From assembly GCA_004431415.1 (NCBI GenBank), contig QPMI01000621.1, forward strand, positions 124,001 through 188,000: a DNA stretch of 64,000 bases. Direction: 5' to 3'. The position numbers were made by a program, and so were the translations under genes. Origin of the DNA: Cyanophora paradoxa CCMP329. Lineage: Eukaryota; Plantae; Glaucophyta. Numbering within the stretch: the first letter of the stretch is position 1; every line of letters begins with the position of its first letter. The notes under the pieces are model-generated. The model was not told the DNA's origin. It was given only the letters and a program-made list of their open reading frames with translations, and made no database searches. Below, piece after piece: positions 1-64,000 of this stretch.

Positions 1-1
1 C

Positions 2-410
2 AAATCCTACTAATCCAGTCGGAGCACCGGGAACTGATCCAGGAACGTTAGTGCTTATGATTCTCTTACCGATTCTCGGTGCTCTTGGGCTTGTGCTTGC
101 ATACAAATTCCGAGCTTTATGTTGTGCTTGCATAGACAGAACCATTGCAGGAGCAGGTAATAAATACTCCACACCTGAGCTGAATGTGACCCAAACAGCC
201 GAAGGAGATGTGGGCTTAGAGGTGAGGTCAGCCGAGGGGCATGGTCTAAGTGTTGTGAGAACTGATCAACCACCAGCAAGTAGGGCAGCACCCAAAAAAT
301 CACGAGCACAAGAATTGGCAGAGCAAACGATGAACAATGATAGAGACTTTATGGCGGAAATGGCACAGCGAGAAGGGAGAATATATGAACATGTTCCAAA
401 TGTTATGTAA
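2..410 (+). CDS. C-terminal part of a viral single-pass membrane protein (5' partial)
   Basis: The frame is open from the window edge (NPTNPVGAPGTDPGTLV). It contains a hydrophobic helix LMILLPILGALGLVLAY, then KFRALCCAC and a tail ending IYEHVPNVM. Confidence 0.6.
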   Translation, partial: NPTNPVGAPGTDPGTLVLMILLPILGALGLVLAYKFRALCCACIDRTIAGAGNKYSTPELNVTQTAEGDVGLEVRSAEGHGLSVVRTDQPPASRAAPKKSRAQELAEQTMNNDRDFMAEMAQREGRIYEHVPNVM

Positions 411-1324
411 CAACCTTAATTTTTGTAGTATTCCATAATAGAGTATAATGACTGAACCCATAGTAGAAACGACAATAAAGAATGCTGTCTTGGATAATCA
501 ATTTTATATAACCCATGCCAATATACCCAGTGAATCCAATGACCTGATAGTAGATCTAAAAGGGTATGTGATGGGAGCTATGGCTTCCAATCTGTGGAAT
601 GACATTTTTGGTTACGAGTTTGGTCACATATATGACATAGCAAATGGGATTGGCTATGTGGATGCAATGGCAGGAACAGCCTTTCGAAATCTTAATTGCA
701 ACTGTGTGGGAGGGTGGATGTTTCAGATCTGTTCAAATGTCGATCCTACTATTGATCCAGCTACTGTGACCTTTGATTGCAATCTATTCGCCCCTAAAAC
801 CATTTTCTCCATCACTTGCAACCTTGTATGTTCAGATGTGCCCATTGTAGCACCTGTAATAGGTGCATCCAATATGTATATCCAAAGAAATCCGGTCGTC
901 CATACAGGTGCCGAATTTATATTGGGCGACAACACCCCAATCAGCCGCCTCGAATTACCCACGAATTTCACATTTAATCTCGTGGATGAGTTCCCTAACA
1001 GTCAAAGTCTCATGTATTTCACCTCTGAAAATCGCCTTTCGGGTGCATTCTCACCAATTGAGCTGTCTATACCAAAGCAAAAGGTGAGCTATAAGGAGCT
1101 TACAGATGTGCCGGCGGGATTCAGTGGGAAGTGGAGTGATATCATTCAGAAGCCGACTTGGAGTAGTGTAGCATACACAGGAAATTACTATGATCTTGTA
1201 AATCCTCCCGATTTCACAAGCTATATACCTCGTTGGATCGATCAAGGTGTAATTATATCAGAATCTACACTACCTTTCAATGGGACATGGGATAGATTAT
1301 TTACTAAACCGAATTTACATGCTG

Positions 1325-1608
1325 TTTTTTTTTTTGAGAGACTACGGTGGGGCGAACCCCCCGTAGGTAGTGATATTAAAGACAACAAAGCAATCACAAA
1401 TCAAAGATACAGTAAACTAGCACAAAATATATACAGAATCAAGAGGGATCACGAGAAGGGACACGATCAGAAGAACGCAAAAGATAAGGAGAACGAGCAC
1501 GAGGAGAAGGAGTAGAAGAGCTCAAGGGCGTCGATGCAAAAGTACTAGTCACACTAGAACGACGAGGAGCACGGGGACGCAGCAAATAAGGAGAACGAGC
1601 ACGAGGAA
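1325..1608 (-). mobile_element. 5'-truncated non-LTR retroelement 3' end inserted into the viral gene
   Basis: T11 tract at 1325-1335 (poly(A) on the minus strand), adjacent hairpin 1342-1366, purine-skewed body, and an internal 22-bp direct repeat (1484-1505, 1586-1607). It splits the repeat unit GCTGT^..CTACAAGTGG. No TSD is visible. Confidence 0.8.
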
Positions 1609-1807
1609 CTACAAGTGGAAATTATGATGATCTGATAAACACACCAAACCTACATGCTGTGGCTACAAGTGGAAATTATGATGATCTGATAAACACACCA
1701 AACCTACATGCTGTGGCTACAAGTGGAAATTATGATGATCTGATAAACACACCAAACCTACATGCTGTGGCTACAAGTGGAAATTATGATGACCTGATTA
1801 ACACACC
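1609..1807 (+). repeat. 54-bp coding tandem repeat, about 3.7 copies (NLHAVATSGNYDDLINTP)
   Basis: Near-perfect unit ctacaagtggaaattatgatgatctgataaacacaccaaacctacatgctgtgg. Confidence 0.95.
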
Positions 1808-2258
1808 TACTTCGCCACCTACTCACAATCACAGCATCGAGTTGCTCACGAATTTCGGTAGCTATGTAAATCCAAATGCATATGTGCAACAGGGGACAGC
1901 GGATGTAGTTATACCTAATCAAGTTTATACAGTAGGGCAAGTGTTTACAGCATCAGGAACCGTTACGTTTTCTACCCCATATTATAGTGATCCAATAGTT
2001 AATGCTACTCTCGAAAACAGTATTATTTTAACGAGTGTCGATTTCACCAATAGCATATATCTCTCTTCTGAATATCAGTTCGGGAATCGCATTGGGTTCA
2101 AAAATAAATTCACTTGGATTGCTATATTTACTTGTTATTCGGCGATCAATTATACGAATGTGCCTCAAAACGAAAGAACCCTTAAACTCCATTGGATTGC
2201 TGTCGGACCTCTCCAAAACAATAATATTCTCGCTTAATAAGTAAAGAACAATCAAAAG

Positions 2259-3275
2259 ATGTCGACTGTATTCACACCTGTGTTTTCCTTATCAGCCAGT
2301 GCTGTCCATAATGTTCAACACACAGTCTATGATTTATCTCCGAGCCACCCTTCGACTGAGACAGCGAAAACCGATTCTTTTAATGACCAAAGCATACTCA
2401 GAGTCAAAGAACTCAGAGCTGACAAGATTGATGGACTCGTTAAAGCTACTCAAATAATCGTATCTAATCGACCCGCAATCTCTTCGGGGCTGGTCACCAA
2501 AGAAAATCTATATGAAGGTCAACAGGATTCCAAAACGGCTTTTAATCCGGCTGATAGGAATTCGGCGGCTTTTCAAGTTTACAGTGGTGGGGCATGGATT
2601 GGGACTGGACTTGGAGTGAATGGGAATGCAACAGTGAGCGGGAATGCAACAGTTACTGGAAGCCTTACAGCTGGATCATTTGGGACAGTTAAAACGACGA
2701 CTATTGATTCTGGGGCAAATACAGAGTTGGTGATCAAGCGAAATAATGAGAATATCGCTTCTACTTTCACAGCATCACACACTAATGCAACAGGTGGGGC
2801 AGTTGCAGGAACTTATAGCTGGAAAGGTCTCACTATTAATGGGACTAATTCCTATCTTGCACTTCCTAATCATCCCCGGTTTTGTGTTGGTGTTTCTGGA
2901 ACTGTAACTGGTGCGGCTTATATTGGAGCCTATGGGCATACATTTCTAAACCATGGAAATCACGTAAATGTTTCCACAGGTTACTTCACAGCTCCTGTGT
3001 CAGGTCATTACAGATTCGTGTTCACTGGCGTAACAAGTCTAAATAATGTTGATACATATGTAGCATTTAGAGTCAATGATGGGCCTCCTAATGGTAAAAA
3101 TCTCGATGGTTATACATCAGCGTTAGGAACGAACTATCATAGAACTATATGCTTGAATGTCATTGTAGCAATGTATGCTGGTGACACAGGAAGGTTATAT
3201 GTTGGAGGAACAATTATGGGAGCTGTTGGAACAGCAAATTGTCAATGGTCGGGTGAATTAATTTCTGCTTCGTAA
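2259..3275 (+). CDS. Viral fibre/spike protein with C-terminal C1q domain
   Basis: Shaft-like GGAWIGTGLGVNGNATVSGNATVTGSL, then C1q signatures TGYFTAPVSGHYRF, MYAGDT and WSGELI. Confidence 0.8.
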   Translation: MSTVFTPVFSLSASAVHNVQHTVYDLSPSHPSTETAKTDSFNDQSILRVKELRADKIDGLVKATQIIVSNRPAISSGLVTKENLYEGQQDSKTAFNPADRNSAAFQVYSGGAWIGTGLGVNGNATVSGNATVTGSLTAGSFGTVKTTTIDSGANTELVIKRNNENIASTFTASHTNATGGAVAGTYSWKGLTINGTNSYLALPNHPRFCVGVSGTVTGAAYIGAYGHTFLNHGNHVNVSTGYFTAPVSGHYRFVFTGVTSLNNVDTYVAFRVNDGPPNGKNLDGYTSALGTNYHRTICLNVIVAMYAGDTGRLYVGGTIMGAVGTANCQWSGELISAS

Positions 3276-3283
3276 GTAAAAGA

Positions 3284-3547
3284 ATGTCGAACATCTACCA
3301 AGTGGTTCTAACTGATACTGAAAAACTGGGAATGGAATACTGTGCCTACTCTGTTCAGGATTGGATCGATAATGCGGCTCATAATAGGGCGAGAATCGCG
3401 ATTGATGAGATTGTGGACAAAGAAGTTAAATCGTGTATTGGTGCTGGAATTCCGATTCCACTCACAAAGGAAGCGATTGTAGAGCAAGCGTTTAATCGGG
3501 GGACTGTTCGAAAGGCAAGCGAAATTCCTGTGAGTGCTCCTATGTAA
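3284..3547 (+). CDS. Small phage-like protein, possible fibre assembly partner
   Basis: Starts 8 bp after the C1q gene. SVQDWIDNAAHNRARIAIDEIV resembles small genes that follow C1q fibres in aquatic phages (recalled similarity, not searched). Confidence 0.6.
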   Translation: MSNIYQVVLTDTEKLGMEYCAYSVQDWIDNAAHNRARIAIDEIVDKEVKSCIGAGIPIPLTKEAIVEQAFNRGTVRKASEIPVSAPM

Positions 3548-3746
3548 AGAAGGACTGGGTTTATTGTTATTTTTCATAGATCATGCATAAGAAAGGCATG
3601 TATCTTGCATAGTGGGCGGGGCGCGAGTGGTTCCAGTGCATTAAATGGAACATTTCGATTGAAGTCGCGAGTTTGTGCAGGTGGGCATTTTCGGCATGCT
3701 TGCTCATGCACATACTCGCTTTAAAAAATATAAAATGAAATTCGGT

Positions 3747-4070
3747 TTAACTCTTACGAGTTTTGCTATAACACTCTCGGCATTGATAGTTGAGACCATC
3801 CTTCGTTCTTTGTCTTTTATTAAACTCACTTGCAAGCTTCTCAATCTTGCAGTGCGAGCATATCTTCGATTGCACTTCGATTTTCGGACGCGTTTTTAAG
3901 ACATTGTGATACAGGTCAACGTGATAGTCACGGTCGCATTCGATGCATCGCGGATTTAATGTGACATTACCAGTTTTTAATTTACGCAAACCAAAACACG
4001 ATGCAGGTCTATCTACTTTGCAGATAGTGCATTGCTTACGTTTGGGTAGTGGGAGTTGATTGCTCGGCAT
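3747..4070 (-). CDS. Tandem zinc-ribbon (CxxC...CxxC x2) protein
   Basis: KQCTICK..F..RCIEC and KICSHCK..EF..QCREC, as in the N-termini of viral HNH-associated DNA-binding proteins. No nuclease domain is present. Confidence 0.7.
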   Translation of the reverse strand: MPSNQLPLPKRKQCTICKVDRPASCFGLRKLKTGNVTLNPRCIECDRDYHVDLYHNVLKTRPKIEVQSKICSHCKIEKLASEFNKRQRTKDGLNYQCRECYSKTRKS

Positions 4071-4221
4071 CTTTATAGCTTAATAGCGGGAAATCTTTAA
4101 GTGGGGATCAACGCATTTTTTATGGTGATTACAGCTATCGGTGGGGCTCACCTTGATTTTTCAATTTGGGTAACTGAAAACAGTTTGGAAACGATTGGGA
4201 ACATTTTGTAAAAATAAGGGT

Positions 4222-4428
4222 CTTACTGTCCTTACTGAGATATCGAGAGAGGGTTTTAGGGCTTACTGAGAATGGTAAGTAATTAGAAAAATGAAGAATG
4301 AAAGGGTTTCGTGATTGGTTCCAGTAAGGAGAGGTTAGATGTTTGAAAAATACAGTGCTATTTTATAATTTGTTACTGAGCCTTACTGAGAAATTTGAAA
4401 ATGGATAATGGGCTTACTGAGAATGGTA
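4222..4428. repeat. Sub-terminal CTTACTGAG repeats of the viral element
   Basis: Exact or single-mismatch copies at 4222, 4231, 4262, 4372, 4382 and 4413, and an inverted core at 4322. GGGCTTACTGAGAATGGTA is identical at 4259-4277 and 4410-4428. Confidence 0.85.
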
Positions 4429-4469
4429 GTGGGGAAGGAAAGAAGAGGGCGCGCAATTGGTGGGGTTCT

Positions 4470-7428
4470 CCTGGGAGCGAGCTCCAAGCCCGCGGCCTAC
4501 AAGGGCGCCGAAGGCTTCGGCGTCCCGCAGCACGCTGTAGGGGCCGAGCCTGAGGACCCCGACGTCCCGCTGGGCATCTTTAGGATGCAGCTGGGCCCGA
4601 CCGAGCGGGCCCTGCGCCAGCTCGCCAACTCCGCCGGCTTCCGCGCGGAAGCCCCGGCCGAGGGCGGCCGAGCCGCTAGGCGCCGAGCGCCCCGGGCGGC
4701 GCCTGCGAGCGCCCCCCCTGCCCCGATGGGCCGCTCCTCTTATGCAGAGGAGGAGTCGCGGCCCCCTGTGCCATCCAGTGCTCTCGAGGCCGAGCCCGAC
4801 GCCGGCGCCCCTGAAGCGCCCGCGCCCAAGCCTGAGGGTGAGGCTGGCGGTGCTGCGGAAACCGATTCCGACGCCGAGCCCCCGCCGCCAGAGCGCGCGC
4901 CGCGACGCCTGCCCCGCGAGCTCGCCAAGCTTGCTGCGTCGGCTGGGTTCGCCGAGGCCAAGGCCTCCGCCTCGGCTACTGACGCCGCCACGCGCAAGCG
5001 AGCGCGGGCCGCCCCAGAGCGCTTCGCGCCTCCCGCGCCGGAGTCGGCCTCGCCGCCCCCGAAGCGACGGGAACCGGGCCCGGCGCCCGCTGTCGAAGAG
5101 CGCGAGGCCCCCTCGGACGCAGAGATGCCCGACGCCCCTGAGGGCGACCTGGGCGCCCCGGCCGCGCTGCTAGAGGACGCTCACGCCGAGGCCGAGGCCT
5201 CGGGCGAGATCGATGACGAGTCGATGCCGGAAGGGCCTGGCCCCTCCGACGCCTGCGACGCTGACGGTTTCCCCCTCGCTCTCGCGGAGCGAGTACCGAA
5301 GCGCTCAGAAACCGGGCCCCGTCGGTGGGGCGCCAAGGGATTTGCTGAGCCGCGGCCCCTGCATCCCGACGCGCTCTTCCCTCGCGGCCCCGCCTTGAGG
5401 CGGCAGCCTCGAGATGAGTACAACACGCGCCACTGGCGCTCCCCGGTCGACCCCTCGGAACGGCCGGTGCCGATTCATATCGAGTGGGAGCCAGAGGACC
5501 CTGAGGGCGAGCCGCCTCCCGGGCCTCCGCGCCGGCGCTCGCTCTCCCCAGAGACTGCTCGCCACCAGATCCGCGTTCGGCCGGTCCCTCCGGACCCCAA
5601 GCCAGCGCCGCGGGCTCGAGGTCGCCCCTCTGCCCGCGGGCAGGTTTCCGACGACGCCGCCCCGCTCGAGCCCGAGACGGTCGCCGCCGAGGCCGCCGCC
5701 CCGCAGCGGTGGGTAGAACTCGACCCTAGAGGCCGGGACGTTCGCCCGCCGTGCAAGCCGGTCTTCGTGGACACCGTCCTCGATGCGTGGGCCTGCGGAC
5801 CCTCGCCAGCCGTCGACGGGGCGCTCCCCGACGCGCTGCGCCGTATGTTCCCGACCGAGAAGCGCGAGCGTCTGCTCGCCGCTCAGAAGGAGGATTCCTT
5901 CTGCAAGAAGCTTCTCGCCTTCCACGCAGAGGGCGAGAACCCAACTGTCTGCACCCGCGGCTCGAGGCGCGACGCAGACCCCTGCTCGCCCAGCTGCGCT
6001 CACTGCCTGCGGGCCAAGGAGCGCTTTGCACGCCTGGCCGGCGAGTTCAGCTTGGCCGACGACGGCGTCATCGAGCGCAACCCCTTGGTCCCAGCCGGCC
6101 GGTTTCTACCCGTCTTGCCGGACGCTTGGATCGACAGGGTGCTCTACGCCTATCACGAGGGCTGGGCCCATCGAGGCGCGCCCGTGATAGCCCGTCGGAT
6201 CGCCCTGCGGTTCTGGTGGCCTGGCATGTACGCCTCCATCGCTCGCTTTGTGCGGTCGTGCCCGCACTGCCAGTTCGCGAAGGCCGCGAAGCCCCGCCGT
6301 ACCGCCATTCAGGTGATACAGCCTTCGGGCAAGGGAGACCTGTGGCAGGTGGATATCTTCCACTTGGATATGCACGAAGACGGTTCGCGATACATCATCG
6401 CGTACGTCGACGCGTACACCAAGTTCTGCTATATCTACCCGCTCTCCCGTATCTCCGGCGAGGCCTTGCTCGCCACCGCGATCGACTTCTATATGCACGA
6501 GGGCGTGCCCGCGCGCATCCTTACGGACCGCGGGTCCCAACTCGTTGGAGGCGCGTGGAACGCGTTCTTCAAGGAGAAAGGCACCCGGTTCGTGCACGCG
6601 GCCGCCTACCACCACGCCTCGAACGGTGGCGCCGAGCGCCTGGGCGGAGTCTACAAGACTCTCGCTTACGCCATGTGCCGTGAGCACAAGCGGCCGCTCT
6701 CTGACTGGCCTCTCTACAATGCCGATATCGTTCTCGCGTTGCGGACCACCGTGCACTCCGCCACCGGGTTCTCCCCGATGGTCTTGCACCGCGGTTCTGA
6801 AGTGCACCTGCCCTGCGAAGTGCGCTTTGGAGCCGGCGTCCGCTTCGTGAACCCCGACCACACGCACCCAGCCGACTACCTTCTCGCGATGACGCGAGCC
6901 GCCGCGAGCGCTGATGCCGCCTCGCGCGAGTACCGTCGGTTCTATCGGAACCGCATGGTTGCTCGCACCGGCAACCCGCCTCATCGTCGCCGCTTTGAGG
7001 TTGGCGACAAGGTATTGTGCTGGATGGGCGAACACAACAAAGGGCTGTACAATTCGTGGGTCGGGCCCTACACCGTGACTGGTGTTAACCCTGGCGGTTA
7101 CACCTACACGGTCAAGGGATCGGCTAAGCCCTACTCCGCCAAGGACGACGCCCGTACCCGTCCTTTGCGCGAGACCGTTGCCCACATCGACTGCATGCTT
7201 CCGTTCCGCACGCGTCTCTCCGAGTCTCAAGCCCGTCCTCGCGTTGGTCGGCCTCGGAAGACCGCTGCGAACGCTGACGAGCCGGCGATCGATCCCGCAT
7301 CCGCGGACTCGCCCGCTCAAGAACAAAATCCACCTCTCGCCCCTGACGTCGGTGCCGAGGGCCCCGAGCGGGCTGCCGAGGGCGACGAGGTTGAGATGGA
7401 TGACGCGATTTTGGTCGACGACCTGTGA
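4470..7428 (+). CDS. Gypsy/Ty3-type retrotransposon pol C-terminal part: disordered linker plus integrase (5' interrupted)
   Basis: HHCC finger YHEGWAH..FWWPGM..CPHCQ, DDE triad WQVDIF / LTDRGSQ / NGGAERL, GPY module WVGPYTV, and AT-hook-like VGRPRK. Confidence 0.93.
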
Positions 7429-8121
7429 GATGCTTGTCCCGTTGCCGTCCCATTTGCGATCGCTGCGCCTGCGCCGTGGGGCAGATTTCTTTGCCCGCTT
7501 TGCCTCAGCTTTGGCTTCCGAGGTGGGACGTGGGTTGGCTGGTGGCCAATCACGGGGCGTCATCTGGGCCTTTCGTTCCATTTTCTGGGATCCGGGCCCG
7601 TCGCTCGTGGAGAGTGGCTGGGGTGTAGGCTTCCCGGGCACCTGCAGGCTCGTGAGGGGCTTGAGGTCGCCGGCTGGGAGTGCACTCAGTCGTGCCCTAT
7701 CCTTTCGTTGGGCCTGATGGGCGGCCCGGATACCTCCTCGCTGGTTTCTTCCCGAGGCGGTGAAACTTCCCATCCGTGCCACTCTCCTTCGGCTCTCGCC
7801 GTTGGAGCGAGTTTGGGCCAGCTTTTGGGGGGTTTCCGAGTTTTTATGCTTTTCCTTCTTTCGAGCTTGGCCTGGGGTTGCCTAGGTACATGCACTATGC
7901 TGGTATCGGCTCCTATTTCGGTCGCGAGCTATGCTACCTGGCATATCTGGTTGCTGATGACGGACATTCTACTTCGAGAGGAGTTCACTCGCCGCCGCCC
8001 TGTCGCTGCCGCGGTTGGTGCACACCCCGGCGGTGGGGTGGACGCCCCGTCGAGCATGCAGACTCGACGTTCGGCTTGGCGCGGTCCGGTGCGAGGACGC
8101 ACCGTATGCAGAGTGAGGAGT

Positions 8122-8397
8122 TGTCGCGTGCAGCGATTCCCTCGGATTAGGCTAGCCGGTAGTCTATGCGTAGCCGCTAGCCCTAGTCTAGTGCTATCGA
8201 GCGGCTAGCTCTAGCGCTCTCTGTATTCTGACTTAGCGCCGGGCGCGACTCCGTTTGGGGGTACGCGATCCCTGGACGGGTACACTTGTGAATAGACCAC
8301 TTGTGCTCCCAGCTACAGCCACAGCCCGTGCGTGACCGCACGGACGCTGCACCGGGTGGGAATCCTCTCATCCGACAGGGACAGAGGATAACTGACA
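8122..8397 (+). mobile_element. Putative 3' LTR of the Gypsy element
   Basis: Purine tract AGAGTGAGGAG (8110-8120) precedes TGTC...GACA inverted termini. LINE-type sequence begins right after 8397. The second LTR is not in the window. Confidence 0.45.
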
Positions 8398-10927
8398 CGA
8401 AGAAAAGCCAGAGCTAGAGATACCATCAATATCAGAAGGAATTACATCACTAAGAAGCGGGGGACAAAATTGAGAAAGATAAATAACAGGAAGAAGACAA
8501 GTAAGAGGAACAACAAGACGACATGGAGGCGGAGGCGAAGCAGGACGATGCGAAAGGGCAGAGCTACGGCACGAGGTCGAGGAGGACACAGGAGGCGGAG
8601 CAGGCGGATCAAGAGCAGGCAAAAGGACAGTCAAAGGAATCACTAAAGCCGGCCGGGGTCGAGGCGGGCAATCGATATCGAACTGCAAACGACGGCGAAC
8701 AACAGGTCGAGCACGAGGACTATAGCTAGTATTGAAACTAACTCTAGCATCAACACTACGATCAGAATCCGAACCAGACCGAACTAAACTAGAAGACGAA
8801 GAAGTACGCCGGCGCCGGCGGGATACGATCGCGACCAGCGAAGCAGAAGACGAAGGCAAAGGCGGCAGTCCGGTATCAAGAACAAAAGCCGGAGGGTCCG
8901 GCCCGGCAAACTGCCGGGGGGAAGTAGAAGGAGCCGCAGGCTCGGCAAGCCGGCGACGGGTACGACCACGAGTCCGGGAGGAGATCGGGGAAGCCGGTCC
9001 CGGAGCTGAGGGCCCAGGAGCAGAGCCAGGAGAAGGTAAGCCCGGCGAGAAATCTGACCCGGAGCCGGAACCCAGCGAACGACGACGACGAAGAGGCCCC
9101 CGAGGAGCCACAACGGGGGAGCTACCGAGCAAAGTACTGACAGCCGGCGCCGAACACGGCGGCGGAGGTACCCCGCAGACAGTGGCAGGCGGAGAGTCCA
9201 GGGTCGATCGAGAGATCCGCCGACGGGAATGCGGCGGGGGCCGACGAGACGGAAGAGGCGAGGAGGGGGCCGAGGAAGGGTCGGAGGCAGGGGAAGGGCC
9301 GCGAGCAGGTGACGGGGATCGCTGCCGGCGCCGAAGAGAGGGCAGCGAAGTAGGAGAAAGGTCGGGTGGCGCCGGATCAGATGACACGGAGGTCATGGCC
9401 ATGGGCGGCGCAGAGAGAGACGAGCTCGAGGGCGCAAGGGCCCGACGAGGGCGCCGGCGGCGAATCTCACGAGCGCCAGGAAGCGGGACAGGACCCGCAG
9501 ATGGGACCCGAGGCGCCGAAGGGGGGGCAGGGAGCCGGAATGACGGGGAGACCGAAAAGAGGACAGTCTCGCCAACACTCGGAAGCGGGGCAGAGGCCGA
9601 GGACCCGTGGAATTATCTGGTTATCGCGAACGGGGAAGGCAACAAAAGTACCACTTGGGCCTCGAAGGAGAGCAAACGAGGCGTCCGGTCCGGACCACCA
9701 GAGATGCTGAGGCGGCGGTGCAGGGGCCTCGAGAACCTGGCGCCAAGTAGCCGGGAGCGCAGAGCACAGACTAGGGAAAAAGGAGTGGAGGGCGGAGGAG
9801 GCAGCTGCTGGAGCCCGGAACCCCCGGGCAGCACAATCCCAGATATCGCAGACCCGCAGCAAGCCGGACCGTGCACAGCGACTCCAGTCGACCTCGTCGC
9901 CGGGAGTACTGAACAGAGGATTGAAGAAAAGAGGTTGGGATAACACTTCGGGAGAGTTACGAGGTTGACACACGCCCTGGCGCTGAGCCCACTCGGAGAG
10001 AGTCTGCTTCCAAATAGGAGGCAAGTCAAGTCTGTCAAGTGGGAGGCGGAGCGAGACAAGGGCGGGGCCATAGGAAAAAGGTGCCAGCTGAGCGTCCAGT
10101 TTGCTCAAGAGGTACTCCTTCCAAGGAGCCGAACAAGAGGGGTCAGCGAGCAAGGCCACCCACTTCATTTTCAGCGATAACGAAAAAGCTCGAATATCCG
10201 GGCAGTTGAGACCACCTTGACGCCACGGCAGAGGAGAAATATACTTCGAAAGCTGCCCGCTCACGCCAGCAAAAGTGCGAAGCTTCTCTTGCCATGTCGA
10301 ATACTGAGCATCAGGGGGTCAAGCAAATATAGAGCATAATGTAGGGACCCAATAAATACAGCCCAGGCAAGGAGAACGCCGGAACGCATCGGCATGCGAT
10401 AAGTCTTCGCTTGCTGGACACGGATATCAAGAGCAGCGTTCTTTTTCCGCCAGAACCGAGACAGATCGGGCTCTAGTGGAAAGCCCAGGTATTTTCGAAT
10501 TTTTTCAGCGGGAGGGAGATCCGTCACCTGAAGACGCCGCCAGGGGCAGTCCTCGACGCTAGGCCAGGCATGTGCGGGGATATCGCGGAGTGGAAGAAGG
10601 CTAGATTTCTCGAGATTAATAAGAGCTCCAGAGAGCCGGCAGTATTTATCAAAGCACTCTTTCCAGAAAGGCAATTCGGTAAAAGTCGAGATTAAAGGAA
10701 CAGTGTCGTCTGCAAACTGGAGCACCTTGCAAAGAGAGCTAGAGGACAAGCGGACACCTCGTATACGAGCATCAGCATTAATCAAAAGGGCTAAAAGGTG
10801 TGTGCACAAATTATATAGATAGGGCGAAAGGGGGCCACCCTGACGTACACCGCATCGAATGGGGAAAGGGGCGGAGGTCCAGCCGTTAATGTGAACAGAA
10901 CCCTGCAGATCAGAGTAGAGCAGGCCA
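8398..10927 (-). mobile_element. Decayed, 5'-truncated L1/Tx1-type LINE (reverse transcriptase, frameshifted)
   Basis: GVRQGGPLSPYLY, QFADDT, INLEKS and KYLG motifs, then a frameshift near 10290 to LPWRQGGLNCPD..KMKW..WKEYL. A pyrimidine-rich 3' region follows, with no poly(A) before the LTR. Confidence 0.88.
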
Positions 10928-11509
10928 CTTAATGGACGGACCGTCGGACCGACTCGGACGTGCATAATGGACGCGGCAAAACCGGTATATGCATGAGCAC
11001 GGCCCTGGCCGGCCGCGCCTGCATGCACTCGCGATCGCCCTACCCGTGATCATGAGCAGCCGAGTCGGTCGACATCACTATCAGGCCCGGCCTTCCGCAG
11101 GCATTCGATCGAATTCGCAGATCGGAGCTGCTGACTACGATTATTAAGAACATGAACGGAACAGGGACACTGCTGTCGCAGTGGCCCTGTTGGAGGGAAG
11201 GACCTCTAAGTTCCGAGCCGGAACGGGCATGTTTAGCTATTTAGGTTACAATTACGAATTAGAGTCTGGATCACAGCAGACTGCGCCTGGCCCAGTGGCC
11301 CTGTGCAAGTGCGCCAAGTGCGGGCCGCGGGTGCAAGGGGGGGTACTTGTACACATTGCAGAGTACTTGAGGGGGGGGGGGGGGGGGGGCAGAAAGGCGA
11401 GGCGGGCGGGCGGGCGAGGCGGGCGGGATGGCGAGGCGGGCGGGTGCACGTGGGGTGGCGAGGCGGGCGGCGGCGGCGGCGGGCGGGAAAGCGGCGGCGG
11501 GAAGAGAGA

Positions 11510-12000
11510 CAGGTGGCGCCGGGCCCTGCGCATAGCCTGCACATACGCAGAGCCGAGGCGTCAGCTCGCCCCGGACAGAGGCGAGCGGGGGCGGGGCCCA
11601 GCGGGGACGGCCGGGTCACGTGCGCAGCAGCAGCGGAGGGGCGAACCTGGAGTCGACGAAGCTGAAGCATCCGGCGGGCGGCGAATTCGAAGCTGAAGTA
11701 GCCGGCGGGGCGGCGGGCGAGGAAGCGGGAGGGGCGGCAGGTGGCGCCGGGCCCTGCACATAGCCTGCGCAAGGCCGAGGCGTCAGCTCGCGCCAGACAT
11801 GCTGTACAGCGGCGGCGCGGGGGCGGGGCCCAGCGGCAGCAGCCGGGTGAGATGCGTAGCATGCGCAGCAGCGGCGGGGCGAACCTGGAGTCGACGAACC
11901 TGACGCAGTGGGCGGCGGCGGGCGGGGAATTCGATCGAAGCGGGTGGAGCGGCAGAGCCGAGGCGTCAGCGCGCCCTGGAGAGCGGCGCGCGGCGCGGGG
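11510..12000. repeat. Degenerate tandem repeat of about 228 bp (about 2.3 copies)
   Basis: caggtggcgccgggccctgc..gccgaggcgtcagc..ggggcgaacctggagtcgacgaa recurs at 11510 and 11738, with a partial third copy near 11953. Confidence 0.8.
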
Positions 12001-13135
12001 TCGAAGCCCAGCCCGGCGCGGCGTGATAGGGGCAGCTGCGAATACTGCGACGCCGCCTCCATCTGCTACGGCGCGGGTCGCTGGCCGCGCGCGCGCGGGT
12101 CAAGACACGCGTGCGTGCGCGTGCGTGCGTGCTCGAGGCACTTGAAGGGCTAGACAACGCCGAGCAGGAGTCTAGATCTGCTTGAACCGGAGTCCATCAG
12201 AAACCGAGCTCGAGAGGCCACAGCCGGGCGCGCACCGGAATGTGGCGTACGCGTCGCGGGCGCGCGAAGTGCTTGCAGCAGCGTGTGCGTTTGCAGCCCG
12301 GTCAGAGCACGGATGCGGCAAGATCTGCACCCGACCGATGATGTCAGAGCCGTCGGCGTCTCTGCATGTCCAGCGCGGGATTGCAGGGTGGCGCGCGAGC
12401 ACACCTTTCGTCTCGAAAGAGTGTGGCATGTTTGAAGGGATCGCAATCGCCGACCTCGGATCTGCGGGCGGCGGCCGGGGCGCTGCAAGGTTGCGAGCAC
12501 AGGCTGAACTCGGTTTCTTCAACTCCGCGCGCTGGGCCGAGATCACGCCCGCCGCGACGCGCCATGCTGAAGCTGGCGTTGTACCCAGCAAAAGCCGAAT
12601 TTCTCAGGAGCGCTTTTTTCCGGCGTCCGGTACAACAGGTACTTGAGGCGGCCTAGCGGGCCACCCTGTGCTCCTCCGGTCTCAGCATGTATGAGATGAA
12701 TTGTCGGGCTCATCACGCGCATGCAGGCGCACTTGGACCGGCAGATATACCGCCACTTGGTGAGGCGCTAGATTGCATTTTGTGAAAATGTGTTATTGCC
12801 CATTCCTGGTCGACCCGACGGGACCAGGATCTCCCGGAACATGTTTCCGGACTTCTAGGGGCATGCTTTGCTAGGAACCGGCGAGAAACCTTGGGTTTTG
12901 GGAGGTCGGGACATTTCATTTCGGCCTAGGTTGGGCACCCGAACACCCCCAAGTGGGGGAAGGGGAAGGGGGTCCTTCCCCAATCAAGGCTTCGCTTCAG
13001 AACAAGCTTAGCTGAGAGCTCGAGCTCGAGGGCTCGGGCTTCACCGCGCCAGGAAGAGGCCCTACGGCTACCCTACGGCTATCTAGAGAGCTAGAGTTAG
13101 CCTGGCAGGCTTCTTCACCGCGTCAGGCAGCAGCG

Positions 13136-14211
13136 CTAGTACATGGCGGCGATCTCAGGGCAGCAGAAGGCGTCGATCTCCACCAGCCGGGCCGCCCGCT
13201 CCCCCTCCCCGAAGAGCGAGTCCGCCCCGTCCGACCGCCGCGCGTACGAGAGCCCCAGCCGCGACCTGCCCGCCCGCTTAGAAGGAGGGGGAGGAGGGGA
13301 GGGAGAGGGGGAGGGGGGGTACTGCACCTGGCCTCCCTCAGGTCGCCGAACGCCAGGGTCCCCACCTCGGGGCCGGTGAAGCCGCCTGTGGGGTACAGCT
13401 TCGAGAGCGGCGGAGGGGTACGAGGGCCGGAGGGGGCTACCCATGACGGGGCTCAGTGGGGGGCCTATCACCAGGCCATCCGCGCCGAAATGCGGCCCGC
13501 CTGCTGGCAACTGTCAGGGGCACGATAGAAATGGAGAGGGGCTCCGGAGCGGGGAGGTAAAGGGGGAGGGGGAGGGGCTCGCTCGCCTCGGGCGTAGTCG
13601 AAAATGGCGGCACCCGGCCCGCCGACTTTCGGCAGCTGGATTCCCGTGCCCCGCTCAGAGGGGGGAGGGGGGGACGGGCGTGAGGGGGGTACGGAACCTT
13701 CTCCGGCTCTGCCGCCCCTTCGGGCCACCAGAACAGGAAGGCGTCGGGGGTCTGCGAGGGGCGCCGGGTCGGGTGGGCCAATCGGGAGAGGCCCCCCCCC
13801 CCGGGAGCCGAGCGCACGTCCGCGTAATCGTCGGTGGACTGCCAGCCCTTGGGGTTGAACGCGCCGAAGCTGCGCCCGCCACTCAGTGGGGGGCCGGGCC
13901 GGGGCGGGGGGGAGGGGAGAGGAGGGGGGTACCGCACCGTGCGCCCTTGCGGGTCTTCCCGACGATGACGACGGGGCCCTGTAAAAACATGCCATCACGA
14001 GGGCTGTTGGGCGAGGCGCCCCGGTCGGGCGCGTCGCGGGGGCACCTTGAAGTCGACGCGGAGGTGGAAGTCCAGCGCGTCGTACCCGTCCTTGGCCGCG
14101 CTGTAGCAGCAGCGTAGGGTGCGCCCCTCCAAGAACGTCGCCGCCAGGAGCGACGGCCCGAACGGGACCGGCACCTGCGCGCGGCGGCGGGCTCAGCGCC
14201 GCGCGCGCGCA

Positions 14212-14249
<38 letters not shown>

Positions 14250-14674
14250 GGGAGGGAGCGGCTCACGTCGTCGTGGTACTTTGATACGCGGTTCCTGAAC
14301 GTGTCCTCCTCGTCGCCTGGCATCGGCGGCGGCGCGGGGGCCTCCTCCCGCGCCCCCGCCGCGTCCTTCTTCTTCCCCCCGAAGAGGCCGTCGAAGATAG
14401 ACGCCCGCGGCGGAGTCGAAGCCGGCGCGTCGAGGCGCGTGCAGCCGGCGGAGCTTCGCAGCGCTCCCCCGCGCGCGGCGCCGGTACGCCAGCGCCGCAG
14501 CTGACCGGAGGCGGCGGCGGGCCTAGCAAGAGGGGCGCCCGCGCCGGCGCGCCCGCGCGGCGTCGCTGGGAGCACGAAGGTCGCCGGTAACGACAGGGGA
14601 ACGAGGCAGCCGCTGAAGGCGGCCGCGGCCGCCGGCGACGGCCGCGGGTCGGCCGTCGACGTTCTTCGATGCAT
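13136..14674 (-). CDS. Plastid-targeted TLDc-domain protein (multi-exon)
   Basis: Transit-peptide-like N-terminus. Exons give DGYDALDFH, FGAFNPKGWQSTDDY, DAFLFWWP, LPKVGGPGAAIFDYAR, GPHFGADGLVIGPP, SRLGLSYA and FCCPEIAAMY, matching the plant/algal chloroplast TLDc family. Confidence 0.88.
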
Positions 14675-15094
14675 GCCCGCACGCCCGCTTGTCCTCAGCT
14701 CGCTCTAACAAATGTTCGGCGCAGCTGCCTTCGTAGCTGTCGTAACTGCCTGTCCGGCAACGCCAAATAACACTTCGTTCGCACCTCCGAAACGACTGCA
14801 GCGCGCGGGTACGGTGCTCCAGCTGCTGCAGTCTATAGCTAGCGGCAGCTCTAGGGCGATGCGGCAGGTCGACGAATCGATGCGCCTCCTTATAATTAGC
14901 GTACACCCGGACCTTCGGGCGCTTGATCATGAATAGATGCAGCTGGGCGCTTCCCTCGACTCGGCGACGCGCACTGCCTTTGCCACACTACCCATACAAG
15001 TATTGAAGCTAGAGCGCAGATCGATCTAGAGCGGGCCCTCCGCGCCCCTCCCCCCGCGCCTTCAAGGCTTCGTACGCGTCGGATTCGAAGCCGC

Positions 15095-15335
15095 CCCGCC
15101 CGGGGGCGATCGCGAGCCGCCGGCGCGCGCTCGGCGGGCGCTTCTGCGCCCCGCGCGCACCGGATCTGGAGAGAGCAGGGGCTGAGGCGGAGGCGCGCCG
15201 GCGCCCCGGCGGCGCGGCGACGGCCGGCGCGCGCGGCGACGGCGACGTCGACGGCGACGGCGCCGGCGACGCGGCGGACGGGACCGGCGCCGCCCCGCCG
15301 CCCCGCTCCTCGCTCTCCGATCCTCGAGCTCCTCA
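15095..15335 (-). pseudogene. Decayed duplicate of the SNM1 last exon
   Basis: Collinear with 23430-23635 (gcgagccgccggcgc, cggcgggcgcttct, gcggacgggac, ccccgccgccccgctcctcgctctcc). Confidence 0.75.
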
Positions 15336-15737
15336 AGGGGCCGGCCGCGGTAGGTATTAATGGCACGGTAGGTATTAATGGTATACGTAGGTATTAATAC
15401 TAGGGGCCCGGCCGCGATTTTCGCGCCAGGGGTGCAAGGGGGGAACCGGGATCTAATGATCATGAAAGAGTCGTAGTGGCACGAACATGCACGGGGCAGA
15501 TCTAGATCGACCCCGGCCCAGCGCGCGCGGCAGGTTGAAGTGTAAAGATAGATACAGATTATATATGATTGAAAGAAATAGAAAAGACCCATTCAGACGC
15601 TGCGATCAAACCGAATAAAGAAAAGGCTCAATGAAAGGCCAGATTCAGCGCACTGTAGAAGAAAAATTGTTCTGGAGCGAAAAAAAGCTGCGCATCAACT
15701 GTGTTCGCACGGCCTACCGCTAACCCTGAACAGCTGG

Positions 15738-16310
15738 CTAAAAGATGATGGTGCTGTCTGCAGAGGGCTCGCCGTAAACATAGGCGATCCAGGCCTTCTG
15801 GAGGGGGTCGGTGCGGAAGTCGGCCATGCGGGTGAGCGGCAGCCAGCGCCGCCGGTCCTGAAGAGATCCCTCCTGCGAGAGCATGGTGAGGCGGCCCGCC
15901 GCCTCGAGCGCCTGCAGAGCCACGCGGCTGGCGCGCTGCTCGCTCCCGCCGCGCATCTGGTAGACAAGGTCTTGAATTTCGATATCCGCGAGGCCGGCGT
16001 CACGGAGGCGCTTGAGGACTCCCATGTGGAGGTCCTCGATCGCAGGCCTGCAGTAGCAATCATGAACAGAGGTCAGCTAAGGGCGGTCCACTTTTTTGAA
16101 TCGTTGCGCATTCGACAAAGCGAACTACGAAGCGATCCTGCCGTGCAGCCGCGAGTGCTTCGACGGTCGCTAACGCGAAGGCGACGGCTTGCTTGCGCGT
16201 GGGGGGAAGCCAGCGCGGTCGGGGAGCTCGCGGACGAGGATGAGCAGCGGCTTCTCAGCCGGTCCGAGCACGGACACGAGACCGCCGACGTCGGGGGCCG
16301 CTTCTGACGG
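15738..16310 (-). CDS. Hypothetical protein (probably two or more exons)
   Basis: Protein-like frames GGLVSVLGPAEKPLLILVRELP and GVLKRLRDAGLADIEIQDLVYQMRGG. No family recognised. Confidence 0.35.
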
Positions 16311-19300
16311 CCAGCTGGACGCAGCGTGCCGGTATCCGTCCGGCGGGAGCACTAACGTGACGGCGGCCGCACAAATGCCGGCACTGTGATGCCGGAATAG
16401 ACATGTCCGGAGGCACATTCTGCGGCGAGCACTTCGCACGCTTCACGTGCCGGTCGAATGACAACGTGTCGTTGAAGGGCCGCTTGCAAATATTGCGAGA
16501 CATCTTATGGAAACGCTCTGAGGAATAGCATTAAACACAATTGCAAGGTGCCAAACAGCGCACCGGACTCCAACGCGGGCCGGGATGTTCGAAACTGAGC
16601 CGTTGAACTTCCCGACTCACCGACGGTTCCGCTACTCGCAAAATGCCCGAAACTGAGTTTTCAAAAGCGCTAGCGGCCCGGCGGCGCACACAGACGACAG
16701 CCGGTCCGGATTCTGTTCAACGGGAGCGCCCTGCGCGGGGAAATACGTACGTTATCCGATACGTGCTTGTTAACGACTGCAGCTAAATTGCAACTGCACC
16801 CACTTGAGCGCTCCGAACGTGCTGCCGGACATGACGAAACAAGTGCTTGCGCAAGCAGAAGTGTTCACGGGCTCCGTCCGGACAATGTAAGCAAATGCCG
16901 CCCGTGCACGACGATGAGAAAGTGCAATGGGCGCTCTGCAGCAGGAAATCTCGCCCGGGCACAAGGTCCGATGCAGCTGTCCGTCCCATCTAGATCTCGT
17001 CTGAATATATTAATCCGGCTAGGGAACGGCTTCCGCTCAGCTGCAGCTGCAGCCGCCGGCCCGGCAAGGCTCGGATCCGGAGCGACCACGCTAAACTGAA
17101 GCCTGATCCGTCACGAGCGGCAAGCGGTGTGCAGCGGAGCGCCGTGCCCAGCAACCGAGCTGGACTGCTGGCCGGGTGGCAGGGCAAGGGCAACGAAGAG
17201 AAAGGCGTACGCGACGCACTGCGAGGAAGCCGAAGTCTAGAGGAGACAGCTACGGAGAACTGGTTCCATACAGAACCGCGCAAGGAATTAGAAGACCGGA
17301 GTGAGAGAGAAGTTATATAATTAGTTTTCCCCTCGAAAACCACTTTTCCCCCTCGACTTTCACGCTCGAAAGTCGAGGGCTGACCGGTTCACCGAGCCAA
17401 TCGGAACGCGAATAAGCCCCATTTTCGTTGCAAGCTGGCCCTCGAAAACGGCCTCATATAAAACTTTCGGCTGAAGCAAGGGAACGGGAAGTAAGGGGGC
17501 CCCCTTCCCCCCTTGCAGTTAATGGCAGGCTTGGCAGCCTGCCATGCATGGCCAGCAGGTCAGCCCTGTGAGGCTATTCAATGATTATTATAGACGGGTT
17601 TAAACTCAGACGTTTGCCCACCCACGTGCACCAAGATAGACGTGGACGTCGACAAAGTTAGACGATCGCGAGGTCACGAGGTGCTGCATGGCCGCTCCAT
17701 ACAGACGGTACTATGGTTAGTATGGTATACGTATACCCTCATGATCATCATGCCGGCGCCATGATCATGATCCTAATGCACAGTTAGGCGGAGATTTAGT
17801 TATAATTAGACGAACGGGTTACCTCGTCTATCCGCGCCTATATTATTACCCCTCTAAAATTATAGCCTTCCAGTAATTAGAAAACGAATTTCGAAGCTTA
17901 AGCCTTGAAGAAGTTGAAGCTTCCAGCCGGCGCCTTGAAGAAGTTAAAGCTTCCGAAGTTCCAGCCTGGCAGCCTTGAGTCTGGGACTCTGGGCCCTGGC
18001 CCAGTGGGGCCAGCCTAGGCCAGTCTCGGCCCTCTCGCCGAGTTGGGACTCTCGGACTCTGGGGGCCGCGCCTCGGCGCGGGGCGTGATTCGCGTGAAGC
18101 GTACGCGTGTTTTTCTCCAAAACTTGAAACTAACTCCGAAGAGTCCGACGGTCCACACTAGTGCTGTGACTGAATCAGTCAACCCGAGGTTCATTCAGGC
18201 TACCGCGCAAAAGCCGGGGAAAATGACCAGGAATTAAATTGGCAGGAATTGACCCACTGGGCCAAGCGCGATCTATCTACTTCATTCAAGTTGCCACTGG
18301 GCCAAGCATCAGGCCAGGCACGTTATGCGAGCAGAGAGGACGAGAAAAGGAGATTCCGAACTTCGGAAAGTTCGGCCCCCGCCAGGCGCACGTCAGACTC
18401 CATTAGCATCTTACCATGCACATGGGCGATCTTTTGAAGATTTCCGCCGCGGCGCCGGACGGCGAGACGAGCGTGTGTTTTTCTTTTCGAATTTCGATCA
18501 CCAGCCGCCGCCGGCCCGCCGGACGGCGGAATACGATTTGCATTAGCCGCCGGACGGCGAGACGAGCGTGTTTTTCCTTTCGAATTCCGCCTTACGATCG
18601 CCGACCGGCGAGCCGGCATATGCATGCGCATGAGTCCGACGGTCGGCGGCGACTCGGCGCCGAGTCTGGCGGCCGAGACTCCGAGAGTCGGGCGGGACTC
18701 GGGCCCAGTCGCGATCGGCGGCCCGGCGGCGCCGGCAACTGGGCCGCAGACTAGCCCGCAGTACGCGTATACGGTGCTACTAGTGCCTCGAGCTCTCAAA
18801 GCCACTTATAAAAATTATTATAACTCCGGATCCCAGTTAGGCTCCCAAGAGCGAGCTAGCTCGCTCTTGGGAGCCTTAAGCTGGGAGTGCCCTATAAAAA
18901 GCGAGTTCGTCGCTGGTCTCACCACTTCCGAAGTTCTCACCTCGTTTCAAGGTGCGCCGCGAGCCGCATTCTTGGCCAGTTCGCAATTGCCAAACCCTGA
19001 TCATGAGGGTCGCTTCTTAGACCGTATACGCGCGCTGCCACCATGGGCAACGCCGGACCCTGTGCGTTTTCAAACACTTGGCACGCCGACGCGATCCACG
19101 CTGATGATCTACGCGTCGGAAATCAGACTACAAGTGCTTCTCCGGAGAATTTTGCCGGGGCAACCAGCTTGGAGGAGGGAACTATTCTGAAAAGAAAGAT
19201 GCGAAGCAGTGGTGCATCTCTAAAGGAGGCGTTTCAATGCCGCAGCAGGGCACATGCGAAACCTTCATGGAGGTGGTCAATTTCGCGAGAGCGATGGCGA

Positions 19301-20399
19301 AGCTGGTGCCCCAAGCGCCCAAGCCACCAACACATACTTTCGACAGCATTGGTGTATACCGGCGGGGCGCACTGCGTCTCTGCTGTGTTGTCTGCGTCCG
19401 ACCGTGAGGGGCGGCTGATCCTGAATAAGGTTCAAATCCCGGAAACCGACTTCGAAGGGCTCCGAAATGCCTCTAGTCCGGGCGGACCCCATAGCGGCAC
19501 TCACCTTCGAGGTGTGGGCCGTCCAGTGCGTCATAGTAACGCGCAGAGGGAGCAGGCTGCGGTTAAGGGTCATCATGCCCGTCGTGGCCCGGTCCGATAA
19601 CCCCGAGAGGGGAGCAAATTTAAATTTTGTTTTTTTGTTGGAGGCAGAGGAAGCGGTTCGTTCGGAACTATTACGTATATATACGCTCAATATGCGACTC
19701 CCACGCTGATTAGTGCAACCACGCGCAGATGCTCGATGCGCATGCGCAGGGCCAAGATGCGGCGATCGAAGTCGTGGCTTGCAATTGATTCCGGTCAACT
19801 TCATTATCATCATGATCAGCGTATACGTAGCGCGCAACTCAATTATCAGCTGCAGTCAGTGGCTCGTATGCGTAGCGAATATTAAGCTGGCTCTAGATCT
19901 TGCATGTCGGCTCGCTAGCTATTGCAATACTGCATGCTGATTGCAATTGAAACCTGGTGACCAGAGGACTGCTATCGATATACAAATCTTTCTTGCAATT
20001 AGATCTAGAGGGGGTGCATGCATATGCATATGAGTAGCGCCCGAATTTCGTACCTTTCTAATCCGCTGCACACTAGAGCAATCTGCCTCTGTTCCCCACC
20101 CGGCAATTTCAGTGGCAATTTGCTGCGCTCGCTCCCGGCCCGGCGGGCCGGCTGGGACCATGCCATGATGACCAGGACGTCCTTCAAGGCTTGCAGCATT
20201 AAAATATTTGGACGATACCACCTGTGCTGGCCGTGCCAGACCTCCGAGGCTCGGCTCTTCGAGAAACATAGCCCCTGCAGCTGGAGCATCCTCCGATCGC
20301 GAGGCTCAACAGCTAGCATTTTAGCCTTTAGACAGCGCTTCGCGATCGAGATTCAGCCCCGACATTTACAGACCTCATGATCAGCGACTTTTGGTAAGT

Positions 20400-20690
20400 C
20401 GAGGCGGCCCGAGCCTCGGAGCCCCAGCCGCGGCCCTGGCCCCGCCCCGCCGAGCTGCGCGCGGACCGCCGTCGACGTCCCCGGCCCCGCCCCCGTCGGG
20501 CGCCTCCTCCGCTGCCTCGCCCCCGCCTTCGACTGGGCCGACGAGCCTCGAGCTCGGAGAGGGCCGACGAGGGCCTGGGGGGCCGACTGGGCGGCCTCCG
20601 CGGCTGCTGACGTCGCCGCCGCGCCCTCCTCCGGCCGGCCGCCGGCGCCCTCGCGCCCCTCGCGCCCCTCCAGGGTCGCCGGGTCGGGTC
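20400..20690. repeat. Dispersed degenerate repeat, copy 1
   Basis: Collinear with about 22720-22970 (ccccgcccccgtcggg..ccgctgcctcgcccccgc..ggggccgactg..ccgccgcgccctcct). Confidence 0.75.
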
Positions 20691-21199
20691 CCTCATGAAC
20701 CCTTCCCGCACCCCGGGCCCCAGGGGCCACGTCCGACCGGCCCCCTGCCGCCAGGGCCGCTCCGTCTTCCATTGCACCCACCGCCCCGGCCCCGGCCGCG
20801 GATAGCGCACCTCATGATCAGCCGGCGACTGGACCGGAGCGGCGCATTCGCGGATCCGGATCCCGGAGCATGCGCAGACAGCGGCTACGGACGTCGACGA
20901 GGCGAACGGGGCAAAGATCCTGCGTGCCCTCGCTAGCGCTGCGGCCCTCCTCGCCCTGTACATGTGCCGCCCCGGCCGTCCCTGACCCGCCCTCTTTGAT
21001 TGTCATCATGATCAGTGGCGGGTCGCGGGCGGCCGCGGGGCTGGCCATGGTCAAGGGGCGAGGCGCGGGTCGAGGCGTGCAGCGAGCCACTCGTCGGCGA
21101 TTCGGATCGTGAGAAGACGCTGCAGCCTGCTGCAGCATGCATATGAGCCGCGCGCGCCCATGCCAGCACGCGGGCGCCGACGGGGGTCTGAATTGCGGA

Positions 21200-21985
21200 C
21201 CGCTGGCGGCGGTCGGCGGGGGTGCCCGAGAGGGTCCCGTCGCGGGGCGAGCGGCGGTGCCAGCGCAGCTGGCGGCGGACCTGCGCATGCGGGGCGTGGG
21301 ACAGGGCGGGCAAGGCGCGGGGCGGGGGCGGACCTCGGCGTCGGAGAGGGCGTCGACGGCGGCGGAGTCGGTGAGCATGCCGCGCGGCGCCCCGGCCTCG
21401 TAGCGCTCGCCGCGCCCCTGCAGCCACTCGCGCAGCCGCCGCGGGAGGCCGACGCGAGCGAGGGCAGGGCAGCCAGACGCGGCGAGCGCCCGCACGTCGT
21501 CAATGGAGGCGGGGGTATCCTCCAGCCGCAGCTCCTCCAGCCGTGCCGCCCCTGCGCTTGCCGCCCCCGGGCCCGCCCACATCGATCCCGATATCGATGC
21601 AGCGTGACCGCGGCTGCAGCTGCACGCGCACCGCGCAGTGGCGAGAGGGACGTGACCCCGGTGCCGACAAGGTCGAGCGATGTGAGGGCGGGGAGGCCTG
21701 CAGAGCCGCGCGCGGGGGGCCCGGGGTGAGGAAGAGGGTGATCATGACCGGTACAGGCGCCGGGGCCGGGGGGCGGGTGGCGGGCACGGGCGAGAGGCGC
21801 GAGGGCCGGCGACTCGAGCAGCGGGTTGCCTCGGAGAGAAAGAGAGCGAAGGCGGAGGAGGGCCGCCGGCAAGCCAGGGGGTAGATCGATGAGGGAGTTG
21901 CGCGCGAGGGAGAGCCTCTCGAGGGCCGCCCCGAGCCGCAGCACCCCCTCCGGCACCGACTGGAGCCCGCAGCCATCCAGATGCA
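21200..21985 (-). CDS. Leucine-rich-repeat protein fragment (possibly pseudogene)
   Basis: LERLSLARNSL, LRSLSLRGNPL, LTSLDLVGTGV and LEELRLEDTP in successive exon-like segments. Confidence 0.6.
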
Positions 21986-22719
21986 GTACTAGAGACCCTG
22001 TTCGCCTTGGTTCTGCAGCTGCCGCACCGGCCCGCTTCAGCTACGTATACCCTAATAATATTACTGTTGCAACCGCGTGCGGTTGGGCGGTTGCGGTTCG
22101 CGCGGGCTGGCGCTCACCTGCGAGCGCGGCCAGCCTCTGAACCAGCTGCGACTTGTTTGTCTGACCGGAGAGGTCAACCTCCTTGACGACAGGGGCCGCG
22201 CCGGCCGTATTTCTCGTCTCGGCCGCGTCGTGCGCAGATCTGATCGCCCTCCGAAGTGAGTTGCGCGAGGCCCCGCGCCGTAGGTGGAGGATCGGAATGA
22301 GCTCGAAACGCTGATTTAGATGACGTACGTATACGCGAGATCTCCCCCGCCATCCGCCCTAGCTCGCTTGGACGGCCGAAGCACAGTGGCAAGGTGCTCG
22401 AGCTCGGGCCGGACGCTTGCCTCGCTCGAGCTCGAACTGCTTTCGCTAGACTGTGCGACACTGAATCAGCTCACGAGGGAGCCGCGCGCGGCCGGGGCCG
22501 GCCAATTACGCACCATGGTCGTTCGATTCGCACCCGTACCCCTTCCGCACTGCGGACCGCACTGCGAGGGCGCTGATCATGAGCAAGCGTTTACTTCTGA
22601 AGTCGACGCGTACGCCTACCCCGATTGCAGAGCGCTTTGCGCAGCTGCGCGCTGGCGTCGGATCCGGTGCGGGCGCCGGCGCGCGCCGGCGTCGGCGCCA
22701 GCCGGCGCCCAGGCTCCCG

Positions 22720-22970
22720 CCGCCCTCCCCCGCCCCCGTCGGGCCCCTCCCCCGCTGCCTCGCCCCCGCTTTCGATTGCAACGGGGCCGGGGCCGACGAC
22801 GGGGCCGACTGAGCGGCCTCGAGCTCGAGCTCCGCGGCTCTGATGTCGATCTTGACGGCGCCGCCGCGCCCTCCTAGGCCTCCCCCGCGCCTCCTCCGCC
22901 GCACCCTCCTCCGGCCGGGCGCCCTCGCGCGCACCCCTCGAGCTCGCGCCCTTCCAGGGCCGCCGGGCCC
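22720..22970. repeat. Dispersed degenerate repeat, copy 2
   Basis: Matches 20400-20690 but carries added palindromic micro-insertions. Confidence 0.75.
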
Positions 22971-23295
22971 GAGCTCGAGGCCGGCCGGGGCGCCCGGCCG
23001 CCGCCTTCGAGGGCTCGCCCCGCCGCGGCGCCGGCGCCATGGCCAGCCCCCCCCGTGCGCCGTCAGCTAGGCTAGGGCTTCCTCTTCTGAAGCTCAATTT
23101 CGCCCAGCAGCTGATCCGCTCGTGAGCGCTAGCTATGTATGCGCTAGCGGGTTAAACCGTGAACGTTAACATTCGCCCCGCCGTATACGTTATAACTCAA
23201 AAATGTGCGGCCGGGCGCCCGGCTGCATGCGCATGCAAATGTGCACAGAAGTATGAGCTATATCGCTTATACAGCACTGGTGGAATTAATCACGA

Positions 23296-26261
23296 TCAGG
23301 TGCCGCCCCGGCCGGGGCCCGGGCCCGGGGGGCCGAAGCCGCCGCAGCCGCCCCCGAAGTAGGCCGAGATGGGCCGCTGGCCCCCCGCCCCCCCCGCGCC
23401 CCTCCGGATGCCCCGCCTTCTTCCGCCCCCGCTTCGGGGGCGAGCCGCCGGCGCCGGGTGCTGGCGCCGGCGGGCGCTTCTCCGCCCCGGAGCGAGCGCG
23501 AGCAGGGGCCGAGGGAGAGGGCGAGGGCGAGGGCGAGAGCCACGGCGGCGACGGAGACGGCGACGGCGACGGCGACGCAGCGGACGGGACTGGGGCCACC
23601 CCGCCGCCCCGCTCCTCGCTCTCCTCCTCGAGATCGATCACGTCGGGCGGGCCCGGGCCCCGGGGCGGGGCGGGCCCGGGGCGGGCCGGCGGCGGGCCGG
23701 CGGGCGAGGCGCCGGCGCCGGCGGCGGCTGCCCCCCGCGAGGATCGCGCCGCCAGCCCCCGGGAAGGGCCCCCGCCGCTCCCTTCCGCCTCCTCCACCTC
23801 CTCGGCGTCCTCCTCCTCGGCGTCAAGGTCCACAGGCTCGGGCGCGCCGGAGGCCGGCCGCGCCCCCTCCTCCTCCTCTTCTTCTTCTTCTTGTTTCAGG
23901 GACGCGTCCCCTCCCCCCCGCGCTTCCACCGCCCCTCCCTTTCTCCGCGGCCGGGGGCCCGCCGTATACGTACCCCCTGCCGTCGCGGTCGCCGTCGCCG
24001 CCGAAGGGCCGAAGAGCCGCCTGAAGGAATCCGCGCTCCGGCCCTGGGGGGTACGGGTCGGCGCGAGCAGTGGTACGGGCGGCGCGGAGCGACGCGGGGC
24101 CTCCCACGAGCTCACGTTTCGGTCCACCAGATTCGAAAAGTGCTTCAGCTGTATGAGGGGCGAGGGGGGCGAAGGAACATCAGCGCCGGGGTACACGAAA
24201 GTTCGGGGGGTGGGGGGGGTGTGGGGGTGCAAGACGCGCCAGGGACTCGTCTGACTTCAGCTTTGAGCTGACGACGGTGGGTACTACGCGCTTCGGGCGG
24301 ATCAGGCCCACCTGAGACGCGAGGCGGGGGTACGGGTCGCTTTCGGGGCGGGGTACAGGGCGGGAGCGCGGGGCGGCGCGCACGAAGTCCCTTAGCTCGG
24401 CGTAGTTCGAGTGCTCGCTGTAGGGCACCTGCGGGGGGTACGAAGTAAGTCAACCTGGGGTACGGGGTATGAGAAGGGGTACGCCGCGCGCCTCGTAGAC
24501 GGCGCAGGGCCCGCGCTCGAGCCGCGCAAGCGCGCTGCTCTTCGTCTGCCACGTCCAGCCTGGGTACCCGAATGAGCCGGGACCGAGGGGGCGTACCCCC
24601 TCAGGCCGGGGTACCCGTTGGGACGAAGCCGACGATGCGCGTGAGGGGGTCAGGCGCAGCTGCTGCCTCCTCCGCCCCGCCGGCGGGAGCGGGTGCGGCC
24701 GCCCGCCTCGCCGCGTTGTGCTCCTCAAGCAACCGCTCCATTCGCTGCAAACGAAGCTTACAAACGCGTGCAAGAGCGGGGCAGCCGGAGCCGGGTACGT
24801 GTACCCCGTAGTCCGGGACGAACTTCCACCCCCCCGGGGCGAACTCGCCGAGGGCGTCCCAGGGTACGGCTGCGAGGCGCGTGTCCCCGGCCCGCGTCGT
24901 GAAGCGCGCCAGGTCCCCGGGGTCCATTCCAAGGAGCCCTGCGTGGGGGAAAGAACGGGCGGGGGGAGAAAGGTCAGCCGAACTCGAGAGCGAACTCGAA
25001 CTCAGAACGACTAGTACTAGACACTAGAAGAAGGCAGCTTGAGAGAAGGAAAGGCTCGCAAAAGAATCACGCTTTCTACCTCTAGGAAAGCCTTGAGCTG
25101 GAAGAGAGCAAGTCAATTAGATCTATGTAGCTAGCTATAGAGGGCTCGCCTAGGATGCCCATCTTGCGCTCGGAGACGTGGACTTGGCACCCGAAACTCC
25201 GCGAGCACTCCAGCAGGATCTTCTCCTAAGGGGGGAGGGGGAGTCAGTTTGGGGGGAGAGATGGGGGGGTACGCCCCGCCCCGCCCGCCCACTCGCCTTG
25301 CCGATGGTGTACGTGGCGACGCAGAGGAGAGTTCGCCCGTCCTCGAAGTGCTCCTTCGCCTTCTCCACCACAGAGCGGACCTGCGGGGCGTCAGGGGGTA
25401 CGCGGACGGGAGGCGGAGGGGGGGGTACCGACACGTCCTGAGGGGGGAAGACGAAGCGGGGGTGGCAGTACCTGGCGGGGCGGAAGAGGGTCGGGGGAGG
25501 GGTCCGGGAGACGGGATGGGGAGGGGGGTACGTGGTGTCGAGGTAGAGGCAGTCGATGGAGGGGGCGGGGGGCCCGAGGGGGGCGAAAGCAGCCCCGATC
25601 GCCTCGCGGCTCCAGCGGAAGTCGCCCGTGTGCAGGTGCCGCCTGCGCGGCGGGGTACACGAATCAGAGGGCGCGGGGAGGGGGTACAGCGTTCCGTCCC
25701 GCGCGCGCCTGCCGTCCCGCGTGCGGAAGAGGATGACGGCGGATCCGGGGCAGTGGTTCGCGGGGAGGAGCGTCACTTCGGTGCCGTCCACTTCCACCGG
25801 GCGCCCCTGCGGGAGCCGGGGGATCAAAAGCTGAAGAAGAGAGAGTGAGCGCCGAAGCGCTGAGAAAGGCGGCTGCGCGCCATCGGGAGCGGCCGTATGT
25901 ACTTCGGATCGACCTCGAGAACCTGCTCTACGAGCCGCGCTGCGAGCGAGTGCACGCGCGCGCCTCAAACGTCGTACGCGTGCGGCGAAACGGCGGCGCG
26001 GCGAGGCGCGGGGGATCGCCGCGCACCCGTTATCTCGCCCGTGTAGATGGGCCCGTCCCGCCAGCGGGCAGTGAGCCCGCTGTAGTGGTCGGCGTGGAAG
26101 TGGGAAAGGAAGAAGAGGAAGGGCCAGGCGTCGGGCGCCGGATCGGCCTCGTCCTTCGCCTCCTTCTGCCGCCAACGGAGCTTGAAGTTGTCGACGAGGA
26201 TGCGCGTGCCAGGCAGCGTGCGCCGGTACTCCGGGAAGTCCGCCAGCGATGCGCTCGTCAT
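23296..26261 (-). CDS. SNM1: DNA cross-link repair nuclease SNM1/PSO2 family (metallo-beta-lactamase/beta-CASP), multi-exon
   Basis: ILVDNF, FLSHFHADHYSGL, LLPANHCPGS, LHTGDFR, LYLDTTY, YTIGKE and VPYSEHS motifs. Confidence 0.93.
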
Positions 26262-26440
26262 GGCAGCGGCTGCAGCTCTCGCTCCGCGTGCGGCTGCCGC
26301 CGCGCCGGCCGCTCTGGGCGCCGCCGGGCCGACCTGGGTCACTTGGTTTTCAGTCGGGTACGCGAATTCTGATCGCTCCTGGTGGTTCGGCGGACCCGCG
26401 TTCTGGGCTTTAGCTAGCGTTCGCCATTGGCTCGGAGAAG

Positions 26441-28283
26441 ATGTCTCGCCGGCGGTCCGCGCCGGCGGTTGCCGATATCCAGTTCGACCCACAGGACTAC
26501 AAGTACCACACGCACCTCTGTGGCTGTTGTGACGATATTGAGACATGTGCGTGGCCCTGCCGGTTTCGGAAGCCTAAGCGGGTCCCAGCAGCCGCCTTTC
26601 CCGCTAACGCCCGAACCCGCGGCGCAGGTGTACCGACTTGTTTCTGCCCGCAGCTGCAGCTCGGAATGAACGAATGGAGATTTGCCCGAAGGACTCCGCC
26701 GTGCGTGCCCCCGGGAGGGCTCGTCGCGATTCAGCTTTTGAACCATAGAGGGCCGCCGCCTTCCGCAATCTCGGAGCCGGCCGGAATCGCGGCCGCGCGA
26801 GCCTAGGATCTCTCTAGAGGCGTTCGCAATGCCGACGGCGGCTCGGCGGGGCCCTGCGGGGCGGTTGTCCGGTGGCTCCGCAATCAGCGGCGCCCTGACC
26901 GCGGGCGGCCCTCGGCGGCGCAGAGTGAACACCTGTGCGCTTATCTGCTGCATGGATCTGTTCTCCCTCGGACTGGCGACCTGCATCTGCACCATGCTGA
27001 ACCGGTCCAAGTACCGCCGGCACTACGGTCCGCCCCGCCGCCCCGCGCCGCCGTCGCCGCCGCCGCCCGCCGCTCCCCGCGCTGACCTTCGTCCCGCAGG
27101 CGACACGAAGGTGCCGCGACCTCGCGCGCCGGGCCCTGCGGCGCCCACCCAAACTCGCCTCCGCGCAGGGGGGCGACATCGACGACTGCTGCCGGGCCTT
27201 CTGCTGCAACATGTGCACGATCTGTCAGGACGCACGCGAGCTGAAGTGCGCCCGCCTCCCACACCGGCGCGCCTCTCGCGCGAGCCGACGACGCGGCGGC
27301 GCGCGCGTAGGCTCCGGCGGGGCATGGCCGACGTGCGGGCCCGGACGATGCGCGCGCCGCAGCCCCAGCCGCAGACCGTGGCGCCCCTTGCGATGTACGC
27401 GCCGCAGATGCTCACGATGGCGCCGCCGCCGCACAGCGACCCGCCCTCGACGCACTCGCTGCACGCCTCCCAGCTGAACTACGCCCTCCCGGGCTCCATC
27501 TCGATCGCCGCGCCCCAGCCGCAGCCGCAGCTTGTGATGCAGGCCCCGGCCCAGCAGCTCGTCCTCCCCGCCCCCCAGTTCCAGATCGCCTCCGCCCCGC
27601 CCCCGCCGCCCCCGCCCCCGCCGCCGCAGCCCATCTACGCCTTCGCGGCGCCCCAGCCGCAGCTCGTGCTGCAGGCCCCGCAGCCTCCGCCGCAGCCGCC
27701 GCAGCCGCAGCCGCTCATCGGCGCGCGCGACGTGGCGCGCTTCGGGAGCACCTCGGGCGGCGTGCTGACGACCTCGACGGCGACGAACAGCTACCACCCG
27801 CGGGGCGGCGCGGGGATCGTGCACCCCTCCGGCGGGGGCTCCAACGCTATGCTAACGACCACCTACGCCATCTACCCCCAGGCGAGCCCAGCCCGCCTCG
27901 CGCCCCTCTTCTCTCTAACGCCCCCCGCAGTACCACGCGCTCCAGCAGCAGCAGCAGCAGCAGCAGATGCAGCAGCAGGTGCAGATGCAGCAGCAGCAGG
28001 TGCAGATGGTGGCGGCCGCGCCGGCGGTCCAGCAGGCCACCACCACCACCTACGCCATGGTACGCCCCCCCCGTCCTCCCTCTTTCTTTCGTTCTTCAGC
28101 TGTCCCTCTCGGCCGGGCTAACCGGCCGCCGCGCAGGTCCCCACCATCACCCCCGCGCGGCAGACCATCACCAGCCCCATCTCCCCCGTACCCTTCCCGT
28201 CGTGCGCCCCTACCCCCCTCCCCTTTCCCGCCGCGTCGACGGCTCGCGCTTCCCTTGCTCACGGCCCTTTCAGCAGACTCTGA
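26441..28283 (+). CDS. PLAC8-domain (Cys-rich) protein with Pro/Gln-rich tail, multi-exon
   Basis: LCGCCDDIETC, NRSKYRRHY and DDCCRAFCCNMCTICQDARELK. Divergent from SNM1 across about 180 bp. The 3' end is approximate. Confidence 0.85.
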
Positions 28284-28560
28284 GTTCGACTCTTCTGGGC
28301 GCGGGGCGGCCCGCCCCTCGGCCCCGCCGCCTCCGCTCCGGCCCCCGTTCTAGTCCCGTAGTTTCATGTGGCTTGAGCAGTTCAGCTTGTCCTGTAATTC
28401 AAGCGACGACGACGTTCGAGGTCAGGCGAGGGGGGCGGCGAGGGGTAGAGGGCCGATGTCCGGGGAGGCAGGCCAGGAGAGGGCAGACGGCCGCGGGGCG
28501 GCACCGGAAGGGGGTTGGGGGGAGGGGTACAAGGATGGGCCCGGGCTCGAGGGCGTCAGC

Positions 28561-31500
28561 TCAGGGGTACGGGCGGCGCCCGGCGAGGAGCCTGTCGATG
28601 GGGTCCCGGGCCCGCTGGAGGTCCTCCGGGGACTCGAACTCGCTCACGTTCGCGACGTTGATCCGGACCGAGACCTCGGGCCCCAGGCGCGCGAGGACCT
28701 GGGGGGAGGAAGGGTGAGGGGGGCCGAGAAGGTGTGGGGCGGGAGGGGGTACCTCGAAGGGGCGGAGGGCGGAGCGGGAGTAGGGCTCGAGGGTGACGGC
28801 GACGTAGAGGCGGCGGAGGGCGGGGAGGGCGGCGATCGCCTCCGCCTCGGCGACGGAGAGGGGCGCGCCGGCCTCCTCCTCCTCGGCGTCCAGGGGCCGC
28901 CCGAGGCGCAGGTCGAGCTCGGTGAGGGCGCGACGTCCTCCTCGGCGCAGGAGCCCGACGACGTCCTCCGGGCTCGCCTCGCGCGCTGCCGAAGCTCAGC
29001 TGAAGCTCAGCTGAAGCTCAGCTGAGGGCCGAGCGCGCACCGTTGAGCTCGAGGCGGAGGGCGGAGAGGTTTGGGGGGCACGAGAGGGCCTCGGCGAGGG
29101 CGGGGAGGAGCGCCGCGTTGGGGCCGGCCGCGTCGCTCCCCTCCACCCGCAGGACCAGCTCCCTGGCGCGATTGAATCTTAGATAAGCTTCAAGAGTTCT
29201 CTTAGGTTCTGGGCGGGGGTGATCCTGAGAACACGATGATCTCTTAGGTTTCCGAGTTATAATTAGATCTTGAATCTTAGATAAGACCTGGGCCTGGGCA
29301 CAAGTCTTAGGTGCCTTAGGACCAGCTCCCTGGCGCGAGTCTTAGCTATAGAGAGGGTTCTGCGCTTGTCTGGGATCTCTGTAAATGTAAGATTCTAAGT
29401 TCTAGATTTGTGCAGCTGTCAGATTCGGGGTTCCACATTTCTTTCAGATTTCTCTTAGGTTCCGGGCGTAAGATTCCTCTTAGGATCTGGGGGGGTGGGG
29501 GTACCGGAGGCTGGAGGCGCCGCGGCCCAGGGCCAGCACCGCCACCGGCGCCGTCCGGTCCGCCCGGATCTGGAGAAGCCCGAGTCAGAGAGCGGGGCCG
29601 TTACCGGTATTTATAATGAAATTTAACGGAAAGTGGAGCCTCACAGCGGAGCACGAATATTAGTCAGAGAGCGGGGCCAGATCCGGAATCTGAACAGCGC
29701 AAGGCCCAATCTGAGATCTAGCGGAAAGAGACCTAAACCTTAACAACGGAAGTCCTTCTCTTAAATCTAACCGAACGCGGGGCCGGAATCTATAACTAAA
29801 CAACGCAAGTCCTTCTCTTAAATCCAACGGCGGGCGCGCACGGGGAGCGGGGCGAGGCGCTCGAGGCGGGGCATCTAACGGAGAGAAAGGCCCTGGGGCC
29901 TCTGTAGCTAGAATCTTCAAGGCTTACGGAGATCTAATAAGAAATCTAACGGAAAGAACCTCTTATATAGGTAGATCTTATATACAGGGCGCACGCTCTC
30001 TTATTATAAAATTAAGAGGGCGCGCACGCAGAGGGGCCCGAGGGACTCGAGGCGGGGCATGCGCCCGAGGGCGGCGAGGGCGGCGTCCGAGAGCTCGACG
30101 CCCGCGAAGTGGCGGAGGTGGGGCCGCAGCGCCGCCGCGTCCACCTCCGCGAGCCGCGCGAGCTCGTCCGACCTGAAGAGGGGGCGGATGAGGGCCGGCC
30201 GCGGGGCGGAGGAGGCTAGTCTGGGCGGAGGAGGCTGGCAGAGGAGGCGCGCCGGGGCGGGGCGCGAGAGAGGGGGTGGAAGAGAGGCAGAGGAGGCTGC
30301 GCTGGGCTGGGCTGGGCCTCGAGCTCGCTCGCTCACCCGAGCTCGGCCTCGTTAGTTTGGGGCTAGTCTGGAGGAGGGCCAGGGCCCGGGCGGAGGAGGC
30401 TAGTCTGGGCTGGGCTGGGCCGGGCGGGGCCTCGCTCGCTCACCCGAGCTCGGCCTCGTTAGTCTGGGGCTAGTCTGGAGGAGGGCCGGGGCCGGGGCGG
30501 AGGAGGCTAGTCTGGGCTGGCCAGGCTGGTCGGGGCGGGGCCTCGCTCACCCGAGCTCGGCCTCGTTAGTCTGGGGCTAGTCTGGAGGAGGCCTAGGGCT
30601 GGGGCCCGGGTGGAGGAGGCTAGTCTGGGCTGGGCTGGGCCGGGCGGGGCCTCGCTCGCTCACCCGAGCTCGGCCTCGTTAGTCTGGGGCTAGTCTGGAG
30701 GAGGGCCGGGGCCGGGGCGGAGGAGGCTAGTCTGGGCTGGCCAGGCTGGGCTGGGCCGGGCGGGGCCTCGCTCACCTGAGCTTGGCCTCGTTGAGGAAGA
30801 GGAGGCGGCGGAGGCTGCGGCCGGCGGGCCCGGCGGCGAGGGCCGCGACGCCCTCGGAGACCTCGCCCCGCTGGCAGCGGAAGGCGAGGGCCAGGCGCTC
30901 GAGCCGCGCCAGGGGGGCGAGCGCCGCCAGCGCCGCCGACTCGGAGCCGTCCTTGGGGCGGAGGCCGAGGCTGCGGAGCAGCGGGCAGGCGGCGGCGATG
31001 GCGGTGGCGACCTCCGGCGGCATGCCGTTGTCGAGGGCCGGGAAGCATAGGGAGAGGGAGCGAAGGCCGCCGAAGGGAGCGAGGGCGGCCCGCAGCTCGG
31101 CGGCCGGGGGCGGCAGTATGATCGAGAGGGGCGACCGCCGCGCGTTGGCGAGGCTGAGGTGGAGCCCCTCGAGCGGGGCGGGCGCGCCCTCGGCCTCGGG
31201 CTCCGTATCCTGAGGGCGGAGCGCCCCAAGCGCTCCGAGCAGGTACGCGGACAGGAAATCGGGGCCGTACCCCTCCGCGAATCCGTGCTCGTCCATGTAC
31301 TCCGGCCCGAGCACTCGGACCACCACTTCCCGCAGCAGCGGCGCCGTCGCCGGCGCCGGCGCGGCGGCCGGCGCCGCTCCGCGCGATCCGCCGGCTGCAG
31401 CGCTGCGGCTGCGGCTCCGGGCGAACGCCGCGAGGAGACGGCAGGCCGCCGCCAGCTCGCGCCAGTCCGGGCCGAGCACGACGCCGGCGCCCCCGCCGAG

Positions 31501-31948
31501 CCGCAGCCTCCGATCCTCCACGAGCGCCGCCGCCGTCTCGTGCGCGCCGCGGTCCGGCTCGTGCCCGTTCTCGTCCCTCCACATCTCGAAGCCCGGCCAC
31601 TCCGTCTCCTCGACCACCCGCCGCCACCGCCTTTGGCCCAGTGCCCTTATCATTAGCATGCGCGCGCGGCCGCTCCGCGGCCCGGCCCAGCGCGCGCGCG
31701 GGCGATGCGGACCTGCAGACGCCGCGCAAGAGCCAGCTCTCCCGAAGCCCGAGCGCCCTGAAGACGCCGCCCAGCAACGCGTCCGGCATCGCTTCGAAAC
31801 CTCCCGCCGCTTCTAGATCTGCAGGCCTAGGCGAGGCTGGCGCCGCTGCGGCTGGCGCTTCGACGCGGGCCCGCTTCTCCTCGCGCCCTCCGGACCCCGA
31901 TGCGGCACTAGTACTCGGGGCACGTGCACCCGGCGTCGACGACGACAT
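28561..31948 (-). CDS. F-box/LRR-like protein, multi-exon
   Basis: FEAMPDALLGGVFRALGLRESWLLRGVCR|RWRRVV F-box, then LRSLSLCF, CPLLRSLGL, LERLALAF and LTELDLRL repeats. Confidence 0.75.
30205..30792. repeat. Intronic tandem repeat of about 110 bp (about 5 units) containing the exon/donor junction
   Basis: cacccgagctcggcctcgtt at 30334, 30441, 30548 and 30661, with the genuine junction cacctgagcttggcctcgtt at 30773. Confidence 0.9.
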
Positions 31949-32779
31949 CGCTGGCCGCTCCACGCCGATCTCCCGGCTGCACGTGCACTGCGGCAGGTTC
32001 AGCGATCCATTCCGGATCCGCACGCTAAGCGATTCGTTCCGACAGCAAGCCGCGCGCATGCACCTTCGGAATTCGAAAGCTGAACCCGTCGCCCACGTGC
32101 ACCGAGCACCAACCAGCAGTGAGCCTGGAGGAGTGTACCCCCCACGCCGATCGGCGAGCTCGCGCGCGCACCGGCGTGCTTGCTTGCACGTGCACGAGCC
32201 AAGCTAGCGCTGATCATGACGTCGACCGCGCGCGCGGCGCGGGGGGAGGCCGAGGGGGGGGGGCGGGGGGGGGGGGGCAGGATTTTAATTTCCATAAATT
32301 AAATGCGATGACGAGCCCAGCGCTAGCGCAAGCTATCGCCCAGATGCAGGAGTACGGGCTACGGATACTCGCGCGGGTTGCATGCGCAAATTGCCAGCTG
32401 CAGGGCCGGGCTTGCCGGCGCCATGGCCATGGCCCATGTGCCCCTGGCCACTGGTCAGTGGCCAGGGGCACAGGTTCAACATAATAAATTCACTAGGACC
32501 GTCGGACAAGAGCATGAACAAAACGAAGAGCCAAAAGCGTCAACAGAAAGAGGAGACACACAGATATATAGATATCGATCCATGTCAGAAGAGACGACGT
32601 ATACGTACCAAAACGGGAAAGACCAAGACTGAGAAGAGACAGAGCTAGAGCTAATTATATATAACACTGACATCCAAAGGGACTTTTTGAGATCATCGGA
32701 TACAACTTGCAAAGCCTATAGCTATTACATGGACAGGCTTGAGAAAATATACAATGACCGGCAGCAATTACCTCGAAGC

Positions 32780-35700
32780 CTACTGTATGACGGCCGCGGG
32801 GAAGTACGGCATCGATATCTGAGGTGCGGCCGGCGCCGCGGCCGGCGCGGCTGCAGCGGCTGCAGCTGGCCATGGAGCGTACGCGTACGGCGGGCTGATC
32901 GCTTGCCCCCCGCCGCTCATGTCGACGAAGACATGCTGAGGGCCGGGGGCGGGGGGGCGGGGGGCCCGCTCACAATATTATAATTAATATTATTCCCGCC
33001 AGCGCCCGCTCCGGATCCCGGCTGCGGGGAGCGAAGGTCCGTAAAGCCGGCGCCTCCGGATCCGGATTCGGATCCCTTGGCGCCGAAGCCGGCGCCGGCG
33101 CCGGGGGACGGGTTCCGCTTGTGCATGTACCAGTAGGCGACCGACCCCAGCAGGACGAGAAAGGCGGCGCCTCCGATGGCGCCGCCGACAGCTGCTCCGA
33201 TCGGGAACGTGCTCGAGGACTCTTCCCGATCCGAATTCGAAGGGCGCGGCAAGCCAGATTCTGGGGCACCGCTTGGGCTGCCAGACGCGGCAGGGGTAAC
33301 GCTTCCGGAGGCGCTCGCGTCCGCGGACGTGTCGACGGTCGATCCCGCGGACGCGTCAACGGAGGCGGGCCTCACGACCCAGAACCCGGAGCAGGTCCTG
33401 ATGCACGTGGCCACGCGTACGTGCACGGCCGCGGCCATGATCAGATTGCTGCAGCGTGCGGAGGCCAGGCCTAGGGCGGCACACGCATGAAAGGACGCAC
33501 GAAGCAGGCGTAGAGGGGTAGATGGTCGAGCACGTCGTCGCTGGCGGTGCAAACGAGGCGCCTCCGGACCGAGCGTTGTTTAGATTGGCCTGCATCTGAA
33601 TCGAGCGGAAAGAGTGAAACGTTGCATCAAAATTAGAATTAAAGCAAGAACGTTAACGCGCTGAATTTAAATTTGAATGACTGAGACTTTGAAAAATTAA
33701 ACCGCACACCAGCACGCAGGCCCCGGACGTTCGAGAGAAACTATTCTGCTTGCAGAAGTAGACATCGACCGCGTCCCGACCCGACCAGGAGATCGAGCAG
33801 CTCGCAGACCCGCTGCGGCAGCTGGCGGGGGCCGACGTGATTGTGATTGCTTTTGCGGCAAGCGTCACTTCTTTGTAGTACTGCGATGGGTCCAGATCTG
33901 CCGTGAGCCTCCGACGTTGACGCTGGGCCTTGCCCTCCGCGAAGACCATCCAGTACCCCGTGACGGAGCCGGCAGCGGGCCTGCGGAATATTCATGCTGA
34001 GCTTTGAAATCATTTTGAGTAGCTATAATTAATATAAGTTTAAGACAGCGTTGGAAACTTGCAATATTTAAAAAGGGCACTCTTCTGGCATATATGCATG
34101 GAGCTCGAGCCGCGCACGTTTTCGTCTTCTTTGCTATCTTTGCGTAATGCGCCGTCGTCGGCTTGACGGACAAGGGGCTGCCCCCGGCGGCTACCCCTGC
34201 TGCAACCTGCGAACGTACGCGCGGGGTTTGCAAACTTGGATTAATATTATTTTTGAAAACAGTTCCAGCTGCTGGAATTCGAATATCAATGAATTCGGAA
34301 TAGATACAGACCGCTGCGCAGTACTCGACCTCGAACGATGTTCCAGGGCAGATGTAAATGTCGACTCTGGTGAGGATAGCCTCTGTGTCCCACCCGACAG
34401 AACACTCGGAGTCAACCGAGCACGAAGGGCTCGTCTGGGCACTCAAGGCGACCCGCGTGACCACCGAGGGTTTGCTGCTCATGATCAGCTGCAGTTCGAC
34501 AGCCGCGCTGCGCGTCCTGGCCGCCTCGAATCTCTGCCCGCCGGCTGTCCCAGGAGATATCGATGGCGCGACGAGCCAGAAGGCCGAGCATCTGCTTTTT
34601 TCGTTCTAAGTGACAATTTCGAAGACGGCGTGCACCGTGGCACAGATGCAGGCTAGGCTTTGCACTCAGAGCGCACCCGAGGGAAGAAGACCCGTACTGA
34701 TTGCAGAAGCTTGAGATTTCCGTCGCCGTGAGCGCCACCGATTTCGGGCTCGCCGACAGGCGCGCACCGGTAGCGATCTGATGCAGTTAAAAAACATTTA
34801 GAGTTCAGTTTCATTATATACATGGTGCAATTGCGCATGCGCATGCACAAATTAAAATCTGTAAACGTTCCGCACCAGCGTGCACTTCGAGTCGTACTGC
34901 GCGAAGCCGCACAGCGCAATGTCGACGCTTGGGAAGCCGCCCCATGCGACGGAGCTCGAGCAACCGCTCTCGTCGCCCTCGCACTTCGATGACGTCGAGG
35001 ACAGTATTGTGAGCACCGAAATATTCACGGGGGCCGTCCCACCGTGGCACTGAGCTTGTTCACAAGTTCTGGCTGCGTTTCGGAAAACCAGTCGAGTCCT
35101 AGGCTTGGGTCTGGCCGAACCACCCAGTACATCGTGCACCTGCGGTCGAAAAGCTTAAGCTTAAGTAGGTCGAACCTGCAGCGAACGTTAACATCTTTAA
35201 TTTGAACATGAAACTTTACCCCGCTGGCGTCTTCGTCGATGTCTCAGGGCATACGTCCTGGGGCGAGATGCTGAGAGAAAGACTGGAAGACTGTGGCTGG
35301 GGACCGGTGCCATTGATCATGAGCTGCAAGCCATCACAAAGCTTAAGCATGAGTTCGAATGCACGTGCACTGCATGCGTGCCGATTGACGAGCATGGGCC
35401 GGACAACTTATAAATATAATTAACTTGAATTCGAATTATGTGTACGAACGCACTGATTTGCACGAGGTGTCGTAGAGCTTCGTGTTGCAGAGGTACGCGT
35501 TCACCACAGACGGGGCGCTCCACGCGACTTGGCACGGGCTGGAGGACCAGAGGGTGCACTCCGTGGAGGTCGGCTGGGCGATTCTGATCGGCTTGTAAAC
35601 GTACGCGTTGTCCCCGCTGCCCGTGACCGACTCGTTCAAGCCTTCGGGATACACCTCCCAGTACAATGTGCACCTGATCATGAAATTAATTAACATCGAA

Positions 35701-37448
35701 AATAATTAAAGGTTAACGTCGACGTCGCGAGTTAAGACAGACCTGCCGTTGTATTTGTCAGGGTAATCTGAAAAATCTGGTTTCGCGCAGAACTCTTCCC
35801 AGAGGGCGTCTGTGAGGGGCATGGCCATGGAGCCCGCAGGCGTCCCGCCCACGAGCTTCCGGCAAATTCGCTCTTCGTCGTCGGGCAAGTATCGGTTGCA
35901 CAGGTGCACGTCCACCACGTCGACGCCGGTGTAGGCGACGGTCACAGTCTCTCCGAGCACCAGATGCGGTATAGCCGGCGCCTCTTTGTCGGCTGCTCTC
36001 GCATAGACGTACACGTCGATCGCGGGCGGGTACACGAGGGTCATCTTCCTAGAGCCTGCGACAAAGCCCGCGTAGTCGTAATCGCCTGCAAGGGTGATGA
36101 CCAGGTAGACTTCGCAGCTGCGGCGACGGTTATATTTAAGGTCAGCTGCAGCTGCGCATGCAGCCTGAAAATTAAATTGAAACGTGAACACACCTGTCCC
36201 CCGGAGAATCTATCCTGCTTGGTTTTGCGCAAATTTCGCCATTCCACCATGCGAAGAAGTCTGTCGTGATCGTGAGAGAACCCGTTTGCGCAGGGGCCGA
36301 TGCCACCACCTGCCACCAGAATTAGGAACTGGACCCGGACGTCGACCGGAAATATGGCTGCGCATGTACACGAGGCCCCTAGCTCATGATCAAGCTTAAG
36401 GCAGATCTAGTTCTATATATATATAATATAGCTAGAGCTCACTTTTCGGCCTTTCTTGGACGCCTATTCTCCTTCCAGAAGCTGCGTTTTGCTGAACCAG
36501 ACGTCTACGTACCCGGAGCTTGGACCTCCGGACCACGCCAGATGGCACGGGTAGCCGACTAAGCAGCTTGAATTTGTGGCCGGGAGGATGGAGATCCGCG
36601 GAGGGAATTTGATTGTCACTGCGACTTGATCAACCTCGTCGGAAGACGATTGAATCGACCAGTACAGCGAACACCTGCCAGTGATCATGATTGAAACAAT
36701 TTGAGGATATGGAGATCTAGATCTATCTATCGAGACTGTAGCGCTAGCCGTACGCGTGCACGCGTGCGTGCACGTGCCACGTGCATGCGGCGGATTTCGA
36801 ATGCGAATTCGATTTCGAAGCGCGCACTGTTCAGAACCTGGGCTGCAGGGGGAAGTCCTGCTCGGGGAAAGGTACAGGTGGAGGGTGCCCAGATACTCCG
36901 CCTCCATTGTAAAGACGAATGGGTTTTGCTGGTACGGCGGGAGCGCCGTGTACTTGCTTATGTCAAACTGCGCAGCTGAGTCAATGGATCCCGGACAAGC
37001 ATGCGCATGGCGTAGCCATGGCCATGGCACTAGCGTAGCTGCACGCGCATGCACGCGCGCAGGCCTATTAGGCTAGGCCTAGCTTTTTTTTTTAGGTACA
37101 AGAGATAGGCCTCGAGATAGGTACAAACTCGAGATTGAACGTCATCCAATGCGCGCTCACTGTTAGAGATTCGCAATCACTGCTCAATTTGGGTCGATCG
37201 CCAGAAGGATACGAACTCGTCTCCACACTGCATATGTACGGGAGGACTTCCGAGCTGCCGGTCCAAGCAATCGTACACGCCTGCCCGACGGTGCATGTCG
37301 CGGATGTGTTCGGATAGAACAGCTGGAGCGTCGCCAGAGCGCTCGGCGCCGCCGCAGCTACCAGAGCCACAAGTACCAGCTTAAGAAGAGCACAGCTGCT
37401 CATGAGCTTAAGAAGAGCGCAGCTGCTCATGCGGGAATTCGAAGACAT
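32780..37448 (-). CDS. Type I membrane/surface protein with repeated Cys-Trp beta modules, multi-exon
   Basis: Signal peptide (with a 27-bp duplication, MSSCALLKL x2), repeats such as CTVGQACTIAWTG, CLVGYPCHLAWSG and CRSGSASCSISWSG, a Ser/Thr stalk, and TM GAAVGGAIGGAAFLVLLGSVAYWY. Confidence 0.7.
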
Positions 37449-38599
37449 TTGCATGCGATGACGCAGCAGACTTCTCGCTGCTTGCCGCGCGTTCATGATC
37501 ATGATCAGCCACTGAGGCGCAGCGCCAGGTTCGCGATCGGAGGTCGCGTGAACGTGTATACGTAACTTGTAACGTTCAAGAGTCTGCAGCCGCTGATCAT
37601 GAGCTGCGGCGCCAGCGCGCGCTGCGGCGTTGCAATTGCAATTGCAATTGGCTGCTGAGATGCGCGCGCGTACTACGGCCGCGGTACCGTATCCGATGAT
37701 CCGTGGCACGATTCCGTGCACGGCCAGTACTACCGGTAGTTGGCAGCTGCCAGGGGCTGCAGCCGTTTTCGAGCTGTATACGCACGTAAACGACTATATA
37801 TATGCACGACAAGTATATATACGTATACGTATACGTACGCGTATAACTACCGGTAGTGTACGCGTGTACGTATACAGCTGTATATATACGTACATGTACG
37901 TATACTAGACTACTAGTAGTCTACTACTAGTACTAGTACACATGTACCTGTGCACTGTGCGCATGCATATGACAATTCTAGCGCTGACCCGCCGCTGACC
38001 CCGCGGGCCGGGTCGGCCGGCCCGGGCTGATCGATCTTCGAATTCGAATTCGGTCGCTAGATCGACTAAATAAAAACATTATAGATCTAGCCCACTCAGC
38101 GAGTGAAAATATACACAGCTCCGAGTTTAGAGAGAACGTATGCGTATGCGCTGCGGTGCCCCGGGCCGGCGCTAGCAAAACCTAGGCCGGGCTACCTAAC
38201 ATTAATATTCCGCGACGCTCGGACGAGCTATTCCTGTACCCGGGGCATTCTCGATCTAGGGAGCTCGATCGATCTGGGGAGCTTGAGATCTGACCGGGTA
38301 ATTAATCCGGCGATAAAAAAAGCCGGCCGCGGCGAACGAATAAAAAAGGCGCAAGAAATCAGAAAAGTTCGCGTGGTTGAATTCAAAAACCTAAAATCAG
38401 AAATCAGCCCCGCGCCGGCTCCGATCCGGTCGACGAGTCGACGTCGGCCCCAGGCTGGATTCCCCGCCGCGCCGCTGGAATTCGAACCGCTAGCGCTGGC
38501 CATGGGCGCCCGGCGGCCGTAGGCGGCCGCCAGCAGTGGCCTAGGGGAGGGGACCCCCAGCCCGGCGCGGCCCCCGGGCCCCCGCGGCCGGCCCGGCGG

Positions 38600-41005
38600 T
38601 CACTGAGTCGCCGCTTGGAGCCACGATGTATTGTATATACACGCACAAGCCTCGGGCATGCACTGCGGCGGCTGCGCCCGGGACCTGTCCAAGCCCGTCT
38701 GCCCGCTGCGCAGCGTCCTGCATCCGTCCGGTCGCAGGGGCCGCTCTCAGCCAGGCCCCTCCCGAGGCCCCCTCCCGAGGCCCGCCGCCGCCAAGCGCGC
38801 CCACCTACTCCGACCCGGGGTCGGCGTCGGCGTCCGAGCCGCAGCCGGCCTTGGCCGCCCGCGCCTGCGGGGCGTCAGAGGGCGCCGCAGGGGCGCCACC
38901 GGCCGGGCCCGGGGGAAAGGTCGCCTTCTCGAGGTTGCGGGCGAGCTCGGAGGGGTCCCGCCGGCGCCGCGTCTCCACCGCCCGCCGCGACCCGTCCACC
39001 CTGCCCGCCCGCCCCGTACCCCTCAGAGGAGGGAGGGTACGGGAAAGTTGGGGGAGGATGGGGGGGGGGCGAAAGGCGGCCGCGCGCCGGTTCTTGTGGA
39101 GGCGGTTCGCGTACCCCGGGTCCTGTGCGGCCTGCGGGCGCGGGGGGACGGGAGTCGGGCGCGGCCCCAGAGCGGAGCGGGCGGGACAGGGGAGCTTCGA
39201 GCGGATCGCGGACCCGCAGGCGGCGGGTCTCGTGGCCGCGCCGGGCGATCTCGGCGCGGTCCTTCTTGATGAGCTTCTGCGCGGCCAGGGGGTCGCCGCC
39301 CTGCCTCTTCCTGGCCCCCAGGCTCTTCTTCTTCTGCTGCTGCTGCTGCCGAGGCGCGCGCCCCGCGCCGGGCTGGCGCTGGGGGGCGGGCGGCGGCTGC
39401 TTGAACGCGCTGGCGGCGAAGGGGGCGCTGCCGGGGGCGCCGGCCGTGAGCAGGGGCCCCTTCGGAGTGACGGGGCGCCTGAGAGCCAGCGCGTCGGCGT
39501 CGGCGCGGCGCTGAAGGGCGGGGCGTGTGCGTACCCGTCCGTCTTCAGCTCGCAGGCGCGGATGGCGGAGGGGGCGAGCCGAACGGAGGGCTCAGAGCCT
39601 GCGGAGGGCGAGGCCGGGGGCCACGGGAGGGGGAGGGGTACGCCCTCCTCGCCGAAATCGACGAGGGACCCGATCGAGTCGCTGCGCCGAAAGCGGGTCA
39701 GGCGGCGCGGACGCCGAGCCGAGAGGGGGTACTGGCACCTGCGGCTGGGGGAGGCGGGCGCCGGCGGCTCGCTCATGCTGCGCGCGCGGTCGATGGCGGC
39801 GGCTCAAGAGTGGAGATAAGATCGGGCTATGGTCGGACCTCATGGCGGAGAAGCGGGCGCTGAGCGCGTCGATGTCGTGGCACGGGAGGGCGCCGGCCCG
39901 CGCGGGCTCGCAATCCCCTTCGACGGAGCTGCCATAGCGTGAGCGACGCGAGGGCGGCGCGGGGATCGCGGAGGGCGCCTCGGCGACTCGTTCCGAGCGA
40001 TCTCGGCTCCGGCTCCGAGCTGGCTCGACTGCGGCGCTTCGGAGGCGGCAGGCAGCTGGGCCGAGGAGCTGCAGAGCGAGTTCAGAGTGGAGAGCGCGTT
40101 GAAGCGGGGTACGCGGCGAGGACGTACAGCTCCAAATGGGCGCCGGCGACGGGCACGACGACGTCAGCCGCACGCGCAGGGCTGCGAACGCGGCCGGTCA
40201 GGACTTCGGCAGAGGATTTGAATTGAAAGACGACGCACTTCGGCTGAAGGCCCTCCAGGCCCTCGATGGCGAGAAGATCAGCGGGGATCGCAGCTGCAGC
40301 CTGATTTGCGGGCGGCCGGAGCAGCCGGCTGGCGAAGCAAGTGAGTCGAGACAAACAGAAGCAAATCAAATGCGCACAGCAGCAGGCTCTCCTGGAAGTG
40401 AATGTACGCCTCGTGGCCAGCGATTATGCCCTGGGCCCTTCCAGGGTCGCTGCGAGGGACGTCAGCAGCTGCAGCGCTCGGCGCCGGGCGCGTGTTCTGT
40501 AGAAGCGGGCGCACATAGGCCGCTTGGCGAAGCCAGCCGCCTTCCCAAGAGCGCTCGTGGGGAGCCCGTATGGCACGGTCTGAGAGAATGGAGCCTGCGC
40601 ATGCGCTTGCCCTCGTCAGAGTCACGAACGCATGTGAAGCGCCTCGAGAGACACGAGTGGGAAGCCGAGGGCCGGCGAAGCGCGCGCGTTCCGAGCGCCA
40701 AGAAGGGATGCGGAGAAAGCGAAGTTGCCGAGGAAGTACGCGTTCGCAGGAAAGGTGGAGCGAAATCGGCGCAGGGGTCGAAGAGCACCTGCAGTGTGCC
40801 AGCGAACGGAGAGCTCGAGAATGCGTGCTCCTCTTCGTGAGCACCGGCGCCCAGGGCCTGCCGCGTGCGGCTCGCGCGGCGCCCTGGTCGCTGACCATGT
40901 CCGCGCTCGCACTTCTCTGACTCCGGCGACTGCGCGGGCGCCGGGCGGGCCGGCAGCACTGCTGGAGCGCCCGTAAACGCGGCCAGCTGCAGCATCGCTG
41001 CCATC
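38600..41005 (-). CDS. Hypothetical low-complexity protein (structure uncertain)
   Basis: Long GC-rich frames with coding-like segments (DIDALSARFSAMRSDHSP; RFRRSDSIGSLVDFGEE). No family recognised. Confidence 0.3.
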
Positions 41006-41050
41006 GCCGCGGGCGACGATGCAACGAATGGACTGTACCCCGACCCAGCG

Positions 41051-42036
41051 ATGGCAGGGATCGACGACCTGCCCGGGGAGCTCCTCGCGAGCATCCTGCG
41101 GCGGCTGCACGATGCGCGGGAGCTCATATCGCTCAGCCGCGTCTCCAGGCGCTGGCGCGACGCGGTCCTGCAAGTTTGCGGCACCCTGGACGGGCCGGGC
41201 GAGCTGTGCCTCCGCGTACAAGGCCGCCGAGACCCAGCGGTCATCGGGGCGCGACCCGCGGTGACAGGGGCGCTGAAGCATCTTGGCGGGCTGAGCTCCC
41301 TCGTCGTCGAGTTCGCCGGCTTCGACGCGAAGGCCCTCGCCCTCGCCCTCGGCGACAGCCTCCACACGCTCGAGCTGAACGGCTGCCCCGCAGCGTGCTT
41401 CGCCAAGGTCCGCCGCCCGGCCCCGTACACGCGGTCCTGCCCCACGGCCCGACGCGTGGCGGCGGGCAGCTTGCCGACCAGCCCGGGGCGTTGGCCTCTG
41501 CGGCGCTTCGGAACGCGTCGTCCCTCCGGCGCCTCGTCCTGCGGCGGGTCGACGCGCTGCCCTCCGCTGAAGTCGTCGCGACGCTCGGCTCCGCATCGTC
41601 GCTCACGCACGTCGACCTGAGCTACGTGCGCGCTTTTCGCCCGTGGCCCACGGATCGAATCGCTTTCCGCCTGGATCGAATCTGCGCCGCAGAACTCGGA
41701 CCTGCGGGACGACGTCTTCTCGGCGCTGGCGGCGCACTGCCCCTCCCTCTCCTCGCTCCGGGTACAGGGCTGCTGGCGCCTCCGCGGCCGCGGCATCGCC
41801 GAGCTGGCCGCCGGCTGCCCCCGCCTCGCCCGGCTCGACCTCGGCCTCGAGTACGTCCGCGTCACCGACGCCGGTGCGGCGTACCCCCCTCGCTCCGCTC
41901 TCGCACCCCTCTAAGCGGCTCGCGCGCCACAGCGCTGGAGGCGATCGCGCGGTCGCTGGGAGGGGTACTGGAGGAGTTCCGCATGGGCGGCTGGGGTGCG
42001 CGCCCCCTGTCCCTCCCCGCCCCCAACGCTTGACCG

Positions 42037-42067
<31 letters not shown>

Positions 42068-43310
42068 CAGGCCTCTCGCCCCCTCGCTGAACCTCCTGCC
42101 CCGCCTCACCCGCCTCTCCGCGCTCTCCTTCGCGTGCGACTCGGCCCCCGAGTCCCTGCTGGACTCGATCCTGCGGTCCTGCCCCTCCCTCGCCCGCCTC
42201 CGCGTCCAGTCCGGGGAGAGCCTCTCGCCCGAGGCGGCGGCCCGCCTGGCGCCCCTCCTCGCCCGCCTCACGGACGTCGGACTGAGCACGCGGATTCCGA
42301 TCGCGGCCGTGGGGCCCCCCGCGCCCCCCGGACCCTTACCCCTCGAGCTCCTCACCCTCTCCTGCTCCCCCTCCCTCGCCAAGCTCGCCATCTACTCCGA
42401 CTCCGTCACTAACGCGCGTGTACCCCCTCCCTTCCATCCCCCCTCTTCGTTTGAACCGCCGGTCCTCCCTCCCTTTTACAGGTCTGCGTCCTTCGCTCGG
42501 CGCCGCGCTGGTCCTCCCTGCGCACGCTGCGGCTCTGCTCCCGCCACGTCACCGGCCCCGCCCTCATCGTGCGCCTCGGCCGTATACGTACCCGCCTTCT
42601 GTCCCCCCCCTGCTCACAGGCGTACTCACCGGCAGCACATGGCGCGCCACTGCAAGGCGCTGCGCACGCTCTCCATCGCGAACGCGGCCGTGTCCGACGC
42701 GGAGGCCGCCGCCGCCTTCGCCCCCTCGTGCGCCGGCGGCCCCTGTACCCCTCCCCCTCCTTCCCTCTTCTTCTTCGCTTAGCCGGAGCTCCGCAGCGTG
42801 CCGTGGACCGCCACCCTCACGCGGTACCCCCTCTATCCCCTTCCGGAGCCCTCCGCTCCCGTCCTAACCGGCGCCCAGGGTGGACCTGAGCGGGACGGGC
42901 GCCGGGGACGCCGCGCTGTCCGCCCTGGCGGGCGCCGTCGGCCCGCGCCTGAGGGGCCTATCCCTATACGACACCCGCGTCTCCGACCGCGCCGTCTGCA
43001 AGGTCCGCCCACGCCCTGTACCCCCTACCCGCCCCGCCCCACCACCGACCGCGGCCAGTGGGCGGAGGAGGGCCGGCTGGCTGGCCTGGAGTCGGCGAAC
43101 CTCTCGCGCACGGGCCTCGCGGACAGCGGGCTGGCCGCCCTCCTCGACGGCTGCCCCCGCCTCTGGTGAGCCGCCGCGCCGGTCCCGCATCTGAGCGAGC
43201 GCTCCGCTCAGCTGTCGTTGGCGCGCAGGCGGCTGTACGCGTTCGAGTGCCGGTACCTGGGGCCGGCCCTCGCCCGCGCCCGCTCCGTCCTCCCGTTCGT
43301 CGTCACCTGA
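41051..43310 (+). CDS. F-box/LRR (FBXL-like) protein, multi-exon
   Basis: IDDLPGELLASILRRL..LSRVSRRWR F-box, with cysteine-containing LRRs (CPSLARL, CKALRTLSI, LRGLSLYDTRVSD). Confidence 0.85.
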
Positions 43311-44025
43311 TTGCGGAGCCGGGAATCGAACTGCCGGAGCCCGGCCCCCGCGGAATCGGGAATTTTATTTTACGGAATCTGCACACTGCACACTGCACTG
43401 CACAGCCGCGCGCACGTCGCGGCCGACCGCGGCCTGAGCATCACAGGGGGGCACTAGCTGCGCATCCAGGTCGACGTCGACGTGTAACTGTCCTGGTAGC
43501 GAGGTGCAGGGCCTAGCTATACAGGCTAGGGCTAACCGCATTTGTTTATATCCAACAGCCACGAAAACGCAAGTGGGGTCAGGCCTAGGGCCGACGTCGA
43601 CTGGATGCAAGCACTCCGGAGGCCTAGCGCCGAAGTCAGAGTTGGCGGGGTACGTGTGCACAGTGAGTTCACCAACGACGTCGACGCCGGCGCCCGGCCC
43701 CAGCTTGGTGAGCTCAAACAAAACTTTAAAGCGCGCAGCTTCGACTCGCATCCAGCCAGCCGCAGCCGTCGGGTTGGTGGGCGCTCGTTCGAATTCCGAA
43801 CGGCCGTCGCTGGTCTCTAGCTACTTATACAAGCTTTTGCTCTACTTCGTCAGCCGCGGATCCTTCGGTGCTTGTGAGCTTGCTCGCGCGTTCGGAGTCT
43901 GGAGCGAATTGAAGAAGTGAGCACGAGGCATCCGTGTATCGCACGATCACCCAAGCAGTCCCGACAGCTTGTTCAGGCGTAGGACGGCCGGGCGTTGCCG
44001 GCGCCCAGCCGTTATCGCATCTCGG

Positions 44026-44937
44026 ATGGCGCCGGCCGCGGGGGGACAGCGGCGAGCGGCACTGCTCCTCCTGGCGCTGCACGTGAGCGCGGCGTGGCTG
44101 GTGCTTCCCGCAGCTGCTCAGGTGGCGGAGGCCTTCCTCGGAAGGGGAGGGACGCCTGCGCGGGTCGCTGAGGGCCTCGCGGGCGCGGCGGCGGAGGCGG
44201 AGAATGGATCCGGCGCGGCGCATTCGTCTCTGGTCATGAAGCTCCTGCGGGGAACTCCGAGCCGGCTCCTAGGTCCCCTTGCCCCGCGTGCGCGGCCGCC
44301 CCGCCCCGCCCCGCCCCGCCGCGGCCCCGCAGTGGTCTTCTTGGGCGCCTCACGCCGCGCCCGGCGCAGCCGCCGGCGCCGCGCATCTCGATCCGCCGGC
44401 GACCGCTGCTGCAGGGCCCCACTCCACTCCCCGCCCGCCGGGTGCGCCGCCCCTGCAGCTGGCGCCCCCTACTCCCGCGGCTCCCTGACGGCGCCCCCGC
44501 AGCGCCCGGGGCACGTCGGGCCCCCAGGGACGCCCCAGACGGCTCGCTGGTCCCAGTGACCAACATCGAGGCCGAGCCGAGCCCCAGCCCGTCCGGCGGG
44601 CAGTCGGGCGGCAGCGCCCTCGGGGACGGCGCCATCGCGGTACCCCTCTTTGGTGGGGATGTCGTTCCACTGGGCTACACTAAACTTGAAAACTTCGCAG
44701 GCGATCGCCGTGGCGGGGGGCGCGTTGCTGGCGGCGGCGGCGATCCTCGCGGGGGTACTCTATTTCCGCTGGAAGCGCCGGGCGGCGCTGCTGTCTCTGG
44801 GGCGCCTCCGCCCGGCGAGCCTCGGGCCCGTGGAGTCGGACGAGAAGGGCGAGTCCGGACCCGCGGCCGAGCGCCCGCTCGCGGCCGGGGAGGAGCCGGT
44901 GAGGCCGCGGCCGGCCACCCTGCCCGTCATCCTGTAG
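44026..44937 (+). CDS. Small single-pass membrane protein, multi-exon
   Basis: Signal peptide AALLLLALHVSAAWLVLPAAAQ and TM AIAVAGGALLAAAAILAGVLYF followed by RWKRR. Confidence 0.6.
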
Positions 44938-45961
44938 CCAGGCGCGAGGACGTCGCCGCGCCCCGCTGCCAGGCTTGCCCGGCGAACTTTCTTTCAATTG
45001 CAGTTTGTTTCGCTTTCTTTGACACCATCCTTCGAAACATCGGCCCTCCCCGCATGAGCAGCCCTCAGTGAGAGCAGCTCCGCAGCTTAGCTAGCTCGGC
45101 CGCGTGCACCTGGTTAGCGCTCCCCGCGGCGCTAACTTAATGCTCCGGAGGCTTCATAGGAAAGCATGTACACGCGCTTCGAATTCACGATCACATGCGC
45201 ATGCTATCTTAATTATAAACGCGATGCACACGATCTCGATGGCATACCTCCCGCGCGCGGGTCGTTCGGACCTGCGGGCCGTCGGCGGCGTTGCCGCCGT
45301 CGCACGAATAGGCGTACGCGTCACGGCGGGCCCCGGTCCACGCGCGTCACGCGCGCGCGCGCGCCAGTGTACAGAGCTGCCCGCTGCTCCGCGCGCGCCA
45401 GCGGTAGGTATATATCACGATCATATATCTACGTATATGTATAGCTGCGGCTAGCTAGTGCCGCGCGCCTTGCCATTGCCTAATCATCGGATGCGCCAGA
45501 TGCTGACATATGCATGTAGCGCGGCCGCGTGCGGGCCGCGCGCGCGCGCCGCGCGCGGATCATTGGATGTGCACGTAGCTACCGCGGCCGCGCGAGGTGC
45601 TCGTAGCTGTAGCTAGCGCCGCGCGCGGCGCTGACTTCATGCGCACGAGGCCCATGGATACATGCGCTTCAGACTGATGATCAGTGATCGCATACTATCC
45701 TAGACGCGCGCGATGCACACGACCGTACGCGTACCTCGATCGCGATGGCATGCGCATGCCTCCGCTGATTATGAGCATCGGACAAGATGCGCAGACGTAC
45801 CCCAAGGGACGATTCGATCTGTTACCCCTTCCCCGAATGTCCCCCCCGCCAGCCGGAGATGCGACCCTACGCGATTCACTTGGTCAGCCGGACTTGGACA
45901 CTCCATCTCTGCGAAGCTCGGCAGTAGGGAGCGCATTCCTTTTGCAACGAGGGCGTCAACC

Positions 45962-47508
45962 ATGAAGGCGTCCGCAGCTATCCTCCTCCTCCTCGCGTTC
46001 GCCGGCCTCGCCGCCGCGGCGCGCTACGAGTTCCAGGGTGCGCCGGCAGCGATCGCGAACTTTGGCGGCGCCGTAGCTTTGCTAACGTCGCCTCCCCGCA
46101 GGCGTGTACCTGTGCGTCGCTGGCCGGCGCCCGCCGCCCCCTGCGCCCCATCGCCCGCTAACCTTGGGTTGCGTCTGTTCGCGTCCGCCTTCCTCCGCCA
46201 TGATAGGGTGCGTCCAGCTGCTATCCAGGCTTTATAGGCCAAGGTTGCTCCGCTGACGCGGCCGGCGCTGCGCCCGATCGCAGGACTTCTATGACAACCC
46301 AACTTGCTCTGTCCCCAGCGATCCCGCCGCGAAGGCTGCGTCCAAGCAGCACCTGTGGTCATTCTCGTACGAGTGGTGAGTTCTGGGCGCTCGCAGAGAA
46401 CGCTGGTCGGGGCGGCGAATGATAGGGCGCCACCGCAGGCCCATGATGGAGCCCGGCGAGGGCCGGGACACGTGGGAGTATGGCATCACGCCTGCGGACG
46501 CCACTGACCCTCTGAACGTCCCCGGCAAGAAAACGATCGACGACTGCAACTACAACGGCAAGACCAAGACGCCCACCCTCTCCGGCCGCTGGTGAGCAGG
46601 GTTCGGTGCACGCCGGCCAGCCGTGTGCAGTATTCTTATCATCCCGGCCGTAGCGTTTCCACCCTGGGCGCGATCGGCGAGGCGAACAAGAACAACTTTT
46701 ACCGCTGGGGCGCGGACAAGCCCTCGGGCCACGCGCAGGACAAGTACTGTGCGCACTGGCGATTTTTGCACCAGCGCTATCTAGAATGTAGCTCCTGCTC
46801 ACCATCGCTCCCGCAGCCCAGTGGAAGCACGAGCCGTACATTCAGGTCACCTGCCTGGACGCCAAAGGCAACAAGATGGCGGTCGAGGACGTGCGCCGCC
46901 CAGCACTGCTGCTGCGCTTCCGACGCCGTCTCCCTCGCTGACTGGGCCTGGATCGCCCGCAGGAGAGCACCTGGGCCACGACGTCGGTGACCGTGTCGGT
47001 GTTTGCGGGCTATGACGAGAAGAACAAGGGCCTTGGCACCCGCAAGCAGTCGGGCAACGAGTACACCTCGTCCGAGCCCAAGTGGGCCGGCAAGCTCGAC
47101 AGCGCCCCCGACAGCTGGAAGGGCGATGGCAAGGGCGCCAAGATCGGCGGCTCGAACGCTGTCGGCCGCTACCGCTGCTGCGCTGAGAACAACGGCAAGG
47201 CCTGCACCAAGTACGGCTGGGACTTCAAGCGCGACCAGGGCGGCGCCGTCATCTCCGAGAAGGACCGCTGCAAGACCATCACCAACGTGCCCGCTTTCTT
47301 CCCCGGCGTCTCCCCCGTCACCGGCATCGACTACGCGGTCTCCGGCAATACCTTCACGTGCGCCTCGGCCGGCTCTCGATCCTCGCGCCCGCGCCTGACG
47401 CCCGCCCGGCGCAGCGTGGCGCACAACAAGTGCGTCCCTGTGCCCAACTCCAGCACGCGGTGGGTCATCGCCCGGTGTCACATGGAGTGGCGTGAGAACC
47501 GCGCCTAA
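45962..47508 (+). CDS. Secreted Cys/Trp-rich protein of unknown function, multi-exon
   Basis: Signal peptide MKASAAILLLLAFAGLAAA and strongly C/G-ending codons across short exons, ending CHMEWRENRA. Confidence 0.7.
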
Positions 47509-48065
47509 GCGGTCGACCGCCGCCCCGACGTCGACGTATGCTAGTGCTAGGCTTAACAATTAACTAGGCGTAGTCGCCCATATCCTAGTTTCAGCGTAGA
47601 TGCATTTCAGATAGTGTAGAGTTGCGCCCTTGCTTGTGTGACAGACCTGTCCCTGGGGATTTTTTCTCGCCTCCCCTTCGATGTGAGAATCATTTAATGA
47701 TATTAATGATATTTCGGTGAACATGGGACACTGTTTGGTCGACCTGAGCCCCGGGAACGGGTTTAGAATCCCCGCCGGGCCGGGATCCCCGCCCCTCTCG
47801 ACTCAGCTGCATAGACCGCGTCCAGCTGGCCGCCCGGCGGCCGGCCCTCGCGATCCGATGATCGGGCCTCATGATCAGCCTGCGGGGGGTGTGGGCCGGC
47901 GCGGTGTCACACGTGATATCGGTAGGCCGGTGTCACGCAGTGAGCACGTCGACGTCGCAGATCGATTTAAACCAGTTCGTGTTAAATTGGCCAATTAACA
48001 GCATTACCTAAGGCTAGTTAACTGCTCAAGCTCTGCTTTCAAACACTGCCTGCGGCGACTGCTTC

Positions 48066-51000
48066 TTATGCCTCGGAATGTGTAGGCTTGAAACGGAACA
48101 TGCATGGAGACTCTGAGATGGATGCCGGCTCGCTCGACCCCGGCATCGGCGCCGGGCCGTCGCTCAGGAGAGGGCGAGGGGCGCGGGGCTCGGGATGATG
48201 TGCGAAAGAGAGTTCGCCATGTCGGGGCCTGCTCGCCCCGCCCCGCCTCAGAGGACGAAGCGGAGCGCGTAAAACGGTGAGCCGCGCACCCTCGAGCACG
48301 CGGGAGCGCTTCTTGGAGGCGGAGGAGGGGCTCGTCGGGATCGCCACCCCGTTCCCGTTCGTCGCCTGCGCCCCGCCCCGCGTGAGAGGGGCGCGCCCAA
48401 GGCGCGGGTGCTGTACGTCTACACGACCCCTTGGGCGGGGCAGGGCGGGGCGGGGCGGGGCGGGGCGGGGCGGGGCGGGGGCGTGCCTCGTGGGGCCGCT
48501 TGGAGACGAGGAGGAGGTTGTGCTCCTTCTTCGCCGCCTCCGCGCACTCCTTCACCATCTGAGGGGGCGTGAGAGGCGCGCGCGTGAGAGGGCGGCAGCC
48601 AGCGAGGTCGACGGCCCGGGGAGCCTAGCCGGCGCTGGAGCGGGAGAGGGGCCCCCTGGCCCTCCCAGCCCCTCCCCGGGCGGCACGGCCGGCGGCGGAG
48701 CCGAGACTGGAGCGGGAGAAGAGTCCCCTGGCCCTCGAGCTAGAGCCAGAGGTGGCGGAGGGGAGGGTACTACGGGGACGGATCCCCCGCCCCGGAGCGG
48801 GAGCTGGAGGTAGTCCGCGAGGAGCCCGGGCGGGCGCGACAAGTCCGCCCTAGCTAGCCCCCCCGGCCCCCCGCTAGCGCCAGAGCTAGGGCCAGAGCGC
48901 CCCGCCCCGCCCCTCCAGCTAGAGACAGCTAGAGACAGCAAGCAGAGCAGCAGCTAGAGACAGCGGAGGAGGCCCAGAGGCTCCGGGCCCGCCCCGCCCG
49001 CCCAGCCCCCCACTCGCCTCGAGGAAGGCGTCGATCTCGGCCTCCGTGTGGCTCCACGACGTCACGAAGCGGTAGTGGCCCGGGTTCTCCCTGCCGTAAA
49101 GGTCAGCGCCGGGTCTCCAGGGCGGCGGCAGGATTCCAGAGGGGCGGCGCGAGGCGCTTCTAGCTTCTTCTGGGCGGGGCCGCCGGGGGCGGGCGGGGCG
49201 GGACGGCGGCGGACCACCCCCTAGCGCTAGACTTCTTCTAGCCTCTTCTAGACTCGTTCAGGGCGTGGGTGGGCGGGGCGGGGCGGGACGGCGGGGGCGG
49301 ACCACTCGTAGAACTTGGGCCCGCGGGCGCGCAGGGCGTCCGCCAGCACCGACGGCATCTTCACGAAGATCTGAGGGGCCGGGGGGCGAGGGGGCCTCAG
49401 ACGAGATCCGGGGGAGGGGGACGGGGGGGTACGGGGCCGCGCCTCGTTGGCCATGACGGGGTGCAGGAGCTCCGCCAGGTCCGTCGCCAGCAGGCCCTGC
49501 CCAGCCAGGCCTTAGGGGCGACCAGGCGGGGCGAGGGGGGCAGAGCCGACCTTGACGAGGCGGTCGGCGAGGGCGTTGGCGGTGGAGGCGTTGCGGAGCC
49601 AGAGGCCGTCCTCCATGTACGCCAGGAACTGCGCCGAGAAGTACCGCGCCTGCGGGCGAGGAGGAGGTCAGAGCCGAGCCGAGCCGCGGGGAGGAGGTCA
49701 GAGCCGAGGGGAGGAGGTCTGCCGCGCGGTACAGCCGGGGCGAGCCAAGCCGCCCCGGCGCCAAGCCGCCCCGGCGCCAAGCTGCCCCCGCGCTCGCAAA
49801 GGGGGGTACGGCGGACCTTGGAGAAGAGCTGGCCGCCGCGCTTGTGGCGGTAGTCGAAGTCGTGCGCGAGGCCCTGCCCGCCCGGCCCGGCCCGGCGTCA
49901 GCGCGCCCGAGCTCTAGCTCCCCGAGCGAGAAGGCGAAGCCGGGCGATGGGGGCCAGGCAGACTAGGGGCCGGCGGCGGTGCGGGGCGGGGCGAGCGTGT
50001 GAGGCCAAGAGGGGAGGGGCGGCGGCGGAGCCAGGCGAAGACTAAGAGGGGCGGCCTGGTCGAAGAACCTGGTCGAAGAAGATGATGGCCTCCGCGGCGA
50101 GCGCCCCGTTCTTCGTCGCCCCGAAGCTGAGGAGGGGCCCGCCCCGTGAGGCCAGGCGCGGGGGCGGGGCGGGGGCGGGGGCGGGGCCGAGGAGAGAAGA
50201 GCGGCGGGGGCGAGGCCCCTGCAGCCCGGACTAGCTCTCCTAGCCCAGCGGGAGGGGGGCGGACCTGAGGATGTCGACGCCGCAGCGCCAGGTGACGTCG
50301 GCGGGGCTGCAGCCCAGCGCCGCGATGGCGTTCGCCAGCCGCGCCCCGTCCATGTGCACCTTTACTGCGGGGCCGGCGCTCAGACAAAGCTAGACGGAGG
50401 GGCGCCGGGGTGGTCTGGCGCGCGGGCGCACGGTTGTGCTTGTGGGCGATGGCGGAGAGCTCCTTCAGCTCGTCCAGGCTGTACACCGTCCTGCGTGCCC
50501 GGCGCGCTTAGCTTAGCTTGAGCTTGATTGGAGAGAGAGGGGAGGGGCCGGGGCGGGGGAGAGCTCGCACACACCCGCACTCGGTGCTCTGGGTGACCGT
50601 GATCGTCGCCGGCTTGTTGTGGTGCGGCCGGAACGAGAGCGCCTGCGCCGGCGGACCACGCGCGTGCGTAAGCGGCACGGCGGCTCGAGGCGCCGCTTGG
50701 CGGGCTTGCAGGCGCGGCGTAGCCTAGAGACCGGGAACTATCGAGGACATCACGGCGCAGCCTAGGCGGTCCCGCGCGCGCGCACCTGGCGGATCTTCTC
50801 CTCGAGGGTCGCGCAGCACATCTTGCCGTGCTTGCCCGGCACCAGCATCAGCTGCGCGCCGCCTGCCGGCGAGTCAGGCGGGACGGAAGAAGAAGAAGAA
50901 GAGCGGGAAGGAGGAGGAGGCACCGGTGAAGAGCTCGGGGGCGCCGCACTCGTCGATCTGGACGTGCGCGAGCTCGTGGCAGAAGATGTAGCCTGCGGCG

Positions 51001-51526
51001 GGGCGCGTGAGCGGCGCGAAAGGCGCGGGAAGCGCGCGAGTGCTCGCCGTAGCTCGGCGTCATCGCGGCCAGCGCCAGGGCGTTCGAAATCGTGCCCGTC
51101 GAGGTAAGGTAGAAATCGATCTTCGTCCTGCGATGGCGTCAGGGGGCCTCCCCGGTCCCCGGCGGCAGCAACTCACTCGAAGAACTCCTCGAAGCGCTTC
51201 CGCAGCTTGGCGCTCAGCTCGTCGGCACCGTACGGCTGCGCGCGGTTGTTCGCGAGCACGGAGCGGATACCCGCCGACGCGCGCGCACGTTCGAGCCGTC
51301 GTGTGCGTTCGCTGCCAACATAGCCTGCATGATGCTATCGGTGACCCCCGACGCCTGCGGGGCCCGTTAGACGCGCGGACGGCCGCGGCCAACGATCTTC
51401 CGGGACTCACATTGTCTGCGGGGGAAGGGGGCGGCGGCGGACGCGAACGAAGACAAGAGCACGTCAGCAGACGCGCGAGGGACGCTGCTGGACGGCTGGC
51501 GGACCTGACATAAAGTTGTAAGGCAT
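48066..51526 (-). CDS. ltaE: Low-specificity L-threonine aldolase (PLP), bacterial LtaE type, multi-exon
   Basis: YNFMS|[65 protein letters not shown] and RFVTSW. The C-terminal extension is approximate. Confidence 0.9.
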
Positions 51527-52303
51527 CTTGCAGTCCTTCGGCTCAGGCGGGCGGTTTCTCGGGCGGTTGCTACTTGCGGACGCCGGTTGCAACGCTGCTT
51601 TTGAGTGCTCTGCTGCTGCTCTTCTGCTGCCGCGCGCCTCGTCTGCTGCTTGGCCTTTTGTCTCTGACGTCACGCAGGGCTACGTAGGAGATGATTCGAG
51701 TTGCGAACGCAGTAAACTCCTACCCCCTCCCTGCTGCGAGCCAGTGCGAGGCTAGCGCTGCAGCTCATGATCAGCGGCGCGGCTGTGTGCGAGCCAGTGT
51801 GAGCTCGAGCTCGAGCTCGAGGTGCCGCAGTGCGCGGCGCGCACGCTCCCTAGCTATAGCGCGGGCGGTGCACGTAATTAGCTAGCTAGCCGCTGAGCGC
51901 TGCTGTGCATTCAGCTGCGGCGTATTGCCGAGCACGTCGTAGTACTAATTTCATCTAGCGCTCCGAGATGACAAGATGACTTTCCCCTTGTACACATCAC
52001 GTTTTCACAAAAACGCTTGCGAACGGCCCCTACTTCCTGCTGCGGTTGATACTACGATTCATACCTAGTGCCCCACGGGGGGCGGGCGCCGACGCGCGTC
52101 TGCGCGGCGCCGGCGCCACAAAATCCAGAGATACATACGTCAAACTAGTGAGGGGGCCGCGGCCGCGCGGCGGCGCGCCGAGAGACGCGCCGCCGGGCCC
52201 GAGCCCGGCCCCGGAGGAGAAAGCCCAACTAACTCTCTTTATCTTAAATTAGCGAAAAGCCGGTCCGAAAGGACAAGCCGTGCCGCGCCACGGGCCTCGG
52301 GGC

Positions 52304-55300
52304 CTAGCGGGCGAAGCCAGAGGAGCGGGAGGAGGAGGGGGCGAGGGGCCGGATGGAGGGGGAGGAGTTGAGGCGGGGCACGGGGAGGGGCGGGGGCGAG
52401 GGGATGTCTGCGGAGACCTGGCCCCGCGTGACGGCCGCGATGGCGTCGGCGATGGATGCGCCGAAGGCCTGCGCCGCCACCGAGGAGAGCCCGCCGGGGA
52501 CCGGGGCAGAGGGGGCGCCCGGCTCGCTGCGGGAGGACTTGCCGCTCTTCGGGCTCCCCGCCTGCGACGAGGCCGCCGAGCGGGCCGAGGGCGTGCTCAG
52601 CGCCGACCCCGAGGTGCCCCGCAGCGACGACGAGGCCGGGCGGGCGCCGGCGCCGGAGGCGGAGCCCGTGGGGGGCCGGCCCAGCGAGGGGTTGGAGGCC
52701 GGGGCGGGCCCCGCGGCGGAGGAGAAGGAGGCCGAGGGGCTGCTCCCGCTGCTGAACTTCTTCTTCGAGAAGGACTGGAACGGCTGCTGCGAGGAGGCGG
52801 AGGGGGCCGAGGCGGCGGCGAGGCTCAGGCCGCCGCCCGCCCCCGACGCCCCGTGCTGCGGGTACTGGCCCTTGGCGCCCGTGCCCGTCGCCCCCGCGCC
52901 CGCCGCCGCGGCCGCCGCGGCGGCCGCCCCCGGCACTGCGATGTTCTTCCGCCCGTTCACGCACTGCGCGGCGGCGGCGGCGCGGCGTCAGAACGCGCCT
53001 ACGCGGAGAAAAGAAAAGAGGGGGGTACACCTGCTTGGCCTGGCCGAGCTCGACGGCGCGGACGTGCGTGCCGAACTCCATGGAGCGGCGCACCTCCTCC
53101 GCGTTCTCCTCCTCGGGGTTCACGTGCAGGAACATAGCGACCTTCGCGTCCCCGCCTGCCCGAGATTCGATCCGGGATTTGATCTCGGATGGATTTGATC
53201 CGCGCACCGAGGGAGTCGGAGAGGAGCTCGGTGAGGCGGGAGCGGTGGAAGGGGACGGGGGGCGGGGCGACGGAGGTGCGCGCGGCGGCGAGGGCGTCGA
53301 AGCAGGCGGCGAGGGCGCCGAGCGAGGCGTTGATGTGGTCCGCCTCCACGAGCTGCTGGCCCCGCGCGTGGCTCCGCGAGACCTCCTCCGAGCCGGCGAG
53401 GTCGATGAGGGAGAGCTTCCCCGCGTAGCGGTCCCCCGTCACGCGGTGCCGCCCCGAGACGTGCACGGTGAGGACCGTGTGCGAGCGCGACGAGTGATCG
53501 TTCAGCTCCGTCGCCGCCATCACGCGGAACACGTTGCCTGCGCGCATGGATCGAATCAGGTCGAGTCGGGGCGGGCGGAAGGCACGAGGGAGAGGTCGGA
53601 TCAAATCGGCTCGAACCGATGGTCATGACGTTGACGATGTCGTCGACGGTGTTGACGGCCATCGTGAAGGCGCCCGGTACGGTCACGGTGCCGTCCGGCA
53701 GCCGCTGGATCGTCAGCCGCTTCGGCGGCCCGCCGTCCGTGTCCGCCAGCAGGTCCCTCACCTGAGGCGAAGAAAAAGAAGGGGACGTTAGAGAGAAAGA
53801 AAGAGAGAGAGAGAAAGAAGGGAAGGCGCGCCTCGTCGCAGTAGATCTCGACCATGGAGACGGTCATCTCGTACTGGTAGTCGATCTTGCGCTCCGCCTC
53901 GATCGTCTTGACCAGCTCCGTGAGCGAGCGGAAGTTGACGCCGCGGTTCTCGACGGGCCCGACCATCGTGTACGTCTTGCCCGAGCCCGTGCACCCGTAC
54001 GCGAAGACGCAGACGTTGTACCCGTCCAGCACGGACGTGATCAGCGGCTGCATGTCCTCGAAGATCGTCTGCTGCAGCGTCTCCGGCCCAAAGACCCGGT
54101 CGAACTCGTAGCTCGCCATCTGCGGGCGGAGCGCTTCCGTCTCAGCCGCCACTCTCAGAGGAAGATTCGATTCGGATCAGATTCGTCGCGCCTTCCCGTT
54201 GCCCAGCGCGAGGCTGAGCTCGGCCTCGTCGCAGACGCTGACGCAGCTCTTCGCCTGCAGCCGGACCATCTCAGAAGGGGGCGGCAAAGAAGGCGGAGGG
54301 GAGGGGTGGGGGGGGAGGCGGGGTGGGGGGGGGGGGATGGATCAGCCGTACCCCGGAGAAAGTCGGCCGCACGCGCGTGTAGACGCGGACGTTGCCTGAG
54401 GAAGGGCAAAGGGGACGGGGGATCGGTCGCCCGCGGGGGGCCCAGATCTGCACACCCCCAAAGGAAAGAAGCGCGTACCCCGCAGCTCCTGAAGCTTGTT
54501 GTAAAGCTTGCGGCGCTCCGTCATCTCCCTCCGGAGTCTGTGGGTACCCGAGTGCGTGAGCCGGGGTACGTCCGCGTGCAGGGGGCGGGGGTACGGCACA
54601 CCGCTGGACAGTGGCCTCGCGCTCGGCCTGCTCCTTCTCCAGGCTCGTCGCCAGGCGGTCGACCTGCGCGGGACGTCGTACCCCATTCTCTCGCCCCGCG
54701 CCCCGCTTCGTTCGCACCTCGCCGCGGAGCTCGGAGGCCATGGCGTCGCGCTCCTGCTGGAGGGCGGCGGCGTGCCGCCGGACGGCGTCGGCCGCCTTCA
54801 TGCGCGCCTGCTCGAGCTCCCGCGCGAAGTTCGCCGAGAGCTCCGCCACCGACCGCTCCAGCTTCGCCCGCTCCGCCGAGAGCGCCTGTACCCCGGAGGC
54901 GTCAAGGGGGAGGGGGGGGGGAAGCGCCGGGCCGGGCCGGGCGGAGTCGGGCCGGGCCGACCTTGGCGGCGGCGCTGGTCATGATGAGCCCGCGGCCGAG
55001 CTTGGCGTGCTTGCGCTTCCACTCCTCGACCTGCGCGGGGTGTCGGCGTCAGGCCGGACTTCGGGAGGGGGAGGAAGGAAGAAGGGAAAGGAAGGAAAGG
55101 GAAGGGAAGCTCGAGGGGGGCGGCGGGCCTGGCTCATGAGCTGCATGTTCTGCTCGTGGGCGCGGTTCTGGGCGCCCTTCGCGTCCTGCTGAGCGTGCGC
55201 CACACGCGTCTCGAGCTCCCGGGACCGGCTCTGCGGAGGCGGAGGCGCCGGCGCCGTGAGCGCCAGGCGCAGCAGAGGTGCGGGGGGGGCGGACCTGCTC

Positions 55301-55870
55301 GTTGCGGAGCTCGTTGAGCGCGGAGGCGACCTTCTCGGTGAGCACGACGCATTCCCGCTTGTACTCCTCCACCTGCTGCGCCGCCTGCCGGTTCTGCTCG
55401 TAGAGCTTCCGCTGCCCGTCCGTCATATCCTCCGAGAGGCGCGCCACGCGGGCTTCGAGCTCCCTGGATCGGGACTGCGCGGGCGAAAGGACCGCGTGGC
55501 GGGCGGGGAGTCAGCGCGCCGGGCGCCAACCGCCGCTGGGGCTGCCGCGTGGCGGACCTGCTCCGAGGCATTGTCGCGCTCGGCTGCCATCAGCTTCCGG
55601 CGTAGATCATCCAGCTCCCGCTCCATATCCTCGACTTTCTCGTTCAAGGCCTCCTCGTTCCGGATCGACAGCTTGAGGGCGTCGTTCGCAATTGTGAGGT
55701 TGTGGTTCGACCTCCGCAGGGCCATGCTAAGCGACGCCACGTATTCTGGCAGAGGAAGAAGCTGAAAGAAAGGTCAGAAGGGCCGCCCCCCGCTCGCGCG
55801 CTGCGCCCTCGCGTACATCTCGCTCTTGCGGGTCCGCCAGGGCGAAGAGCGGGCTGCCGGGGACCTCCAT
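52304..55870 (-). CDS. Kinesin-14 family motor (coiled coil followed by motor domain), multi-exon
   Basis: RRKLYNKLQELR|GNVRVYTRVRP neck, FDRVF, AYGCTGSGKTYTM P-loop, NDHSSRSH, LIDLAGSE and PFHRSRLTELLSDSLG. Confidence 0.93.
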
Positions 55871-56229
55871 GCTCCTTTGAGTGTCTACCATAGCTGTTCT
55901 GAACACGCCTCCCTTCAGGCCGAGCTGCGCCCCTCCTCGCTAGCTCTGTAGCTCCCACGCTCCTCTTCGGCCGTTATCGCTCCGAGTGCGCAGAAGGGCT
56001 TTTCGGCGGCACTACAAGCCGAGAATGCGAGTTTCGCGGGCTCGTGCGGGCTCCGCGAGGACTGCTTTTGAGACGTTGCGCCGATGTAGGCTGTACCCCG
56101 TTGCGGCCTCGTTCCGCGATTGGCTCGATCTGTCAGGTTAGAGCGATCGGGTCCCGCAGGCCGCCGCGCGCTCCCTTGCTAGCTCGCTCAGCTGCACACG
56201 CATACCGGTAGAAGAGTCGTTCCGACAGC

Positions 56230-58163
56230 ATGGAAGCCGGCTTCGCGGCGCAAGCGCTTCGACCACACGTCAGCTTCGCTCCGGCCCCACTTGCTCCCGA
56301 TGCCCGCACGTACTGCGACGCTTCCTCGCGCCTCGGTTGGTTCCGTGGCGCGCCCTGCACTCCTGCAGGCGTTCAGGGCGCGCGGCGTGCGCCATTTGTG
56401 CGTGGGGCGCGGACGTTCGCCGCACGCCGCACCGCTCGACAGTTCCACATCGGAGGCGTCCTCTCGGCAACTGTTCCTCGGGCGAGCGCTCCCGAGCCTC
56501 GCCCTAAGCGGCGCTCCTCCGCGCTTCTCCTTTCCAGCGTGCTTGCCGCTGTGAAGAGCGTGCCGTGGCGCCGTCTCGCGCCGGTGCCCGTCATCGTCGC
56601 CATCGCGTACATCCTCGCCTCCCGCCGCGCAGCGAGTGCGCAGGCATCCCCTTTCTCGCTTACATTCGCTTCTCTCTCGTGCGGATTCATCGATACTCTA
56701 GCAGGCGCAGAGCCCCGCATGGTCCTCGTGCTCCGCGACGGGCTCGAAGTCGACGTGGCGTCGGGCTGCCTGGACCTGGATCTCGAGCCCTGCCAGCCCT
56801 CCGCGCTCGCCGCCCTGGCGCAGATCGCTCCCCTCGTTTGCTTCGGTAATCGCCTCATCGTTGTCGTTCCCTCGCTCCTGACCGGCGCGCCTCCGGATCC
56901 GCAGCTCTGATGCTCGTCGGGGTGGCCTGGCTCTTCCTGCGGCGGCGTACGCGGCCGGAGGAAAGCGCAGCGACAGCTGCCCAGGCCGAGCCACGAGGCG
57001 CCGTCACTGCGGCGGAGGCCCTGCGCGTGCGTGTCGCCACAACCCTCAATCTTCGAACGCCTTCGGCCCCCTCACCGCCTCTGACGCCCGCCGCCGCAGG
57101 AGCTGCAGCGGCTGCGGCACGCGCGCGGCCACACCGGCGGCCTGTGCGCCCTCTGCTTTGAGCGCGTCGCGCGGCCCTCCGACGGCACCCTCTTCTGCGG
57201 ACACAAGTGCGGGCCCTGAAGCATCACCCCCCTCCTCTCCCGCCCGCAACGTCCGCTGATGGCTACCGCAGCTTCCACCGCGCCTGCCTCGAGGAGCGGG
57301 GACTCGGGGGCGCCGCGGACCCCTGCCCCGCCTGCGGTGCCCCCGCCCCTTCAACCTCGCCCTCCAGAATCCGTCTGACGCGCCGGCACGCGCCGCGCAG
57401 GCGGCGCCGAAGAGGGCGAGAACGTGAGCGGCGCGTACCTCCGCCGCTCGCTCCGCGTGATTCGGGCGCGCCCCAGCCCTCGCCCCCTCGTCCCCGCCCG
57501 CCCGCCCGCCCTCCCTCCCACTCTGAGCCCGGGCGGGCGGGCGGGCAGGCGCGGCACGGGGAGGTGGGCGACGCGGCGGAGGCGGCGTTCCTGGCGGCTG
57601 ACTCGCCAGCCCTCTACGAGCCCCACTTGGACCTACTCGTACCCCCCTCGGCCCCGGTGCAGGAGCTCGCCGGGCCGGCGCCGCCGGAGTCGCCGCTGCT
57701 GGAGGACCGGGGCCCGTGTTCCGGCATCTGTGGGGATGTGGCGGGATTGGCGCTCACCGTCACCTCGTACGCTCTCGTGGCGTGGGCCGTGCGCGCCTTC
57801 GCGGGCTGTCCCGCCGGTGACATTGCCCTCGCCGTCGCCCCGGCCCTCGGCTTCGCGTCGGTCGCCGCCCTCCTCCTCGCCCGCCCGCGGCAGGCCTCCC
57901 GCGCCTCCCGCGTCGCCCGCGGCCTCCTCCTCACCCTCGTGCTCGCCACCTCGCCCCACGCGCCCGCCAAGGCCGGCCGCCTCTCCTCCGCCCTGTTCGC
58001 GGCCCTCCGCGTCTTCGTCCTATCCGCCCTCCTCCACGTCGCCGCAGGCGGCCTGCGGACGCGGCCGAGGCCGCCGCCGCCGCCGCCGCGCGCCGGCCGG
58101 GACGCAGGCGCCCCGTCCCCGTCCCCGTCCTCGGGGCCAGAGTCGAGGAAGAAGCCCGAGTGA
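56230..58163 (+). CDS. RING-finger membrane protein with possible plastid transit peptide, multi-exon
   Basis: MEAGF.. transit-like N-terminus, several TM segments, and CALC..CGH|FHRAC..CPAC. Confidence 0.65.
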
Positions 58164-59472
58164 CGCCCGTTCTCGGGGACCGGTCTCCCGGTCCTCCGGT
58201 ACCCCGGGCGCCGGCCCCGCCCGTTCCGGCCCGCCCCTCTCCAGAGCTGTAATTAGATCTGCGCGCGCGCGCGCCCGGCCCCGCGGCCGGCGCCGCTCCA
58301 GTCCGGTCGGCCCTCAAGCGCCTGCAGCCCCCCAGGGGCAGCTGCAGCGGCGCCGACCCTGCCAGCCGCAGCTGCATGCCGGCCTCGCGCTCGGACCCTA
58401 GCCTGGACCGCCCCTCCGGTCGATCCCGCCTTCGAATTCGAAATAATAATTCCCCGGCCTCGAGGCCCGAAACCTGGCGCCGCCGGGGGGCGCGGGCCGG
58501 CGCCGGCCCTTGGCTGCAGTGACGAATTTCGCTCGAGCTCTTGAATTAGCGGCTATGCCCACGATGCGTGTGCCGCGCCCGGGCCTCCGCCAGCGCCGCA
58601 GTACTTGTGCAATCCGATGATCAATTTGCAAGGGGGATACCGATCATCCGATGCCGCGGATCCAGTACTTCAGCTTAAGCTTAGTACTTAGTAGCTGCGG
58701 AGCTTAAGCGGGATCCGGGGACCGGGATCCGGAATTCGAACTCGGTCCGGAGTCCGGAGTCCGGATCCGGATGAACCTGATCGGATCGACCATTCATGAT
58801 TTCCGCATGTGCATGCGCGTGCGCATCGTCGACGGGCCGCGAGCTCCTAGTAAGCCTCCTACTAGTCTCCTAGGACGTTTCATCGGTTCCGCTGACGGCC
58901 GTTACGTGCGCTTAAGGGGCGTCGACCGTACGCGTCGGACGGCGACGTCGACTCGACCGGGTACCGTACGCGTCGAGGCCCCGAGCCTGGGCCCGAGGGA
59001 GTCGAGGCCTATACCGTGTAACACAAAAATATGGCTGATCATGACAGATTTATGTCGTTATAAAACTTGGCCCTTCTCTTGGTGCTGGAGTAGACTAGAG
59101 GCTGTGGCCGGTAATTCACCACAAAATTCTCTTGGTGAAATATGACGCTCTGTGTCTTTCCTTTTTTATTGTCGATTTTGGCTCTTTGTCTTATCTTTCT
59201 TCGTGCTCTTGTCTTAGTTATTTTGCTTTTTTGTCTCTATGCCCCCTGGGCAGCCCCCGCAGTGCTGGTGTCTAGAGACTGTGGCCGGTAATTCACCAAA
59301 AAACAAAATGACGGTCCCAAATTATGTCGTCATGAAAATTTCAGGCTTATATGGGGCGGTTAATTGTATGGGGCGACTCACTGTACCCGTTTTATGACGG
59401 TCCCAAATTATGTCGTTAGATCATGTCCGAACCGACATAATTTGGTACCGACATAGTAAAGTGCCCGTCATA

Positions 59473-59832
59473 CTGTAGGAATGCTTAAATTGCCGCGTAG
59501 TTAAATTGCCGAATTCGACCAAAACTGGAATTGCCGTGGCGATAAATTGCGGGCTAGGAAAGTACCTACCCCACAAGCGCAGTGGTATAAGGTCGTGCTA
59601 CGACCTCCCGGATTCCCGGGTTCGGTTCCTGCTGTTTCCGCTACGTTGTACTTCGAATCCCTGTGATTCCCGATACCGTGACTTGTATCCTCGTTGTGTA
59701 CTACGAGTGGGCACGCCCACCGTAGATCTTTAAAAAAAAAAACAAGCAATTGCCGTAATGCTAAATTGCCGAATTCGGCCTCTCGGCAATTTACGGCAAT
59801 TCAAAACATCGGCTAAAAAAGCATTCCTACAG
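59473..59832. mobile_element. Inner MITE (Tc1/mariner type)
   Basis: Perfect 14-bp TIR CTGTAGGAATGCTT / AAGCATTCCTACAG, TA duplication, and many AATTGCCG sub-terminal repeats in both orientations. Confidence 0.88.
59568..59742 (+). mobile_element. tRNA-derived SINE
   Basis: A-box-like AGCGCAGTGG, B-box-like GGTTCGGTTCC, 3' hairpin 59701-59725 and an A11 tail. Confidence 0.75.
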
Positions 59833-60122
59833 TATTATTGTGTTATACGGTAGCTAGGCTCGCCGCGACTCGGCGAGTCGAGCAGGTGCATCACCGTGCA
59901 TGCGCATGCTCGCCGACTCGACGCCGAGTCGAGCAGGCCGCGCGCCGGGCGCACACGCCGCGCGTACCGTAGTACGTACGTACGTCTACCGTAGTACGTC
60001 TGCAGAGATCTAGAGCAAAGACAGCTTTCAGTTTAATTTGAGGCGCTGCGGAAGCATCGCGCATCGGGAGCTCGAGCAGATCCTGCAGCACATTTAAGTT
60101 TCAATTGCAAGCTTTGAAAAGA

Positions 60123-63047
60123 ATGGGCGTCGGGTCGTCGGTCAGCAGCTGGGGGAGCGCCGAGGCGTGCTCGGCGGCGGTCACCGGGACGGCCCTCTCC
60201 AACCTCGCTCTGGACCGCAAGGCCGAGCTCCAGGACTACCTCGACGTCTGCTCGGCGCCCGGGGCCACGCACTTCTCCTCCGTGAAAACGAAGCTCAGCG
60301 GCACGACGAAGGCCTGCGAGCCATGGCGCGCCCGCCCGCCGACGCCGCCCCGTCGACGTCGACGCCGACGCCCTTCGATTCTTTGCTGACTCGTGGTCAT
60401 CGATATATATATCGCGCGCGCAGCAAGGCGCTGTCGAAGGTCCAGACGTACAGCGCCCCCGACTGCGCTTCCAGCGGGCCGGCGCTCTACTCGAAGGTCT
60501 TCGAGGGGGAGCTCACGAACCAGGCCCTCGCGGACTCGTGCGGCGCCTCGGGCGCGGCGTACTACGCGTCGACCAAGGGCACGAACGGGGGCTCGGAGGT
60601 CACCTGCACAAAGTGGTGCGCCCGGCCAGCGCGCTCGCTCGCATAAAATTACAAATCTAAATGGATCCGAATTCGAAGTCTTCAGCTGAATATTTAATGT
60701 GCATCCACGTGCACGCGCGCGCAGCCCGGCGGTGACGGCGGTCTACTCGTACTCGAGCGCGGCGGCGTCGTGGAAGCCGGCCGTCTGCTCGCCGACGTCC
60801 GTGGCCGCCGTCAAGTACCACTACGGGGCCCTCCCCGCCGGGTCCCCCGAGCTCTCCGCCGACGTCGCCTGCGACCCCGAGGACTCGCACGCCTTCGCCG
60901 CCAAGGGGCTCAACGGCGGCACCTCCACCGCCTGCGCCCACTGGTCCGCCCGCTCCCCCCCCCCCCCCCCCCCCTCCCCTAAGCCTGAGACGCGGCACGC
61001 GCGCGCAGCCCGGCGCGCAGCATCGTGACGGCGTACCCCTGGGACAACTGCGAGGCCGCCGGCGCGGCGTACACCGCCGCGCGGGCCGAGAAGCAGGCCG
61101 GCGTGGACAAGCTCATGAGCAAGGGGCCGGAGCCGCTGCTGCTCGAGGACGTGGAGGTCCTCCAGAACGCGCAGCTCGCCGTGGACGCCCTCACGCGCGA
61201 GTTCGGCGCCCAGGCGCGGCAGCTCGACGACTTCAAAGACCCCGTGCGCATTATTATATATATGCTAAAAATTATATATCGATTCATATTAATGCTGAGC
61301 TTGGCCCTATGTACGTATACGTATGTATATCGCTGATCGCGGCGGACTCGCCGCGCCGCAGTGGTTGAACCTGCAGGGGGTTCTGTCCGCCGGCAGGCTG
61401 ACGGAGGGGGAGGGGAAGGAGCTGGTGCGGCTCGCTTCGGACCTGGCGGACGAGACGGACGGGAGCGCGCGGGTGAGCAGCTTCGACGGGACGGGCTGGG
61501 CGGAGCAGGCGGCGGCCATGGAGGCCGCCTGCCAGAACCTCTACACGGAGTTCCAGGGCTGGTGGGGCGGCCAGACGGGCCTCCTCTCCGCCGCCCGCTA
61601 CCAGTCCTTCCCCTTCAAGAGCGTCTCCGTCTCCAAGGGGACCTGGTGCGGTACCCGTCCCACACGCGCCCCCCCCCCTCCCCCCTTCCCCCCCCCAACC
61701 CGCCCCCGCCCCTCTTTCTCCCCCCACTCCCGGCCCCCTCCCCTCCCGCGCGTTCTCCTCCCGCCCCCTTCACCATCCTCTACCAGCCCCCCTTCCCCCC
61801 CCCCCCCCCCCCCCCCCCGGCTCTTCATCATCCTCTCCCAGCCTCCCACGCCGCCCGCCCCCGACCCCGGTCCCCCACCCTTTCACCTCCCCTTCCCCGA
61901 CCCTTCCCCGCCCTTCCTCCTCCTCCTCCTCCTCCTCCTCCTTCCTCCCTCCCTGCCCCCCCCCCCCCCCCCCCCCCAACCCTTATTAAGTTATTCAGAC
62001 TCCCTAACTCTGGCCCCGCCCCTTTCCGGACTTTCCGGAGTCCCCCGTCCCCACGCCGGCGCCCTGCACCGACGTCATATGCTTGCTGGGCCATGACCAC
62101 TGCCACCGCAGGCTTGGCAAGGAAGCTGCGTGCACGCCCTGGTGCGGATGCGCCCCTCGCCCCACCCCACCCACCCCCACCACCCACCCCACCACCCACC
62201 CTCACCCCACCCCCACGTTGATGTTGATATTATTCGGGGCGCCACGTGCACAGCCGCTGGAACAAGACCATTTACGAGTGCTACAAGGACTCGTCGTGCG
62301 GCACCAAGCTCTCGGAGTCCGATGCGCACAGCGGGTCCGCCCTATATATATATATATATAACATAGCTAGGCCTCGGGCCCCGCCTCGCCCGCCTCGCGA
62401 TATGGATCGCCCTGATGGCCGCCGGCGCCCTCAGCTGTGAGAGCCTCACAGCCGACGGCTCCAGGGCCTACTACGTAGTCGTACGCGCCCGGCCCCCGCA
62501 TGCGCACTAGTACTCGCGCACGCCTTTCGATTGGGCCAAGGCCGACGGGAGGGGCACGCGGGCAGCGCACGGAGAACTGCACGGCGTGGGGCGGCTGCGC
62601 GCAGGCGTCGCGCTCGCAGTGCTTCTCCTGGAACAAGCGGGACCACCTCGACAGCGATACGCAGGCAAGGCCGCGCGCGGCGCCATTCATATACGCAGCC
62701 GATATCGATGCCTCCGCGGCGCGCGCAGGAGACCGAGGAGGAGGAGGAGGAGGGGTGGGGGGCGGAGGTCGAGGGGGACCTGGAGGGGGTGGGCCTCGCC
62801 GCCGACAATCGCACCAATGATCGAGACGAGCTCCCTGGGGCTGCAACGGCCCACGCCACGGCCCGCGCCACGGCCCTCCCAGCGCCTTGCTCGCGCTCGC
62901 CGCCTGCGCCCAGGTGCGCATGCCCCGCGCCCCGCGGCCGGCCGCGGGCTCGGCGGCTTCTGCGACGGCCGCGGGCCTTCTGATCGAGTGCCTTCTCCCG
63001 TCGCGGCCCCCCGCCGGCCGGCTCGCAGACTGCGGATCCGGAGCTGA
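60123..63047 (+). CDS. Cys-rich hypothetical protein, multi-exon (possibly partial or pseudogene)
   Basis: Coding-like exons repeatedly ending C-x-x-W (ACEPW, TCTKW, ACAHW, ACTPW). Boundaries are uncertain. Confidence 0.45.
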
Positions 63048-63673
63048 TGGAGGATTCGATCGCGATGTAAGACTCAATTCTTTTGGCCTAGCACTAGTAC
63101 TACGGAATTCGAATACCGTAGTACCGCAGTAGTACGTATACGTATACGTAGAATCGCGACTGGAAAAATACAATGTACAGAACTAGTACGTATACGTATA
63201 CTAGCCTAGTAGTACTCGAGCCTCGGAGATCTATATATAGCTAGATCTAGATCTTCAGGGCTTCCGCTCATGATCAGCGGCTTTAGCAAGACTGGAATTT
63301 GCATCGCGATCATCGGATCGCCGGGAAGTGATCGTGAAGCACAAATCAAATTAGACTCTGCATGAGAGCCAGCGCTAACCGCTGATCAAGCCTGGTCACG
63401 GGTTGATCCCCCCCCCTTCCCTGCAGCTTTAATTTAATTCTCCGTTTCCCGGCCCCGGCCCCTCCTTTAATTTCCTGTTCCATTTGCTTCGAGCGCTCAG
63501 AATCTCTCCACTTCTTCAATGATTTATAATTACATTTATACGTATGGACATCATGCTCACCATGGCATGCGCGAGCCTAATAGGCGATGCGCCCTACTAC
63601 ATCTTTACATGCGCCGCGGTACGGCTACAAATGGTTCAGATCTAGAGGTTCAAGTTCAAGATCGTGATCGTGA

Positions 63674-63905
63674 TCAGAGGACCCTGGAGAGGAAGGACTT
63701 GCTGACCTCGACGCAGTGCGAGAGGAGGGCGTGCGGGACCTTGACCTTGGTCGCCACGCCCCGGGCGACGCAGAAGAGTACGGTGGCGAGGACGAGCAGG
63801 GCGGCGAGGGCGCCCGCGATCCACGAGAGGTCCTTGGCGCTGAAGGACTCCAAAAGGGCCTTCAGCTTCGCCGCCCGGTCCCTCGCGACCTCCACCACGA
63901 TCTCC
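63674..63905 (-). CDS. Last exon of a membrane protein gene continuing beyond the window
   Basis: Acceptor CAG near 63906 and TM WIAGALAALLVLATVLFCVA. Confidence 0.55.
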
Positions 63906-64000
63906 TGAGCGCGCGCGAGAGTGCACGTGAGACCTCTGCCCTTACTACGGCGGCGCCTCGCGCGTGCGCACGAAGGGCCTCGAGAGGAATGGAAGCACGA

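Follow-up and report, generated by a model that had tools for sequence, protein, structure and literature searches.

The AT-rich block at positions 1–4482 of the window (the 64,000-nt stretch of Cyanophora paradoxa CCMP329 DNA analysed here) is best read as part of a multi-copy element with a fixed right end, lying in a host retrotransposon, that is likely an endogenous Polinton-like virus (PLV); its genes likely encode attachment fibres, with tips that likely vary between copies. We assign this reading a probability of roughly 0.7. A provirus as such would be no surprise here. Low-GC insertions of 15–30 kb bearing PLV capsid genes are common in protists, and the supplement of the same study contains 366 capsid-gene hits for C. 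paradoxa (PMC10120064).

The block is set off from its surroundings by composition. Its GC content is 0.43 at 1–1325 and 0.41 at 1609–4469, against 0.70 at 4470–7428 and 0.66 beyond, and the third-position GC (GC3) of its ORFs is 0.30–0.42, against 0.79 on the GC-rich side. Five packed ORFs without apparent introns give a coding share of 84% when an insert at 1326–1608 (see below) is excluded. The first (ORF1, 1–410, + strand, open at its 5′ end) encodes the C-terminal 135 residues of a predicted single-pass membrane protein, with a hydrophobic segment (Kyte-Doolittle 19-mer peak 2.64), a Cys cluster and a tail with a terminal Tyr-x-x-Val motif; it had no family match in Pfam, PHROGs or NCBIfam. 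The initial annotation had described tightly packed, intronless, AT-rich ORFs beside GC-rich DNA, a membrane-protein gene among them, and composition and layout agree with that description. The element runs off position 1, and no capsid, ATPase, polymerase or integrase gene of the element is visible in the window. Among the ORFs of 1–4482, where the sequence starts inside the element, we found no match to an A32/FtsK packaging ATPase (Pfam, PHROGs, NCBIfam) and no terminase, portal or HK97 capsid (PHROGs). The window also contains kinesin, LRR and retroelement sequences, and no tRNA.

Contigs from six sequencing runs of one organism were compared with the block, most joint and terminus counts being taken over four runs. 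In all four, two to four contigs per run match up to 4482 and then continue in dissimilar letters (agreement 0.49–0.68), and further contigs stop matching at 4483–4484. By eye, a variant end that diverges after 4465 shares the final six letters and finishes where 4482 would be. The boundary to host DNA that had been annotated at 4469 therefore belongs at 4482, where other copies end. The non-coding end of the element (4071–4482, unstranded) includes this family terminus and is a candidate terminal inverted repeat. It is repeat-bearing, as annotated, with six copies of CTTACTG in 4222–4419 and none elsewhere in the window, though the count alone was matched in 11 of 100 shuffles and is not beyond chance.

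Past the terminus lies the 3′ part of a Gypsy-type pol gene (4483–7428, + strand) with a zinc finger and an rve integrase (Pfam E 1.5e-13 and 4e-12), in keeping with the GC-rich retrotransposon flank of the initial annotation. Retrotransposon contigs extend leftward past 4483 in 4/4 runs, giving an uninterrupted pol gene in other copies. The element interrupts this gene, and the rve integrase is part of the GC-rich target retrotransposon, not of the element. A 1006-aa ORF from 4408 was rejected as a gene model because the element contains the first 25 of its codons; the ATG at 4408 is inside the element and is not the start of pol. Of 116 pieces in four runs, 32 are listed, and not one of these bridges the exact 4482/4483 junction; in each of the four runs, two other retrotransposon contigs together add up to the depth at 4493–4564.

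Each of 14 listed runs of one organism contains half or more of the words sampled from the block, and no RNA run is among those listed. Between 864 and 1655 contigs per run align over 1–8000 and cover all 30 bins; depth here does not equal copy number, and the contigs cannot be phased. Dissimilar flanks behind 4482 in all four runs, together with a GC content below that of the surrounding DNA, indicate integration at many sites of a eukaryotic genome. These data support the proposal made from the start, that the block is one end of a multi-copy element integrated in such a genome. The viral contigs, metagenome contigs and prokaryote genomes searched yielded no relatives of ORF2, of ORF3 or of the terminal motif.

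The present copy has itself been invaded. ORF2 is broken by the later insertion of a host poly(A) retroelement (1326–1608, − strand) that comprises a pyrimidine-rich tail, a terminal hairpin and poly(A). Bin depth over the insert reaches 17,000–105,000 in the runs, values that are not copy numbers, and other copies of the inserted element run on for 139–189 letters further, showing that the 5′ side is truncated here. The behaviour of the insert is that of the 3′ portion of a non-LTR element that is longer and present in very high copy, not that of a whole SINE. Insert-free joints occur among the 15 of 28 joints listed (1326 to 1611 in run X1, 1326 to 1761 in runs X6 and X7), and loose contig ends lie behind 1613 in 3/4 runs. 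Three marks of non-LTR insertion are present, namely a poly(A) tail, 5′ truncation and an insert-free site in other copies; no target-site duplication was seen at the flanks of 1326–1608, and several non-LTR families integrate without one. The tail hairpin resembles one at ~59700–59742, with a score, poly(A) excluded, attained by 0.07% of 8670 host windows. The host retroelement first annotated inside the block, and its hairpin likeness, thus stand, and other copies lack the insert; its identification with a whole SINE gives way to a truncated, longer element. Membership in the same family as the LINE tail at 8300–9000 was not adopted, the alignment score of 88 being barely above the maximum of 83 in 200 shuffles.

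ORF2 (448–2237, + strand) is a fibre-like gene comprising a β-rich N-domain (aa 1–210), tail-fibre repeats and a C-terminal head. A 54-nt tandem repeat (1609–1807, + strand; 3.7 copies, 98% matches) encodes the 18-aa tail-fibre repeat, and the repeats match the phiRSL1 tail fibre (E 2e-13; 60% over 70 aa) and phrog_17509 (E 3e-11, PHROGs). Of the penton-fibre initially annotated here, the fibre part is borne out by these matches. By a motif, aa 1–210 may be penton-like; the domain had no match in Pfam, PHROGs, NCBIfam, the PDB or the protein collection, its single-sequence model was unusable (pLDDT 29), and an Atlas search with the homologue P0050, run for the penton assignment, gave matches all ≤0.80. 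An H-lectin or gp53-like reading of the head, suggested by a motif, obtained no match and was rejected, and no relatives of the head were found in the collections searched. A PTR-PTR-H_lectin fibre is reported in a C. paradoxa PLV (PMC12220804). A word-indexed protein search with the first piece of ORF2 and with ORF3 was empty, at a depth of only 0.55–1.75 times query length.

ORF3 (2259–3275, + strand; 338 aa) can be divided into an uncharacterised N-domain (aa 1–139), a short shaft and a C1q head (~aa 205–338). The head scores 27.1 bits against PF00386, above the curated Pfam cut-off of 23.7, and C1q domains lead a Foldseek PDB search with the low-confidence ORF3 model. The N-domain has five relatives, three of which end in a C1q-type C-terminus; the only named relative with a matching layout is a C. 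paradoxa protein, and P0052 is 32% identical to ORF3. The N-domain was found in none of the 83 phage or viral loci checked.

Directly downstream lies ORF4 (3284–3547, + strand; 87 aa), whose viral relatives accompany C1q fibre genes as a partner; it is a predicted fibre-assembly factor. It has 49 relatives at 45–64% identity. Among the 73 loci with an upstream ORF (5 of 78 had none), a C1q-type C-terminus is directly upstream of the ORF4 relative in 59 (39/48 distinct), against a baseline of 117/969 ORFs overall. Terminase, portal, major head, head-tail adaptor or tail sheath genes were present in 5 of the 14 C1q-partner loci scanned, and tail proteins in 4 further loci. The evidence supports the C1q gene and its ORF4-type partner as a real phage-style pair, so that both the C1q fibre gene and the phage-style partner of the initial annotation are upheld. 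The nearest relatives of the C1q head and of ORF4 are in phage contigs. In a quick tree of ORF4 and 51 relatives, ORF4 sits on a long branch and the direction of transfer is not indicated. ORF4 has no relative in the PDB; a complex of three C1q heads and three ORF4 chains, predicted without alignments, gave scores on both sides of the mark of 0.34 (0.38, 0.10 and 0.12) and so no verdict.

The ORF3 tip is common to few copies of the family: summed depth is 104–520 at 2938–3204, against 2219–13385 and 2894–16044 in the bins on either side. A joint from 2744 to 3318 (ORF3 aa 162 to ORF4 aa 12) occurs in 4/4 runs with 64–66 letters on the short side, and one from 2885 to 3274, exactly the C1q head, in 3/4 runs; the latter and the joints 2890 to 2985 and 1910 to 2178 have only 24–27 letters on the short side. 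The tip piece at 2735–3225/3302 shows 0 differences in all four runs, and 3874–4163 shows 20 in 291. Since few copies share the tip, and since contigs connect the two flanks of the tip over different or absent sequence, ORF3 tips likely differ between copies of the family. Exchange of tips between copies is a step that we infer, because 15 of 28 joints are listed, the contigs do not give the letters between joints, three joints have such small short sides and there is no phasing; fast divergence or deletion could account for part of the pattern.

In the mechanism that we propose, ORF2 and ORF3 would form trimeric fibres whose N-domains dock onto the capsid and whose C-terminal heads bind a receptor on the surface of either the host cell or a helper giant virus. 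Like a tail-fibre chaperone, ORF4 may assist folding or assembly of the C1q fibre. The C1q head may have arrived jointly with ORF4 from a tailed phage, both being grafted onto a virus-specific N-domain, and tips may be swapped through recombination between copies. Tentatively, and at rather long odds, the host genome could serve one endogenous virus family as a library of receptor-binding tips that can be interchanged, with a phage-derived C1q-plus-chaperone cassette and alternative heads recombined onto constant capsid-docking domains, one perhaps a penton-fibre fusion. With such a library the virus could switch which host cells or helper giant viruses it targets, much as phages do by tail-fibre exchange.

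Phage-like fibres and nested retroelements have already been published for endogenous PLVs (PMC12220804). As described in PMC10120064 and PMC12220804, endogenous protist PLVs resemble the block in being low-GC and gene-dense, with a fixed end and many copies per genome, and in having nested host retroelements that disrupt fibre genes. Phage-like fibres, some beside a tail-assembly-chaperone gene, form pairs of fibre gene and small partner there too (PTR or S74 with Phage_tail_APC), whereas a C1q head and the 87-aa partner family are not listed in the fibre inventory as far as examined, and 'C1q' has 0 matches in the two supplements (PMC12220804). The block differs further in sitting within an LTR retrotransposon and in that no capsid or ATPase gene of the element is seen in the window. 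Gezel-14T/PgVV-14T is likewise a PLV with phage fibre-like proteins; it is inferred to attach independently and has low-GC integrated relatives in a GC-rich alga. Its fibre, compared by description, differs in being T4 gp36/T5 pb1-like (bioRxiv 10.1101/2022.07.28.501842). The EMALE virophages of Cafeteria share AT-richness in a GC-rich genome, the lack of a fixed target sequence and invasion by host retroelements, which in EMALEs are nested Ngaro retrotransposons (PMC8547959) and in the block a truncated non-LTR element. A C1q tail protein is known from phage S-B05 (PMC7824862). The aquatic tailed phages Synechococcus phage S-SRM01 and Limnohabitans phage DC33 have the same C1q-partner order (partner 45–59% identity), in S-SRM01 among tail-fibre and endosialidase genes; the block differs in joining the C1q head to an N-domain found in 0/83 phage or viral loci and in being integrated in a eukaryote.

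Another integrating DNA virus with the same fibre module, whether a virophage of the mavirus/Sputnik kind, a Maverick/Polinton proper or a small giant-virus relative, is an unlikely source of the block. The top results of a viral fold search are predicted C1q proteins from pandoraviruses, klosneuviruses and pithoviruses, and C1q-tipped proteins thus also occur in giant viruses; therefore an ORF3-type fibre does not name the virus group. To our knowledge, a membrane-protein gene such as ORF1 is not among the PLV core genes. Such viruses likewise have low GC, fixed ends and multiple insertions (PMC8547959 and bioRxiv 10.1101/2022.07.28.501842), but most reports of phage-like fibres concern PLVs (PMC12220804), and many copies ending at one base would suit a small integrating element better than giant-virus insertion. 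A large non-viral DNA transposon or capsid-less virus derivative with captured phage-like adhesion genes would agree with what is visible, namely a terminus, a multi-copy state and cargo-like genes with no capsid gene seen in the window; it is improbable, since two fibre-type genes, a phage partner gene, dense packing and low GC3 would be virion-type cargo of little use to it. A contaminating phage or assembly chimera fused to host DNA is very improbable: the phage affinity of ORF4 and the C1q head and the unbridged junction would fit it, but the join coincides to the base with the end of other copies, the block recurs in many variants across the 14 runs, a host retroelement lies within it, and the collections searched hold no close relative.

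The endogenous PLV that we favour bears on the open question of how PLVs recognise their host or helper virus. We found no prior description of the C1q-plus-partner cassette or of tip variation in the literature searched. A short fibre of clear limits, with a constant N-domain, a C1q tip, a conserved partner and several versions per genome would make a tractable system for tip binding and exchange. The block also links a widespread, unnamed 87-aa phage family to C1q fibres and points to a likely transfer of a two-gene cassette from phage to eukaryotic virus.

The remaining gene, ORF5 (3747–4070, − strand; 107 aa), encodes Cys-rich repeats (PHROGs E 4e-12 to 3e-9) that resemble the N-terminal, zinc-binding region of endonuclease VII/HNH proteins from phages; no catalytic domain was seen in its 107 aa. 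A search for loci related to ORF5 returned two weak ones.

The block, the AT-rich element end at the start of the window, has a GC content of 0.41–0.43 and a third-codon GC of 0.30–0.42 (1–4469); these values are 0.70 and 0.79 in the next ORF downstream, and GC over the remaining window is 0.66. Five ORFs fill 84% of the block (a retroelement insert excluded): ORF1, the 5'-open end of a membrane protein (to 410); the interrupted ORF2 (448–2237); ORF3 (2259–3275); ORF4 (3284–3547); and ORF5 on the minus strand (3747–4070), followed by a non-coding end with CTTACTG repeats. Downstream lie a Gypsy-type zinc finger and rve integrase, then a LINE-type element on the minus strand (8370–11050; Pfam RVT_1 reverse transcriptase, E 5e-11), leucine-rich repeats (21054–22040, minus) and a partial kinesin motor domain (53604–54176, minus). 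The LINE, leucine-rich-repeat and kinesin pieces, the three matches among 83 of 104 long frames scanned, mark the host as eukaryotic.

We compared the window with contigs from public sequencing runs. Of 24 runs listed, 14, all from one organism, contain half or more of the sampled words; one of them is possibly the window's own source. In four runs, contigs span every one of the 30 bins of 1–8000, in many variants. A close view of 4340–4600 in four runs, two of them additional, placed loose ends (contigs that stop matching) behind 4482 in all four, with two to four contigs per run and discordant onward letters (agreement 0.49–0.68), and more behind 4483 and 4484, among 24 of 32 loose-end rows listed. 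By eye, a variant end diverges after 4465, and its final six letters, at the 4482 position, match those of the window. GC-rich DNA precedes 4483 in retrotransposon contigs of all four runs. The discordant flanks, the variant end and the uninterrupted retrotransposon contigs together place the element end at 4482, with copies in different flanks, and the window's copy interrupts a retrotransposon pol gene. The provirus-like terminus described in the initial annotation is thus real, and its boundary moves from 4469 to 4482, where other copies end. The terminus closes in a 4-nt tandem repeat (4475–4482), of which the variant end retains the last six letters only. Short terminal repeats of protein-primed genomes end in a like manner.

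The element is multi-copy, with a fixed end, many insertion sites and fibre-type genes at the 4482 end, one of them broken in the window. The carrier of these genes is likely a Polinton-like virus (PLV; probability roughly 0.7), the defining genes of which would lie outside the window. Another integrating DNA virus ranks second and is appreciably less probable; a capsid-less transposon is improbable. Least credible is an assembly artefact or chimera. The 4482/4483 junction is bridged by none among 32 of 116 pieces listed from the four runs, but joining at the family's terminal base would be improbable for a chimera. In every one of the four runs, adding up two other retrotransposon contigs accounts exactly for the depth at 4493–4564. 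The junction is unconfirmed in the runs yet not refuted, because contigs omit rare variants and the window possibly represents another strain.

ORF2 carries 18-aa repeats with a match in the tail fibre of a Ralstonia phage (E 2e-13; 60% over 70 aa); the repeats before the insert match it too. The first 210 aa of ORF2, putatively penton-like in pattern, and its head (the C-terminal part, predicted to bind a receptor) had no relative in any protein, profile, viral, metagenome or prokaryote search. Read on the minus strand, the insert (1326–1608) consists of a pyrimidine-rich tail carrying a hairpin and poly(A). The hairpin resembles one at ~59700–59742, within a low-GC island, with a score attained by 0.07% of 8670 host windows. 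The insert bin is the deepest by far, and other copies extend 139–189 letters past 1613. Insert-free gene copies appear as joints (contigs skipping between two positions) 1326->1611 in run X1 and 1326->1761 in X6 and X7 (short side 20 letters); no target-site duplication was seen at 1326–1608. The insert represents a host non-LTR element cut down to its 3' end, breaks ORF2 in the window's copy and supports residence of the block in the host nucleus. The poly(A) retroelement proposed earlier stands, as a fragment of a longer element instead of a whole SINE.

ORF3 ends in a C1q head that scores above the Pfam cut-off, with fold and profile searches in agreement (model mean pLDDT 41). Among 1.84 billion representatives, five proteins resemble its first 139 aa. 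The sole named relative, a Cyanophora paradoxa predicted protein, has the same arrangement of N-domain and C1q head (32% identity). This small N-domain family (P0050, P0051, P0052, P0054, P0063) lacks a Pfam match, and its members differ in what follows the N-domain: three bear C1q-type heads, P0063 has an unrelated domain and P0050 (136 aa) has no C-terminal part.

ORF4 (87 aa), the partner, has 49 relatives. With it as query we fetched 78 viral loci, the best 78 of 109 matches, and called C1q-type C-termini with our own profile, built from representative-protein search hits (thresholds 1e-3 and 1e-5). Of the 73 loci with an upstream ORF, 59 (39 of 48 distinct) place such a C-terminus immediately before the ORF4 relative; across all ORFs the rate is 117 of 969. 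Genes for a terminase, portal, major head, adaptor or sheath occur in five of 14 C1q-partner loci scanned in part (49 ORFs), and tail proteins in a further four. The upstream C1q genes and surrounding phage genes identify the pair as a real tailed-phage module, bearing out the phage-style attachment module suggested from the sequence; gene order makes ORF4 a predicted assembly factor. In 14 loci (L001–L009, L014, L018, L053, L057, L072) a small ORF of 112–140 aa, not a C1q gene, lies immediately upstream of the ORF4 relative; its C-terminus presumably resembles tail-assembly-chaperone or XkdW-type proteins.

Summed contig depth falls to 104–520 over the C1q head, from values that run into the thousands in the bins of the N-domain and of ORF4, although contig depth is not copy number and overlapping contigs inflate variable bins. 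Among 15 of 28 joints listed, which leave the intervening letters unread, one runs from aa 162 of ORF3 to aa 12 of ORF4, in all four runs (short side 64–66 letters), a second omits exactly the C1q head in three of four, and one lies within the ORF2 head in one of four. In two X1 contigs ORF4 is preceded by ~250 different letters. On the simplest reading, heads would differ from copy to copy, with the N-domain and partner constant. ORF5, similar to phage endonucleases in their zinc-binding part, occupies a slot (3629–4083) that also varies, with loose ends behind 3628–3629 and a joint 3911->4083, each in three of four runs. The slot differs by 7% from the nearest listed contig, and the piece that starts at 2735 is identical to the window in all four runs; an identical tip next to a region that differs by 7% suggests that the copies are mosaic.

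The fibre genes would belong to a small icosahedral virus and encode its attachment fibres, which would be trimeric, with N-domains for docking and heads for binding; ORF4 would assist the C1q fibre. The C1q head and partner may derive from phage, and tips may be exchanged by recombination.

Capsid-gene-bearing low-GC insertions of 15–30 kb are described protist-wide, with 366 matches in C. paradoxa, in the available parts of PMC10120064; if that is the host, the element family is probably among those counts. Available parts of PMC12220804 inventory phage-like PLV fibres, chaperone neighbours and nested retroelements, including one PTR-PTR-H_lectin fibre in C. paradoxa, and its supplements, as far as available, gave no match to 'C1q'. 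Excerpts of PMC7824862 describe a cyanophage with a C1q tail protein; passages of bioRxiv 10.64898/2026.06.19.733378 contain no 'C1q', 'fiber' or 'Cyanophora'; a PLV with phage fibre-like proteins is described in bioRxiv 10.1101/2022.07.28.501842, and AT-rich virophages invaded by host retroelements in PMC8547959. The literature covered (PLV C1q fibres, penton fusions, phage C1q-chaperones, hypervariable fibres; most subscription papers fall outside this scope) does not report a C1q-plus-partner cassette or tip variation among endogenous copies; annotations in the second supplement of PMC10120064, available in part, may bear on novelty. The element itself is of an expected kind; what appears new is the cassette, with its uncharacterised N-domain, and the likely variation of tips.

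Three copies of the motif GTAAA(A)GAA are present in the window (2241–2248, 3276–3284, 3544–3551), at or just past the stops of ORF2, ORF3 and ORF4. The motif may be a transcription signal; its pattern was picked post hoc and its count, matched in 9 of 100 shuffles, is not beyond chance. A tandem repeat of 4.7 copies of a 107-nt unit lies at 30286–30792. The sole other low-GC island of the window (58983–59742; GC 0.45) carries, within a short poly(A) element, the hairpin similar to the insert's tail, and also has internal repeats.

What the first reader, a model, noticed from the sequence alone, without database searches (positions are those of the whole stretch)
448..2237. Probable penton-fibre-lectin fusion: a one-gene vertex spike
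Seen: removing 1327-1607 restores one ORF of about 500 aa with three parts. Residues about 1-210 end in IFSITCNLV..PVIGASNMYIQRNPV..G..FTFNLVDEF..IELSI, which parallels the Polinton penton pattern (YCDLV..IVGD..LLRIVPV..IEIDIRDD). Next come phage-type SGxYxDLxNxP shaft repeats of expandable number, then a GTVTF..WIAVG fibre tip. Known: adenoviruses encode penton base and fibre separately, while PRD1 P5 joins a penton-like N-domain, a shaft and a trimeric knob. Inference: a eukaryotic virus penton has fused to bacteriophage tail-fibre parts, making a modular receptor-binding spike.
Basis: partly seen in the sequence, partly recalled or inferred. Interest (0 to 1): 0.85.

Follow-up and report, generated by a model that had tools for sequence, protein, structure and literature searches.

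The report
Broken viral fibre with orphan base
A multi-copy, likely viral DNA island in a GC-rich eukaryote carries one gene, here interrupted by a likely retroelement fragment, that joins an unidentified base domain to phage-type fibre repeats and a likely sugar-binding tip; it is likely a virus attachment fibre, and the idea that the base is a capsid-corner (penton) protein remains unproven.

Summary
The anatomy is real. 448-1326 (293 codons) and 1608-2237 (209 codons) are open and in phase around a 281-nt insert that looks like the 3' end of a high-copy retroelement. Related copies in public runs lack the insert. One independent intact homologue (P0001, 355 aa, 41% identical over the N-domain) has the same order in a single ORF: N-domain, repeats, H-lectin-like tip. 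The repeats match phage fibre proteins (63% to a phiRSL1 tail fibre). So this is one three-part fibre gene, and such phage-like fibres are already described in Polinton-like viruses.

The penton claim is not shown. Two folds failed (pLDDT under 30). Profile comparison with 30-32 natural Polinton pentons stayed within shuffles. A post-hoc strand-block test gave only a weak hint (about 2% of shuffles), and my penton profile is too narrow to exclude a distant jelly roll. I put a penton-like base at about 0.3.

Verdict: new variant of a known kind, with an orphan base domain worth one structure.

The parts
448..984 (+). Orphan N-terminal (base) domain, aa 1-179, rich in beta-favouring residues; fold unknown
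   Evidence: 41% identical to P0001 over aa 17-179, E 3.7e-19; no Pfam, PHROG, NCBIfam, PDB or phage-genome match; folds failed
985..1083 (+).
   Evidence: In P0001 the repeats start right after the shared NxTFN motif
1084..1326 (+). First shaft segment, 4 degenerate repeats
   Evidence: phrog_17509 E 4.5e-6; 28 phage records at E up to 1, best 2e-4
1327..1613 (-). Insert: likely 3' end of a high-copy poly(A) retroelement, with a UUCG hairpin just before a short A-tail; 5' boundary ambiguous over 1607-1613
   Evidence: Summed contig depth several-fold above the flanks in 4 of 4 DNA-type runs laid; hairpin z -2.6, 3 of 200 shuffles as good; no second copy in the window
1608..1807 (+). Second shaft segment, 18-aa repeat, 3.7 near-identical copies
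   Evidence: 62.7% identity, E 5e-18, to phiRSL1 ORF188 annotated tail fiber protein; 76 phage records at E up to 1
1808..1859 (+). Short HxH-type fibre motif (PTHNHS) between shaft and tip
   Evidence: Aligns with PSSHTHS of P0001, which matches PDB 9D93 tail collar fibre gp4, E 6e-4
1860..2237 (+). C-terminal tip, likely of H-lectin / fibre-tip type; interior appears to differ among copies
   Evidence: Shares GxVTF and HWIAxG with the P0001 tip, 21 of 2000 shuffles as good in global alignment, 64 of 1000 in local; joint 1910 to 2178 and loose ends at 1916
2259..3275 (+). Second fibre-like gene, 338 aa, with C1q-type tip that differs among copies
   Evidence: PF00386 E 5.3e-6, above cut-off; joints 2716 to 3283 and 2744 to 3318 in 3 of 3 DNA-type runs
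3284..3547 (+). 87-aa gene; its relatives follow long fibre-like genes in phage contigs (possible fibre assembly factor, inferred)
   Evidence: 23 viral loci at 47-53% identity; in 7 of 23 the adjacent upstream gene matches the C1q tip at E up to 0.01, in 3 more a nearby gene does
1..4465 (.). Right-hand part of a 41.5% GC, gene-dense, multi-copy island in a 66.6% GC host; runs off the left end of the window; right boundary approximate
   Evidence: many alleles at 80-100% identity in each DNA-type run

Best explanation
This is one three-part gene, interrupted in this copy by a likely retroelement fragment, that likely encodes an attachment fibre of a likely endogenous DNA virus: an unidentified base domain that would anchor it to the particle, a phage-type repeat shaft, and a likely sugar-binding tip. 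Shown: the single-ORF architecture in an independent homologue, the phage-fibre nature of the repeats, and related copies without the insert. Inferred: that the island is a Polinton-like virus (no capsid, ATPase or polymerase gene lies in the window); that the shaft and tip form a trimer (established for phage fibres and H-lectins, recalled); that the base docks on a separately encoded capsid or penton, as described for Polinton-like virus fibres; and that repeat number sets the reach while tip exchange changes what is bound. This copy would give a tipless, truncated product and is likely dead.
For: Intact homologue P0001 with the same order in one ORF (local score above 1000 of 1000 shuffles). 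Contigs that join across the insert: 1326 to 1611 with three other letters in its place, which keeps the frame (X1), and 1326 to 1761 (X5, X3). Shaft matches to phage tail and head fibres. It sits in a run of fibre-type genes in a low-GC, gene-dense island. [quoted passage not shown]
Against: No structure for any part. The base has only one independent homologue, so its role as an anchor is pure inference. The window's tip has no H_lectin hit of its own at E up to 10, and the two-sequence tip profile finds nothing meaningful in PDB. The insert-free joints rest on single contigs, with 20 letters on the short side for 1326 to 1761 (below the tool's 31-letter standard) and no side length given for 1326 to 1611. 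No hallmark virus gene is in the window. A block test gives the penton rival a weak hint.
Confidence: 0.58

Rival explanations
1. The base is a highly diverged, insert-less penton-type single jelly roll. The protein would then work like tectivirus P5: three copies enter the vertex by their base, and shaft and tip trimerise above it.
For: Size (165-180 aa) and composition fit a bare beta-sandwich. Eight conserved blocks of the Polinton penton alignment placed in order on the two homologues scored above most controls: 18 and 22 of 1000 shuffles, 1 and 4 of 82 real phage windows, with FY(I/M) and GYExG(H/L) landing on the penton's first and third blocks. Pentons without the DE insert and penton fusions are reported (PMC11071296, passages). 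P5/P31 shows that a penton-like base on a trimeric spike can work (PMC6750898, passages).
Against: hhalign probability 0.4 or less, scores 10-16 against shuffles 14.1 +/- 3.1. hmmsearch with whole, half and core profiles is at or below shuffles. The block score is negative (-11.5) against 168-225 for true pentons; single sequences reach only 97 and 166 of 1000 shuffles; the test was post hoc and one of several. A pentamer-forming base on a trimeric shaft needs a partner penton, and none is in the window.
Confidence: 0.3
2. The protein is not a virion part but a surface or secreted adhesin/lectin carried by a capsid-less mobile element, or a fibre taken whole from a bacteriophage and now decaying.
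For: No capsid gene in the window. The neighbouring C1q fibre and 87-aa gene come as a pair in phage contigs, so whole phage modules were acquired.
Against: The base has no relative in 50,697 phage records, IMG/VR or prokaryote genomes (pattern scans, weak). Differences among copies in 448-1326 fall mostly at third codon positions in the rows shown (by eye, not counted), which suggests a maintained reading frame.
Confidence: 0.12

Closest known systems
Phage-like fibre proteins of Polinton-like viruses, including the PTR-PTR-H_lectin protein reported once from a Cyanophora paradoxa PLV (PMC12220804), PgVV Ltf (10.1101/2022.07.28.501842) and Tetraselmis PLV tail fibre protein (10.1101/2025.10.09.676808)
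   Same: Eukaryotic element gene with phage fibre repeats and a carbohydrate-binding type tip; modular, variable repeat number; clustered with other fibre-type genes
   Different: The N-terminal domains named there (avian adenovirus fibre N, BppL_N) are not detected here; this base matches no family. I could not check whether the reported PTR-PTR-H_lectin protein is a relative.
Tectivirus spike P5 with penton P31 (PR772/PRD1; PMC6750898)
   Same: One chain with base, shaft and distal head
   Different: P5's base is clearly similar to P31 and shown in the vertex; here no penton link is shown. The shaft is of phage-fibre type, not collagen-like.
Tailed-phage fibres with GxYxDLxxxP repeats: phiRSL1 ORF188, crAss-like head fibre proteins, S-H34 tail fibre, PDB 9D93 gp4
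   Same: Repeat unit up to 63% identical; HxH motif shared
   Different: Neither base nor tip matches those proteins convincingly; the gene lies in a eukaryotic genome
Polinton/Maverick penton (minor capsid protein)
   Same: At most a few short motifs in the same order
   Different: 250-300 aa stand-alone genes; the YCD motif starts at median residue 173 and lies 82-101 aa from the end (32 full-length ORFs); no significant profile match

Membership tests
Polinton/PLV penton (single jelly roll minor capsid protein) | Eight-stranded single jelly-roll fold | tested here: inconclusive
   AlphaFold2 mean pLDDT 29.1 (single sequence) and 26.8 (two sequences); not used for fold search
   C-to-G distance 15 against 9; GD reads GA, LLR reads IQR; CNLV not kept in P0001. 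The reference set was fetched with this motif, so its invariance there is by construction.
Polinton/PLV penton (single jelly roll minor capsid protein) | Profile similarity to penton families | tested here: inconclusive
   Within shuffles against Polinton pentons; weak block-order hint. The profile finds no penton in PDB either, and Pfam has no hit for 4 of 4 true pentons, so reach is short. No PLV, virophage or giant-virus penton profile was available.
Polinton/PLV penton (single jelly roll minor capsid protein) | Pentamer (or mixed pentamer) at the five-fold vertex | not testable with these tools
Phage-type fibre protein | Shaft repeats homologous to phage fibres | tested here: met
   E 5e-18 to phiRSL1 tail fibre; PHROG tail families for P0001; PDB 9D93
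Phage-type fibre protein | Homotrimer | not testable with these tools
H-type lectin tip (PF09458) | Match to the family profile at or above its cut-off | tested here: inconclusive
   P0001 20.5 bits against cut-off 24, E 5.4e-4; window tip no hit; window tip against P0001 tip 21 of 2000 shuffles
Polinton-like virus (element) | Major capsid, minor capsid and packaging ATPase genes | not testable with these tools
   The island runs off the window's left end and no genome is held
Polinton-like virus (element) | GC-contrasting, gene-dense, multi-copy insertion in a protist-like genome | tested here: met
   41.5% against 66.6% GC; many alleles; intron-rich host kinesin gene nearby

The most novel reading that the evidence does not exclude
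A eukaryotic Polinton-like virus has re-invented the tectivirus P5 design: a stripped-down penton jelly roll fused to bacteriophage fibre repeats and an exchangeable lectin tip, so that one gene builds both part of the capsid vertex and a length- and specificity-tunable spike, diversified across many endogenous copies.
Probability: 0.28. Interest if true: 0.78.

Novelty: new variant of a known kind. Interest (0 to 1): 0.42.

Why it matters
How Polinton-like viruses fix their phage-derived fibres to the capsid is unknown; the papers read assume non-covalent binding to the penton. This gene family offers a compact test case (the intact homologue is 355 aa). Its base is either a new anchor domain or a penton fused to its fibre, which I did not find described for a Polinton-like virus in the searches run. 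The signs of tip exchange in two adjacent fibre genes among copies in one host would also make attachment specificity directly testable.

Tried and rejected
Folds: two AlphaFold2 jobs failed, so no fold search was run. Complex prediction and the protein Atlas were not available. Homologue searches: none for the base (only P0001 itself); none for the tip; none for the second fibre's N-part; 0 of 7 exact look-ups. The word- and pattern-based searches are insensitive at 40% identity, so these blanks are weak. P0002 (E 8e-4, 24% over 46 aa, a repeat protein) was dropped as chance. Penton pattern: 0 matches in viral contigs; 120 loci in metagenomes, of which 118 had the motif ORF, 63 were 170-340 aa, 32 full length and 30 went into alignment A3. 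In one search the global hhalign against the core profile beat 30 of 30 shuffles, but it put the penton's first strand on the query's last 15 residues, so I rejected it. The first block test (1 and 0 of 200) was biased by gap columns and was redone. Expression: no RNA holder listed; three RNA-guessed runs covered mainly the insert, which says nothing either way. Contig depth was not used as copy number. No Rfam match in the window. Earlier scan notes: nothing relevant in 7 look-ups. Host species was not tested: GC content and short introns recall Cyanophora paradoxa (from memory only). PMC10120064 passages, PMC12344493 passages, PMC6428243 and PMC7600307 passages added nothing decisive. bioRxiv supplements and the Zenodo data of PMC12220804 were not seen and may hold this protein's annotation.

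Full report
Setting. Window 1 to about 4465 is a 41.5% GC island in a host of 66.6% GC. It holds intronless ORFs packed a few tens of bases apart and runs off the left end. Retroelement remains follow (integrase at 4408-7428, reverse transcriptase at 10261-11028), then intron-rich host genes such as a kinesin and an LRR gene. No genome is held. All 14 runs that hold half or more of the sampled words carry one organism label. Each DNA-type run laid shows many alleles from under 90% to over 99% identity, so the island is multi-copy. A unicellular eukaryote host and an endogenous DNA virus are inferred, not shown; no capsid, ATPase or polymerase gene is in the window.

Observation. 448-1326 is open for 293 codons and 1608-2234 for 209, both in phase, about 500 aa in sum. 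The insert starts with a T-run. Read on the minus strand it ends in a UUCG hairpin and a short A-tail (3 of 200 shuffles fold as well). Its summed contig depth is several-fold above the flanks, and other copies continue beyond 1613 into unrelated sequence. This fits a 5'-truncated poly(A) retroelement with about 6 nt of microhomology and no visible target duplication (inference).

One gene or two. One contig in run X1 joins 1326 to 1611 with three other letters in place of the insert, which keeps the frame. Contigs in X5 and X3 join 1326 to 1761, as expected for fewer repeats, though the letters between are not known and the short side is only 20 letters. Stronger is the independent homologue. 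A full HMMER scan of 1.84 billion representatives with aa 1-212 gave 2 hits. P0001 (E 3.7e-19, 41% over aa 17-179) is an intact 355-aa ORF: base, FDGxYxxLxNKP repeats, an HxH motif, and a tip that hits H_lectin at E 5.4e-4, below cut-off. The second hit was judged chance.

Shaft and tip. The 18-aa repeat is 62.7% identical to phiRSL1 ORF188, annotated tail fiber protein (E 5e-18), and matches 76 phage records at E up to 1, including crAss-like head fibres. The P0001 shaft matches PHROG tail families and PDB 9D93 tail collar fibre. The window's tip has no H_lectin hit and only a weak PHROG hit of unknown function (E 0.0017). It shares GxVTF and HWIAxG with the P0001 tip: 21 of 2000 shuffles in global and 64 of 1000 in local alignment do as well. 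So the lectin label is likely but indirect. A joint from 1910 to 2178 (X3, one contig, short side 24) and identical loose ends at 1916 in X1 and X3 suggest that other copies carry a different tip interior.

Is the base a penton? Two folds failed (pLDDT 29.1 and 26.8). No family library, PDB sequence or phage genome matches, but 4 of 4 true Polinton pentons have no penton family hit in Pfam either. hhalign gave probability 0.4 or less and scores of 10-16 against 14.1 +/- 3.1 for 100 shuffles. hmmsearch with half and core profiles was unremarkable (for example 355 of 500 shuffles as good).

One result points the other way. Placing eight conserved penton blocks in order on the two homologues gave a score reached by 18 and 22 of 1000 shuffles, and by 1 and 4 of 82 real phage windows for the single sequences. 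The absolute score is negative against 168-225 for true pentons, single sequences alone are not significant against their own shuffles (97 and 166 of 1000), and the test was post hoc. My profile also finds no penton in PDB, so its silence says little about PLV-, virophage- or giant-virus-type pentons. The penton question is open, at about 0.3.

Mechanism. Most likely the intact gene makes a trimeric attachment fibre. The base holds it on the particle, the repeats set its length, and the tip binds a surface sugar on the host or a helper virus. The trimer, the anchoring and the binding are inferred. This copy stops inside the insert at codon 356 and would lack the tip. The neighbourhood fits a fibre cluster: a second gene with a C1q tip that differs among copies, and an 87-aa gene whose relatives follow fibre-like genes in phage contigs.

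Comparison with what is known. PMC12220804 (passages, supplement hits) lists many phage-like fibre architectures in Polinton-like viruses, one of them PTR-PTR-H_lectin, and treats fibre and penton as separate. The PgVV preprint (passages) found its fibre-like protein in particles, and the Tetraselmis preprint (passages) lists tail fibre and minor capsid as separate conserved genes. PMC11071296 (passages) reports insert-less pentons and a proposed penton fusion in adomaviruses. It works like a known PLV fibre; membership of the base in the penton family is not established. I found no penton-fibre fusion in a Polinton-like virus in five searches.

Verdict. Observation confirmed, interpretation partly supported. 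New variant of a known kind, interest 0.42; 0.78 if the base proves to be a penton.

Noticed in passing
window 2259-3547: C1q-tipped fibre-like gene plus 87-aa gene form a pair also seen in phage contigs (23 loci at 47-53% for the small gene). The 4 loci whose ORFs I listed look like T4-like cyanophages by their genes (my reading). Other host copies replace the C1q tip (joints 2716-3283, 2744-3318, 2885-3274): a possible tip-exchange cassette.
   Followed up: partly
window 1327-1613 (-): 3' end of a high-copy retroelement with a UUCG hairpin before the A-tail; present in RNA-guessed contigs up to 3.9 kb long.
   Followed up: partly
window 1-410 (+): End of an ORF with a likely transmembrane helix, a CCAC motif and a charged tail; no family match. 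A type I membrane protein would be unusual beside capsid fibres.
   Followed up: no
window 3747-4070 (-): 107-aa Cys-rich ORF resembling the zinc-binding part of phage HNH / endonuclease VII proteins (PHROG E 4e-12 to 1e-9).
   Followed up: no
window 4170-4465: Likely end of the island: 48-nt direct repeats at 4230 and 4381, an RNA-guessed contig of depth 381 that joins 3696 to 4171, and a GC jump at about 4440.
   Followed up: no
window 4408-11050: Ty3/gypsy-type integrase ORF (+) and a reverse transcriptase fragment (-) directly beside the island.
   Followed up: no
window 949-1010 against L025: The best local penton-profile match of the base region is LELPTNF..FPN to the penton's N-terminal LTLPSN..YPDN, at the wrong end of the domain, within shuffles and mostly absent from P0001. 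Unexplained, likely chance.
   Followed up: partly
L074 (metagenome locus): A Polinton-type penton ORF of 364 aa, about 100 aa longer upstream of the motif than the others.
   Followed up: no
window 30286-30792: 107-nt tandem repeat, 4.7 copies, in host DNA.
   Followed up: no
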